Positions 1 to 64,000 of a stretch of DNA of 64,000 nt are shown in pieces. The notes under the pieces were generated by a model. It was not told where the DNA came from. It searched no databases and saw only the letters and a list, made by a program, of their open reading frames with translations. The DNA is taken from assembly GCA_030390025.1 (NCBI GenBank), contig CM059432.1, positions 8,928,001 to 8,992,000 on the forward strand, given 5' to 3'. The position numbers and the translations under genes were made by a program. The DNA is from Squalus acanthias. Lineage: Eukaryota. Positions within the stretch are counted from its first letter, which is position 1. The number at the start of each line of letters is the position of its first letter.

Positions 1-705
1 TACCCTGTCACTGCTTTCTCCCCATATCCCTTGATCCCCTTAGCCTTAAGAAATATATCTAACTCCTTTTTGAATATATTTAATGAATTGGACTCAACTG
101 TCTTCTGTGGTAGAGAATTCCACAGGTTCACCACTCTCTGGGTGAAGAAATTCCTCCTCATCTCAGTCCTAAATGGCTTACCCCTTATCCTTAGACTGTG
201 ACCCCTGGTTCTGGACTCCCCCACCATCGGGAACATCCTTCCTGCGTCTAGTCTGTCTAGTCCTGTTAGAATTTTATAAGTTTCAATGAGATCCCCTCTC
301 ATTCTTCTAAACTCTAGCGAATACAAGCCCAATCGACCCAATCTCTCCTCGTACGTCATTCCTGCCATCCCAGGTATCAGTCTGGTGAATCTTCGCTGCA
401 CTCTCTCCATGGCAAGAACATCCTTCCTCAGATAAGATGAACAAAACTGTACACAATACTCAAGGTGTGGTCTCACCAAGGAGAACAACCCCAGCTTCTC
501 CAGTCTCTCCACGTAACTGAAGTCCCTCATCCCTGGTACCATTCTGGTAAATCTCTTCTGCACCCTCTCCAATCCTTGACATCCTTCCTAAAGTGTGGTG
601 TCCAGAATTGAACACAGTTCTCTATCTGAGGCCTAACCAGTGATTTATAAAGGTTTAGCATAACTTCCTTGTTTTTGTACACAATGCTTCTACTTGTAAA
701 GCCAA
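1..705 (-). mobile_element. CR1 LINE 3' RT fragments (two subfamilies abutting near 480)
   Basis: Reverse strand matches the CR1 ORF2 C-terminal sequence (RNFFTQRVVNLWNSLP-type) seen in many other copies in the window. Confidence 0.8.
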
Positions 706-1243
706 GGGGGCGGGGGAGAAATTCATTATAGCCCCGTTTGGGGCGCTAATTTAAAAAGTTTGAAAAGTGAGCCCCAGGCACTAACCTTTTCAAACTTTTG
801 AAAAATTTGCCGTTTGCGCTCCAGGAAGGAAGTGGATCAAGCGCTAAATCAAGCGCTCCACTTCCTTCTTGGAGCACAATCGGCAGCAGGCGGGGCGGAG
901 ACTTCAGCAGTGTTGCACACTGGGCCGTGCAGCGCCGCCCCGTTCAAAGGCTCCTTCCCTCTCTTAAAGGGAAGGGCCATCGCTGCAGGCTCTGCAATAG
1001 AAAAAGTACCGACCTGGACCACCAAGGCACCCACGCGATCAGCCCGGCACTCAAGCAAGTCACTCAGTTGTATAAGGCGGCTCACCACCACCTTCTCAAG
1101 GGCAATTAGGGTGGGGTAATAAATGTCGGCTTTGCCAGCGACGCCCACATCCCGTGAACGAATAATTCAAAAAACAAACAGGTAGCTTGCGGACTATTTC
1201 CATGCTATTCGTTTAACCATTTGCATGAATTTAACATCCACAG

Positions 1244-1538
1244 CTCCACTCTGATTCGGACAATGGCAATATCACTCTGAGGTACAACCTAACAGGTGAT
1301 GGAGTTGGCACAATATTCACCATCGACGAGGATAAAGGAGACATTTATCTCATAAAGAAGCTGGACCGAGAGGAGAAGGCCTATTACACCCTGCGGGCGC
1401 AAGTGGTGGACAAAGCAACCAACCAGCGCGTCGAGCCAGAGTCAGAGTTCAATATTAAAGTCCAGGACATCAATGACAATGAACCCCAGTTTCTGGATGA
1501 GCCGTATGTGGCCACTGTTCCTGAAATGTCGCCTGATG
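1244..1538 (+). CDS. cdh19: Type II classical cadherin (CDH19-like), internal coding exon: most of EC1 and EC1-EC2 linker
   Basis: cag|CTCCAC...CCTGATG|gtaagg; 295 nt, phase 0-1. Translates [98 protein letters not shown](G). Has LDRE and DINDNEP Ca-binding motifs. DNGN, RAQV, FLDEPY and MSP(D/E)G match my recollection of CDH19 rather than CDH7. Not in the ORF track. Confidence 0.93.
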
Positions 1539-2654
1539 GTAAGGGAATAGAAATTGTCCCCTCGTGATGGAAAATTCACTCACGTAGGTGGGGTGGGGGA
1601 AGAGATCAACAGGCCAAACCTCCATTGGCCTCATGAAAATTTCTATCCGAGGGTAAAATTAGAATTAACCTCGGGGTAGATTTTGGTCTGGGCCCACTTT
1701 CTGCATTTCTAGCTTGTTGGTGGTGGGCCGCTTGCTAGGCCGCCTTCACGCCTGAAAGACCTGACACCTACCCTGCTCAGGTCAGTACAGTTTCCCTGAG
1801 GGATCATTAGGCCTCTCATTCACATACGCAAGGAGGCTAACAACTTTATGTGGCTGCTCCCGATGCCTAAAAAATGGTCCGACCCAATATTGGGTTTGAC
1901 GCCTTTCAGGCATCCTTGGAGTGCAGGACGTTGGTCCCTCAAATTGGCTCTCGTTGCACCCATAAAAGAGGCACAAAGAGGTCCAATTTATACCTCTTTG
2001 TTCCTCTGACTCAAGCCTTTCCGTCTCCCCACCCCTGGCAGCTGTGCTCTCAGCCACCTGGGCCCCACATTCTATAATTCCTTTCCAAAACCACTCTGCC
2101 TCTCCATCTCCATGTCTTCGACAGCACCTCCCAAACCCCTAGAAGGACAAGGGCAGCAGGCACATGGGAACACCGCCACCTCCAAAGTTCTCTTTCAAGT
2201 CACACACCATCCTGACTTGGAAATATATCGGCCGATCCTTCATCGTCGCTGGGTCAAAATCCTGGAACTCGCTACCTAACAGCACTGTGGGAGCACCCTC
2301 ACCACACGGACTGCAGCGGTTCAAGAAGGCGCCTCACCACCACCTTCTCAAGGGCAATTAGGGATGGGCAATAAATGCCGGCCTTGCCAGTGACACTCAC
2401 ATCCCGTGAATGAATAGTAAAAAAAATCTCCCTCTCCTCTCTTTGACCAACAGTCCTAATATTTCCTTCTTTCACTTAATGTTCATTATTTTGATTCCGC
2501 CTCTGTTTAGCACCCTGAGATTTTTCTTCTGTGTTAAAGGCACTATATGAATGCAATTTCATGCTGTTATTCTGCATTCACCCTCTTTACAGGGTGATTC
2601 AGAGCAGCAATAGGAGCACCAGAACACAAGTGCTCGTGCACCAGATTTGTATAT

Positions 2655-3198
2655 GTGCGTACAGCTCTGGTCACCACATTACAGGAAAACTGTGATTGCA
2701 CTAGAGAGGGTTCAGAGGAGATTTACGAGGATGTTGCCAGGAGTGGAGAATTTTAGCTTTGAGGAAAGATTGGGTAGGCTGGGGTTGTTTTCTTTGGAAC
2801 AGAGGAGGCTGAGGGGGGATTTAATTGAGGTGTATGAAATTATGAGGGGCCTAGATAGAGTGGATAGGAAGGACCTGTTTCCCTTAGCAGAGGGGTCAAT
2901 AACCAGGGGGCATAGATTTAAAGTAATTGGTAGAAGGATTAGAGGGGAGTTGAGGAGAACTTTTTTCACCCAGAGGGTGGTGGGGGTCTGGAACTCACTG
3001 CCTAAAAGGGTGGCAGAGCCAGAAACCCTCATCACATTTAAAAAGTACTTGGATATGCACTTGAATTGCCGTAACCTACAGGGCTACGGACCAAGAGCTG
3101 GAAAGTGGGATTAGGCTGGATAGCTCTTTTTTGGCCGCCAGCGACACGATGGGCCGAATGGCCTCCTTCCGTGCCGTAAACTTCTAGGATTCTATGAT
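2655..3198 (+). mobile_element. 5'-truncated CR1 LINE
   Basis: ORF 2647..3114 (QLWSPHYRK...LERVQRRFTRMLPG...RRLRGDLIEVY...FFTQRVVGVWNSLP), then 3'UTR gggccgaatggcctcc and an attctatg tail. Confidence 0.88.
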
Positions 3199-3584
3199 TG
3201 CTGAAAGTTTGCAAGTGTAAAGCAACTGTGTCCCCAGTGCAGTCGCTCAAACGTTCCATTCCTGGTTGCTCGTTGCTGACTGCGTACTTTTCCCCATGGA
3301 GCAAAGTGACGGGTTTTGGTGCCCACTCCCACAGGCCATGCCAACCTGCAATACGCGGCCTTCAGAGGCAGGGCAGAACATGTTCCCCATGAGAACATAA
3401 GAAGTAGGCCATTGAGATGCGACTCTGTGCCACCAGTGGCCTGCGCACCATATCAGTGTGTTACAGTGGCCAGGAATTTCCTCGGAGCTGCTCCCGCTCG
3501 GTTGCCGTATTTGCGGGAAGTGCGTCGGGAGCCCCGTTTACACGTGTTACCTCCAAAGTCAGGACTGGAACAAAAGTGGACATT

Positions 3585-4135
3585 TGAGATACTAGACTAT
3601 TCCAATAGTCTCCAAGCTGACCGCCATAAACTTGAGATCATCTGGAGCTCTGCGGCCCGTATTCCTAACTTGCCCCAAGTCCCGCTCACCCATCACCCCC
3701 TGTGCTCGCCGACCGACATTGGCTCCCGGTCCGGCAACGCCTTGATTTTAAAATTCTCATCCTTGTGTTCAAATCCCTCCATGGTCTCGCCCCTCCCTAT
3801 CTCTGTAACCTCCTCCAGCCCTACAACCCTCCGAGCTCTTTGCATTCTTCCAATTCTGGCCTCTTGCAAATCCCCGATTTCCTTTGCTCCACTATTGGCG
3901 GCCGTCTAGGCCCTAAGTTCTGGAATTCCCTCCCTAAACCTCTCTGCCTCTGTGCCTCTCTCTCCTCCTTAAGTCGCTCCTTAAAGCCTACCTCTTTGAC
4001 CAAGCTTGTGGTCACCTAGCGTAATATCTCCTTATTTGGCTCGGTGTCAAATTTCTGTTTGATTGCGCTCATGTGAAGCACCTTGGGACGTTTTACTACA
4101 TTAAAGGCGCTATATAAATGCAAGTTGTAGTTGTT
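3585..4135 (+). mobile_element. L2-type LINE 3' fragment
   Basis: ORF 3702..4019 (HWLPVRQRLDFKILILVFKSLHGLAPPYL); tail gtgaagcaccttgggacg...ggcgctatataaatgcaagttg; same family as 20190..23052. Confidence 0.82.
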
Positions 4136-4147
4136 TTTGTAGTAAGC

Positions 4148-4510
4148 GTATGATACTGAGGGGGCTCGACAAGGTAGATGCAGAGAGGATGTTTCCCCTC
4201 ATGGGGAAATCTAGAACTCGGGGGCATAGTTTCAGAATAAAGGGTCGCCCTTTTAGAACTGAGATGAGGAGGAATTTCTTCTCTCAGAGGGTCGTAAATC
4301 TGTGGAATTCTCTGCCCCAGAGAGCCGTGGAGGCTGGGTCATTAAATACATTTAAGGCGGAGATTTTTGCAAGATAAGGGAGTGAAGGGTTATGGGGAGC
4401 GGGCAGGGAAGTGGCTTTGAGCCCAAGATCAGCCATGATCTTATTGAATGGCGGAGCAGGCTCGAGGGGCCAAGTGGCCTATTCCTGCTCCTAGTTCTTA
4501 TGTTCTTATG
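4148..4510 (+). mobile_element. CR1 3' fragment
   Basis: ORF 4150..4377 (TRGHSFRIKG...RRNFFSQRVVNLWNSLP), 3'UTR and ttcttatg tail. Confidence 0.85.
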
Positions 4511-4641
4511 ATGGTGTATATATCTGCCCATTTAGACTGCATCCCTTCCACGTTTCAGTTTAATAGAACAGAAAAGAGTTAAATACCTTCTAGTGCGTAA
4601 AAGAAAAGGTCTAATGAGCTAATTACTTATACTCTGTGCAG

Positions 4642-4761
4642 GAACCTCTGTTACCCAAGTGACAGCAACAGATGCTGATGATCCTTCCTATGGGAGCCAT
4701 GCCAGGATAGTGTACCACATCCTTCAGGGACAACCATACTTCTTGGTGGAGCCAACTACGG
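4642..4761 (+). CDS. cdh19: Type II cadherin coding exon, EC2 N-half
   Basis: tgcag|GAACC...ACTACGG|gtaaga; 120 nt, phase 1-1. (G)[39 protein letters not shown](G). Confidence 0.93.
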
Positions 4762-4934
4762 GTAAGACAAGTGTCTTGGATCTCGCAACAAGAAAGACTT
4801 GATAGGCTAGCTCGAGTAATAAGTAGCATTGAACACTGAAGGTGTGCGGGAGACATACATTGATGAACAAATTAGCATTAAACTGCAATTGGATATCATT
4901 ATCCATGACAGTTCACACAACCAGGAGCAGGATA

Positions 4935-5388
4935 CAGAACATACATAGGAACAGGAGGAGGCCATTCAGCCCCTCGAACCTGTTCCGCCATCCAATTAGA
5001 TCATGGCTGATCTTCATCCTAACTCCAGCCACCTGCCCTTGGCTCCACATCCCTTAATACCCCTGGCTAGCACAATTCTATCGATCTCAGATTTAAAATG
5101 ATTAATCGAGCTAGCATCTACTGCTTTTTGTGGGAGAGAGTTCCACGCTTCTACCACCCTATGCGTGAAGAAGTGTTTCCTTACTCCTCTCCTGAATGGC
5201 CTGGCTCTGATTTTAAGGTTATGTCCCCTTCTCCTAGGCTCCCCCACCAGTGGGAAAAGTTTCTCTCTATCTACCCCATCAATTCCTTTCAAAATCTTAA
5301 AAACCTCAATCAAATCAGCCCTCAACCTTCTATACTCCAGGGAATACAAACCTAGTTTATGTAATCGCTCCTCCTAATCTAACCCTTG
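4935..5388 (-). mobile_element. CR1 3' fragment
   Basis: ORF 5014..5349 (RRLRADLIEVFKIL...RKHFFTHRVVEAWNSLP). Confidence 0.85.
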
Positions 5389-6137
5389 GTTAAGAAAGAA
5401 AAGAATAAGAGTAAATCAGTGTTTTTCATGCTTTGGTTCGTAAGATCGACTCAGAAGGTTGTTCAGTATCTGAAAGAGAAAGAAAAGTTCTAGTTCCAGC
5501 TTTGACTTTTCTTGTAGAATTCAAACTTTGTGCCAACACTCTTTATTTCTGGTGACTCCCAGCGCCATCCCAGCGAACTCAAACTTAACCTGAAGTGTTA
5601 AGTGAAGGGAGTAGCTTCCTTCACGGTTATCAATCTACAGGGTATGCAATGCAGGTGTTATGGCTTGCTGACCATATATGCCTGGCCTCTACAATAAGAA
5701 ATAATATACTCCGCCAACAGACCATGCACTTCAAGCTTCACTACAAACTGTATATATCGGAAGTTTGGGGAATTTAAATTCAATGAAATAATTAGTATCA
5801 GTAATGGTGACCATGAAACGATCGGATTGTCGTAAAAACCCACCTGGTTCACTAATGCCCTTTAGGGAAGGAAATCTGCCGTCCTTACCCGGTCTGGCCT
5901 ATATGTGACTCCAGACCCACAGCAATGTGGTTGACCCTTAACTGCCCTCTGAAATGGCCAAGCAAGCCACGCAGTTGTAACAAATTGCTACGACAAAGTC
6001 ACTGTGGGAATATCTTCACTGCACGGACTGCAGTGGTTCAAGAAGGCAGCTTACCACCACCTTCTCAAGGGCAATTAGGAATGGGCAATAAATGCTGGCC
6101 TTGCCAACGATGCCCACATCTCATGAATGAATGAAAA

Positions 6138-6757
6138 TAAATAGAGGCATTGAGTACAAAAGCATGGAAGTTATGTTAAACCTATATAAATTACTGATTA
6201 GGACTGAGCTGGAATATTGTGTTTAATTCTGGGTGCCACACTTTTGAAAGGACATCATAGGCCTTAGTAGACTGGTACAGAGAAGATTTACTGGAATGGT
6301 ACCAGGGAAGAGGGACTTCAGTTATGTGGAGAGACTAGAGAAGCTGGGGTTGTTCTCCTTAGAGCAGAGAAGGTTAAGGGAGATTTAATAGAGGTGTTCA
6401 AAATTATGCAAGCTTTTGACAGAGTAAATAAGGAGAAACTGTTTCTACTGGCAGGAGGGTCGGTAACCAAAGGGCACAGATTTAAGAGAATTGGCAAAAG
6501 AACCAGAGGGGTGATGAGGAGAATTTTTTTTAACACAGCGAGTTGTTGTGATCCGGAATGCGCTGCCTGAAAGGGTAGTGGAAGCAGATTCAATAGTGAC
6601 TTTCAAAAGGGAATTGGATAAATACTTGAAAAGGAAAAAATTGCAGGGCTATGGGGAAAGAGCAGGGGGAGTGGGACTAATTGGAGAGCTCTTTCAAAGA
6701 GCCGGCACAGGCATGATGGGCTGAATGGCCTCCTTCTTAACTGTAAGATTCTATGAT
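6138..6757 (+). mobile_element. CR1 3' fragment
   Basis: Frameshifted CR1 ORF2 C-terminus with attctatg tail. Confidence 0.8.
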
Positions 6758-7448
6758 TCGAAGATGCAAAAGCTGGCAAGAGACTGGAAACAAGCCGGCT
6801 GCTTGTCCTGTGCTTTTGCAAATGTGCTGCTGTCAGAGACTGAGTTGTGGAGGTGTCCATCGATCTCTACCAGCAGGGGTCATTAAGCCAGCTGTCCGAA
6901 GCCCTCCTGATGCCAATCCCAACTGCGCATCAAATCCAGACTTAATCGCATCTTGCATTTTGGATTCCCAAAGCCTCATCGGTGGGACACTTCCTGAAGG
7001 ACAGTCCGATAGCGTTAGCTGCCAGCCCCTTGGAGGAATTCCCTGGCAGATACCACGGGTGTTACTCACTGCCCAATGGCAGCCTGCAGAGCTGGCAACG
7101 TGCTGAACTGGTTGGTAATAATTGGCAAGACTACCCGGACCAGCTTGCAGCAAATTCTGAAATGAGACAAGTAGTTGGTTCACTCATTCATGCTCATTAA
7201 ATACCCTCCACTTCACGCCTGGCCATGAGTTGTTATGGTCACAGCGAGTTGTTGTGATCTGGAATGCGCTGCCTGAAAGGGCAGTGGAAACAGATTCAAT
7301 AGTAACTTTCAACAGGGAGTTGGATTTATATGTGAAAAGGAAAAAATTTGCAGTGCTATAGGGAAGGAGCAGGGGACTGGGACTAATTGGATAGCTCTTT
7401 CAAAGAGCCGGCGCAGGCACGAAGAGCCAAGTGACCTCCTTCTATGCT

Positions 7449-7993
7449 TTTTTAAATTCATTCACGGGATGTGGGCGTCGCTGGCAAGGCCAGCATTTAT
7501 TGCCCATCCCTAGTTGCCCTTGAGAAGGTGGTGGTGAGCCGCCTTCTTGAACCGCTGCAGTCCGTGTGGTGAAGTTACTCCCACAGTGCTGTTAGGGAGG
7601 GAGTTCCAGGATTTTGACCCAGCGATGATGAAGGATCGGCTGATATACTTCTAAGTCAGGATGGTGTGTGACTTGGAGGGGAACTTGGAGGTGGTGGTGT
7701 TCCCATGCACCTGCTGCCCTTGTCCTTCTAGGTGGAAGAGGTCGCGGGTTTGAGATATGCTGTTAAAGTAGCCTTGGCGAGTTGCTGCAGTGCATCTTGT
7801 AGATCATGCACACTGCAGCCACGGTACGCCAGTGGTGGAGGGAATGAATGTTTAAGGTGGTGGATCGGGTGCCGATCAAGCGGGCTGCTTTGTCCTGGAT
7901 GGTGTTGAACTTCTTGAGTGTTGTTGGAGCTGCACTCACCCAGACAAGTGGAGAGTATTCCATCACACTCCTTACTTGTGCCTTGTAGATGGT
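7449..7993 (-). mobile_element. CR1/L2-group LINE (family B) 3' fragment
   Basis: ORF 7763..7966 (MEYSPLVWVSAAPTTLKKFNTIQDKAARLI); 3' end gggcaataaatgctggccttgccagcgacgcccacatccc plus A-rich tail. Confidence 0.82.
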
Positions 7994-9599
7994 GTATCAT
8001 TCTATGACTCTATGATTTGATGACCCCATGAGGGTCAGAAGCAAGAAGTAGATCGACTGACTTTCAGTAAAGGCACAGTTTGTGAACCTCTAAGTTTGTC
8101 CTTTCCTCGACTATGATCAACAGCTCACACTTCCATGCCCTTCTCTAACTCACTAACACCCTCAGGAGTGCGTATCTCTGAGTTGGTGCCAGCTTCACAT
8201 GTGCAGTTATGGCGGAGAGCAAAGATTGAAGACTGCAGTCGCGAGGGAAGTGGTTCCTCTTCTTTGGTTAGTGACTTTTATGGGAATAGAGAAGATGGCA
8301 TGTGATGAGGAGATGGGCATTTTTATGCATATTATCGTTGCGATGAGAGTACAGGGGTCATTTTATGCATTGCTGGCGTGGTTCCTTACCGACTGGCAGT
8401 GCCTATTGAAAATTTGGGCCCATGTTGCCCACAATCTTTCAGCCATCAATATTAATGTTTGGAAGACCATGGGCAATGCACACCCAGCATGTGCTGCGGC
8501 CATCCATTGAGCAAATCGGCATTCACCGCACAAGACGGCAGCCTGTTCCAGAGGTCCACTATTCACTGGGAGGAGAACCACCTCCTGACATCATTTTTTT
8601 AATATTTGCATAGATCTGAGCATCTCTAGTTGCTCTTGAGCTGCCTTTTTGAACCGCTGCAGTCCGTGTGATGCTTATAGCTGTTAGTTACAACTGAGTG
8701 ACTTGACTTGCTCGGTCATTTCAGAGGGCAGTTGAAAGTTGTTGTGGGTTTGGAGTCACATGTAGGCCAGACCAGGTAAGGATGGCAGATTTCCTTCTCT
8801 AAATGACATTAGTGAACCAGATGGGTTTTTACAACAATCCGATAGGTTCATGATCACCATTGCTACTACTTCTAACTTTTTAATTCCAGATTTATTTAAT
8901 TTACTGAATTTAAATTTCCCAGCTGCTATTGTGGGATTTGAACTCACGTCCTGACTTGAAACATCATTAGTCGAGGCTAGCCCACGGACATTACCACTAC
9001 GCTACCGTCCCCATCTAATGACAGGGGGTAAATATTTTCCACATTACTTTGAGGAAGAAAAGAGTCGAAATAGTTTACTGCGCTCCCTCAATGTTCCTTC
9101 ATGAAAGGAAAAAGTCGCTTTCTTTAAACAGTTTCTTCCCGGAGATACTGCAGGGAAATCAGAACTGTTACAGCGCCTTAGCAGAAATGTGGTGAATACT
9201 AATGACAGCAGCATCTGCACACATTCCAAAGACATGAATCTTTTCCCGGTGCTCCTAATTTAGAATGCTAATTTCCTTCGAAAGTCATAAACTCTAGATT
9301 TTTTTTTTTTTTTCGTTTTTATCTTGCACTAAGCCATCCCTGGGCAATTTGTAGAGACTCTGTGAAAAATCTATTACAAAGTACTTTACATCTCCCAGTT
9401 GATCCTCGGCGATTTTTTTTTTTTTATCCGGACGGTTTTGTTCTTCTCAAGGGTGGTTTGCAGCGACTTTCCTCGGCTCATCCGCAGGGCCTGGAATTTC
9501 CTGCGTGTTTGCGCACAGAAAGACGCCGACCTGGGTACAACATGTCCGAATACCCCCCCCCCACCGCCCCCAGTCACAAATGCGGGTTTCTTGCTCGTA

Positions 9600-10050
9600 A
9601 AGACAGACTTGCATTACGATAGCACCTTTCATGACCTCAGGATGTCCTAAAGCGATTTACAGCCCATGAAGTACTTTTTGAAGTGGAGTCACTGTTGTAA
9701 TGTAAGAAAACGTGGCAGCCCATTTATGCGCAGCAAGATCCCACAAACAGCAATGTGATAATGACCAGATAATCTGTTTCAGTGGCATTGGTCAAGGTAT
9801 AAATATTGGCTAGGACATCTCCCCAGCTCTTCTCTGAATTGCGTCATGGGAGCTTTGACCTAAGAGGGCAGATGGAGCCTCAGTTTAACATCGCATCTGA
9901 AAGACGGCACCTCCTACCAGTGCAGCACTCCCTCAGTGCTGCACAGGAGCATCATCCTAGATTACGTGCTCAAGCCGCTGGCGTGGGAGTGGAACCCACA
10001 ACTCATTCCTGACTCAGAAGCGAGTGTGCTGCCCACTGAGCCACTGGCTG
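9600..10050 (-). mobile_element. tRNA-derived Deu-domain SINE
   Basis: Reverse strand has a tRNA-like head (ggctcagtgg...gggttccactccc), Deu-like core ggaggtgccgtctttcagatg...ttaaac and an L2-like tail. Confidence 0.75.
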
Positions 10051-10435
10051 AGGGTCTTTTCAAGTTGTGGTCAAGGCAGGTGAAACCCAGCTGCTGCAGG
10101 AAGCATTGAAGCCGTTCTCACCTGCTTTGCGCCCGTTTTGTGTCTCGCAGAAACTTCAAAGCACATGCAGCGGAGCCTTAACTGTAGAAATGTAGGCCAG
10201 CAGCTTCCTCAACCTGTACAGGTATCGATCCATCCATGCTGCCATGGGGCAGTGGGGGTGGGGAGGGGGTGGAGGGGTGAGTGGGACCTGTGCAGGATTA
10301 GTCGAGAGAGCAGCGAGGGCCTGTGGTCGCAGGTAACCGAAGCCCTGTTCCGCAGGGCTGGGGAGTTCACTGTTGGATCCCAGAGTCCTCAGATCCCTCT
10401 GCTCCACCAACAGGAGCCTCTTCAGGCCTGCAGCC

Positions 10436-11400
10436 ATTGAGCACATAATCCAGGCTGATTCTCCAGTGCAGCACTGAGGGATTGCAGCAGTGCCGTTTTT
10501 CGGTGAGATGTTAAACCCCGTCTGCGCTCTCAGGTGAACATAAAAGACCCCATGGCCACTATTTCGAAGAAGAGCAGAGGAGTTCGTCCTGGCCATTATT
10601 TATCCCTCAATCAACATCAATAAAACAGGTTACCTGACCATTATCACACTGCTGTTTTTGGCATCTTGCTGTGCGCAAATTGGCTGCCCCATTTCCCTAC
10701 ATTACAACAGTGACTACACTTCAAAAAGTACTTCATTGGCTGTAAAGCACTTTGGGACATCTGACAGTTATACAGGGCCTTGGTGAGACCACACCTGGAG
10801 TACTATGTGCAGTTTTGGTCTCCTTACCTAAGAAAGGATACACTTGCCATAGAGGGAGTGCAGGGAAGGTTCATCAGACAGATTCCTGGGATGGCAGGAC
10901 TGTCGTATGAGGAGAGATTGGGTCGACTAGGCCTGTATTCGCTCGAGTTTAGAAGAATGAGAGGGGATCTCATTGAACCGCATAAAATTCTGACTGGGCT
11001 AGACAGACTGGATGCAGGGAGGATGTTTCCCCTGGCTGGGGGGTCTAGAACGATGGGTCACAGTCTCAGGATACAGGGTAGGACATTTAGGACTGAGATG
11101 AGGAGAAATTTCTTCACTCAGAGGATGGTGAACCTGTGGAATTCTCTACCACAGAAGGCTGTGGAGGCCAAGTCACTGAATATATTTAAGAAGGAGATAG
11201 ATAGATTTCTAGACACAAAAGGCATCAAGGGGTATGGGGAGAGAGCAGGAATATGGTATTGAGTTTGAGGATCAGCCATGATCATATTGAATGGCGGAGC
11301 AGGCTCAAAGGGCCAAATGGCCTACTCCTGCTCCTATTTTTCTATGTTTCTATGTTTCTATCCTGAGGTCGTGAAAGGCGCTATAGAAATGCAAGTTCTT
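10436..11400 (+). mobile_element. Deu-domain SINE interrupted by a CR1 (about 10767..11360)
   Basis: SINE breaks at tttgggacat (about 10760) and resumes at cctgaggtcgtgaaaggcgctatagaaatgcaag (about 11362). CR1 ORF 10780..11262 with (tttctatg)n tail lies between. Confidence 0.85.
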
Positions 11401-12325
11401 TCTGTTTCCCTTTATCTCACCCAGGAGGGCCGATAGATCACCGTCCATGAAGCTGAAAGCACTCTTTCTAGCAGCTTTCTCCTCTGAATCAGTTATCTGT
11501 GAGAAGTAAAAGATTTGAGATAATGGAGACTCTCCACAGAGAAATTTAAATGAATGAATTAAAAATCTGTATGACAGCGAGTTGTGTCCTGCTTTCCTTG
11601 CACTCTCCAGCCTCACTCGAAAGGAGATATTTTTTTGCTCCCACTTTTAGAGTCCTACACAGTAGCACCTTGGGGCCCCATTGGTTCCGTTCCACTTACG
11701 TTCAAACCACGTTGGACAATTACGCCCAGTTTGCATCCGGGCGTGTGCGAATGGGGTTGGCACAAATTTGAGCGTAACTTGACCTCGGGCGAGCGGGCAC
11801 GGGAATGGGCGCAGTTTTGGCTCCAGGCCTAGGTTTTGTTTTTCCATTGTTGCCCCTCACGGCCACTCACTGAGTCAACCCAACCACACAAGAGAAAGCC
11901 AGTGGTTATCTAACTTTGATTTCATGAAATAAATGGGCAAGTACCTCTGTGGAAAATGAAATGCTAAGCCTGCGAAGTGTCAGAGGATGCTTGTATCTCA
12001 GCTACAACTGACATACATTTTCTCCGCGCTTTAAGTGTCCTAGATAGAAGTATTCAATAAAATAGGTCTGACCTGATTTAGGTAGCTGAAATGTCATTTC
12101 GTGGAAAAGAATGAACCTTAAATTACTTACACCAGCAGAAATTGCCTCTTAGCGATTCACACATATTATCCCACAGGGACATCCTTTCGAATTGTGACTA
12201 TGGCTTTATACAAGTTAATAGAAACAATTGGATTTTCAATTTTTGTTTGTTGTTAAGTGAGTTCTTATCTGACTTGTTGTACAAGAATGTTTTTTCTCAA
12301 ACCAAGTGGGGAATATGTTCCACAG

Positions 12326-12493
12326 GAATTATTCGCGTTGCTTTACCTAATATGGACAGGGAAGCCAAAGAACAGCACCTGGTTGTTATAGAGGCGAAGG
12401 ACATGGCTGGGCTAAAGGGAGGCCTCTCAGCAACAACCACCGTGACCATCACCTTGTCTGATGTTAATGACAACAGACCGAAATTCCAGCACA
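12326..12493 (+). CDS. cdh19: Type II cadherin coding exon, EC2 C-half
   Basis: cacag|GAATT...CAGCACA|gtaagt; 168 nt, phase 1-1. [55 protein letters not shown]; lies within ORF 12142..12501. Confidence 0.93.
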
Positions 12494-12789
12494 GTAAGTA
12501 ACTTCCAGCTCAACGGGAATTCTCATTATCATAAAAGATATAAATATTGAAGACAGCGCGTAATGTCTTCCTGGAACTATTAGCATAAACTTGTAACCAT
12601 AACTGCTTTTACAAACATACAGTGTAACTTGTTCGCAAAGGCCACCTGGAGTGGCAATCTGTCAGCCCGAGAAAAAAAAGAGATAAATAATTCAGGATGT
12701 GGAGACCACCCCCCAAGCGTCCTTTCAGTCCTGACTGTTATATACTGACCCGATCGCATCTCTACCGCAAGAGCTGAGGGTTCCAGGTT

Positions 12790-13335
12790 CCGGTCGCCTG
12801 TCACTTTAATTCTCCGCTCCACTCCCACTCTGACCTCGGCCTCCTACGCTGTTCCAATGAAACTCAACGAGGAACAGCACCTCATCTTTCGATTCGGCAC
12901 TTTCCAGCCTTCTGGACGCAACATTGAGTTCAACAATTTCAGATCATAACCTCTGCCCCCATTTTTTCAGACGGTAGTTGATGATTCTGCTATTCCCACT
13001 TACACCTCCTCCAGACCCATCTTTCATTTCTTTACTTGTCCCATTACCATCTCCTTTTGCCTTGCACCATCATCCCTTTTGTCATTTAATCTCTCCTGCC
13101 TCCCACCCTATCACAGACCTTCCCTTTTGTTCTTTCCTCACCTCCCCCCTTTCCCTGTCCCTACACCTGCTTAAAACCTGTTACATCTCCAACTTTTTCC
13201 GGTTCTGACGAAAGGTCATCGACCTAAAACGTTAACTCTGTTTCTCTCTCCACAGATGCTGCCTGACCTGCTGAGTATTTCCAGCATTTTTTGTTTTTAT
13301 TTCAGATTTCCAGCATCTGCAGTATTTTGCTTTTG
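12790..13335 (+). mobile_element. Penelope-like element 3' fragment (GIY-YIG C-terminus plus pseudo-LTR with degenerate hammerhead)
   Basis: Frameshifted PVACHFNSPLHSHSDL...EEQHLIFRFGTFQPSGRNIEFNNFRS* (stop 12947-12949); gtt-CTGACGA-a-aggtc-atc-gacct-aaaac-gtt-aac at 13202..13236. Confidence 0.8.
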
Positions 13336-13536
13336 TTGAAGGTTCTGGTTTTGTTGAAGGTTCTGGTTTTGTTGAAGGTTCTGGTTTTGTTGATGGTTCT
13401 GGTTTTGTTGAAGGTTCTGGTTTTGTTGAAGGTTCTGGTTTTGTTGAAGGTTCTGGTTTTGTTGATGGTTCTGGTTTTGTTGAAGGTTCTGGTTTTGTTG
13501 AAGGTTCTGGTTTTGTTGAGGGTTCTGGTTTTGTTG
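13331..13536. repeat. 18-bp minisatellite, 11 full copies plus partial
   Basis: (TTTTGTTGAAGGTTCTGG)n; units 4 and 8 carry GAT, unit 11 carries GAG. Confidence 0.97.
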
Positions 13537-13596
13537 TGCATTCAATACTTCGGTCGCCCGTTTTGGGTGTGCTGTGTGGGTTGGTTAGTAATGCTC

Positions 13597-14622
13597 ATTT
13601 TTTTTTTATTTGTTCATGGGATGTGGGCGTTGCTGGCAAGGCCAGCATTTATTGCCCATCCCTAGTTGCCCTTGAGAAGGTGGTGGTGAGCCGCCTTCTT
13701 GAACCGCTGCAGTCCGTGTGGTGAAGGTACTCCCACAGTGCTGTTAGGGAGGGAGTTCCAGGATTTTGACCCAGCGATGATGAAGGAACGGCGATATATT
13801 TCCAAGTCAGGATGGTGTGTGACTTGGAGGGGAACTTGGAGGTGGTGCTGTTCCCATGTGCCTGCTGCCCTTGTCCTTCTAGGTGGAAGAGGTCGCGGAT
13901 TTGGGAGGTGCTGCCGAAGAAGCCTTGGCGAGTTGCTGCAGTGCATCTTGTAGATGGTACACACTGCAGCCACGGTACGCCGGTGGTGGAGGGAGTGAAT
14001 GTTTAAGGTGGTGGATGGGGTGCTAATCAAGCGGGCTGCTTTGTCCTGGATGGTGTCGAGTTTCTTGAGTGTTGTTGCAGCTGCACTCATCCAGGCAAGT
14101 GGAGAGTATGTCATCACATTCGTGACTTGTGCCTTGTAGATGGGGGAAAGGCTTTGGGGAGTCAGGAGGTGAGACGCTCGCCGCAGAATACCCAGCCTCT
14201 GACCTGCTCTTGTTGCCACAGTATTTATGTGGCTGATCCAGTTAAGTTTCTGGTCAGTGGTGACCCCCAGGATGTTGATGGTAGGGGATTTGTCGATGGT
14301 AATATCGTTGAATGTCAAGGGGAGCTGGTTAGACTCTCGCTTCTTGGAGATAGTCATTGACTGGCACTTGTGTGGCGCGAATGTTACCTGCCACTTATCA
14401 GCCCAAGCCTGCACATCGCCCAGGTCTTGTTGCATGCGGGCATGGACTGCTTCATTATCTGAGGAGGTGTGAATGGCACTGAACACTGTGCAGTCACCAG
14501 TGAACATCCCCATTTCTGACCTTATGTTGGAGGGAATGTCATTGATGAAGCAGCTGAAGATGGTTGGGCCGAGGACACTGCTCTGAGGAACTCCTGCAGC
14601 GATGTCCTGGGGCTGAGATTGT
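13597..14622 (-). mobile_element. CR1/L2-group LINE (family B), RT C-half
   Basis: ORF 13662..14639 with GVPQSSVLGPTIFSCFIND and a degenerate FTGD (FADD) RT motif; family-B 3' end. Confidence 0.88.
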
Positions 14623-14929
14623 TGGAACTGTTGCTCCAAGATCCAGAAGTTGCCTGGTTCTGATACCTATTCTGCACTGAGTTCGCTGGAGTTGGGAGTG
14701 TTGCAATTAGCCTGAGTGTTCTTGGACTAGCAAGGGGAAAAATATCACCCAGCGTTCCCACTGCTGATCCCTTCGATAGGGTGGAAGGTGGGAATCGAGT
14801 CAGGATTAGGCTTGACTGGAATGCCTTGCATGATGGACTAGGCTGTCAACATTTACTCTTTAAGCTGACACATGAGGAATAATCAATTTAAGAAGATACC
14901 AGAGGGGACCTATCGCTCCTTCACGGGTA

Positions 14930-15770
14930 CTGTAGTGTAGTGGTTATGGTACTTAGACTAACAATCCCAAGGTCTGGATTAATAATCTAGAGAATGTGAG
15001 TTCATAATCTCACATTGGAATTAAGTTTTTAAAAGAAAATTGGAAATAAAAAAGCTGGTATCACGAAGAGTGACCATGAAGCTGTCGGATTGTCGGAAAG
15101 CCAAGTGTCAGTGGTTGCTCAGTGGGTAGCACTCTTGCCTCTGAGTTTGGGGTTCAAGTCCCACTCCCGGAGACTTGAGCACAAAATCTAAGGTGTCACT
15201 CCAGTGGAGTGCTGCACTGTCGGAGGTGCCGTCTTTCAGATGAGATATTAAATCGAGGCTCTGTTTGCCCTCTTAGGTGGACATAAAAGATCCCATGGAA
15301 CTATTTGAAGAGCAGGCAAGTTCTCCCCTGTGTCCTGGACAACATTTATCCCTCAACCAACACTCCAAAACAGATTATCGGGTCATTAACACATTGCTGT
15401 TTGTGGGATCTTGCTGTGCGCAAATTGGCTGCCACGTTTCCTACATTACAGCAGTGACTGCACTTCAAAAGTACTTCATTGGCTGTAAAGCGCTTTGGGA
15501 TGTCATGAGGTTGTGAAAGACGCTATAGAAATGCAAGTCTTTCTTTTAAAAACCCAACTGGTTTAAGAATGTCCTTTAGGGAAGGAAACCTGCCGTCCTT
15601 ACCCGGACTGGCACACCAACACAGTTGACGCTTTACTACCCTCTGAAGTGGCCATAGCAAACCGCTCGGTTGTGTCAAACGGCTGCGAGGAGAAGGATCA
15701 CTACCATCTCCTCAGGGCAACTAGGGATGGGAAATAAATGCCGCTTTGTCCGAGAATTAGTTTTTAAAAA
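14930..15770 (+). mobile_element. tRNA-headed family-B SINE-like element interrupted by a full-length Deu-SINE (about 15105..15545)
   Basis: tagtgtagtggttatg...gagttcat head; breaks at ggattgtcgg and resumes at aaaacccaactgg. Deu-SINE with A/B boxes lies inside. Confidence 0.75.
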
Positions 15771-16449
15771 AAAGCCTCATTCCAATGGCGAGTCGGAACC
15801 TTCGGGAGCTAGAGGGCTGTGGATGCTAAATCATTGAGCATATTCCAGGCTGAGATCGATAGATTTTTGGACTCTAAGGGAATCAAGGGATGTGGGGATA
15901 GTGCGGGAAAGTGGAGCTGAGGTCGAAGATCAGCCATGATCTTATTGAATGGCGGAGCAGGCTCGAGGGGCCGTATGACCTACTCCTGCTCCTAATTCTT
16001 ATGTTCTTATCTTCTAAGGGTAGAAAATTGGAAGGAAAAAAGTTAAAAGGCCTTTTGATGTGATGGCAGGTCTTCCATGGCCTGTAAAAGTATTCAATAC
16101 TCAACTGAGGGGAAGCATGCCAGTTCTTCTCCCAAGTCCATTCTGAACATTACAAATTATTACCAGTTTTAAAAAAGTGCTGGTCAAATAGTTTATATAA
16201 AGTAACTTCCATGTCATGAGCACTAATATTTCTTTTTATTCAACAACAACAGATCCTCATTTCTTTTTCAGATATGAGTTTTCATTGATTCATGTTTTAG
16301 TTTACTTTGTGCATTAAACACTAAGCAGCAAAAAAAAATCTGGTGAATAAAAGATATGTTACAGCGTCAAAATCCAGATGAAAGTGCAAAACCGCCAGAG
16401 ATCTACCTCACAGATCCAAACATTTCCAATTGCTTATAGATGTATAAAT

Positions 16450-17616
16450 AGAAAGACTTGTGTTTCTACAGCACCTTTCATGGCCTCAGGACGTCCCAAA
16501 GCATTTTACAGCCAATGAAGTACTTTTTGAAGTGTAGTCACTGTTTGTAATGTAGGAAACGCGGCTGCCAATTTGCGCACAGCAAGCTCCCACAAACAGC
16601 AATGTGATAATGACCAGGTAATCTGTTTTTTGTGATGTTGATTAAGGGATAAATATTGGCCAGGGCTCCGGGGATAACTCCCCTGCTCGTGGGATCTTTT
16701 ACGTCCGCCTTAGGAACATAGGAACAGGAGTAGGCTATTCAGCCCCTTGAGCCTGTTCCACCATTCAATGAGATCATGGCTGATCTGCGACCTAACTCCA
16801 TATACCCGCCTTTGGCCCATATCCCTTAATACCCTTGGTTAACAAGAAGCTATCAATCTCAGATTTAAGATTAACAATTGATCTAGCATCAATTGCCGCT
16901 TGTGGAAGAGAGTTCCAAACTGCTACCACCCTTTGTGTGTAGAAGTGTTTCCTAATTTCACTCCTGAAAGGTCTGGCTCTAGTTTTTACACTATGCCCCC
17001 TAGTCCTAGACTCCCCAACCAGCGGAAATAGTTTCTCTCTATCTCTACTCTATCTGTTCCCCTTAATATCTTGAAAACTTCGATTAGATCACCCCTTAAC
17101 CTTCTAAATTCTAGGGACTACAACCCTAGTTTGTGTAATCTCTCCTCGTAACGTAACCCTTGAAATCCGGTAAACCTGCGCTGCACTCCCTCCAAGGCCA
17201 ATATATCCTTCCTAAGGTGTGGTGGCCAGAACTGCTCACAGTACCCCAGGTGTGGTCTAACCAGGGCTTTGTACAGCTGCAGCATAACTTCTACCCCCTT
17301 GTACTCTAGTCCTCTAGATATAAAGGCCAGCATCCCATTAGCCTTTTTGATTATTTTCTGTACCTGTTCATGACAATTTAATGCTCTATGTACCTGAACC
17401 TCCCAAGTCTCTTTGGACGTCCACTGTTTTTAGCTTTTCACCATTTAGAAAGTACCCTGTTCCACCCTCTTTAGGTCCAAAGTGGATGACCTCACATTTG
17501 CTCACATTGAAATCTGATTTGCCGCAGTTTTACCCATTCACTTAATCTATCAATATCCCTTTGTAATTATAGAGAGCAGACGGGGCCTCGCTTTAACGTC
17601 TCATCTGAAAGACGGA
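16450..17616 (-). mobile_element. Deu-domain SINE interrupted by a CR1 (about 16712..17568)
   Basis: SINE pieces at 16450..16710 and 17570..17616 flank a CR1 (ORF 17118..17333, LVRPHLGYCEQFW). Confidence 0.82.
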
Positions 17617-19200
17617 TGCGTACAATTATGCAAACAATCAGGAAAATCCCATCGCTCCGGTATCTTCTGAAATTTGCAACTGATCAGACGTTGCTGCTCC
17701 CGCAATCCATGATTGTCATCATTATCCTCCATCAAAGTGTTGAACGTTCCTTTCCTGTGTCCATCCCTCCTTCCAAGCCGAAGGGGGAAATTTTCCTCCA
17801 TTGTGCTCTCTCCCCTCAGTACCACTCATCGCCAAACCACTGGTAACTGCCGCTCCACTTCCAGACAGAGGCTGTACAATCGGTGTCACGATTGGTACAC
17901 GATCGGTGTACGTGCCATGGCGCGCTCTCTTTCCAAACCACCCCCCCCCCAGCGCCATCGGCTCTGCCTTTTTAATTCCCTCCCCTTCAATCAATGGGGC
18001 ATCTTGTGCAGTAAGAACTGAGCGGTTATACCCATCAGGAAAGTAGGAGCTTTAGAATAAAGGGTCGCACTTTTAGAACTGAGATGAGGAGAAATTTCCT
18101 CTGAAGATGGTAAATCTGTGGAATTCTCTGCCCCAGTGAGCCGTGCAGACTGGGTCATTAAATACATTTAAGGTGGAGATAGACAGATTTTTGCAAGATA
18201 AGGGAGTGAAGGGTTATGGGGAGCAGGCGGTGAAGTGGCTTCGAGCCCAAGATCAGCCATGATCTTATTGAATGGCGGAGCAGGCTCGAGGGGCCAAGTG
18301 GCCTATTCCTGCTCCTATTTCTTATGTTCTTATGTCACAATCTGAGAACATCTGCGTTGAGGCGCTGTCCACACCCAGTGCTACATAAATGTTTAGCGTT
18401 CATCCGGAAATCAGTCGGAGAAAGCTTGTTCCCCCTGTCTAAACTCACTATTATCTTTTTTCCCTTGAGCTTGCACCAGATGGCACTCCACTGCAAGTGA
18501 AAAACGGATAATAAATAAAATGGATAATGTGGTGGGCTGAGAGAAACAGAGTGACAATCACAGTGAGGCACAGGTAACACAGGAAACCTGTCACATAGAG
18601 GGAATATAAATTCTCGTAAATCTGTTAAATGTTCAGTACACTAAAAAAATACCTAATGGCCCACTTGTTTTTGTTGGGGGGGTGGGAGTGTATTTGCATC
18701 CGTGTTTTTTTTATTCATTCATGGGATGTGGGCGTCGCTGGCAAGCCCAGTATTTATTGCCCATCCCTAATTGCCCTTGAGAAGGTGGTGGTGAGCCACC
18801 TTCTTGAACCGCTGCAGTCCGTGTGGTGAAGTTACTCCCACAGTGCTGTTAGGGAGGGAGTTCCAGGATTTTGACCCAGCGACGATGAAGGAACGGCGAT
18901 ATATTTCCAAGTCAGGATGGTGTGTGACTTGGAGGGGAACTTGGAGGTGGTGGTGTTCTCATGCGCCTGCTGCCCTTGTCCTTCTAGCAGGTAGAGGTCG
19001 CGGGTTTGGGAGGTGCTGCCGAAAAAGTGCGATACAAAAATTGCAGTTATTACTGGGGAGGAAAGGTTGCTGATCCAGGAGCAAACTGATCACGGACAAA
19101 GAGAGTGAGACTACTTCAAGCCCCATTAATTGAGTTTCACCTTGCCTTTGTATAACTGCAACTTTAAACACAAAGCATCCTGCTGGACCATCTTTACATT

Positions 19201-19418
19201 ACACCAGGTTATAGTCCAACAGCTTTATTTGAAATCACAAGCTTTCGGAGCGCTGCTCCTTCGTCAGGTGAAGTGAAGAGATGCATCTCTTCACTTCACC
19301 TGACGAAGGAGCAGCGCTCCGAAAGCTTGTGATTTCAAATACGGCTGTTGGACTATAACCTGGTGTTGTGCGACTTCTCACATTTGTCCACCCCAGTCCA
19401 ACACCGGCATCTCCACAT
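19201..19418. mobile_element. Penelope-derived palindromic mini-element with target-site duplication
   Basis: 19201..19366 is a spacerless inverted repeat centred on ATGCAT with 2 mismatches. Flanked by direct repeat CATCTTTACATT at 19189..19200 and 19419..19430. Confidence 0.85.
19296..19332 (+). ncRNA. Minimal type I hammerhead ribozyme-like motif (mirror copy on - strand at 19235..19271)
   Basis: UCAC-CUGACGA-A-GGAGC-AGC-GCUCC-GAAA-G-CUU-GUGA: stem I UCAC/GUGA, stem II GGAGC/GCUCC, palindromic loopless stem III (AGCU), putative cleavage after CUU. Confidence 0.65.
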
Positions 19419-19449
19419 CATCTTTACATTGTTAGAGGTGGCAGGACAG

Positions 19450-20010
19450 TTACATAGATTACATAGAATGTACAACACAGGAACAGGCCATTCGGCCCAA
19501 CTGGTCCGTGCCGGTGTTTCTGCTCCACACGAGCCTCCTCCCACCCTACTTCATCTCACCCTATCAACATAACCCTCCATTCCTTTCTCCCTCTTGTGTT
19601 TATCCAGCTTCCCCTTAAATGGATCTATCCTATTCGCCTCAACCACTCCCTGTGGTAGCGAGTTCCACATTCTCACCACTCTCTGAGTAAAGAAATTTCT
19701 CCTGAATTCCCTATTGGATTTATTAGTCAATATCTTGTGTTTATGGCCCCTAGTTCTGGACTCCCCCACAAGTGGAAACATCTTCTCCAAGTCTACTCTT
19801 TCATCCTCTTAAAGGCTTCTATCGGGTCACCCCCTCAGCCTTCTCTTTTCTAGAGAAAAGAGCCCCAGCCTGTTCAATCTTTCCTGATAGGTATAACCTC
19901 TCAATTCTAGTATCATCCTTTTAAATCCATTTTTAGCACCTTCTTCAGTGCCTCAGTGTCCTTTTTACAATATGAAGACCAGAACTGTGCACAGTTCTAT
20001 AAGTGTGGTC
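19450..20010 (-). mobile_element. CR1 3' fragment
   Basis: ORF 19551..19790 (FPLVGESRTRGH...RRNFFTQRVVRMWNSLP). Confidence 0.82.
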
Positions 20011-20189
20011 AGTCACCTCTTCACTATTTTTGAAACATTTTGCAAAAACCTTTGTGAGCAGAGCTCTGCGCATTCATTGAATCACATGAGTGGCCCGAGA
20101 GCGAAATGGTGTCCAGCTGACACTGCGCGGTGGTGGCAATGAGTTGCAAATCTCTGAAGCAGCTACTGGTCATAACCCAGTACTGACAG

Positions 20190-23052
20190 TATAACAACAA
20201 CAACAACTTGCATTTATCCAGCACCTTTAACGTAGTAAAACGTCCCACGGCGCTTCACAGGAGTATTATAAGACAAAAACTTTGACATCGAGCCACATAA
20301 GGAGGAATTAGGGCAGGTGAACAAAAGCTTGGTCAAAGAGGTAGGTTTTAAGGAGCGTCTTAAAGAAGGAAAGAGAGGTAGCGAGGCGGAGAGGTTTAGG
20401 CAGGGAATTCTAGAGCTTAGGGCCCAGGCAACAGAAGGCACGGCCACCAAAGGTTGAGCGATTATAATCAGGGATGCTCAAGAGGCCAGAATTAGAGGAG
20501 CGCAGATATCTCTGGTGGATGTGGGGCTGAAGGAGATTACAGAGATAGGGAGGGGGGCGAGGTCATGGAGGGATTTGAAGACAAGGATGAGAATTTTGAA
20601 ATCGAGGCATTGCTTAACTGGGAGCCAATGTAGGCCAGCGAGCACAGGGGTGATAGGTGAACGGGACTTGGTGCAAGTTAGGACACGGGCAGCTGAGTTT
20701 TGGATGACCTCAAGTTTACGTAGGGTAGAACGTGGGAGGCCGGCCAGGAGTGCGTTGGAATAGTCAAGTCTAGAGGTAACAAAGGCATGGATGAGGGTTT
20801 CAGCAGCAGATGAGCTGAGGCAGAGGCGGAGACGGGCGATGTTACGGAGGTGGAAATAGGCGGTCTTAGTTATGCCGCTGATATGTGGTCGGAAGCTCAT
20901 TTCAAATTTGACACCAAGGTTGCAAACAGTGTGGTTCAGCCTCAGACAGATGTTGGGGAGAGGGATGGAGTCAATGGCTAGGGAACGGAGTTTGTGGCGG
21001 GGACCGAAAACAATGGCTTCGGTCTTCCCAATATTTAATTGGAGGAATTTTCTGCTTATCCAGAACTGGATGTCAGACAAGCAGTCTGACAATTTAGAGA
21101 CCGTGGAGGGGTCGAGAGGTGTGGTAGCTGGGTGTCATCAGTGTATGTGTAGAAACTGACACTGTGTTTTCGGATGATGTCACCAAGGGGCAACATGTAG
21201 ATGAGAAATAGGAGGGGGCCAAGGATAGATCCTTGGGGGACACCAGAGGTAATGATGCAGGAGTGGGAAGAGAAGCCATTGCAGGTGATTCTCTGGCTAC
21301 AATTAGATAGAAAAGAATGGAACCAGGCGAGTGCAGTCCCACCCAGCTGGACAACAGTGGAGAGGCGTTGGAGAAGGATGGAGTAGTCAACCGTGTCAAA
21401 AACTGCAGACTGGTCAAGAAGGGCGAGGAGGTATAGTTTACCTTTGTCACAGTCACAAAGGATGTCATTTGTGACTTTGATGAGAGCCATTTCAGTACTG
21501 TGGCAAGGGCGGAAACCTGACTGGAGGGATTCAAACATGGAGTTGCGGGAAAGATGGGCACGGATTTGGGAGGCGACAACACGTTCAAGGACTTTGGAGA
21601 GGAAAGAGAAGTTGGAGATGGTGCGGTAGTTTGCAAGGACGGAGGGGTCAAGGGTTGTTTTTTTGAGGAGAGGGGTGATGACGGCAGATTTGAGGGAGAG
21701 GGGGACAGTACCTGAGGAGAGAGAACCGTTAACAATGTCAGCTAACATGGGAGCCAGCAAAGGAAGTTGGGTGGTCAGCAGTTTGGTGGGAATAGGGTCG
21801 AGGGAGCAGGAAGTGGGTCTCATGGACAAGATGAGTGCGGAGAGGTCATGAGGGGAGATCGGAGAGAAACTGGAAAAAGATGTGAGTTCAGGGCTAGGGC
21901 AGGGGGGAACCTTAGAGGAAGTTTGGCCCGGTGGGCTAGGGGAAGGAAGGGAAGTGGCAGAGGCAGCTGAACGAATGGTCTCAATCTTAGAGACAAAGAA
22001 GTCCATGAGCTCCTCACACTTGTTGTCGGAGGTGAGGGTGGAGGAGACAGGGGAAAGGGGTTTAAGAAGACATTTAGCAGTAGAGAATAGAAGCCCGGGT
22101 TTATCTTTGCATTCCAGAATGATTCTGGAATAGTGAGCAATTTTGGCAGACGAGAGCAGGACCTGATAATGCTTTATGTGGTCCAGCCAGATCTGGCGGT
22201 GAATGGCTAAACCAGTTGTCCGCCACATCCGTTCAAGTCTGCGTCCCTTAGACTTAAGGGAGCGAAGATGAGGGCCGTACCAGGGGCAACGGCCAGGGTG
22301 AGAGAGATTGTTTTAATAGGGACTAGGGCATCAAAGGTGATGTTGAAGGTGTGGTTGAGCAGATCGGTAACTGCAGAAATGGGGTGGTGAATGGAGGGCC
22401 AAAGGCTGGACAGTTGGGATTTTATAAGTGCAGTTGTAAGAGAGTTGGAAAGAGAGGTTTTTCCAGGGGTGGACACTGAAAGAAGTAGGGTTGCAGGGGG
22501 AAAGGGGGATGTGGGTGGACAGCGATACGAGGAAGTGGTCAGAGATGGCCTTATCTGCGATTGACATGATGGGAGTAGCAAGGCCACAAGAGATGACAAG
22601 GTCGAGATGGTGGCCGTGAATATGGGTTGGGGAGTTTACATGGAGGAGAGATTAAGGGAGGATAGGAGGCTAGTGTACTCAGAGGAGAGAGAGCATGATG
22701 AATTGAGATGAAGGATGAAATCACCGAGGATGAGAAGTCGTTTGGTGCAGAGACTGAGGGAGGACAGCAATGAAGATATCTCGGTAATAAAATGTTTATG
22801 GTACTTGGGTAGGCGGCAGAGAATGAGAATTTTAAATGAGAGGAGAGAGGGGTGGAGTAAGGTGAGATGCTCAAAGGAGGAGAAAGTGCCGGAGGAGTAG
22901 GGGGACAGACCAAGGTGTGATTTGGTGATGACAGCCACACCGCCGCCACGGCGGTCTGAGCGGGGCAAGTGGTGGAAGGTATAGCCAGGCGGGGAGGCTT
23001 CATTTAAGGGTAAGGTGTCATCACCCCTCAACCAAGTTTCCGTCAGGGCCAT
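20190..23052 (-). mobile_element. L2-clade LINE, near-complete but frameshifted ORF2 (APE endonuclease plus RT)
   Basis: APE ORF 22636..23052 (ALTETWL...GGGVAV...LGDF); RT ORF 21056..22228 (QSGFRPCHSTE...GVPQGSILGPLLF...YTDD); C-terminal ORF 20478..21092 (HAFVTSRLDYSN...LHWLPV); (GTT)n tail near 20190-20210. Confidence 0.92.
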
Positions 23053-24411
23053 CTTATCCTCCCTTAATCTCTCCCTCCATGTAAACTCCCCAACCCATAT
23101 TCACAGCTCACCCCTCGACCCTGCCATTTCTCGTGGCCTCGCTACTCCCATCGTGTGAATCGCAGATAAGGCCAGCTCTGACCACTTCCTCGTATCGCTC
23201 TCCGCCCACATCCCCCTTCACCCACCACAACCCCACTTCCTTCAGTTTCCGCCCCTGCAAAAAACTCTCTCCCAACTCTCTTACAACTGCACTTATAATT
23301 AAGACGCCTTAGAATGGTCGAATCATAGAATCGCACAGCACAGAAGGAGGCCATTCGGCCCGTTGTGCCTGTGCCGGCTCTTTGAAAGAGCGATCCCATT
23401 AGTCCCACTCTCCCCTTGCTCTTTCTCCCTAGCCCGGCAAACTATTTCCCCTTCAAGTATTTATCCAATTCTCTTTTGAAAGTTACTATTGAATCTGCTT
23501 CCACCGCCCTTTCAGGCAGCGCGTTCCAGATCACAACAACTCGCTGCGTAAAAAAGAATAATTTCCCCCCTCTGGTTCTTTTGCCAATTATCTAAAATCT
23601 GTGTCCTCCGGTTACCGACCCTCCCGCCCGTGGAAACAGTTTCTCCTGATGGACTCTAATGAAATCCCTCATAATTATCTGTATCACGGTTCTGCTAATG
23701 ATTCATTTCACAGATTTATTATCTCTATGGGCTGCCCTGCAGAGCAGCTCGAAGAAAAACTGGTCAGATTTGGTGCATTTGTGAGCAACCGAATCAAGTA
23801 TCAACCATTGCTGGCACACGGACCCTTGATCACAGCACAGTAAAGCAAACTGACATATTATATCTCCATCTCACTGGAACTAATCATATAAGTAAATTAC
23901 AGAAGGTCTTAAAAGAGCATCCAATTGATAGAGCACCATATAAAGCTCACGGTAATGACTGCTGGAGCTCAACAATTGGCCTCAGCTGGCTGGAGCAGCG
24001 AGTGGGAAGGGAAAGAAAAGCTTGTGATCCCACTCAATGATGTTGCTGGAAAGCGTATGTGCTTGGCTGTTAGATGAGCAAAGGATTGGCTCATCTGTAA
24101 TGGCCTGGGTGATCAAATAGGCTGTCAGCACTCCCTGTCAAGGCTTCACACGTGAAGAATTGTCGCTTGGGTGAGGTACTGAAAGGCCTGCAGGCAACCC
24201 GTGGCGCTTGCATCTCCAGCATCACTCAGCACTTCCGAAATGTGAAGGGGGAGAAAAAAAAAAGGAAATTAGAAACAAAACCGGAAAAAGTACATTGTGT
24301 TATTTTGCTCAGCCTCAGGACGATTTACTGGGGTTTTTGCGTCGGAGGTTGGTGAACTCGAGGGAAGCCGCGGAGAAAGATGTCATAAAGTACTCGATGA
24401 TTAAACACAAG

Positions 24412-25147
24412 GGGCTCGAGTTTCCGCTCGTTTCCGCCGCTAATATCAGCGCAATCCAGGCTAAATCGGCCGAACCGCCTCAAAAGAGCGGGGAATTTGA
24501 AACGGAAGTGGGTTACGCCCAAAACCACTGACGCGCGTGCTTGCCGCAATCTTTTCCGCTGGTTCAAGCTTCAATTCGCCCGGATCAGGCCCCGCCCACA
24601 AAACCGGCCAGGTGGACATTGTCAGATTCCGCCGATAGCGCTAGTTCGGGAAGGCTCTTCAAACTGCGCTCACTTTCCGAGGCGCACAGGCTCCATTCGG
24701 CACGTTTTAAAAGTTTTTCATCTCAAAAAGTATTCCATTTACTCAGAAAACTGACTCATGTACACCAGCGAAACTATTAAGTGGTTCAGTACAAATTTTT
24801 TAAAGTAATTTTCAGTCATTTGAAATCAGGTTACTCACAGGTGGTGGACTGGACACTCTGATTACAAAGGCTTATTTTTGGTGATAAACCCACTTTCAGC
24901 TGTAATAATAGAGCTGCACCAGGTTACCGCTCTTAAACACATCCAGGAATACTTTTTAATGGCGAGAAAAATAAAGAAACGATCGCGTTCTATTACGCTG
25001 CCCGACTGCGCTGGTTCACGGAGGATTTTACGTTTGTGATTGTGCAAATGAATTTTACCAGAAACTTCAACTGTAACCTAGTCGGCGCAACTCCCAGTGC
25101 ATTTTGGGCGCAGTTTCCCGACTGCGCCCCAAGCGGAAACTCTACTC
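24412..25147. mobile_element. About 740-bp non-autonomous DNA transposon (Harbinger-like MITE); related copy in opposite orientation at about 52496..53222
   Basis: Imperfect TIRs (gggctcgagtttccgct / agcggaaactctactc). The termini of the 52.5-kb copy are diverged reverse complements of these. TSD not clear. Confidence 0.55.
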
Positions 25148-25439
25148 TGCTGTTGTCAAAGGGAGAGCGGTCCTGTGTCTTTATTTGTGCCGGGAGCTGT
25201 TTGCTTTGCCGTGCTCCACGGCTATCATTAGTGCCCTAAAACGGATTCTCAATCTCCAGTTTGCCTACTTTCTCCTTATTGCCTAATTAGTGCATGCTAA
25301 GAACCTAATTAAATTTAATTTGCTTGTGTTTGCTTATTTGTTTGATACATAATACATTCCTAGTAGCATGCGCTGCTGAATATGGATCTCTGAGACTGAT
25401 GGAGTCACACTTTGCTTAATCGCCTTTCCTCCTTTTCAG

Positions 25440-25627
25440 AGCTATACCACTTTGCCGTGCTGGAATCGGCCAGTATTGAGTCTACTGTCGGGAGGATAAT
25501 GGCTACAGATGTCGATACTGGACAAAATGCAGAAATGAACTACACAGTCGTAGCTGCTGATGGTTCAGATTCATTTGGCATATTTACAGATAGCGAGACT
25601 CAGGAAGGGGTCATCGTAGTGAAGAAG
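25440..25627 (+). CDS. cdh19: Type II cadherin coding exon, EC3 N-half
   Basis: ttttcag|AGCTA...AAGAAG|gttcgg; 188 nt, phase 1-0. (K)LYHFAVLESASIESTVGRIMATDVDTGQNAEMNYTVVAADGSDSFGIFTDSETQEGVIVVKK. Confidence 0.92.
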
Positions 25628-25754
25628 GTTCGGTTTAACAGGCTTATTCTGGGATTTTTTTTTTCTGAATCTTCTCTTTCTGCACTAAGAATTTCAGAAA
25701 TTCAACTTCGCTCTTCGTCTTTAAAGAGATGCGTATAAAATTCGTATATGGAAC

Positions 25755-26290
25755 ATGTAAGATTCTGGGGGGGCTTGACAAGGTAGATGCTGAGAGGCTG
25801 TTTCCCCTGGCTGGAGAGTCTAGAACTAGGGGGTCATAGTCTCAGGCAATGTTCCCCCTATTTTTTTTTTGGGTGCACGGTCCCTTTAACGGACTACACG
25901 GCCCATTCAAAATTTTGCGCATATGCACAATGTCCCATTGAAAAGCCGGCGATCGGCCTGTGCGGGACCTTAGACAGCTGCTTAAGGGGAGCATTGGTCT
26001 CAGGATAAGGGGTCGGCCATGCAGGACTGAGATGAGGAGGAATTTCTTCACTCAGAGGGTGGTGAATCTTTGGAATTCTCTGCCCCAGAGGGCTGTGGAG
26101 GCTCAGTCGTTGAGTATATTCAAGGCAGAGGTCGATAAATTTTTGGATATTACGGAAATCAAGGGATTATGCGGATAGTGCGGGAAAGTGGAGTTGAGGT
26201 CGAAGATCAGCCATGATCTTATTGAATGGCGGAGCAGGCTCGAGGGGCCGAATGGCCGACTCCTGCTCCTATTTCTTATGTTCTTATGTT
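25755..26290 (+). mobile_element. CR1 3' fragment interrupted by a MITE
   Basis: CR1 sequence is continuous across 25846/25997 once the insert is removed. Confidence 0.85.
25847..25996. mobile_element. 150-bp hAT-type MITE
   Basis: TIR CAATGTTCCCC / GGGGAGCATTG; perfect 8-bp TSD GTCTCAGG (25839..25846 and 25997..26004). Confidence 0.85.
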
Positions 26291-26589
26291 AGGTGACGTT
26301 GATGTCATAATCTGTGGTATATGAGATAAATGTTCAGAACCAAAACTTAAACCATAGAAAACCAAAGTGGCCTATTAGCTCAAGTGTTGAGCAGTGGGCT
26401 TGAGTTCATCTCAAAAGGCTTCAGCTCACTCAAACACCAATAAGAATAAAATAATGTATGGAAAAAAATAAAAACTAATCCAGGCCAAGTACAATGTGGC
26501 CAGCTAGGGACTTCCCCTCACTGATTTATATGTTTCTGATGCATTATCTATTTCCACAAACCCAGTGATTCAAGAACCATTGACTTATC

Positions 26590-27430
26590 ATAGAATCATA
26601 GAATCGTACAGCACAAAAGGCAGCCATTCAGCCCATCGAGTCTGTGCCGGCTCTTTGAAAGAGCTATTTAATTAGTCCCACTCTCCCCGCTCTTTCCCCC
26701 ATAACCCTGCAAAATTTCCTTTTCAAGTATTTATCTAATTCCCTTCTGAAAGTCACTATTGAATCTGCTTCCACCGCCCTTTCAGGCAGCGCATTCCAGA
26801 TCACAACAACTCGCTGCGTTAAAAAAAATGTTTCCTCATCTCACCTCTGGTTCTTTTGGCAATGACCTTAAATTGGCCTCGGAGGGAGTGCAATGTAGGT
26901 TTACCAGAATGATACCTAGACTTCAAGGGTTAAGTTACGAGGAGAGATTACTCAAATTAGGGTTGTATTCTCTAGAATTTAGAAGGTTAAGAGGTGATCT
27001 GATCGTAGTTTTCAGGATATTAAGGGGAACAGATAGGGTAGATAGAGAGAAACTATTTCCGCTGGTTGGGGATTCTAGGACTAGGGGCATAGTCTAAAAA
27101 TTAGAGCCAGACCTTTCAGGACTGAAATTAGGAAACACTTCTACACACAAAGGGTGGTAGAAGTCTGGAACTCTCTTCTGCAAATGGCAATTGATGCTAG
27201 ATCAATTGTTAATTTTAAATCTGAGATTGATAGATTTTTGTTAACCAAAGGTATTAAGGGATATGGGCCAAAGGCAAGTATATGGAGTTAGGTCACAGAT
27301 CAGCCATGATCTCATTGACAAACAGGCTCAAGGGGCTGAATGGCCCCCTCCTGTCCCTATGTTCCTTCCTGTGTCCTCTGGTTACCGACCCTCCTGCCAA
27401 TGGAGCCAGTTACTCCCTATGTACTCTATC
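26590..27430. mobile_element. CR1 (-) interrupted by CR1 (+, about 26873..27368)
   Basis: Minus-strand CR1 breaks at ...ccttaaat and resumes at ctgtgtcctctggttaccgacc. Confidence 0.75.
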
Positions 27431-28289
27431 AAGTATTCAAGTATGAAAGTTCACTAATGTCCTTTCGGGAAGAAAATCTGTCTGGCCTATATGTAACTCC
27501 AAACCCACAGCAATGTGTGTGACTCTTAACTGCCCCTCTGAAATGGCCTAGCAAGCCACTCAGTTGTATCTAACCACTCGGAAAAACAATAAGAATAAAA
27601 CTGGACGGACCACCCGGCATCGACCTCGGAACAGCACTGTGTGAGAGTCCCTTCACCTCACGCACTGCAGCGGTTCAAGAAGGCGGCTCACCACCACCTT
27701 CTCAAGGGCAATTAGGGATTGGCAATAAATGCTGGCCTTGCCAACGACGCCCACATCCCATGAATGAATAAAAAAAATGTTCCATGGAGTATTTGATCTC
27801 TATCTACAACTCATCTTTTTAACACCTTCAATCACGTTCTTGACCATATATTTATCCGGTCTACTTTAAAGAATTGAATCAACGCAGTAGCAATACAGAT
27901 GTGACTCAGTTGGTAGTGTGTCTTTGATTAGGTGCACAATTGAGTGCAATTAAATTGAGTGCATATGCAAGTGGGGAAAGGTAAGAATTTATCATATATT
28001 TGTGCATGTGCATAACCAGAAACTGATATCATCTAATGTCCCCCACTGTACTGGCACCTTCTACCTGGCATTCAGCAAGGAGAAAATTCATGATAATTGT
28101 GTGCATCCTCCTTATTAAAACCTGATATGTGAGAGAATGCAACGAGAGGGTGGGATAAGAAAAAGAACACTATTCAGTCTAGTAGTCCAGCAATTATATG
28201 CCTGACTTCCTAGTCAGGGACGTCTGTCGCTCAAATCTGCCCAGCGCTGTTGAGATGAATTTTATTCATTTTCAACTGTAGCGTGAGGT

Positions 28290-29090
28290 GGAACAGCTCA
28301 GGAATTTGAATTCAGTATCATAAAGACTTGCTAATAAAAAGCTGGTATCCGTAAACGTGACCATGAAGCTGCTGAATTGTCATAAAAAACCCAACTAGTT
28401 TACTAATGCCTTTTAGTTCCTGGGATGGGGGGATTGTCCTACGAGGAGAGATTGAGTAGACTAGGCCTATATTCTCTAGAGTTTAGTTGAATTAGAGGTG
28501 ATCTCGTTGAAACATACAAAATTCTTACAGGGCTGGACAGGGTAGAAGCAGGGAGGATGTTTCCCCTGGCTGGGGAGTCTAGAACCAGGGGTCACAGTCT
28601 CAGAATAAGGGGTCGGCCATTTAGGACTGAGATGAGGAGAAATTTCTTCACTCAGAGGGTGGTGAATCTTTGGAATTCTCTACTCCAGAGGGCTGTGGAG
28701 ACCCAGTCGTTGAGTATATTCAAAACAGAGATCGATAGATTTTTGAATATTAAGGGAATCAAGGGATATGGGGATAGTTCAGGAAAGTGGAGATGAGGTA
28801 GAAGATCAGCCATGATCTTATTGAATGGCGGAGCAGGCTCAAGGGGCCGAATGGCCGACTCCTGCTCCTATTTCTTATGTTCTTATGTTCTTAGGGAAGG
28901 AAATCTTGCCGTCCTTACCTGGTCTGGGCCTACATGTGACTCCAGTCCCACACTAATGTGGTTGTCTCTTAACTGCCCTCTTTAGCGGAGTAACGAGCCA
29001 CTCAACTATATCAAATTCAGGGCAACTCGGGATGACCAATAAATGTCAGCCTTACCAGCGACACTCACATCCCGAGAATGAATTTTAAAT
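28290..29090 (+). mobile_element. Family-B SINE-like element interrupted by CR1 (about 28417..28890)
   Basis: ctaatgccttttag|CR1 (ORF 28557..28796)|ttagggaaggaaatc; ttag is duplicated at the junctions. Confidence 0.78.
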
Positions 29091-29260
29091 AAAAGGACCA
29101 AACTAGTTAAAAGTCTAAATATGCGCCAACTGATTGATCAGGTAGCGCGATTATTGGCAAGCGATCTGTCTTGGAGCACAAGACTGATCAATAACCTAAC
29201 TTTTTTTTTGAACGAGCAATGAATAATGGATAACAGAACCGTGTCTGTGCTTTTCCGCAG

Positions 29261-29514
29261 CCACTGGACTATGAGAGCAAAAGGAGATTTAGCGTCAGAG
29301 TGGAGGCAATCAACAAATACATTGATCCGCGACTCCTCCACCTCGAACCATTTAAAGATGTCACAAACGTCAAAATCAATGTGCGCGACGTCGATGAGCC
29401 GCCGCTCTTTATCGCTCCTGAATACGTTTTCAAGGTTCAAGAAAACAGAGAAGCTGGTGCCTTTGTCGGAGAGGTGACTGCAAGGGACCCAGATATAGCA
29501 AACAATCCAATCAG
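29261..29514 (+). CDS. cdh19: Type II cadherin coding exon, EC3 C-half and EC4 start
   Basis: ccgcag|CCACTG...ATCAG|gtacac; 254 nt, phase 0-2. PLDYESKRRFSVRVEAINKYIDPRLLHLEPFKDVTNVKINVRDVDEPPLFIAPEYVFKVQENREAGAFVGEVTARDPDIANNPI(R). Confidence 0.93.
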
Positions 29515-30499
29515 GTACACGACGTTTAAGCGACAGAGCTGATTGCCAATTCTGTTAAACAGTGTGGAAACGTCTCCTCCACCCAGTACTGATTGCGATA
29601 CCCTGCTGTCGTTCTGACAACGGAAAGAAAATTGCATACTTAAGCCGTGCTATTAGGTTCCTTTAAACAATATAAAAAATTCAAGCCGGTGAAAATGGTT
29701 GGTACGAACAGCTGAACGGTTAAAGTGGGCGACCATTATTAGCTTTCATTATGTTTCCACGTTATGCTTAATGGGCTTTCAAAATTTTCGCTAAAAAATG
29801 ATTGACTTCCAAGTGTCTCATTACTTATTCATTACTGACATGATTGCTCTGATGTTTCTCCTCGTAGTTCACTTCTTCTGGCATTAGCTGCTGCTGCTGT
29901 GGGCATATTCAGATGTAATGTGTCAAACCCATCTCTCTAAATCAATAGCATTCTGGTGTCAATATTACAGCAAGCAAGACAGAAATATTAGCAGTTGTTT
30001 TTTCCCACAAGCGTGCGACAGCTTTCTGGTGATAGTTGTGCACACATCAAAGCCGAGCCAAATGTATGCCTTTTTCCAGCTCCACCGAGTGTTAATTTAC
30101 TGTTGATGGACATTTAAGCGAGTGTATAATATCACAGATAGAACTGATTGTGAAATGCCTCATGTGACTCAAGAGTAAACACAAAAAACTTAAGAATTAG
30201 GAGCATAAGAACATAGAACACAAGAAATAGGAGCAGGAGTAGGCCAATTGGCCCCTCGAGCCTGCTCCACCATTCAATAAGATCATGGCTGATCTGATCC
30301 TAACCGCCAATCTACTATCACAGAACCATCTCCTGAACCTAACAGAATTGGACACATGAAATAGGAGCAGGATCAGGCTCCACGGCCATGACCGATCCGA
30401 ACCTAGACTCATGTCCAAATTCCTGCCCGCTCCCCGTAACCCTTAATTCCCTTTACTTCTAGGAAACTGTCTATTTCTGTTTTAAATTTATGTAATGAT

Positions 30500-32280
30500 A
30501 CATAAGCAGGAGTAGGCCGTTCGACCCTTCGAGCCTGCTCCGCCATTCAATAAGATCATGGCTGATCTTCGACCTCAACTCCACTTTCCCGCCCGATCCC
30601 CATATCCTTTGATTCCCTGAGAGTCAAAAAATGTATCGATCTCTGTCTTGAATATACTCAACGACTGAGCCTCCACAGCCCTCTGGGGTAGAGAATTCCA
30701 AAGATTCATCACCCTCTGAGTGAAGAAATTTCTCCTCATCTCAGTCCTAAATGGCCGACCCCTTATTCTGAGACTCTGACCCCCTGGTTCTGGACTCCCC
30801 AGCCAGGGGAAACATCCTCCCTGCATCTACCCTGTCAAGCCCTGTAAGAATTTTATACGTTTCAAAGCAGGGTGTGGATTCGATGGTGGAGCAAGCAATA
30901 GCTCAAAATAAAGAGTATTTAGTATTGAGTAAGCCCAGGCATCAGCAGGGAGGCACAGGCCTGAGAGACATCTCCCAAAATAAAAGAACTTGTCACAAAG
31001 GGCATGAATGGTTCAACAATGATCTGTGACACCAAGGAAAAGATGATGTTTATGAGCCAATGGAGGAGGAATTGACACGATCCAGTTACAGTGAAGTGGC
31101 TGAACTGAAGCTTAAAAGCCTAGACAGTGTAAATGCCAAAATGGGAGACATTTAGAAGAATGAGAGGAGATCTCATTGAAACTTATAAAATTCTAACAGG
31201 GCTAGACAGACTGGATGCAGGAAGGATGTTCCCGATGGCGGGTGAGTCCAGAACAAGAGGTCACAGTCTAAGGATAAGGGGTAAGCCATTTAGGACTGAG
31301 ATGAGGAGGAATTTCTTCACCCAGAGAGTGGTGAACCTGTGGAATTCTCTACCACAGAAGGCAGTTGAGGCCAAGTCAGTAAATATATTCAAGAAGGAGT
31401 TAGATATATTTCTTAAGGCTAAAGGTATCAAGGGATATGGGGAGAAGGCAGGGACAGGGTACTGAGTTTGGATGATCAGCCATGATCTCATCGAATGGCG
31501 GAGCAGGCTCGAGGGGCCGAATGGCCTACTCCTGCTTCTATCTTCTATGTTTCTATGTTTCTATGACATTGGCACTGTCACTGCTGAGTTTCATCTAAAT
31601 GTATGGCATCTTTATGTTTCTGACATTATGGAGTAAATACATTAAACTCTACATATATGGAGTTAGGTGAAGGATCAGCCATGATCTAATTGAGTGGTGA
31701 AACAGGCTCAAGGGGCTAAATGGCCGACTCCTGGTCCTATGTTCCTACAAATGCACACATCATTCCTTACATTTATGCCCCCTTGTCCTGGACCCTCCCA
31801 CAAGTGGAAACAATTTCTCCACGTCATCCCTATCGGACCCCTTCATAATATGAAAGACTTCTATCAGGTCTCCTCTTCGTCTTCCCTTTTCCAGCTCCAC
31901 AGCTCTCTGGGGCAGAGAATTACACAGATTTACGACCCTCTGAGAGAAGAAATTCCTCCTCATCTCCGTTTTAAATGGGCGACCCTTTATTCTGAAACTA
32001 TACCCCCTAGTTCTAGATACCCCCACTAGGGGAAACATCCTCTCAGCATCTACCTTGTCGCGCCCCCTCAGAATCTTATACGTTTCAATAAAATCACCTC
32101 TCATTCTTCTAAACTCCAATGAGTATAGGCCCAACCTGCTCAACCTTTCTTCATAAGACAACCCCTTCATCTCAGGAATCAACCTCGTGAACCTTCTCTG
32201 AACTGCCTCCAATGCAAGTATATCCCTCCTTAAATAAGGAGACCAAAACTGTACGCAGTACTCCAGGTGTGGTCTCACCA
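30500..32280. mobile_element. Cluster of CR1 3' fragments: 30500..30865 (-), 31150..31565 (+), 31770..32280 (-)
   Basis: ORFs 30575..30826, 31133..31465 and 31760..32314 are all CR1 ORF2 C-termini. Confidence 0.82.
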
Positions 32281-33164
32281 ATATCGCCCCTTTCACGACC
32301 TCAGGACGTCCCAAAGCACTTTACGGCCAATGAAGTACATATGAAGTGCAGTCACTGTTGTAATGCAGGAGAGGCGGCAGCCAATTTACACACAGCAAGA
32401 TCCCACAAACAGCAATGCGATAATGGCCGGTGTTGGCCGAGGGATAAATATTGGTCAGCACAACGGGAAGATCTCCCCTGCCTCGGTTTAATGTTTCATC
32501 CAAAATAGGGCACCTCCAACAGTGCAGCACGCCCACAGTACCGCACCGCAGGCCTCAAATTTTTGTACTCAGTTCTCCTAGACTGGGACTTGAACCCACA
32601 ACCTTCTATGAAACTCAGAAAGGTGAGAGTGCTACCCACTGAGCCATGGCTGACAACTATTAGCAACAACGTATTATTAAAAAAGTACCAAAGCTCTGGG
32701 AAAAGGATTATGGGGTTGAACTTGTGCACTTCAATTTATTCACAATTTGGTCAAACGCATATTTTGTATCTCGGAGTGTTCAGGGGTTGATTCACTCATG
32801 TGCGATTCTATTATGTTCCACATTCAAAGATTAAATTGGGCTACTTGCCAGAAAGTAGGTATTGGTGCGTGACTCAGAATGGAATGCCCTCCTTGAGAGG
32901 CCATGCTATTTTGGAAACTATAGCCGATGGATCCACTGAAAAATGATATTGATATATTTATTGGGGATTGTTGGGTCTATTATGGGGAGCTGAAGCTCCG
33001 CAGTGTTTGTACGCAATGATTCTGTCATTGTTGTTCTTTTATTTTTATTTTTAGCATATTATGATTCAAAAGCGCAGAGGTTGTGCAAGTATCGGTGCTG
33101 GGAGGATAAAAGCCGATGTCAGCTTGCCAAAGTCATAGACCCCCCCCATACACATAGAGCCGTC

Positions 33165-33317
33165 GGCCTAGAAATCCGTCTCGGACGGTGGCACAAAACG
33201 GTATCAGATCAGCCGCCCGTTAGAGGCAGCCCCTGATATTACGGCGCTGTGTATAACAGGCGGTCGATTTGATTACCGCCTGTTTTTGCGAAACGGCCCG
33301 AGATGAATTTCTTAGCC
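33165..33317. mobile_element. Short Harbinger-like MITE; second copy at 43507..43642
   Basis: TIR ggcctagaaatccgtctcgg / ccgagatgaatttcttagcc. The copy at 43507 has ggcctagaaattcatcttgg / ccggagacgaatttctagccc. Confidence 0.65.
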
Positions 33318-35734
33318 ATTGTATCTTGCAGCACAGAAGGAGGCTATTCGGCCCGTTGTGCCTGTGCCGGCTCTTTGAAGGAGCCGTCCAATTTAGACCC
33401 ACACCCCAGCTTTCTCCCCACAAACCTGCAAATTAGTTCCCTTCAGGTACTTGCAGAGAAAGAAGGAAAGAAAGGACTTGCATTTCTATAGCGCCTTTCA
33501 CGATCTCAGGACGTCCCAAAGCGCTTTGCAGCCAATGAAGTACTTTTTGAAGTGTAGTCGCTGTTGTAATGTAGGGAAACGCGGCAGCCAATTTGTGCAC
33601 AGCAAGCTCCCACAAACAGCAGTGCGATAATTACCAGACAATCTGTTTTAGTGATATTAGTTGAGGGATAAATATTGGCCAGGACACCGGGGAGAACACC
33701 GCTGCCGTTTTTGTCATTCTTATTTCCTTCTCTATTGGGATGTGGGCGTCGCTGGCAAGGCCAGCATTTATTGCCCATCCCTAATTGCCCTTGAGAAGGT
33801 GGTGGTGGGCCTTATTCTTGAACCGCTGCAGTCCGTGTGGTGAGGATGCTCCCACTGTGCTGTTAGCGAGGGAGTTCCAGGATTTTGACCCAGCGACGAT
33901 GAAGGAACGGCCGATATACTTCCAAGTCAGGATGTTGTGTGACTTGGAGGGGATGATCGAGGTGATGGTGTTCCCATGCGCCTGCTGCCATTGACCTTCT
34001 AGCTGGTAGCGGTCACAGCTGTGGGAGATGCGGTTGAAGAAGCCTTGACTCTTTGGCCAGAGAGCTGAGATGTCAGGACCATGGTGCTTCCAATATGTTT
34101 GCTTCGCTTTTCAGAAGACATTCTGAAGCTTTATAAATCACTGGTTGGGCCTCAGCTGGAGTACTGAGTTCAATTCCGGGCACCACACCTTAGAGAGGGT
34201 GCAAAAGAGATTTACTAGAATGGTAACCAGGGATGAGGGACTTCAGTTATGTGGAGAGACTGGAGAAGCTGGGGTTGTTATCCTTCGAGCAGAGAAGGTT
34301 AAGAGGAGATTTAATAGAGGTGTTCAAAATCATGATAGAGTAAATAAGGAGGAACTGTTTCCAGTGGCAGCAGGATCGGTAACCAGAGGACGCAGATTTA
34401 AGGTGATCAGCGAAAGAACCAGAGCCGACACGAGGAAACATTTTTTTACACAGTGAGTTGTTGTGATCTGGAATGCGCTGCCTGAAAGGGTGGAGAAAGC
34501 AGATTCAGTAGTACCATTCAAAAGGGAATTTGATAAACATTTGAAGGGAATTTTTTTTCAGGGTCATGGGGAATGTGCGGGGGAGTGGGACTAATTGGAT
34601 AGTTCTACCAAAGAGCCGGCGCAGGCACGATGGGCTGAATGGCCTCCTTCTGTGCTGTGTCATTCTATAATTCTATGATTACTCCTGTAATAGAATCAGA
34701 TGTCTATTGTTACTGCACTGTATTAAAAGATAGGGACTAATAAGTTGCCAGCAAGGGCTATTAGGTACTCGGAGAGCTTCTGCTGTGAGCTTATTTTGGG
34801 CATTTTCTTTGAGAAATGAGCCATTTGGCCCATTGAGCCTGTGCGACCATTTTTTTAAAGCCATGCCAACCCTTTAAAACCCAACACTTTGCCATTTCTC
34901 CGGACCGGTCGGCCTCTGGGCTGCTGCAACATTGCGCTGGCCTGGAGCTGGTCAGCTGCTGCGGAGCGCCCATTGTGTACCCGCAGCCTGCCAATCGTAG
35001 TGAGGTAGTGAGGCCTAGCCCTCAAAATGGACCTGAACTTCAGTCGGCACGGTCGAGCAGCCAGAAACCCTCCGCCAGTCAGTCACCCCATTAGATTTTT
35101 GTTGGGCAAGGGTATTAAGGGTTATGGAACCAAGGTGGCAGCATAGTGGTTATGTTACTGGACTAGTAATCCAGAGGCCTAGATTAATGATCTAGAGACA
35201 TGAGTTCAAATCCCACCACAGGCAGCTGGGGAATTTAAATTCAATTAATTAAATTAATCTGAAACTAGTATCAGTAATGGTGACCATGAAACTACCAGAT
35301 TGTCGTAAAAACCCATCTGGTTCACTAATGTTCTTTAAGGAAGGAAATCTGCTGCCCTTACCCGGTCTGGCCTATATGTGGTTGACTCTTAACTGCCCTC
35401 TGCGGTTCAAGGAGGCGGCTCACCACCACCTTCTCGAGGGCAATTAGGGATGGGCAATAAATGCTGGCCTTGCCAGCGACGCCCACATCCCATGAAAGAA
35501 TTTAAAAAAAGACGGTGTTAAGAAACAGATCATCTAAGTGAAATGGCGGTACAGGCTCGAGTGGCTGTATGGCCTACTCCTGTGCCTACATTATTTAAGA
35601 TCTACCCCCTATCTCTTGTGATGAGAAAAGCGCAGGAACAGGAAAATGCTGGACTCAGAAAGGCAGGCGGAGGGATAATTAGGAGGAATGCTACAATCTA
35701 TCCAGCCAAAATTTAGCACAGACTTTGAGTTGCT

Positions 35735-36270
35735 CACATATACTTGCATTGGAGGCAATACAGAGAAGGTTCACGAGGTTGATTCCTGAGATGAAGGGGT
35801 TGACTTATGAAGAAAAGTTGAGCAGGTTGGGCGTTTATTCATTGGAGTTTAGAAGAATGAGAGGTGATCTTATTGAAACATACAAGATTCTGAGGGGGCT
35901 CGACAGGGGGGATGCTGAGAAGATGTTTCCCCTAGTGGGGGAATCTAGAACTAGGGGGCATAGTTTCAGAATAAGGGGTCGCCCATTTAAGACGGAGATG
36001 AGGAGGAATTTCTTCTCTCAGAGGGTCGTGAATCTTTGGAATTCTCTACCCCAGAGAGCTGTGGAGGCTGAGTCATTGAATATATTCAAGGCTGAGATAG
36101 ACAGATTTTTGAAAAACAGGGGAATCAAGAGTTATGGGGAACGGGCAGGAAAGTGGAGTCGAGGCCAAGATCAGATCAGCCATGATCTTATTGAATGGCG
36201 GAGCAGGCTAGAGGGGCTGAATGGCCTACTCCTGCTCCTAGATTCTATGTTTCTCTATGTTTCTATGTTC
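35735..36270 (+). mobile_element. CR1 3' fragment
   Basis: ORF 35725..36282 is a CR1 ORF2 C-terminus; (ttctatgt)n tail. Confidence 0.88.
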
Positions 36271-36444
36271 TCTGTAATCTAATAAGTTAATAGTTTTAAG
36301 AGGACAAAGCTGTAGAAAGCCAAATGCAGTTTCTTTAACAAAAGCAGAATACTGCAGATGCTGGACATCTGAAATAAAAGCAAAAAACTGCTGGAAACGC
36401 TCAGCAGGACAGGCGGCATCTGTGGAGAGAGAAACAGAGTTAAC

Positions 36445-38778
36445 GGGCTGAATTTTAATAGCCCTGAGGAGGCGGGTTTGGAGGCGGGTCGGCAGTGAAA
36501 ATCGGAAAAAATGGCTTCAGACACCCAACTCGCATCCAGCCCGCCCCCCACGCGATTTTCATGAGTGTCGGGTCAACCGCTCCCAAACTGACCCGACGGG
36601 AACCGGTGGGACAGGTAGTTAAGGCAGTTAAGAGCCTGTTAACTGCCTTGTTAATCCTATTTTTATCGTGGTTTCCCATTTTCGTGCCTCTGGCTCCTGT
36701 TTCCCGTCTTGTCAGAAACAGGCCAGCTGCAAGGAGACGAGTTGGTGGAGGACATGATTTGTAGTCATTGGTGCAGCACTTTAAAAGCGCTCCTGTAACA
36801 TGGCTGACATTCAAATGCAACAACTTTGTTGTTGGAGGTTTGGGATAAGACTTTGCAAATCTACTGACCTTGACTGTTCACGCTGACACCCATCTGCAGT
36901 GTTACCTGATTGGAATAATTTCAGGCCACTTTGTGTGTGCGCTTGCAAGCTTCTTGCCTCAACTGAAATCTATAGCAACAGGATGGGAACCATTTACATC
37001 CTCTCATCCTGGTCATCAGATTCAGAGGAAGAGCAGCCGCAGCAGCACCACAACCATCCACAACAGCAGCACCAGGAGCGCCAACCTCCTCCTCACCCAC
37101 CTGATGCTACACTGGACACAGGGCATCAGCCCCTGACAAAATTGCTGGCTGGGAGGCCAGCGATGGCATTACCATGGCTAGATTTTCTGCACTTGACGCT
37201 GTTAACACTGGCTGCCATATGATGCGCCCGGTTGACACCATCCCACACCAGCACCGTGAAGCATCCTTTTAATGTCCAAGCCATTCCATGCACACACATC
37301 ACTATCGCGAGGGGGCGGGGTGGGGGGGGGGGGAGTGGCGAGTTATGTTTGAACAATCACTGGAACTCAGTAAGACACTTCTCACGGTGCGCTCAGATCT
37401 GTCCAATAAGGGTCACTTTTGGAAAAAGATATTACACTATATGACAACACATTACCAGAAACTTCACATGGACATTGGCTAAACCTCTCAAGTGCCGACC
37501 CTTGTGTGTTGTTAGTTGGTATGCTTGCAGTAGGATGAGGGTGAGTGTGAGGGGTGGCTAGTGAGATGGGGAAGTGATAATGGCCCAAAAATTAGTGCCG
37601 CTACGCGAGAGTACGCACTGTGTACTCTCGCGTATTCTGTCTCCAATTGCCGGTTTTCTGCATGCACTGCGCATGCGCTGAAAACCGGCACTTGGTGAAT
37701 TCAAAAGGGGGCGGTTCCTAGGTGAACCGCGTGCGCGCTACAGGCTGCGCGCACGCAGTGCACTTAATGCTTTGGACGCGCAGGTAAGCATGGAAGATTT
37801 TAGACATAAAGAAAGAAGGTGTAAGACCCTCTTTTAACAAGGTAAGTACTTAATTAAGTATTATTTTGAATTTTTTTTAACAGGTATATCTTTTTTAGAG
37901 ACTTTAAAGACAGGTAAGTTTATTTTTATAACTTTTTAAAAGATTTTAAATTTTTTCAAATATTTAATTTTTTGTTTAAAATGGTTAATTTATTTAACTA
38001 TACTTATTTTATTAATGTGATGGGTTTTTTTTTAAATTTAATTGAGGTTTAGCTGTTCTTTTGGGGGGGTATAGTATTCATAGCTTTCACAGCCCTTATG
38101 TGAAAGCTATGAATGAAAGATGGTGTGCTGCCATTGGCTCTAACTGAGTCACGTGATCCCACAGCTCGCACGAATTAACTACGCCTGTGGGATACGAAAG
38201 CCCTGCACAGCTGCTGTCCAGAACATCAAGTTCGTGCGAGTTCGGACTGAAAAAGCCAGCGCGCAGTGAGAGATCGCGGGGAGGCCTTACCCTCGCACGA
38301 AGGCTCACTCACTAATTTTTGGGCCAATATAGATAGAGAGGGTTGGGTGGAGGTGCAAGGTAAGTTGGTGTCCTGGGAGGTCTCTTCCGCCCTTGGAAGG
38401 GAAGAAAACCTCCCTGCGTGCTGTGACTCCCTCCATAAGCATATAGAGGGAGTCATTGGAGAGTCTGGGTGCAGCCATGCACCTTTGTGCAGTGCTTGTC
38501 AGTGTTTGCAGCACCTCAATGCTGTCAAACACTGACAGATCAACTGTCAAACTCATTGTGGCCCTGGTTCCTTTAAGGAAACCGGCTGATGACGCGTCAT
38601 CAAATTACGTCATCAGACCCGCTTCCTGTTAATTGGCCGGTAAGCCCGTAGGGCGGGGCTTAACAAGGCCAATCAAGGGAAAATCACGTCTGCAGAGCGG
38701 AGGCAGCTGGGGGCGGGACCGGAACGCGGAAACCAGCTGACCCGCACCCATCCCGCCTCCAGAATTAAATTCGCGGCC
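36445..38778. mobile_element. Internally deleted PIF/Harbinger transposon
   Basis: Imperfect TIRs gggctgaattttaat / aattaaattcgcggcc; 3-bp TSD AAC (36442-36444 and 38779-38781) splitting a Penelope-type repeat. The minus-strand remnant MAAPRLSNDSLYMLMEGVTARREVFFP (in ORF 38305..38556) resembles the start of a Myb/SANT-like Harbinger partner protein. Confidence 0.7.
37582..38325 (+). mobile_element. 744-bp Harbinger-like MITE nested in the Harbinger relic
   Basis: Perfect 16-bp TIR GGCCCAAAAATTAGTG / CACTAATTTTTGGGCC; TSD AAT (37579-37581 and 38326-38328). Confidence 0.9.
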
Positions 38779-38835
38779 AACATTTCAGGTCGATGACCTG
38801 AGTGGACTCTGACCAAAGGTCATCGTGCCTGAAAC

Positions 38836-39445
38836 GGCCCTGAATTTAACTCCAGGTGGATTCCTCGCTCAGGTCTGAGTTAAAATTACAGTCGGGTCTC
38901 AATGATGTCATTGGGCCACAACATGCATATTTAAAGAAGGGAGGATGTTTCCCCTGGCTGGGGAGTCTAGAACCAGGGTTTCACAGTCTCAGAATAAGGG
39001 TCGGCCATTTAGGACTGAGATGCGGAGAAATTTCTTCGCTCAGAGGGTGGTGAATCTTTGGAATTCTCTACCCCAGAGGGCTGTGGAGGCTCAGTCGTTG
39101 AGTACATTCAAGACAGAGATCGATAGAATTTTGAATATTAAGGGAATCAAAGGATATGGGGATAGTGCAGGAAAGTGGAGATGAGGTAGAAGATCAGCCA
39201 TGATCTTATTGAATGGCGGAGCAGGCTCAAAGGGCCAAATGGCCGACTCCTGCTCCTATTTCTTATGTTCTTATGTTCTGATGACCCTGTTGTCTCCGGG
39301 CGGGTGTCCTTGCTGCCTGCTCAGGAGAACAGGCTAAAATTGCAGATGTTGCGATCAGGGCGGCTTTCGGCCAGGTAAGACCCAGGGGCGATTTTAACTG
39401 CCTGCCCGCCAGGTTTCTGCTGAGCGAGTAGGGTTAAAACACCCC
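38836..39445. mobile_element. Harbinger-like MITE relic interrupted by CR1 (about 38937..39278)
   Basis: Starts ggccctgaatttaac, ends gttaaaacacccc; CR1 ORF 38945..39184 lies inside. Confidence 0.5.
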
Positions 39446-40810
39446 TCACAGATGCTACGATAGCAAAATACTGCGGATGCTGGAAATCCGAAATAACAAC
39501 AGAAAACACTGGAAAAACTCAGCAGGCCAGGCAGCATCCGTGGAGAGAGAAACAGAGATGCTGCCTGAGCTGCTGAGTGTTTCCAGCATTTTCTGTTTTT
39601 ATTGCAGTTTCTTTAAACCTTCTCTGCCCTAAAGGTTAAAACTTTATATCTGCCGTATGTTTGGCTATTTTCCCTGCCACATAAACTTTTTAATATTATG
39701 TAGGACCTGAAAATTGCATAAAATATATTTAGCAAGTGAAAAATTTCCAGTAAATATCTGGAGACTGAGATCCTGTTGAAACTCTTGTTCTTTGCTGTTC
39801 CCGCTAATGCTATTGCCCAGAGAGCTGTTGGATTTGGAGCTTCGAGGGCAAGTGATTGGTCATTGCTTGCATCACCTCAGAAGACAGCATTTTCACTGCC
39901 AGTGGGAGTTTTAATGCAAACTCGCGCTACGTCTTTCGGACGGGACGTTAAACCGAGGGCCCCGTCTGCGCTCTCGGGTGGACGTAAAAGATCCCACGGC
40001 CACTATTTCGAAGAAGAGCAGGGGAAGTTCTCCCCGGTGTCCTGGGGCCAATATTTATCCCTCAACCAACGTCGCAGACAAAAAAAAAACCCCAGATGAT
40101 CTGGTCATTATCACGTCGCTGCCGGTGGGATCTTGCTGTGCACAAATCGGCTGCCGCGTTTCCCACATTGCAGCGGTGACTATGCTCCAAAAAAAGTGCT
40201 TCATTGGCTGCAAAGCGCTTTGGGACGTCCTGAGGTCGCGAAAGGCGGCTGTAGAAAAGCGAGTCCTTTTTTTTGTTACGAACGGTAAGTGGAGACATTC
40301 GCAGATCTTGTCGTGGGAATGTCGCGCAGCAACGCATCACTCGCCCTTTTGACGAGGTGTAATTGCTTGCGAGAGAACGCGCCTGACTTTTCAGATGAAC
40401 TCTCTGTATTAGTGGGGGCGGTGGGGGGGGTGGGGGAAAGGTCACTGGAACACTGGCTAGAATCCTTTAAAGCTTTGGGTTTCCAGTGCTCTTGAAAGTA
40501 GATGGAAAATGTGAAATACCGGGGGGGATTCGGCTGAGGAAGTCTGCAAATTACAACATCTCAAAAAATGGCTTATGCTGCTGAAAAGTTCATCCAAAGG
40601 AAGAGATTTGATGGACTCACGTGAATCAAACTGTCTCTCGGCAAATTAATTTTGCAGGAAATTTCTGGCTGGCTGGGGCTGCACACAATATCCTTCACAC
40701 CGGCATTTATCCATTCGCGGGACATGTGGCATTTTTCCGGATTCATTTTGTGGAGCTCCAAGTTTTACATAATAAAAATCAAATGGTACGCTTCTCTGTG
40801 AATTGCGCAG

Positions 40811-40947
40811 GTATTCCATTGATCGTCATACTGATCGGGACAGAATTTTCAACATTGATGCAAATAATGGAACCATAACGACTTCCCAATCCCTTGACCG
40901 AGAGGCAGTCCCTTGGCACAATTTATCAGTCTCTGCATCGGAAGCAA
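40811..40947 (+). CDS. cdh19: Type II cadherin coding exon, EC4 middle
   Basis: gcgcag|GTATTCC...GAAGCAA|gtaagt; 137 nt, phase 2-1. YSIDRHTDRDRIFNIDANNGTITTSQSLDREAVPWHNLSVSASEA. Confidence 0.93.
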
Positions 40948-42639
40948 GTAAGTCCTTTCTTCATCTTGAATTCTTTGTGATTCTTGACACAAACGCTGGG
41001 CACCGTCCCAGCTGAATTTCATCAACTAACTTTTTTTTTCATTTTTCCTGGTAACCTATTAAATATCCTTTATAATAACGATTCTCGTGTAGGTCACACA
41101 CTTCCAAGTCTGTTGTCTATGTTGAGTCTGTGTTGAGCAGTTAATCAATTCTCATCTTCCTGACAGGCAAGGGTAGCGAGGGTTACGGAACCAAGGCGGG
41201 GTAGATGGAGTTAAGATACAGATCAGCCCAGATCTAATTGAACGGTGGGACAGGTTCGAGGGGCTGAATGGCCTCATCCTGTTCCTATGTTCCCAGGTCA
41301 AGCATTTAAGTCTCTCTTTGTTTGCTCTTTTCTGATTGGCGAACAACAGAAGTAGAAAATAAACAATCAATGAATGCAAAATTGTAATCTCTCCAATTTC
41401 AATTTTTCTTCATAACTATATTCTAGCAAAATAAAATTCTCTGGAATCAATCTGTCAGGACAGTCCCTTCTTCACCCCACTATATAACCTATAAATAAAA
41501 GATATTGTACAATGAACTGATCCATGGCTCCAACCATTTCCCCCCTCCCCAACACAACACTCCCCAACAGGCTTCTAAACATCCTAGACTCTGGGTACAC
41601 CCTCTGCTCCCCATCTTATGCATTACTAATCTTCCTCCAGCCAGCTGACTCCTCACATTACGAGGCCTCCCAATATTCATAGAGCGCATCTCCTAATGAG
41701 ATGGCCGTCGCCAGGTCCTTCATATGGTCAATGCTCCAATGCCCATGCAAGCTGCCCAGCCGATGCCTGACAGTCAAAGACCTCCCAACACCTCCATCAT
41801 ATACTCAAACCAGCCAACTGAAGTCCTGACTTTATTTATTAAACTTATGAACCGCGCCAGAAGGACAATTATACAACTCAACGAGTTGCAAGTCATAGCA
41901 CAGCGATGGAGTGGCGAGGAGGAATTGTAGAGTAACCATCGGAGAGACTGAAGAAAGGGGGCAACGGGATGAGCTCGCAGAAGGAGGTGAAATGTTTTGA
42001 GGCGAAGGGAGTAAGATGAGAAAGAGCAAGGGCACTTGCAGTCACAATGCCCTGAGCACTGCCCACCCACCCACCAGCAACAGCAGAGAGAGATCAGGCC
42101 CAATTCATATAAATCCTACCGCAATTCCAGGGGAGATCAACTAGTTACAAATAATGTTCCTTACCCTCGGATAAGGGCCACTGGCAGAATGTTTGTCTGT
42201 CGTGTACCAAGACCATCCTCCCTCTTCCTACAAGAGAGCGTCAAAGATTTCTTGAGTACCATTTCTGAACGGCTTGGTTAACACAGTCCCAAGTTCACTA
42301 TTATAAAAGCAACAACAACTTGCATTTATATAGTGCCTTTAACATGGAAAATCATTCCAAGGGGCTTCACAGAAGTTGAATCAGACAAATACCCACTCCG
42401 AGCCGAAGAAGGAGGTATTCGGAGGGGTGACTAAAAGCTTGGTAAAGGAGGTAGGTTTTAAGCAGGGTTTTCTTCAGGACACATAAGTCAATTTGTCAAT
42501 TTAATTTTTTAAGTGCTGAAACAAACATTGATGTTACAGTAATAAAACTATTGGTAACATTCGAATAGCTTTATTATTGTAATAGTTCTATGCTTTAATT
42601 TTGCGATCATATCAAATTAAACAGCCTGCTTTCACCTTT

Positions 42640-43300
42640 TTTAAAATTCGTTTTATGGGATGTGGGCGTCGCTGACAAAGCCAGCATTTATTGCCCATCC
42701 CTAGTCGCCCTTGAGAAGGTGGTGGTGAGCCGTCTTCTTCTTGAACCGCTGCAGTCCGTGTGGTGAAGATGCTCCCACAGTGCTGTTAGGGAGGGAGTTC
42801 CAGGATTTTGACCCAGCGACAATGAAGGAACAGCGATATACTTCCAAGACAGCGTGGTGTGTGACTTGCAGGGGAACTTGGAGGTGGTGGTGTTCCCATG
42901 CGCCTGCTGCCCTTGTCCTTCTAGGTGGGAGAGGTCGCGGGTTTGGGAGGTGCTGCCGAAGAAGCCTTGGCGAGTTGCTGCAGTGCATCTTGTAGATGGT
43001 ACACACTGCAGCCACGGTACGCCGGTGGTGGAGGGAGTGAATGTTTAAGATGGTGGATGGGGTGCCAATCAAGTGGGATGCTTTGTCTTGGATGGTGTCA
43101 AGCTTCTTGAGTGTTGTTGGAGCTGCACTCATCCAGGCAAGTGGAGAGTATTCCATCACACTCCTGACTTGTGCCTTGTAGATGGTGGAAAGGCTTTGGG
43201 GAGTCAGGAGGGGAGACACTCGCCACAGAATACCCAGCCTCTGACCTGCTCTTGTTGCCACAGTATTTATGTGGCTGGTCCAGTTTAGTTTCTGGTCAAT
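42640..43300 (-). mobile_element. Family-B LINE 3' fragment
   Basis: ORF 42701..43360 (IDQKLNWTSHINTVATRAGQRLG...YKAQVRSVMEYSPLAW). Confidence 0.85.
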
Positions 43301-43692
43301 TGAAAGGCCCAAACGGTGTCCACTGAATCGTTCCTTCTCTCCAATGAAAACAGGTTCCATTCTGCGAAACCGTCATTGTAGCAAATACAAAATCATTTCC
43401 ACTTTTTGAAATTAATATCGATCAGCAATACTTTACACCAGAAAATAACAGAGAATGTGCAAGGCCGTAAAATTAATTACAAAAATAAACATACAGACAT
43501 AAGCGTGGCCTAGAAATTCATCTTGGCCGGTGGTGCAAAACGGGGGTTATCTAATCGACCGTCCATTAGGACAGTGCGTATAACGGGCAGCCGATCCGAT
43601 ACCGCCCGCTTTGCGCCACCGCCGGAGACGAATTTCTAGCCCAAACACACACACACCTGCTCATCTTCTTAACTATCCATTGTTTCGTCCAG

Positions 43693-43814
43693 GTGATCCG
43701 AAGAAAGTTACTTCGATGTCGGTGCATATTCGAGTCCTCGACCACAATGATCACGCTCCCGTATTCCCAATTCCATACGAGACATTTGTGTGTGAAAACG
43801 CAAAGCACGGCCAG
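43693..43814 (+). CDS. cdh19: Type II cadherin coding exon, EC4-EC5 junction
   Basis: gtccag|GTGATCC...GGCCAG|gtaaga; 122 nt, phase 1-0. (S)DPKKVTSMSVHIRVLDHNDHAPVFPIPYETFVCENAKHGQ. Confidence 0.92.
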
Positions 43815-44124
43815 GTAAGAATGCCCCTGTAAATATGAGACTGTCTCAGTTGCAATTTCTTCACATTTAGCCTGTTGTGGAAATATGTATCGGCTTGTCT
43901 GCTTGCCAAGAGTTCGGTTATTGCTTTGATCAGCTGACACATGCTACTGCTGAAACAATCGTTATTGGCAATGAAAACGTCAGTGTTTTTACCAAGAGCA
44001 GATCTAATACTGAAACTGTGATTTTATTTTGCACTATTGCTTTATCATGTGGGATGATCAAAAAGAAACCACAGAGTGACATTATGTCATATAAGCCCAC
44101 CAACTAAAATGCGGCATTAATGTT

Positions 44125-44790
44125 CATAGAATCATAGAATCATAGAATGGTTACAGCACAGAAGGAGGTCATTCGGCCCGTCGAGCCCGTGCCGGCTCTC
44201 TGCAAGAGCACTTCAGCTAGTCCCACTTTCCCCGCCCTTTCCCCGTAGCTCTGCAAATTTTTTCCTTCAGGTACTTATCCAATTCCTTTTTGAAAGCCAC
44301 GATTGAGTCTGCCTCCACCACACTCTCAGGCAGTGCATTCCAGATCCTAACCACTTGCTGCGTAAAAAAGTTTTTCCTCATGTCGCCTTTGGTCCTTTTG
44401 CCAATCACCTTGAATCTGTGTCCTCTGGTTCTCGACCCTTCTGCCAATGGGAACAGTTTCTCTCTATCTACTCTGCCTAGACTCCTCATGATTTTGAACA
44501 CCTCTATCAAATCTCCTCTCAATCTTCCTTGCTGTTGTACTCTGTGCCTCTATTTATGAAGCCCAGAATCCCGTAAGCTTTTTTAACCGCTTTCTCAACC
44601 TGCCCTGCCACCTTCAATGATTTGTGCACATACACCCCCAGGTCTCTCTGTTCACGCACCCCCTTTAGGATTGTACCCTTTAGTTTATATTGCCTCTCCT
44701 CATTCTTCCTACCAAAATGTATCACCGCACTTTTCTGCATTAAATTTCATCTGCCACATGTCCGCCCATTCCACTAGCCTGTCTATGTGT
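44125..44790 (-). mobile_element. CR1 fragment with internal deletion
   Basis: ORFs 44217..44522 and 44519..44740 (RDLGVYVHKSLKVAGQV); (catagaat)n tail. Confidence 0.82.
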
Positions 44791-45888
44791 TGGAGTAAAA
44801 TTCCAATTTCTAGTTTGAGATGACATCTGTATCAGTGAAACTTTTGCTGTCTCTCTCACACTTCAGATGCCATGCTTTCAATCTTTTATAAAAAGCGTTT
44901 CAAAAAATGTAAAAAGATGAAAAAACCCAGGGGAGAAATGAAGAGAACTGGTTTTTTATGCAGCGAGTTGTTATGATCTGGAATGCACTGCCTGAAAAGG
45001 CAACGGATTTAATAGTAACTATTCAAAAGGGAACTGGATACGTACTAAAAAAAAAGAAACGCTTGCAGGGCTATGTGGAAGGGGCGGGGGAGTGGGGCGA
45101 ATTGGTAGAATCATAGAATCATAAAAAGTTACAGCACGGAAGGAGGCCATTTCGGCCCATCGTGTCCGCGCCGGCCAACAAAGAGCTATCCAGCTTAATC
45201 CCACTTCCCAGCTCTTGGTCCGTAGCTCTCACAAAACTTTCCCCAGCTACCAGAACTACGAATTGACCTCAGGGTGTGCTTATTCACATCATTCCTCAGC
45301 GGAGGTATCTGAGCAGTGGCTTCGAAAGAGACAAGTTAAAGCGCAGTTCCATCCTCGCAGCTAAACATCATAACTGTGCTCCTGACCCCAGCCTGCCAAT
45401 CATTTAGTGTTCATGGGCCGCTCCAGAGACTTGAGCACATAAATCTAGGCTGACACTCCCAGTGCAGTGCTGAGGGAGTGCCGCACTGTCGGAGGTGCCG
45501 TCTTTTGGATAAGACGTTAAACCGAGGCCCCGTCTGCTCTCTCAGGTGGAGGTAAAAGATCCCATGGCACTATTTCGAAGAAGAGCAGGGCAGTTATCCC
45601 CGGTGTCCTGGCCAATATTTATCCCTCAATCAACATCACTGAAACTGATTATCTGGCCATTATCACATTGCAGTTTGTGGGAGCTTGCTGTGTGCAAATT
45701 GGTTGCCGCGTTTCCTACATTACAACAGTGACTCCACTTCAAAAAGTACTTCATTGGCTGTAAAGCGCTTTGGGAGGTCTGGTAGTCGTGAAAAGCGCTG
45801 TAGAAATGCAAGTCTTTCTTTCTAATAAAGGACAAGGTGAGATCTTTGAGTTCTATATTTGACCAATTTCAACTCTTTCCTACTTTAG

Positions 45889-46006
45889 CTCATTCAAACC
45901 ATCAGCGCAGTGGACAAGGATGAGCCATCGGAAGGACATCACTTTTTCTTTGCTCTGGCGTCAGATGCTGCCAGAAATCCCAATTTTACTGTTCGAGACA
46001 ATCAAG
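45889..46006 (+). CDS. cdh19: Type II cadherin coding exon, EC5 N-half
   Basis: actttag|CTCATT...AATCAAG|gtagga; 118 nt, phase 0-1. LIQTISAVDKDEPSEGHHFFFALASDAARNPNFTVRDNQ. Confidence 0.92.
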
Positions 46007-46510
46007 GTAGGACACTCGGGATGTGCCTGAGCGAGTGGGTTTGCTTACGTCTCGGGCGTTCTGCGGTGACCCCTGCTGTGGTGCGAGATGCTCACTGGAT
46101 TTTTGCGCGTTATCGACACGCGTTCTGGTGTGTGATAGACAATAATTGTGAAGAGTGCAGCGATCACAGCAGCAACAGGCGATCTCATTACTGTAGAAGC
46201 AGCAATTGAATTTCCACTTGTAGTTGTTCTCAGCTCGCCAGTCAACAAGAATAAGCTATTTCCGCTCCCCCCCCCCTCCCCCCAGAGCATTGTAAATCAC
46301 TGGAGTGTTGGCGGCTCCACAGAAATTCCTGTCTCTCCTTTTGCTATAACGGTCTTTTGAGTTTTCCTTTTTAACTGTGGCCGATCCATCCGAATGTCAG
46401 TTGGGACAGGTTTTAGTTTGCTGTGCACACGTTGTGATGCATAGCTCCTCTGAAGAATTCCACTGTTCGGACTCAATTGATCAGATGAAGTTAATCTATG
46501 AGTACTCCTA

Positions 46511-47052
46511 TTTTGTTCTTTTCTTTCTTTCTTTCTTTCCTTCTTTCTCACTTTCTTTCTCTCTTTCCTTCTTTCTTTCCTTCCTTCTTTCTCACTTTCT
46601 TTCCTTCCTTCCTTCCTTCTTTCTTTCTTTCCTTCCTTCCTTCTTTCTCACTTTCTTTCTCTCTTTCTTTCTTTCCTTCCTTCTTTCTTTCCTTCCTTCT
46701 TTCTCTCTTTCCTTCCTTCCTTCTTTCTTTCTTTCTTTCCTTCCTTCCTTCTTTCTCACTTTCTTTCTCTCTTTCTTTCCTTCTTTCTTTCTTTCTTTCC
46801 TTCCTTCTTTCTTTCCTTCCTTCTTTCTCACTTTCTTTCCTTCCTTCCTTCTTTCTCACTTTCTTTCTTTCTTTCCTTCCTTCTTTCTCACTTTCTTTCC
46901 TTCCTTCCTTCTTTCTCACTTTCTTTCTTTCTTTTCTTCCTTCTTTCATTTTCTTTCCATCTTTCTTTTTTCTTTCTTTCCGTCTTTCTTTTTTCTTTCC
47001 GTCTTTCTTTCTTGCTTTCTTTCTGTCTTCCCCTCTCTTTCTCTCTCTCTCT
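46511..47052. repeat. Compound polypyrimidine microsatellite (TTTC/TTCC with recurring CTCACTTT)
   Basis: About 540 bp almost purely C/T on the + strand. Confidence 0.97.
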
Positions 47053-48489
47053 AGATAAGTAGCTATAGAGTGAGTGCGTGAATCCCACTGCTTAGTCCTT
47101 GAAAGGCCCCTGGATGACGAGTGTCCCTTGTACCGTTTAATAATTCAAGTTAACCCATACCATACTTGGTTAAACGGTGTTGAAAGCCTCTATTGTTCAC
47201 AGAGTGACTTAAATATATTCAAAATAAGTTAGTGCTACACCTTGGAAGCCTAGTCTATCTAATGATGGAATTATCCACCCATTCATAGTCAATGGTCACA
47301 AAAATATTGTCTTCAAATGTTTTACGTAAACACATCTGATGCACTACTTTCTGTATTTTTTTTAAATTACCCAGGAACTATGTAAATAGAGGACCCAAAA
47401 TAAATCTGCATCTCTCATTCTTACTTGCCATGCAAAGTATGAGAGTACACAATACAAACATAAGAAATAGGAGCAGGAGTAGGCCATAGGACCCCTCAAG
47501 CCTGCTCCGCCATTCAATGAGATCATGGCTGATCTTTGACCTCATCCAAATGGTCAGTCTTCGTGAGTGGGATGAGACAATGATCGTTAGAATCACAACC
47601 TGGCTTGATCTTGACCTAATACAACATTCACTTTGTAGCATGAGTCACTTGGTATCAATCAGGAGAGGTAATGCTGACTGTTGTTTTCCCCTCCTCTCTA
47701 GCCCGGGGGCACAATGGCAATTGTAACATAAGAACATTAAAACAGAAGAAATAGAAGCAGGAGTCAGCCATACGGCCCCTCGAGCCTGCTCCACCATTCA
47801 ATAAGATCACGGCTGCTCTTCGACCACAACTCCACTTTCCCACCCGATCTCCATATCCCTTGATTCCCCTAGAGTCCAAAAATCTATCTATCTCAGCCTT
47901 GAATATACTCAACGACTGAGCCTCCACAGCCCTCTGGGGCAGAGAATTCCAAAGATTCACCACCCTCTGAGTGAAGAAATTTCTCCTCATCTCAGTCCTG
48001 AGTGATATATTTCTGTGCAATAACACAACAACAGCATAAACTAGAACTAGCACAGAACTAGAAAAGACCATCCTTAAGCCTGTTCCTTTCTTAGATCATA
48101 TGTAGTTTCAGCACTAAGGGAACTGTTTCTACAATGCAAATAGTTAGATAGATAATTTGGCACATTGAGATTCATGGAAAATCCTATCAGGCGCTGACGA
48201 TATATCTGCCAACCGATTGGAATGTGTAAAATGTAAAATCTATCTCGTGATGTAAATGCAATTACTTCCTTGGAGGATACTATAGCCACATTAGTTAGTC
48301 TTCTTATATGCTTGATATATCAGGAAGAATCAAAAAATGTAATTAAAATCCTTTTTTAACCTTTCCCCCAGTCTCCCATTATACACACAAACCCTTCTTT
48401 GTGGGTCAGCCCCACAGGGACCACATTTCATTTTTGATCCATTCAGCCAGAATAGCCCTTCCTTGCCTCTCTCTCTCTCTCTCCTCCAA

Positions 48490-48793
48490 ATATCACAGAA
48501 TCCCCACAGTGCAGATAGAGGCCATTTCGGCCCATCAAGCCTGCACCGACACATATCCCACCCTATCCCCGTATTTAATCCCCCTAACACTAAGGGTCAA
48601 TTTATCATAGCCAAATCAACCTAACCCGCACATCTTTGGACTGTGGGAGGAAACCAGAGCACCCGGAGGAAACCCACGCAGACACAGGGAGAATGTGCAA
48701 ACTCCACATAGACAGTCACCCGGGGCCGGATTTGAACCCGGGTCCTTGGCGCTGTGAGGCAACAGTGCTAACCACTATGCCACCGTGTTGCCC
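48490..48793 (-). mobile_element. V-SINE (HE1-like)
   Basis: Reverse strand reads gggcaacacggtggcatagtggttagcactgttgcctcacagcgcc...gggttcaaatcc, then V-domain-like gtctgcgtgggtttcctccgggtgctctggtttcctcccacagtccaaagatgtgc and a CR1-like tail. Confidence 0.85.
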
Positions 48794-49506
48794 AATTCAG
48801 AAGTGATTACCTACTGGAATCATCAAGGCATTTCCATTACGGGGCGAAGATTAGCACGAGCTTTTCTGTTCTCCCACCGTAACTTTGGCAGAAACACCCG
48901 GAAAAAACAAAGCGGGAATAGCCTCTTGCACTTAAATTAGGGCGAGAGATCGGCGAATCATCGCGGAAATGCTCGGCGTATATATGTTTATCTTAGTCGA
49001 GGAAAATCTGCATATCATGCCCCAACAAACCCCGCATTGCAGAGCGAATGAACGAGAGGTCATGAAAGGTTCTGCTGAAAGGTCACTGACCTGCAACGTT
49101 AACCCTGTTTCTCTCTCGGCAGATGCTGCCTGACCTGCTGAGTGTTTTCCAGCATCTTCTGTTTTTATTGCAGAGCTAATGTTCCTGCTGAAGCTGTTTA
49201 TACATCTAACTCAGCTCTTGCAGTGGCTTCAAATCTGTTCCTTATACAAACCCACAGCCAAAGTGTTAACATACCTCTATTAAATCAAATGCAGCTTGTG
49301 ATAGTTCCATGGGGACAGAGTATCTCATCCAAATAGTCAGTCTTCATGCGTGGGATGAGACAGTGATCGTTAGAATCATAACCTTGCTTGATCTTGACCT
49401 AATACCAAATTCACTTTGTAGCATGAGTCACTTGGTATCAATCAGGAGAGGTAACACTGGCTGTTTTTTCCCCCTCCTCTCTAGCCCAGGGGCACAACGC
49501 CAATTG

Positions 49507-50283
49507 TAACACAAGAACATAAAAACAGAAGAAATAGGAGCAGGAGTAGGCCATACGGCCCCTCGAGCCTGCTCCGCCATTCAATAAGATCATGGCTGAT
49601 CATCGACCTCAACTCCACTTTCCCGTCCGATCCCCATATCCCTTGATTCCCCTAGAGTCCAAAAATCTATCGATCTCAGCCTTGAATATACTCAAAGACT
49701 CAGCATTCACAGCCCTCTGAGTGAGAATTCCAAAGATTCACAACCCTCTGAGTGAAGAAATTCCTCCTCATCTCAGTCTTAAATGGCCGACCCCTTATCC
49801 TGAGACTGTGACCCCTAGTTCTAGACTCTCCAGCCAGGGGAAACAACCTCTCAGCATCTACCCTGTCAAACCCCCTCAGAATCTTATATGTTTCAATGAG
49901 ATCACCTCTCATTCGTCTAAACTCCAGAGAGTACAGGCCCATTCTACACAATCTCTCCTCATAGGACAACCCTCTCATCCCAGGAATCAATCTAGTGAAC
50001 CTTTGTTGCACGGCCTCCAAGGCAAGTGTATCCTTCCTTAGATAAGGTGTCCAAAACTGTGTACAGTACTCCAGGTGTGGTTTCACCAAAGCCCTGTGCA
50101 ATTGTAGCAAGACTTCCTTGCTCTTGTACTCCAACCCCCTTGCAATAAAGGCCGACATGCCATTTGCCTTTCTAATTGCTTGCTGTACCTGCACGCTAAC
50201 TCTCGGTGTTTCCTGTACGAGGACACCTAAATCTCTCTGAACACCAACATTTAAGAGTTTCTCACCATTTAAAAAACATTCTG
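49507..50283 (-). mobile_element. CR1 inserted in an older SINE-like repeat (about 49324..50380)
   Basis: ORF 49700..50194; TGTAACA repeated at both junctions. The flanks resemble diverged copies at about 14640..14910 and 23970..24200. Confidence 0.8.
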
Positions 50284-50438
50284 TAACATCCCTATCAACA
50301 ATTTGGCTATACTAATCAGACTCAGTGCATATCGGCGATCGAACCTGGTACCGCGCGGGATCCTTATGACTCAGTTCCACATTTATCTCAGTACTTTTCA
50401 ACCAAACTGTTGTTTTTTTTTTAACCTTTATCTGTTAG

Positions 50439-50684
50439 ATAACACCGCTGTGATTCTGACTCGGAGAGCCGGTTTCAGTCGACGGGAACAGGTCATTTAC
50501 TTCCTGCCCATCCTGATCGTGGACAACGGCACTCCGTCACTGAGCAGCACCAACACCCTCACTGTCCGAGTGTGTAACTGCAATAGCAATGGCGTTGGCC
50601 AGTTGTGCAATGCCTTCTTTCTGCCTGCTGGTCTTAGCACTGGAGCACTCATCGCCGTACTGGTCTGTATCCTGATGATAATAG
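50439..50684 (+). CDS. cdh19: Type II cadherin coding exon, EC5 C-half and most of transmembrane helix
   Basis: ctgttag|ATAAC...ATAATAG|gtgagt; 246 nt, phase 1-1. (D)[81 protein letters not shown]. Confidence 0.93.
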
Positions 50685-51613
50685 GTGAGTAGTCTCACAG
50701 AGTGTCTATTGACACCATTGTGTCAGCCGATGAGTTGGAAGCAGGGTGGGACTTAAGGCAGGACTCTCGAGCATCCCTGATTCCTTCACCCCACCATTGG
50801 TGGCCGTGCCTTCAGCTGCCTGGGCCCTAAGCTCTGGAATTCCCTTCCTAAACCTCTCCGCCTCGCTACCTCTCTTTCCTTTAAGACGTTCCTTAAAACC
50901 TACCTCTTTGACCAAGTGTTTTGGTCACCTGTCCTGATATCTCCTTAGGTGGCTCGGTGACAAATTTTGTCGATTACACTCCTGTGAAGCACCTTGGGAC
51001 GATTTACCACGTTAAAGGCGCTATATAAATGCAAGTTGTTGTTGTTGTCCTGGTATGATGCCTGGGTCACTGCTGACGGGCCTGTCCAATCTTTTTCCTT
51101 ATTAAAGAACATTGTAGCATTGCACATATCACCATTAGATTTACCGGAATGGTTCCGGGGATGGGGGATCTTAGCTACAAGGACAGGTTGGAGAAGCTGG
51201 ATTTGTGTTCACTAGAGCAAAGGAGGTTGCGGGGTGATTTGATAGAGGTGTACAAGATTGTGATGGGTTTGGATAGGCTAGACGGGGAAAGGCTTTTCTT
51301 ACTAGTTGATGGTACAAGGACTAGGGGACACAGATTTAAGGTTTTGGGCAAGAGATACAGGGGGGGACGTGAGGAAAAACTTTATTACGCAGCGAGTGGT
51401 GAGGACCTGGAATTCGCTGCCGACGGAAGTGGTGGAAGCGGAGACAGAATGTTTTCAAGGGGAGACTGGATAGGCACTTGAGGGAAATAAACTTGCAGGG
51501 CTACGGGGATAGAGCGGGGGAATGGGACTGACTGGATTGCTCTGCAGAGAGCTGGCACGGACTCGATGGGCTGAATGGCCTCCTTCTGTGCCGTTATGAC
51601 TCTATGACTGCAT

Positions 51614-52460
51614 GGGGGTGATTTTGCCAGCCCTGGGGAGGCGGGTTTGGAGGCGGGACTGCGAGGAAAATGGCAGAAACTGGGAGCGGATACCGAAGCG
51701 GCCCCCAATCCGCCTCCGTGTCATCTTCCCGGGAGGCGGGTCCCCGACTCACGCAGGGACCCGTCTCCTCCAGGCGGGAAGGGGATTACAGTCACTTAAC
51801 TGCCTGTTAACAGGTAATTAACAGGCAGTTAAGAGGATTATCCCCATTTTTCCAACACGAGTGTGGGCTTCCCGACGTCGGGAAACCCCGCCAGGGTCAG
51901 CGAGGCGAGCAGTGGGTCTGCGGGGGTCGGAGGGGTGCAATAGTGCACTGTGGAGGTGAGCGATGGGTGCAAGTGTGGAGAGGTAAGTATGTGAGTTGAG
52001 ATGAACTTCTTAGAAAAAGTTTCCTGACCTTTGTTTCTTCCTGCAGGCTTCAACCCTTGGGGATCCGAAGGCTCTGGCATCTCCACGGCAGAGATGACAG
52101 AATGGCTGCTGCATTCTCCGATGCAACAGCCATCTGCTTTCTGCTCAGGAAATAGGTTTGGTGAGTCTTGAGTACCAGGACTCACCAAACAACAGAGAAC
52201 GTCAGTGTTTGACGGCTTCACAGAGCTGTCAAACGATGACAATTCATCTGTCAAACATTTTTGGACAGATGGAACGTCATACGCTGACATTCTCTGTCAG
52301 CGGCTTTCCCTTAATTGGCCTGCTAAACCTGCTGGGCGGGCTTAACAAGGTCAATCAAGGGAAAATAGCGTGGGTTGGCCGGACGTCGATGGAGGCGGGA
52401 CTAAAACCCGACACGCAGCAGTCCCGCCTCCATCACGTCCCCATTGGCAAAATCACCCCC
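51614..52460. mobile_element. Harbinger-like non-autonomous element inserted in a CR1 tail
   Basis: Perfect 16-bp TIR GGGGGTGATTTTGCCA / TGGCAAAATCACCCCC. Subterminal ggaggcgggtttggaggcggg is shared with the 36445 element. (atgactct)n CR1 tail on both sides. Confidence 0.8.
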
Positions 52461-53397
52461 TGTGACTCTATGACTCTAGTCACTGAAAGTGGGTGGGGGT
52501 AGAGCTTCCGCTTTGGGCACAATCGGCGATCCGGGCGCACATTGCGGCCAAAATTTGCACTAGTTTTGAGAAGTTTCTGCTCAAACTCATTTCCATATCG
52601 CGAACGCAGATTCTGCTGTGAACCAGCGTAATCGGGCAGCCTTTTTAAAACGTAATTTTTTTTAAAAATTCCACTTTCAAAAATATTGCTTGATGTATTT
52701 AAGAGTGGTAGCTTGGCGCAGTTTGATTAACACGGCGGAGAATGTCTTTTTCACAACAAATAAGCATTTTCAATCACAGCGCCGACCCACCGCCTGTGAG
52801 TAACCCGATTCTACATTACTGCAAATTACTTTTTAAAAAAAATATACAGAACCATTTTGCTGGTTATGTTGGGGTGCAGTAGTCAGTCTCTTAGTAAATT
52901 TTTAAAAAATTCAAAAGCTTTTACATTGTTCCTATTGGTGTCCTTGAGCCCAGAAGAACCAACTTAATTTCTGGAGCCTCCTTGAAGGCCCCGCAAACGA
53001 GTGCAATTAGCGGAACCTCGCCATGGTGATTAATTCATCCTGGGGGGGTGTGGCCAGCTTTGTGGGCAGGGCCGGTTTCCAGCGCGATGTTTTTTTAAAA
53101 CTAGCGCAAAAGATCGCGTAAACCCGAGTTGCGCCGGACGCAATTTGCTCTTAAAATTCTGCGATCTTTTTGCGCCGGTTTACGCCGATAAAACCAGCGC
53201 AACCGAACGGAAAACTCCAGGCTAGGGAGTTTCATTTGCAGTAAAACAAAATGATCAAAGTCATGACGTACAGCAATGCGTCCATTTTTTGCTCATTTTA
53301 TTTGGCGCCAGTCGTGAGTGAGGCGCATTGTAGTGAACATAAACGTAATTACAGTCTTGTAGCTCTGCTGAAGGAGTTTCAACTTAGAAGAATTTGC

Positions 53398-54127
53398 ACC
53401 TCCCCTTGACATTCAATGGCATTGCCATCGCCGAATCCCCCACCATCAACATCCTGGGGGGTCACCATTGACCAGAAACTTAACTGGACCAGCCACATAA
53501 ATACTGTGGCAACAAGAGCAGGTCAGAAGCTAGGTATTCTGCGGCGAGTGTCTCACCTCCTGACTCCCCAAAGCCTTTCCACCATCTACAAGGCACAAGT
53601 AAGGAGTGTGATGGAACACTCTTCACTTGCCTGGATGAGTGCAGCTCCAACAACACTCAAGAAGCTCGACATCATCCAGGACAAAGCAGCCCGCTTGATT
53701 GGCACCCCATCCACCACCTTAAACATTCACTCCCTCCACCACCGGCGTACCATGGCTGCGGTGTGTACCATCCACAAGATGCACTGCAGCAAGTTGCCAA
53801 GGCTTCTTCGGCAGCAACTCCCAAGCCCGCGACCTCTTCCACCGAGAAGGACAAAGGCAGCGGGCACATGGGAACACCACCACCTCCAAGTTCCCCTCCA
53901 AGTCACACACCATCCTGACTTGGAAATATATCGGCCGTTCCTTCATCGTCGCTGGGTCAAAATCCTGGAACTCCCTCCCTAACAGCACTGTGGGAGCACC
54001 TTCACCACACGGACTGCAGCGGTTCAAGAAGGCGGCTCACCACCACCTTCTCAAGGACAGCTAGGGGTGGGCAATAGATGCTGGACTTGCCAGCGACGCC
54101 CACATCCCATAAACGAATAAAAAAAAA
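53398..54127 (+). mobile_element. Family-B LINE 3' fragment
   Basis: ORF 53416..53982; family-B 3' end with poly(A). Confidence 0.85.
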
Positions 54128-54681
54128 CCTCACAGATGCCGAAACAAATCTGAAATCAGTATGGCAGCTCAGGGGAAGATCTTGAATTAATATAAAGCTT
54201 TGATGTCTTTGAAGATTCTGAGCAAAGAAAGTCAAGTGGCCCACATTAAATCCCGAGTCCTCATAATTAGCACGGAATTTGTTGTTTAGCTCTCCATACT
54301 ATTTGCATATTTCTCTGCTTAAGACGACAGTGCAATGAGAATTCACGTTAGCTACTGATCATACCATATGCCTTATATGCAGATATGAAGATTGCAAAAA
54401 GAAAACAGATTGGCCCATCTCGATAGCAATAGTCTTCAGAAACCGTGCAACGAGCATTTTATAGCAAGGAGTGCCAGTTCACCACCCAAGCAGTTAAAAG
54501 TGAAAATTAACCCCTCTTTCTTATAAAAGTAGTGGGCACTTATGAAAGCACACATCCTGTTGTAGTACTATCTGGCCAGACCTCTGCATAGCACTTCAGA
54601 GTAATGCATTCCTGTATTAAAACTTGATTGATTGGATTTTGAGCTGCGAGAGGCCAGAAGAGTGTGAAGTAGATCATTATT

Positions 54682-55377
54682 GGCCCGGATTTGTGCGGTC
54701 AGCAGCGAAGAAACAGCGCTCGCCGTTCATCGCGGATGTTTCGTGGGCTTTTCTTCGGCAACTTTCGATTGCTGGAGATCATTTTCAGTGTAGCGCCTTC
54801 TACAGGGGATCTGTGGGGTGTGTGAGCAGGACCAGCAACAGCGCATCTCTTCAACCAATCAGATTGAAGAATCCTCACTGAGACACGCGGAGTCCAAACC
54901 AGGAATTATAAATTAGAATATTTAATTCACTGTAAAATCATGCACAGAAAGGGAAAGAAAGATGGGAATAAGAGAGAGAGATAGAAGACAGAAAGAAAAA
55001 GGAAAAAAAAAAGCATTTTAATTAAAATCTGAAGGAATGAGACTCCACACTTGTAAAATTACATTTTCAGGGCCAGAGAGGCTGCTTGCTAGTAATTATG
55101 ATTGATCACACAGTTAAAAATTCCTATACAGCTGAATGCACCAGCCCTAACCTAAGTACAGAAACTTAACACCCTTACATGGATTTCAATGTCGAGTGTC
55201 TCAGCGAGGTACTGTTATCGCGCAGCCTGTGGAGGAGCAGGGCAAATCGGACAGCAACATCTGGATTTCCGTGTTTAACTGCCCATGTGCGGTCTCCGGA
55301 AGTTGCTGTCCGATTTATTCCATATTAACGGCGAGCGCTGACAGCCTCACCGTTATTCTTAACGCAAAACCTGAGCC
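54682..55377. mobile_element. About 700-bp Harbinger-like MITE
   Basis: Imperfect TIR ggcccggatttgtgcg / cgcaaaacctgagcc; TSD ATT (54679-54681 and 55378-55380). Confidence 0.6.
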
Positions 55378-55581
55378 ATTATGTTTGCAGGTGACCTCTC
55401 AAAAAAACAATGTTTTAACTAAAAGTTAAGGTCTGTGTTAAAAAAAAGTTCAGTTTTGTTACTTTCAAATCACCATTAGTCATTGTATAATATGTTTGGA
55501 CTAATTTACAGTCCACCCAAGAGATTGGTTACCTGATATCATCAGACCTCCTGAATGTTTTCTTTTTCGTTTCCTCCTCAG

Positions 55582-56069
55582 CGCTTGTCTTACTTTTTCT
55601 AACGCTCAGACGACACAAGAAAGACCCTCAGTTTGCTAACGAAGGTGACGACATCCGGGAGAACATTGTCAGGTACGACGATGAAGGGGGCGGCGAAGAG
55701 GACACAGAAGCTTTCAACATGGCCACCTTGAGGAGCACGCGAGTTGTGCGAGAGGCCAAGGCTCGAAAAGGCGTAACGCCCGAAATTCAGTCTCTGTACA
55801 GACAGTCGTTCAGAATCAGCCCGGATGCCGCTGTTTTCAGAGAGTTTATCAGTGAAAGACTGAAAGAAGCCGACACGGACCCCTCTGCTCCCCCGTTTGA
55901 TTCCCTGAAGACGTACGCGTTTGAGGGGAACGGTTCAGTCGCGGGCTCCTTGAGTTCCTCGGCTTCAGTGGCCTCAGACCAGCATTACGATTACCTCAGT
56001 GACTGGGGGCCTCGCTTCAGCAAGTTGGCGGACTTGTACGGGAATTATGTAAGCGACCTGGCTTCATGA
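55582..56069 (+). CDS. cdh19: Type II cadherin last coding exon: end of TM, p120- and beta-catenin-binding cytoplasmic tail, stop
   Basis: cctcag|CGCTTG...TCATGA; 488 nt. (A)[51 protein letters not shown]...SLYRQS...[24 protein letters not shown]...[41 protein letters not shown] and AGSLSS are CDH19-type as I recall them. Confidence 0.94.
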
Positions 56070-56221
56070 GGCGAGAGAAGGAGAGGGACATTTAAATGTC
56101 ACAGCTAAGGATACGCTTCTGGCTTTGAGCTTTTGACATCGAGTCTCACCCGCCCGCAGTGCGTATTGGAAGCTCAGCCACGTATTACGTGTGATTTTCT
56201 GACCATTTCATTTCATTTACA

Positions 56222-56963
56222 GGAATGGTAGCGTTTTGGTAATGTCACTGGGCTAATAATCCAGAGGCCTGGACTAATCATCCAGAGACGTGAGTTCAAA
56301 TCCCACCACGGCAGCTGGGGAATTTAAATTCAGTTAATTAAATAAATCTGGAATAATTACTAGTATCAGTGATGGTGACCATGAAACTATCGGATTGTTG
56401 TAAAAACCCATCTGGTTCACTAATGTCCTTTAGGGAAGGAAATCTGCCGTCCTTACCCGGTCTGGCCTATATGTGACTCTAGACCCACAGCAATGTGGTT
56501 TCCCTCTGAAATGGCCTAGCAAGCCACTCAGTTGTAACAAACCGCTACGAAACACAATAATAAGAATGAAACTGGACAGACCACCCGTCATCGACCTCGG
56601 CACCAGGCTGCGGACACGGCAACGGCACCCAGCCCAGTCGACCCTGCAAAGTCCTCCTCACCAACATCTGGGGACTACCTAGAAGGACAAGGGCAGTAGG
56701 CACATGGGAACACCACCACCTCCAAGTTCCCCTCCAAGTCACACACCATCCTGACTTGGAAGTATATCGCCGATCCTTCATCGTCGCTGGGTCAAAATCC
56801 TGGAACTCCCTCCCTAACAGCACTGTGGGAGTACCTTCACCACACAGACTGCAGCGGTTCAAGAAGGCGGCTCACCACCACCTTCTCAAGGGCAATTAGG
56901 GATGGCCAATAAATGCTGGACCTTGCCAGCGACGCCCAAATCCCATCAATGAATTTAAAAAAA
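56222..56963 (+). mobile_element. tRNA-headed family-B element (SINE head, LINE 5' remnant, LINE 3' end) in the presumptive 3'UTR
   Basis: A-box-like tagcgttttgg and B-box gagttcaaatccc, shared core, then CKVLLTNIWGL fused in frame to PRRTRAVGTWEHHHLQVP and the family-B 3' end. Confidence 0.78.
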
Positions 56964-57364
56964 GGCCAGAAAAACATTTGCAACACACCTGAGTTTCCGA
57001 TACGCACATCCAGCAGTGGTCCTCACGCATTGGGACTTCAGCGTCAGGGAAATTACCTCGACCCTCATGTCTTGTACCCCAAATTTTTATCCCTATGTTT
57101 AGAAAATAGTGGGAAACTTCTCAGGAGCAATCAGAATAACTAATGGCTTTCAGCGGGAATCTGTTGTTGATTGTCGGCCCACTTTCATTTCAATTCCAGC
57201 ATCTGACACAGACTTGGGCCCTCTGATACTAAAGGCGCAATGAAGTGCAATATTTAATCTGACTGAGCAAAATGATCGTGTAATTGATGAACGTGAACTC
57301 ACGAGTACAAATAGAATCAGCATCACATTACTCTCCGAAGGTATTCTACAAGCTCTGGAGTTAG

Positions 57365-58075
57365 ACATCAGGTGTGGCTCAGTGATAGCATTCTTGTCTC
57401 TGTGTCAGGGAATTGTGGGTTCAAAGGTTCCACTCCAGAGATTTGAGCACAAAATCTAGGCTGACACTCCAGTGCGGTGCTGAGGGAGTGCTGCACTGTC
57501 GGAGGTGCCGCCTTTCGGATGAGACATTAAACCGAGGCCCCGCCTGCCCTCTCAGGTGGACGTCAAAGATCCCATGGAACTATTGTTCAGAAGAGCAGGG
57601 GCGTTATCCCCGGTGTCCTGGCCAATATTTATAATTCAACCAACGTCACTAAAACAGATTATCTGGTCATTATCACATTGCTGTTTGTGGGATTTGGCTG
57701 CCGCGTTTCCTACATTACAACAGTGACCACACTTCAAAAGTACTTCATTGGCTGTAAAGCACTTTGGGACGTCCGGTGGTCGTGAAAGGCGCTATATAAA
57801 TGCAAGTCTTTCTTTCTTTCTTTCTTTCTTCCATCCTTTCTTTCTTTCTTTCAGTGTCCTGGCCAATATTTATCCCTCAATCAACATCACTAAAAACAGA
57901 TTATCTGGTCATTATCACATTGCTGTTTGTGGGAGCTTGCTGTGTGCAATTTGGCTGCTGCGTTTCCTACACTACAACAGTGACTGCACCTCAAAAAGCA
58001 CTTCATTGGCTGTAAAGCACTTTGGCACATCCTGAGGTTGTGAAAGGCGCTATATAAATGCAAGTTCTTTCTTTC
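57365..58075 (+). mobile_element. Full-length Deu-SINE followed by a tandem 3'-half copy
   Basis: Head gtggctcagtg...gggttcaaa; Deu core ggaggtgccgcctttcggatgagacattaaaccgagg; (TTTC)n tail; 3' half repeated at 57855..58075. Further Deu-SINE copies at about 32285..32650, 33470..33700, 39925..40270 and 45420..45820. Confidence 0.82.
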
Positions 58076-59979
58076 TTAGGCTCTGGAAGTTACTGCTAGC
58101 GATGTGCTATGTACGAACAATTTGTACACTCATATCACATTCCATTCTCAGCTATTTTTTTAATAAATGGGTTAATGCCTTTGATGGAATAGCACAGGGA
58201 GGAATTTGATCGGAGCATGTTAGCGTCAGCCTATAGTATCGCCAAGGGTAATTACTAGCCTTTGATAATATGTTTCCTTATAAAATATGCAAGTGTTTTC
58301 TGCTTGTTGGGAAACTAGAGTGGGGCTTTTTGTAGATGGTAATGTCTCGTTGTGATGTTGAATGGGATTTTTTTGGGCCACATGGCCGTTAGTAAAGGAT
58401 GCCTGATGGAGATTTTTTTTCTTTTTGCCCTTCTCATTTTTGGAGAACTTTGGTGCTTATTCAGATGAGGGACATTAGCGCAGCGGAACTGAACACTTTC
58501 TATTTCTGACACGCAGCGTCTGTATCAAGCATTGCCAGCTCGGCTCTGCACGGTCCAAAGCAAAACTTGCTCGACTTCAACCCAATCTCAGAAGAGCATT
58601 CCTCACTGTGCCACTGTGACATTAGCAATTTAGTGTCGATTAGTTCCATATTAGGGATGGTTACGTGATTTGTCAATGCCTGGGTAGGAAATAGCATTGA
58701 TATTGCACAAGGTCATTTTACATACAACCCTTACAGATAGGAGAGAGCAATTGCCCTGAGCTTGAATCATGAAAATCCCCTTTAATTCTTTTGGTGATGA
58801 TTTTTAATTTAGTGCACTCTTGTTACAGTCTCGCCAACCATTGGAAACACTCAACCACTATTTATCATGGAATTGCAGTGAATTTCCAGCACAGAAACAG
58901 GCCATTCAGCCCAGCCGGTCTGTGTCGGTGTTTATGCTCCACACGAGCCTCCTCCCACCCCTACTTCATCTCACCCTATCAGCATAGCCTTCTATTCCTT
59001 TCTCCCTCATGTGTTTATCTAGCTTCCCTTTAAATGCATCTATTCTATTCGTCTCAGCTGTTCCTTGTGGTAGCGAGTTCCACGCTCTGGGTAAAGAAGT
59101 TTCTCCTGAATTCCCGATTGGATTTATAGGTGACTGTCTTATATTTATGGCCCCTAGATTTGGACTCCCTCACAAGTGGAAGCGTCTTCTCTACATCTTT
59201 CTATCCTATTATATCCCTTCATAATTTTGAAGACCTCTGTCAAGTAACCCCTTAACCTTCTCAGCTATAGTGAAAAAACCTTACCCCATCGGGTCTCTCT
59301 TCATAGAATCATACAGCACAGAAGGAGGCCATTCGACCCATTGTTCCTGTGCTGGCTCTTTGAACGAGCTCTCCAATCAGCCCCACTCCCCTGCTCTTTC
59401 ACCAGAGCCATGCAAATTCTTCCTTTTCAATTATTTATCCAATTCCCTTTTGAAAGTTACTATTGAATCTGCTTCCACCGTTCTTTCAGGCAGCGCATTC
59501 CAGATCACAACAACTCGCTGCATAAAAAAATTCTCCTCATCCCCCCCCCCTCGGGTTCTTTTGCCAATTATCTGAAATCTGTGTCCTCCGGTTACCGACC
59601 CTCCACCAGTGGAAACAGTTTCTCCTGATTTACTCTGTCAAAATCCTTCAGGACTCTTCTGTACCCCCTCACCCCATGTAACATCCTAGTGAAGCCACGC
59701 TGCTCCTTTTCCATTAAACTGTGTCAAAGTAATTATACTCGACTTGGAATAGACCAGAGGCCTGTCGTGGGGCGGGGTGGGGTGGGGAGAGGGGCTTAGA
59801 AGGGCTGGCCAGAGCTCCAATACTACATTAAACCTGAATTCTGTAGGGCCAGGGACAAAGGTTTTTTTCATCAGTATGAAAACCATTTCCCACTCAATGC
59901 TCAACCAGCCCTTCCAACCTCTCTACATTGCTGGGGGGCAAACAGGAAGGATGTTGGTTGCTAAGCCTAAAGTTGACTG

Positions 59980-60690
59980 GTCACCAGATTTGCAAGAATG
60001 GTTCCAGGGATGAGGGACTTCAGTTATGTGGATAGACTAGAGAAGCTGGGGTTGTTCTCCTTGGAGCAGAGAAGGTTGAGAGGAGATTTGATAGAAGTGT
60101 TCAAAATCATGAGGGGTCTAGACAGAGTAGATAGAGAGAAACTGTTCCCATTGGCAGAAGGGTCGAGAGCCAGAGGACACAGATTTAAGGTGATTGGCAG
60201 AAGAACCAAAGGCGACACGAGGACAAACTTTTTTACGCAGCGAGTGGTTAGGATCAGGAATGCGCTGCCTGAAAGGGTGGTGGAGGCAGATTCAATCGTG
60301 GCTTTCAAAAGGGAATTGGATAATTACCTGAAGGAAAAAATTTGCAGGGCTACGGGGAAAGGGCGGGGAAGTGGGACTTGCTGAAGTGTTCTTGCAGAGA
60401 GCCGGCACGGGCTCGACAGGCCGAATGGCCTCTTTCTGTGCTGTAACCATTCTATGATTCTATGATTTTATGGTCACGGGATGTGGGCGTCGCTGGCAAG
60501 GCCAGCATTTATTGCCCATCCCTAATTGCCCTTGAGAAGGTGGTGGTGAGCCGCCTTCTTGAACCGCTGCACTCCGTGTGGTGAAGGTGCTCCCACAATG
60601 CTGTTAGGGAGGGAGTTCCAGGATTTTGACCCAGCGACGATGAAGGAATGGTCGATATATTTCCAAGTCAGGATGGTGTGTGACTTGGAG
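59980..60690. mobile_element. CR1 (+, about 59980..60470) tail-to-tail with a family-B LINE end (-, about 60473..60690)
   Basis: ORF 59998..60384 is CR1; ORF 60522..60773 is family B. Confidence 0.82.
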
Positions 60691-60961
60691 GGGACGTTCA
60701 AATTCTCGTCTACGACAGTTAGTGGCAGTATCAATGAAGGGCTGAATAGGGGGGAGGAAGTGGAGGTGTACACTGATAGATCCGTTCAGGAGAATACCAA
60801 AGTGTGCCTGATGTTGTGAGTAAGCTGCAGACAGCATTCACATCTGAGGACAAAAGCCATATCACGGGAAGCCCCCGTGAAGTATTCTGTTCAGAAAACT
60901 CAAAATATTCATAGCATTAAAATTCAAAAAAGTAACATTTTAGGCTGAGATATGTGACAAT

Positions 60962-61705
60962 GGGCCGAAAATTGATCCCGGGACGCGAGAGTACGCACTG
61001 CATACTCTCGCGTATTCCCACTCCAATTGCCGGTTTTCTGCATGCCCTGCGCATGCGCTGAAAACCGGCAATTGCTCTTCCGAAAAGGGGGCGGGGCCTG
61101 GGTGCATCGCGTGCGCGCTACAGGCTGCGCGCACGCTGTGCACTTCATGCTTTGGACGCGCAGGTAAGTAGGGAAGATTTTGGAAATGTAAAAAGGAGGA
61201 GTAAGACCCGCTTTTAAGAAGGTAAGTAGTGAATTAAGTATTTTTTTGAATTTTTTTTTACAGGTATATCTTTTTTATAGACTTTAAAGACAGGTAAGTT
61301 TATTTTTATAACTTTTTAAAAGATTTTAAATTTTTTCAAAAATTTAATTTTTTATTTAAAATGGTTAATTTAATTAACTATACTTATTTTATTAATGTGA
61401 TGGTATTTTTTTAAAATTTAATTGAGGTTTAGCTGTTATTTTGGGGGGGTGTAAGATTCATAAGTCTCACAGCCATGCTGTGAGACTTATGAATGGAAGA
61501 TGGTGTGCTGCCATTGGCTCTAACTGAGTCACGTGATCCCACAGCTCGCACGAATTCACTACGCCGCTGGGATACGCAAGCCCAGCACAGCTGATGTCTG
61601 GAACATCAAGTTCGTGCGAGCTGGATCAGAAAAAGCATAAGCGAGGTGAGACATCGCGGGGAAGGCTTACCCCCGCGGGAACAGAGCGAGATCAATTTCT
61701 GGGCC
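60962..61705 (+). mobile_element. 744-bp Harbinger-like MITE, second copy of the 37582 family
   Basis: Collinear with 37582..38325 and the same length; TIR gggccgaaaattgatc / gatcaatttctgggcc; TSD AAT. Confidence 0.9.
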
Positions 61706-63114
61706 AATGTCACTGCTCTCTCTTAACTAATTAGAGAAATATAAGCCGAGAAATTACATCTTTTTTTAAAATGTGTTCTCTGGATGCGGGCAAGGCGGGA
61801 TTTTATTGCCCATCCCTAGTTGGCGCTGAGAAGAATGTGGTTAGTGATATTAACAGACAAGCATTTGGTGCATTTCTAGCTCCTATTTCAATGGGGACAT
61901 TAACCCATTTAAAATAAGGGATTGATGTCTCTGTTTATATATAGCTGGAGAATGCCTACAGAAAGTGTTCAGCATCTGTCTGCTAATACAAGAGAAGTCA
62001 TTTCTAGGCCAGAAATTCTTTTCCCCGCAACCCTGGGACTTATTCGTTCTAATAAATCTCTCCCTGTCAGTACAAGAAAGATATCTGAACGCAAACAAAA
62101 TGTTGAATCTACTTCTTCCTTATCCGAATCACAGATCAGTGTTGCTGGGAATCAGTGTAAATTTACACATACCATTTAAGCCGACACTTCCTGATTTTAT
62201 TAAACTGTCACTTTAAAGCAGTCATGTTCACTGAGACAGCCTCTGGGCAAACAACTCCTAAACCTACATTTAGGAAGGCTGTCAGAGAAAATATTTCCAA
62301 CAATCGTTTTAATATCTGCAGAAATGGAACTAATGGATGAAAAGAAAAAACAAATGTGTGGCTATTTCTGTAACCATTTACATGGGCGTAGAGAGTATTT
62401 TATATACAGTGGGATTCCGTTGTATGCAGTCGTTCAGGATGATAGACAAAAGCTCCATAAACCAGGCGTGTACTGAGCATGTCCGACTGTAGCATTATCA
62501 GGGACCCCATTCTGTTGCCAATATGCACATTTTGAGCAATTTATCAGGAATTTGCTTCGATCCAGTTATATTTCTGAGGATTTTAAAAAATTCATTCACA
62601 GGATGTGGGCGTCGCTGGCAAGTCCAGCATTTATTGCCCATCCCTAATTGAGAAGGTGGTGGTGAGCTGCCGTCTTGAACCGCTGCAGTCTGTGAGGTGA
62701 AGGTACTCCTACAGTGCTGTTAGGGAGGGAGTTCCAGGATTTTGACCCAGCGGCGATGAAGGAACGGCCAATATACTTCTAAGTCAGGATGGTGTGTGAC
62801 TTGGAGGAGAAATTGGAGGTGATGGGGTTTCCATGCGCCTGCTGCCCTTGTCCTTCCAGGCAGTAGAGGTCGCGGGTTTGATTTAACTATATCTTGACAT
62901 TACATTTGGATTGCATTGGGTTGAAAGATTAGAATCCGGGATCATTTTACTGTTTTAGCCATTTTGTTGTTAAAGGTATATTATTTGTCTTCACCTTTGT
63001 ATTATATTGTTTCAATACATGTCAGCACGTTGGCAGGATGGTAAAAGCAGACACAGATAAGAATTTTTTACAGTGACCTTAGATATTAACTCTGTAATGA
63101 GGAATTGCTACAGC

Positions 63115-63289
63115 CAATGTTCCCTTTAAGCTGCGCCACTGCACGGCCACACAGTGCTCTGGAGCTCCTGCGCAGCCGGATCACCAGCTTTTAAATGGAA
63201 AAAACCGCACTTGCGTGGAATTTTGAATGGGCCGCTTCGCCCATTAAAGGGGCCGCGCAGCCCATTCAAAAAAATTAGAGAGAACATTG
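63115..63289. mobile_element. hAT-type MITE, same family as 25847..25996 in opposite orientation
   Basis: TIR caatgttccc / gagaacattg; degenerate 8-bp flanks gctacagc / tttccagc. Confidence 0.7.
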
Positions 63290-63316
63290 TTTCCAGCCCA
63301 GGTAGACATATTCAAT

Positions 63317-64000
63317 GGCCCGTATTTTCCGATCGGAGGCTTCCTGTGTGCGGAGGCCTCCGATCTGGAAAAAATCTACGGACTTACCTGAGGGCTCCCG
63401 AGGTACGTATACTTCCGCTCCTGGGCCTCTCCAACTTGAAATGCGCAGGGCCCACGTGGGCCATGGGGAGCCAATAGGAGAAGGGAACCTCCCTTCATAC
63501 ACTTGACAGATAGACCTGTCAAATATATGAATGGAGATCACCCCAAAAACACTGTAAAACACTTTTAAAATGAGTTGAAATTACAATAAATTAAATAATT
63601 TAAACAAAAATTTAATTTTTTGAAAAAAATAATTAAAGTTTTTTACGGGGCTAAAAATAATCGTACCTTTTTTAGAGCATTTTTAAATGATAAATGAGAT
63701 TTTTTTTTTTTTTTACTTTTTTTCAACTCTTATGCTGGTAAAAGCAGGCCTTACGCCTGTTTTTACCAGGCATAAGATTTCTAAGGGTTTTCAGCGGGCG
63801 GAGGGACTCCAGAAAGCGGAACTATCCGCCCGCAGAGGCCCTTCTCCAGGGCAGGCATCCGATCTGTCAAGAGCAGTCTTGACTGATCGGAAATGCCAGT
63901 TTTCAGCGCATGCGCTTGGCATGCCTGAAACCGGCATTTCCGATGTCCCTACGGGTGAGTACACAGTCCGTACACACCCATAGGGATCGGAATATACGGC
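63317..64000 (-). mobile_element. Diverged relative of the 744-bp MITE family, running to the window edge
   Basis: Preceded by AAT; TIR ggcccgtattttccgatc / gatcggaatatacggc(end of window). Shares the tttcagcgcatgcgc...gcatgc...aaaccggca block and subterminal hairpin in reverse orientation. Confidence 0.7.

What the first reader, a model, noticed from the sequence alone, without database searches (positions are those of the whole stretch)
19189..19430. Spacerless 166-bp palindrome carrying a minimal hammerhead ribozyme on each strand, with a 12-bp target duplication
Seen: 19201..19366 is an inverted repeat with 83-bp arms, no spacer and 2 mismatches. A 52-bp tail follows, and CATCTTTACATT flanks the whole unit. 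Each arm has UCAC-CUGACGA-A-GGAGC-AGC-GCUCC-GAAAGCUU-GUGA. Known: Penelope-like elements carry minimal type I hammerheads with palindromic, loopless stem III that are thought to act as dimers, and often insert with inverted pseudo-LTRs. Inference: a young, protein-free 218-bp retroelement that would contain a self-cleaving motif whichever strand is transcribed. In cadherin pre-mRNA it would instead fold into an 83-bp dsRNA stem (possible ADAR/Dicer substrate), and it could extrude a DNA cruciform.
Basis: partly seen in the sequence, partly recalled or inferred. Interest (0 to 1): 0.72.

Follow-up and report, generated by a model that had tools for sequence, protein, structure and literature searches.

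The report
Fold-back Penelope retroelement stump, shark intron
This short mirror-image sequence in a shark gene's intron is the leftover end of a common Penelope-like jumping gene, inserted in a fold-back pattern already described for that class, and its self-cutting RNA motif is predicted to be locked inside the hairpin and unable to cut.

Summary
In detail: 83-bp spacerless arms, a 12-bp flanking repeat and a minimal type I hammerhead on each strand, in an intron of a shark cadherin-7-like gene. It is not a dedicated 218-bp element. Contigs of three other runs show a very high-copy family whose head-to-head junctions differ (all 15 joints shown, of 272, have different breakpoints) and whose 3' ends cluster at about 19385 and 19421, giving a ~36-bp 'tail'. 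The centre hexamer is native to the family in two of those runs. A distant relative with the same hammerhead follows a Penelope-type GIY-YIG endonuclease. This is the published 'inverted pLTR + tail + TSD' insertion of Penelope-like elements (PMC3846280, PMC8557442). The ribozyme claim fails on folding: on either strand the antisense arm is made first, forcing the hammerhead costs 69 kcal/mol, and each strand has only one sense copy, so no dimer. An 83-bp dsRNA stem in pre-mRNA is plausible, untested. No read spans the locus. The scan reported this pattern before in two other shark genomes. Ordinary; modest interest.

The parts
19189..19200 (+). Left copy of the target-site duplication (12 bp, or 9 bp 19192-19200 plus 3 bp shared with the element's end)
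   Evidence: family runs through 19421
19201..19286 (-). Inverted, 5'-truncated copy of the pseudo-LTR end; stops about 19 bp short of the family's usual inner 3' end; overlaps the direct copy in the 6-bp centre
19224..19229 (-). AATAAA hexamer of the repeat, intact on the inverted arm; also present in relative L002
19235..19271 (-). Minimal type I hammerhead motif, copy on the - strand; predicted cut 3' of 19239; predicted sequestered
19281..19286 (.). Palindromic hexamer ATGCAT at the junction; native to the family in runs X2 and X9 (not shown for X1)
   Evidence: loose ends before 19281 and behind 19286 in X2; 4 of 8 listed X9 pieces start at 19281
19281..19421 (+). Direct, 5'-truncated copy of the pseudo-LTR end with its tail
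19291..19295 (+). Initiator-like TCACT; in the family a TATATAA lies 21 bases upstream (not part of this copy)
   Evidence: X2 loose-end consensus, 21 contigs; same layout as in PMC3846280; function inferred
19296..19332 (+). Minimal type I hammerhead motif: stem I 19296-99/19329-32, core 19300-06, bulged A 19307, stem II 19308-12/19316-20, G12-A15.1 19321-24, palindromic AGCU, predicted cut 3' of 19328; predicted sequestered
19338..19343 (+). Altered hexamer on the host-sense arm; both arm mismatches fall here and remove the AATAAA
19342..19406 (+). Stem-loop of the single repeat's 3' part (z -2.45, 2 of 200 shuffles as good); disrupted in the full palindrome
19386..19421 (+). Tail of about 36 bp, present at one end only
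   Evidence: of 24 listed pieces, 8 run on for 300+ unlike letters past their 3' end, 5 from 19383-85 and 3 from 19417-21
19419..19430 (+). Right copy of the target-site duplication
12493..25438 (+). Host intron (approximate bounds) of a cadherin-7-like gene whose exons run in order from 1241 to 56066

Best explanation
A single, short insertion made by the enzyme of an autonomous endonuclease-bearing Penelope-like element (PLE), probably of the Neptune/Nematis kind. Steps: (1, inferred from PMC11167929) the enzyme nicks both strands of an AT-rich target that ends in ATT and starts reverse transcription at internal sites near the end of the pseudo-LTR; (2, shown from sequence) one cDNA starts at the outer site (19421, with tail), the other copy ends further in (19366); (3, shown for two relatives' runs, inferred here) both copies stop at a hexamer that is already palindromic in the family, and join there head-to-head, which makes the centre spacerless; (4, shown) repair leaves a 9-12 bp duplication. 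The product has no ORF and lacks the TATA box. In any read-through RNA, cadherin pre-mRNA included, the antisense arm is made before the ribozyme, so the unit folds as one 83-bp hairpin and the hammerhead is inert (computed, not assayed). It is most likely a neutral passenger; it may be edited or diced like other intronic inverted repeats.
For: High-copy family in three organisms' contigs: 13,825, 12,785 and 37,565 records laid, a count that includes the neighbouring SINE from about 19458. All 15 joints shown (257 more not shown) link left-arm to right-arm or tail sequence, each at a different pair of breakpoints, none at this locus's centre. Two clusters of 3' ends 36 bp apart. TATA-21 bp-TCACT layout, against 20 bp in rotifer PLE pLTRs, which also have 8-10 bp TSDs and palindromes at head-to-head junctions. 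Inverted 5'-truncated copy plus 30-40 bp tail at one end is the stated typical PLE arrangement. Dual minimal hammerheads on opposite strands 100-700 bp apart were reported in 2014. L002 carries a C-terminal GIY-YIG domain with CX2-5CxxC and two inner cysteines, followed by a repeat with the same hammerhead; similarity beyond the search pattern was reached by 7 of 2000 shuffles. L001 holds the same repeat joined to an inverted reverse-transcriptase fragment (RVT_1, E 1.5e-5). Hairpin -161/-168 kcal/mol, forced hammerhead +68.9; stepwise folding agrees, while the right arm alone forms the hammerhead stems.
Against: No shark ORF was linked to this repeat: tblastn of PLE proteins on the window found nothing, the in-frame peptide of the repeat end found no protein, and five of six DNA-pattern scans were empty. 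L001/L002 were selected by a pattern that forces 23 letters of identity, come from an unknown animal, and the left-arm part beyond the pattern scored only 36 of 2000; Pfam found no family for the L002 ORF itself. The joints have short sides (19-29 letters), which the tool flags as less reliable, and some recur in all three organisms at high contig depth, which could also mean that some composites were re-amplified. The centre hexamer was not shown to be native in X1, the run whose variants best match this copy. No read spans the locus. The inverted arm ends at 19366, not at the family's usual inner end.
Confidence: 0.87

Rival explanations
1. A dedicated non-autonomous 218-bp palindromic element that is copied as a unit by PLE enzymes.
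For: Perfect centre and clean duplication; some junctions recur across three organisms with contig depths of 200-600 against about 37 for the single-copy flank in X2; pLTRs suffice in cis for mobilisation in rotifers.
Against: 15 of 15 shown joints differ and none matches this centre; depth falls several-fold at the centre; the family continues upstream of the centre in X2; one copy only in 64 kb. No genome was held to count exact copies.
Confidence: 0.07
2. An active bidirectional ribozyme that cuts cadherin pre-mRNA or an antisense RNA, as monomer, trans-dimer or with protein help.
For: All core letters are intact on both arms; the anole PLE hammerhead is protein-assisted; a transcript starting at the initiator-like site inside the centre would lack the antisense arm, and the arm alone folds correctly.
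Against: 68.9 kcal/mol penalty in read-through RNA; one sense copy per strand; single minimal motifs showed no cleavage and dimers only low cleavage; the TATA box is absent from this copy; the designed double-hammerhead (-20.7) is less stable than two monomers (-23.2) or the best cofold (-30.5).
Confidence: 0.04
3. Assembly or library fold-back artefact.
For: Spacerless palindrome; no spanning record among 4 runs; such structures are known to trouble assemblies.
Against: Arms differ at two bases, one arm matching the family and one private; the inversion is confined to element sequence, bounded by a duplication, and the host exons stay in order on both sides; head-to-head joints occur in independent runs.
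Confidence: 0.02

Closest known systems
Insertions of endonuclease-containing Penelope-like elements with inverted pLTR, tail and TSD (Arkhipova et al. 2013, PMC3846280; Craig et al. 2021, PMC8557442 fig. 2 legend)
   Same: Head-to-head inverted 5'-truncated copy overlapping the direct copy in a palindrome; tail of 30-40 bp on one side; TSD of about 9 bp; TATA about 20 bp before TCACT in the repeat.
   Different: Here both copies are truncated inside the repeat end, so the whole insert is about 220 bp with no ORF, and the two truncation points coincide, giving zero spacer.
Minimal type I hammerheads of metazoan PLEs (Cervera and de la Pena 2014, PMC4209133)
   Same: Intact core, bulged base between 9 and 10.1, G10.1-C11.1 pair, 4-bp helix I, palindromic 15.2-16.2, no helix III loop; dual motifs on opposite strands were already noted.
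   Different: Helix II is 5 bp, shorter than the 7-8 bp given for Schistosoma; H17 is U here (C in 23% of X1 depth, A in L001/L002); sharks are not named in the parts read; covariation not shown here.
Poseidon element of Anolis (Frangieh et al. 2024, PMC11167929)
   Same: Cuts and extends both strands, prefers ATT, starts reverse transcription at two internal sites that define the tail: these fit the two 3' end clusters and the ATT at the end of the duplication.
   Different: Different clade (the relative here has the Neptune/Nematis zinc finger); the parts of that paper read do not explain the inverted copy.
Non-LTR retrozymes (PMC7761336; bioRxiv 10.64898/2026.07.22.740005)
   Same: Protein-free, type I hammerhead, derived from PLE pLTRs.
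   Different: Retrozymes are head-to-tail tandems with two or more same-strand ribozymes that can release a circle; this unit is head-to-head with one ribozyme per strand.

Membership tests
EN+ Penelope-like element insertion | Hammerhead motif within the terminal repeat | tested here: met
EN+ Penelope-like element insertion | Inverted 5'-truncated copy joined head-to-head, junction variable between insertions | tested here: met
   (15 joints shown of 272, all different; short sides)
EN+ Penelope-like element insertion | 30-40 bp tail at one end only | tested here: met
   ends at 19383-85 (5 pieces) and 19417-21 (3 pieces) among 24 listed of 64,949; reading of record coordinates is mine
EN+ Penelope-like element insertion | Short target-site duplication with an empty allele elsewhere | tested here: inconclusive
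EN+ Penelope-like element insertion | TATA box and initiator in the pLTR | tested here: met
   (X2 consensus); sequence motifs only, the TATA lies outside this copy
EN+ Penelope-like element insertion | Repeat flanks an RT + C-terminal GIY-YIG ORF in full-length members | tested here: inconclusive
   Shown for distant relatives L001/L002; not found for the shark family
Neptune/Nematis clade | CX2-5CxxC zinc finger before the GIY-YIG motif | tested here: inconclusive
   Present in L002; no shark ORF available, no RT tree built
Minimal type I hammerhead | Core letters C3-A9, G12-A15.1, U16.1, H17; bulge after A9; G10.1-C11.1; palindromic 15.2-16.2 | tested here: met
Minimal type I hammerhead | Compensatory changes in the stems across copies | tested here: inconclusive
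   table 3 (40 of 48 rows shown): changes fall in loop II, H17 and one CpG that includes G12 (5-10% of depth); no compensatory pair seen
Minimal type I hammerhead | Self-cleavage as dimer or with protein | not testable with these tools
   folding argues against it in this context
Non-LTR retrozyme | Head-to-tail tandem with at least two same-strand hammerheads | tested here: not met
   one motif per strand
Fixed-structure non-autonomous palindromic element (MITE-like) | Same ends and centre in many copies | tested here: not met
   variable junctions in relatives' runs; own genome not held
Rfam RNA families (microRNA precursors, hammerheads) | Score at or above the gathering threshold | tested here: not met
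   only sub-threshold hairpin matches, no hammerhead model hit

The most novel reading that the evidence does not exclude
The two arms are copied from two RNA molecules held together through the hammerhead's palindromic AGCU by a dimeric PLE enzyme that primes from both nicked strands, so the motif's main job is template dimerisation rather than cutting; and the resulting head-to-head geometry always puts antisense before sense, silencing the ribozyme, so these stumps are tolerated in introns, where tandem (cleavable) copies are not, and supply perfect dsRNA that restrains the family. The loss of AATAAA only on the host-sense arm would be a trace of selection on such intronic copies.
Probability: 0.12. 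Interest if true: 0.62.

Novelty: new member of a known kind. Interest (0 to 1): 0.2.

Why it matters
As a single locus it matters little: a probably neutral stump in a shark intron. As a class, these very short, TSD-bounded, high-copy insertions record both reverse-transcription start sites, the junction and the target in about 220 bp, so they are a good data set for the open question of how Penelope-like elements build their inverted copies (self-priming on one template against two-template priming). They also warn that counting hammerhead motifs overstates active ribozymes, because head-to-head copies are predicted to be self-sequestered.

Tried and rejected
Own genome: not held, so no copy count, TSD survey or centre survey in this species. 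Rfam: no family at gathering score in the window or L001/L002; the miRNA matches are generic hairpin hits. Linking the repeat to a shark ORF through its in-frame peptide: 0 hits in the representative library, 0 of 4 candidates. DNA-pattern scans: a 22-letter repeat motif gave 0 in metagenome, viral and prokaryote collections; the hammerhead pattern gave 0 in viral and prokaryote collections and 2 in metagenomes. The bacterial promoter scan is irrelevant to this host. Earlier-findings look-ups by sequence, by place and one by words were empty. The 2017 paper on dimer cleavage of PLE hammerheads was not held; seen only as a title in reference lists. Considered and rejected: miRNA gene, retrozyme, MITE, assembly fold-back (reasons under rivals and membership). 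The idea that the two arms come from different subfamilies was considered; the right-arm letters are rare in the family, so a private change is likelier and the arms do not decide between one and two templates.

Full report
Observation. The sequence at 19189-19430 is as described. The arms are 19201-19283 and 19284-19366, 83 bp, no spacer, with two adjacent mismatches at 19342-19343. The 12-bp repeat occurs exactly twice in the window. The inner 58 bp per arm are perfect; the next longest spacerless palindrome in the window has 9-bp arms and 20 shuffles gave at most 10. A minimal-hammerhead descriptor hit only the two arms, against 1 hit in 30 shuffled windows. There is no other copy of the repeat in the window. 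Rfam gives nothing at gathering score.

Setting. The host is a shark by protein likeness: the last cadherin exon is 87% identical to a sawshark cadherin-7-like protein, followed by other sharks and rays. Ten exons lie in order on the + strand from 1241 to 56066, and the insertion sits in the intron between 12492 and about 25439. No whole genome is held.

The family. I laid 4 of the 24 listed public runs on 19031-19510 at 85% likeness. Contig sets of three organisms gave 13,825, 12,785 and 37,565 records, a count that includes the SINE starting near 19458; summed depth over the element is in the millions against 0-37 on the unique left flank. So this is a very abundant repeat family, though depth is not a copy number. 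Four things follow. First, all 15 joints shown (257 not shown) join left-arm sequence to right-arm or tail sequence, which is what a head-to-head junction looks like on this stretch, and each has different breakpoints, offset by -21 to +54 bases; the tool warns that joints with sides under 30 letters are less reliable, and these have 19-29. Second, likeness to the family stops behind 19421 (121 contigs in X1, 391 in X9, 3 reads in X21), so CAT of the right repeat is shared with the element and the duplication is 9 to 12 bp. Third, of 24 pieces listed (of 64,949), 8 run on for 300 or more unlike letters beyond their 3' end: 5 from 19383-19385 and 3 from 19417-19421. That defines a tail of about 36 bp; this rests on my reading that record coordinates follow the record's own direction. 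The inverted arm here ends at the equivalent of 19366, 19 bases short of the inner cluster. Fourth, in X2 the family continues upstream of 19281 (21 contigs), and 4 of 8 listed X9 pieces begin at 19281, so the centre hexamer ATGCAT is a palindrome already in the family; this was not shown for X1, whose letters at 19371 and 19379 best match this copy. The X2 upstream consensus holds TATATAA 21 bases before the TCACT at 19291-19295.

Age and reality. No record spans the stretch. An artefact is unlikely because the inversion is confined to element sequence, is bounded by a duplication, the arms are not identical and the exons stay in order.

Link to an enzyme. A hammerhead pattern found 2 metagenome contigs. 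L002 encodes a C-terminal domain with CX2-5CxxC and a GIY-YIG-like motif with two inner cysteines, 44-47% identical to two unnamed proteins that carry RVT_1 or a weak GIY-YIG match; Craig et al. give these motifs for Neptune and Nematis (passages). Downstream lies a repeat with the same hammerhead, an AATAAA and a similar 3' part; beyond the forced pattern the right arm plus tail scored as well in 7 of 2000 shuffles, the left arm part in 36 of 2000. L001 shares 677 bp with L002 and is joined to an inverted RT fragment. This ties the motif family to endonuclease-bearing PLEs, but no shark ORF was found, so clade membership of the shark family is a lead.

The ribozyme. Each arm has every core letter, a bulged A after A9, a 5-bp stem II, a 4-bp stem I and the palindrome AGCU in place of stem III, matching the traits listed by Cervera and de la Pena (parts 1-2 of 4 of the text). 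Among 40 variant rows shown (of 48), changes fall in loop II, at H17 (C in 23% of X1 depth) and at one CpG that includes G12 (5-10%); no compensatory pair appears. The single arm folds into the hammerhead stems. In the full unit it does not: the hairpin is -161 (+) and -168 (-) kcal/mol, forcing the hammerhead costs 68.9, and stem II probability is about 1e-18. Because the copies are head-to-head, the antisense arm is transcribed first on both strands, and stepwise equilibrium folding keeps the core paired at all 10 lengths tried on each strand. Each strand has one sense motif, so the dimer these ribozymes need cannot form in cis; single motifs showed no cleavage in vitro, and the anole motif needed protein and was dispensable for insertion. 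The claim of cleavage from either strand is therefore not supported. These are model energies, not assays.

Mechanism. Most likely a PLE enzyme nicked both strands at an AT-rich site ending in ATT, started cDNA at the outer internal site on one strand, and a second copy was made from further in; both stopped at the native palindromic hexamer and joined there. Two-strand cutting and extension, ATT preference and two internal start sites are from Frangieh et al. (parts 1-2 of 4). Whether the inverted arm comes from self-priming (proposed in PMC3846280) or from a second template is not decided by this locus.

Comparison with what is known. Arkhipova et al. 2013 (passages and Discussion read) describe an inverted pLTR overlapping the direct one, an optional 31-bp tail, 8-10 bp TSDs, TATA 20 bp before TCACT, and abundant palindromes at head-to-head junctions. 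Craig et al. 2021 (passages) give the inverted 5'-truncated copy and one-sided tail as typical. Cervera and de la Pena noted dual motifs on opposite strands. siRNAs matching Penelope's inverted regions were reported in transgenic flies (PMC3681739, passages), so even the dsRNA idea has precedent. Retrozymes are head-to-tail and somewhat depleted from introns in Xenopus (bioRxiv 2026, part 1 of 5, passages and one section; PMC7761336 passages). PMC6155905 and PMC7334843 (passages) added nothing specific. Searches showed no paper on this shark family in their listings; repeat databases were not available, and I opened no supplements, though those of PMC4209133 and the 2026 preprint may list shark motifs. 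Two earlier scan notes reached the same reading on other shark genomes; they are not independent support.

One detail worth keeping. Both arm mismatches fall in the repeat's AATAAA, on the arm read in the host gene's sense; the antisense arm and L002 keep it. By my arithmetic a random two-base patch would land wholly in that hexamer about 3 times in 100, a post hoc figure. The same change also extends a local hairpin (-22.6 against -18.1 kcal/mol), so a templated mutation explains it equally well.

Verdict. Real, and explained by known PLE biology: new member of a known kind, interest 0.2. The boldest reading left open, two-template priming through the hammerhead palindrome with self-silencing geometry, I put at 0.12.

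Noticed in passing
window 13200-13331, 36343-36445, 38779-38836, 39466-39610, 49068-49173: A second, older repeat family with a minimal-hammerhead-like end (stem III palindrome ACGT). The three + strand motifs seen (about 13204, 38809, 49072) each have a core change; 38779-38836 is a head-to-head junction and 39466-39610 a fold-back truncated before the motif. Probably another Penelope-like family; not tested against an ORF.
   Followed up: partly
window 19338-19343 and 19224-19229: The only arm differences remove AATAAA on the host-sense arm and also lengthen a local hairpin; selection and templated mutation both fit.
   Followed up: partly
window 19189-19200 against 19374-19385: The target duplication resembles the family's own inner 3' end (both end in ACATT), in line with a nuclease that also cuts its own repeat; printed side by side, not tested statistically.
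   Followed up: no
window 19420-19422: Loose-end consensus behind 19421 begins with G in X1 and X9 (low agreement, 0.35-0.38), which would make an ATG in frame with the stop-free repeat end from 19333; may mark the family's ORF start. Protein searches with that frame were empty.
   Followed up: partly
L001 1-1050: Metagenome contig with a PLE repeat joined head-to-head to an inverted RT fragment; animal retroelement DNA within a metagenome assembly.
   Followed up: partly
window 20478-23100 and 13662-14666: Frameshifted LINE remnants on the - strand with RVT_1 matches (E 2.7e-22 and 1.6e-10) in the same intron.
   Followed up: no
window 43506-43643, 808-885, 55244-55316, 61456-61494, 63221-63371: Other short imperfect inverted repeats; 43506-43643 has a relative at 33147-33318 and lies just before a cadherin exon; likely MITE-like remnants.
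   Followed up: no
window 19450-19800: A high-copy SINE-like repeat begins about 20-28 bases after the right duplication.
   Followed up: no
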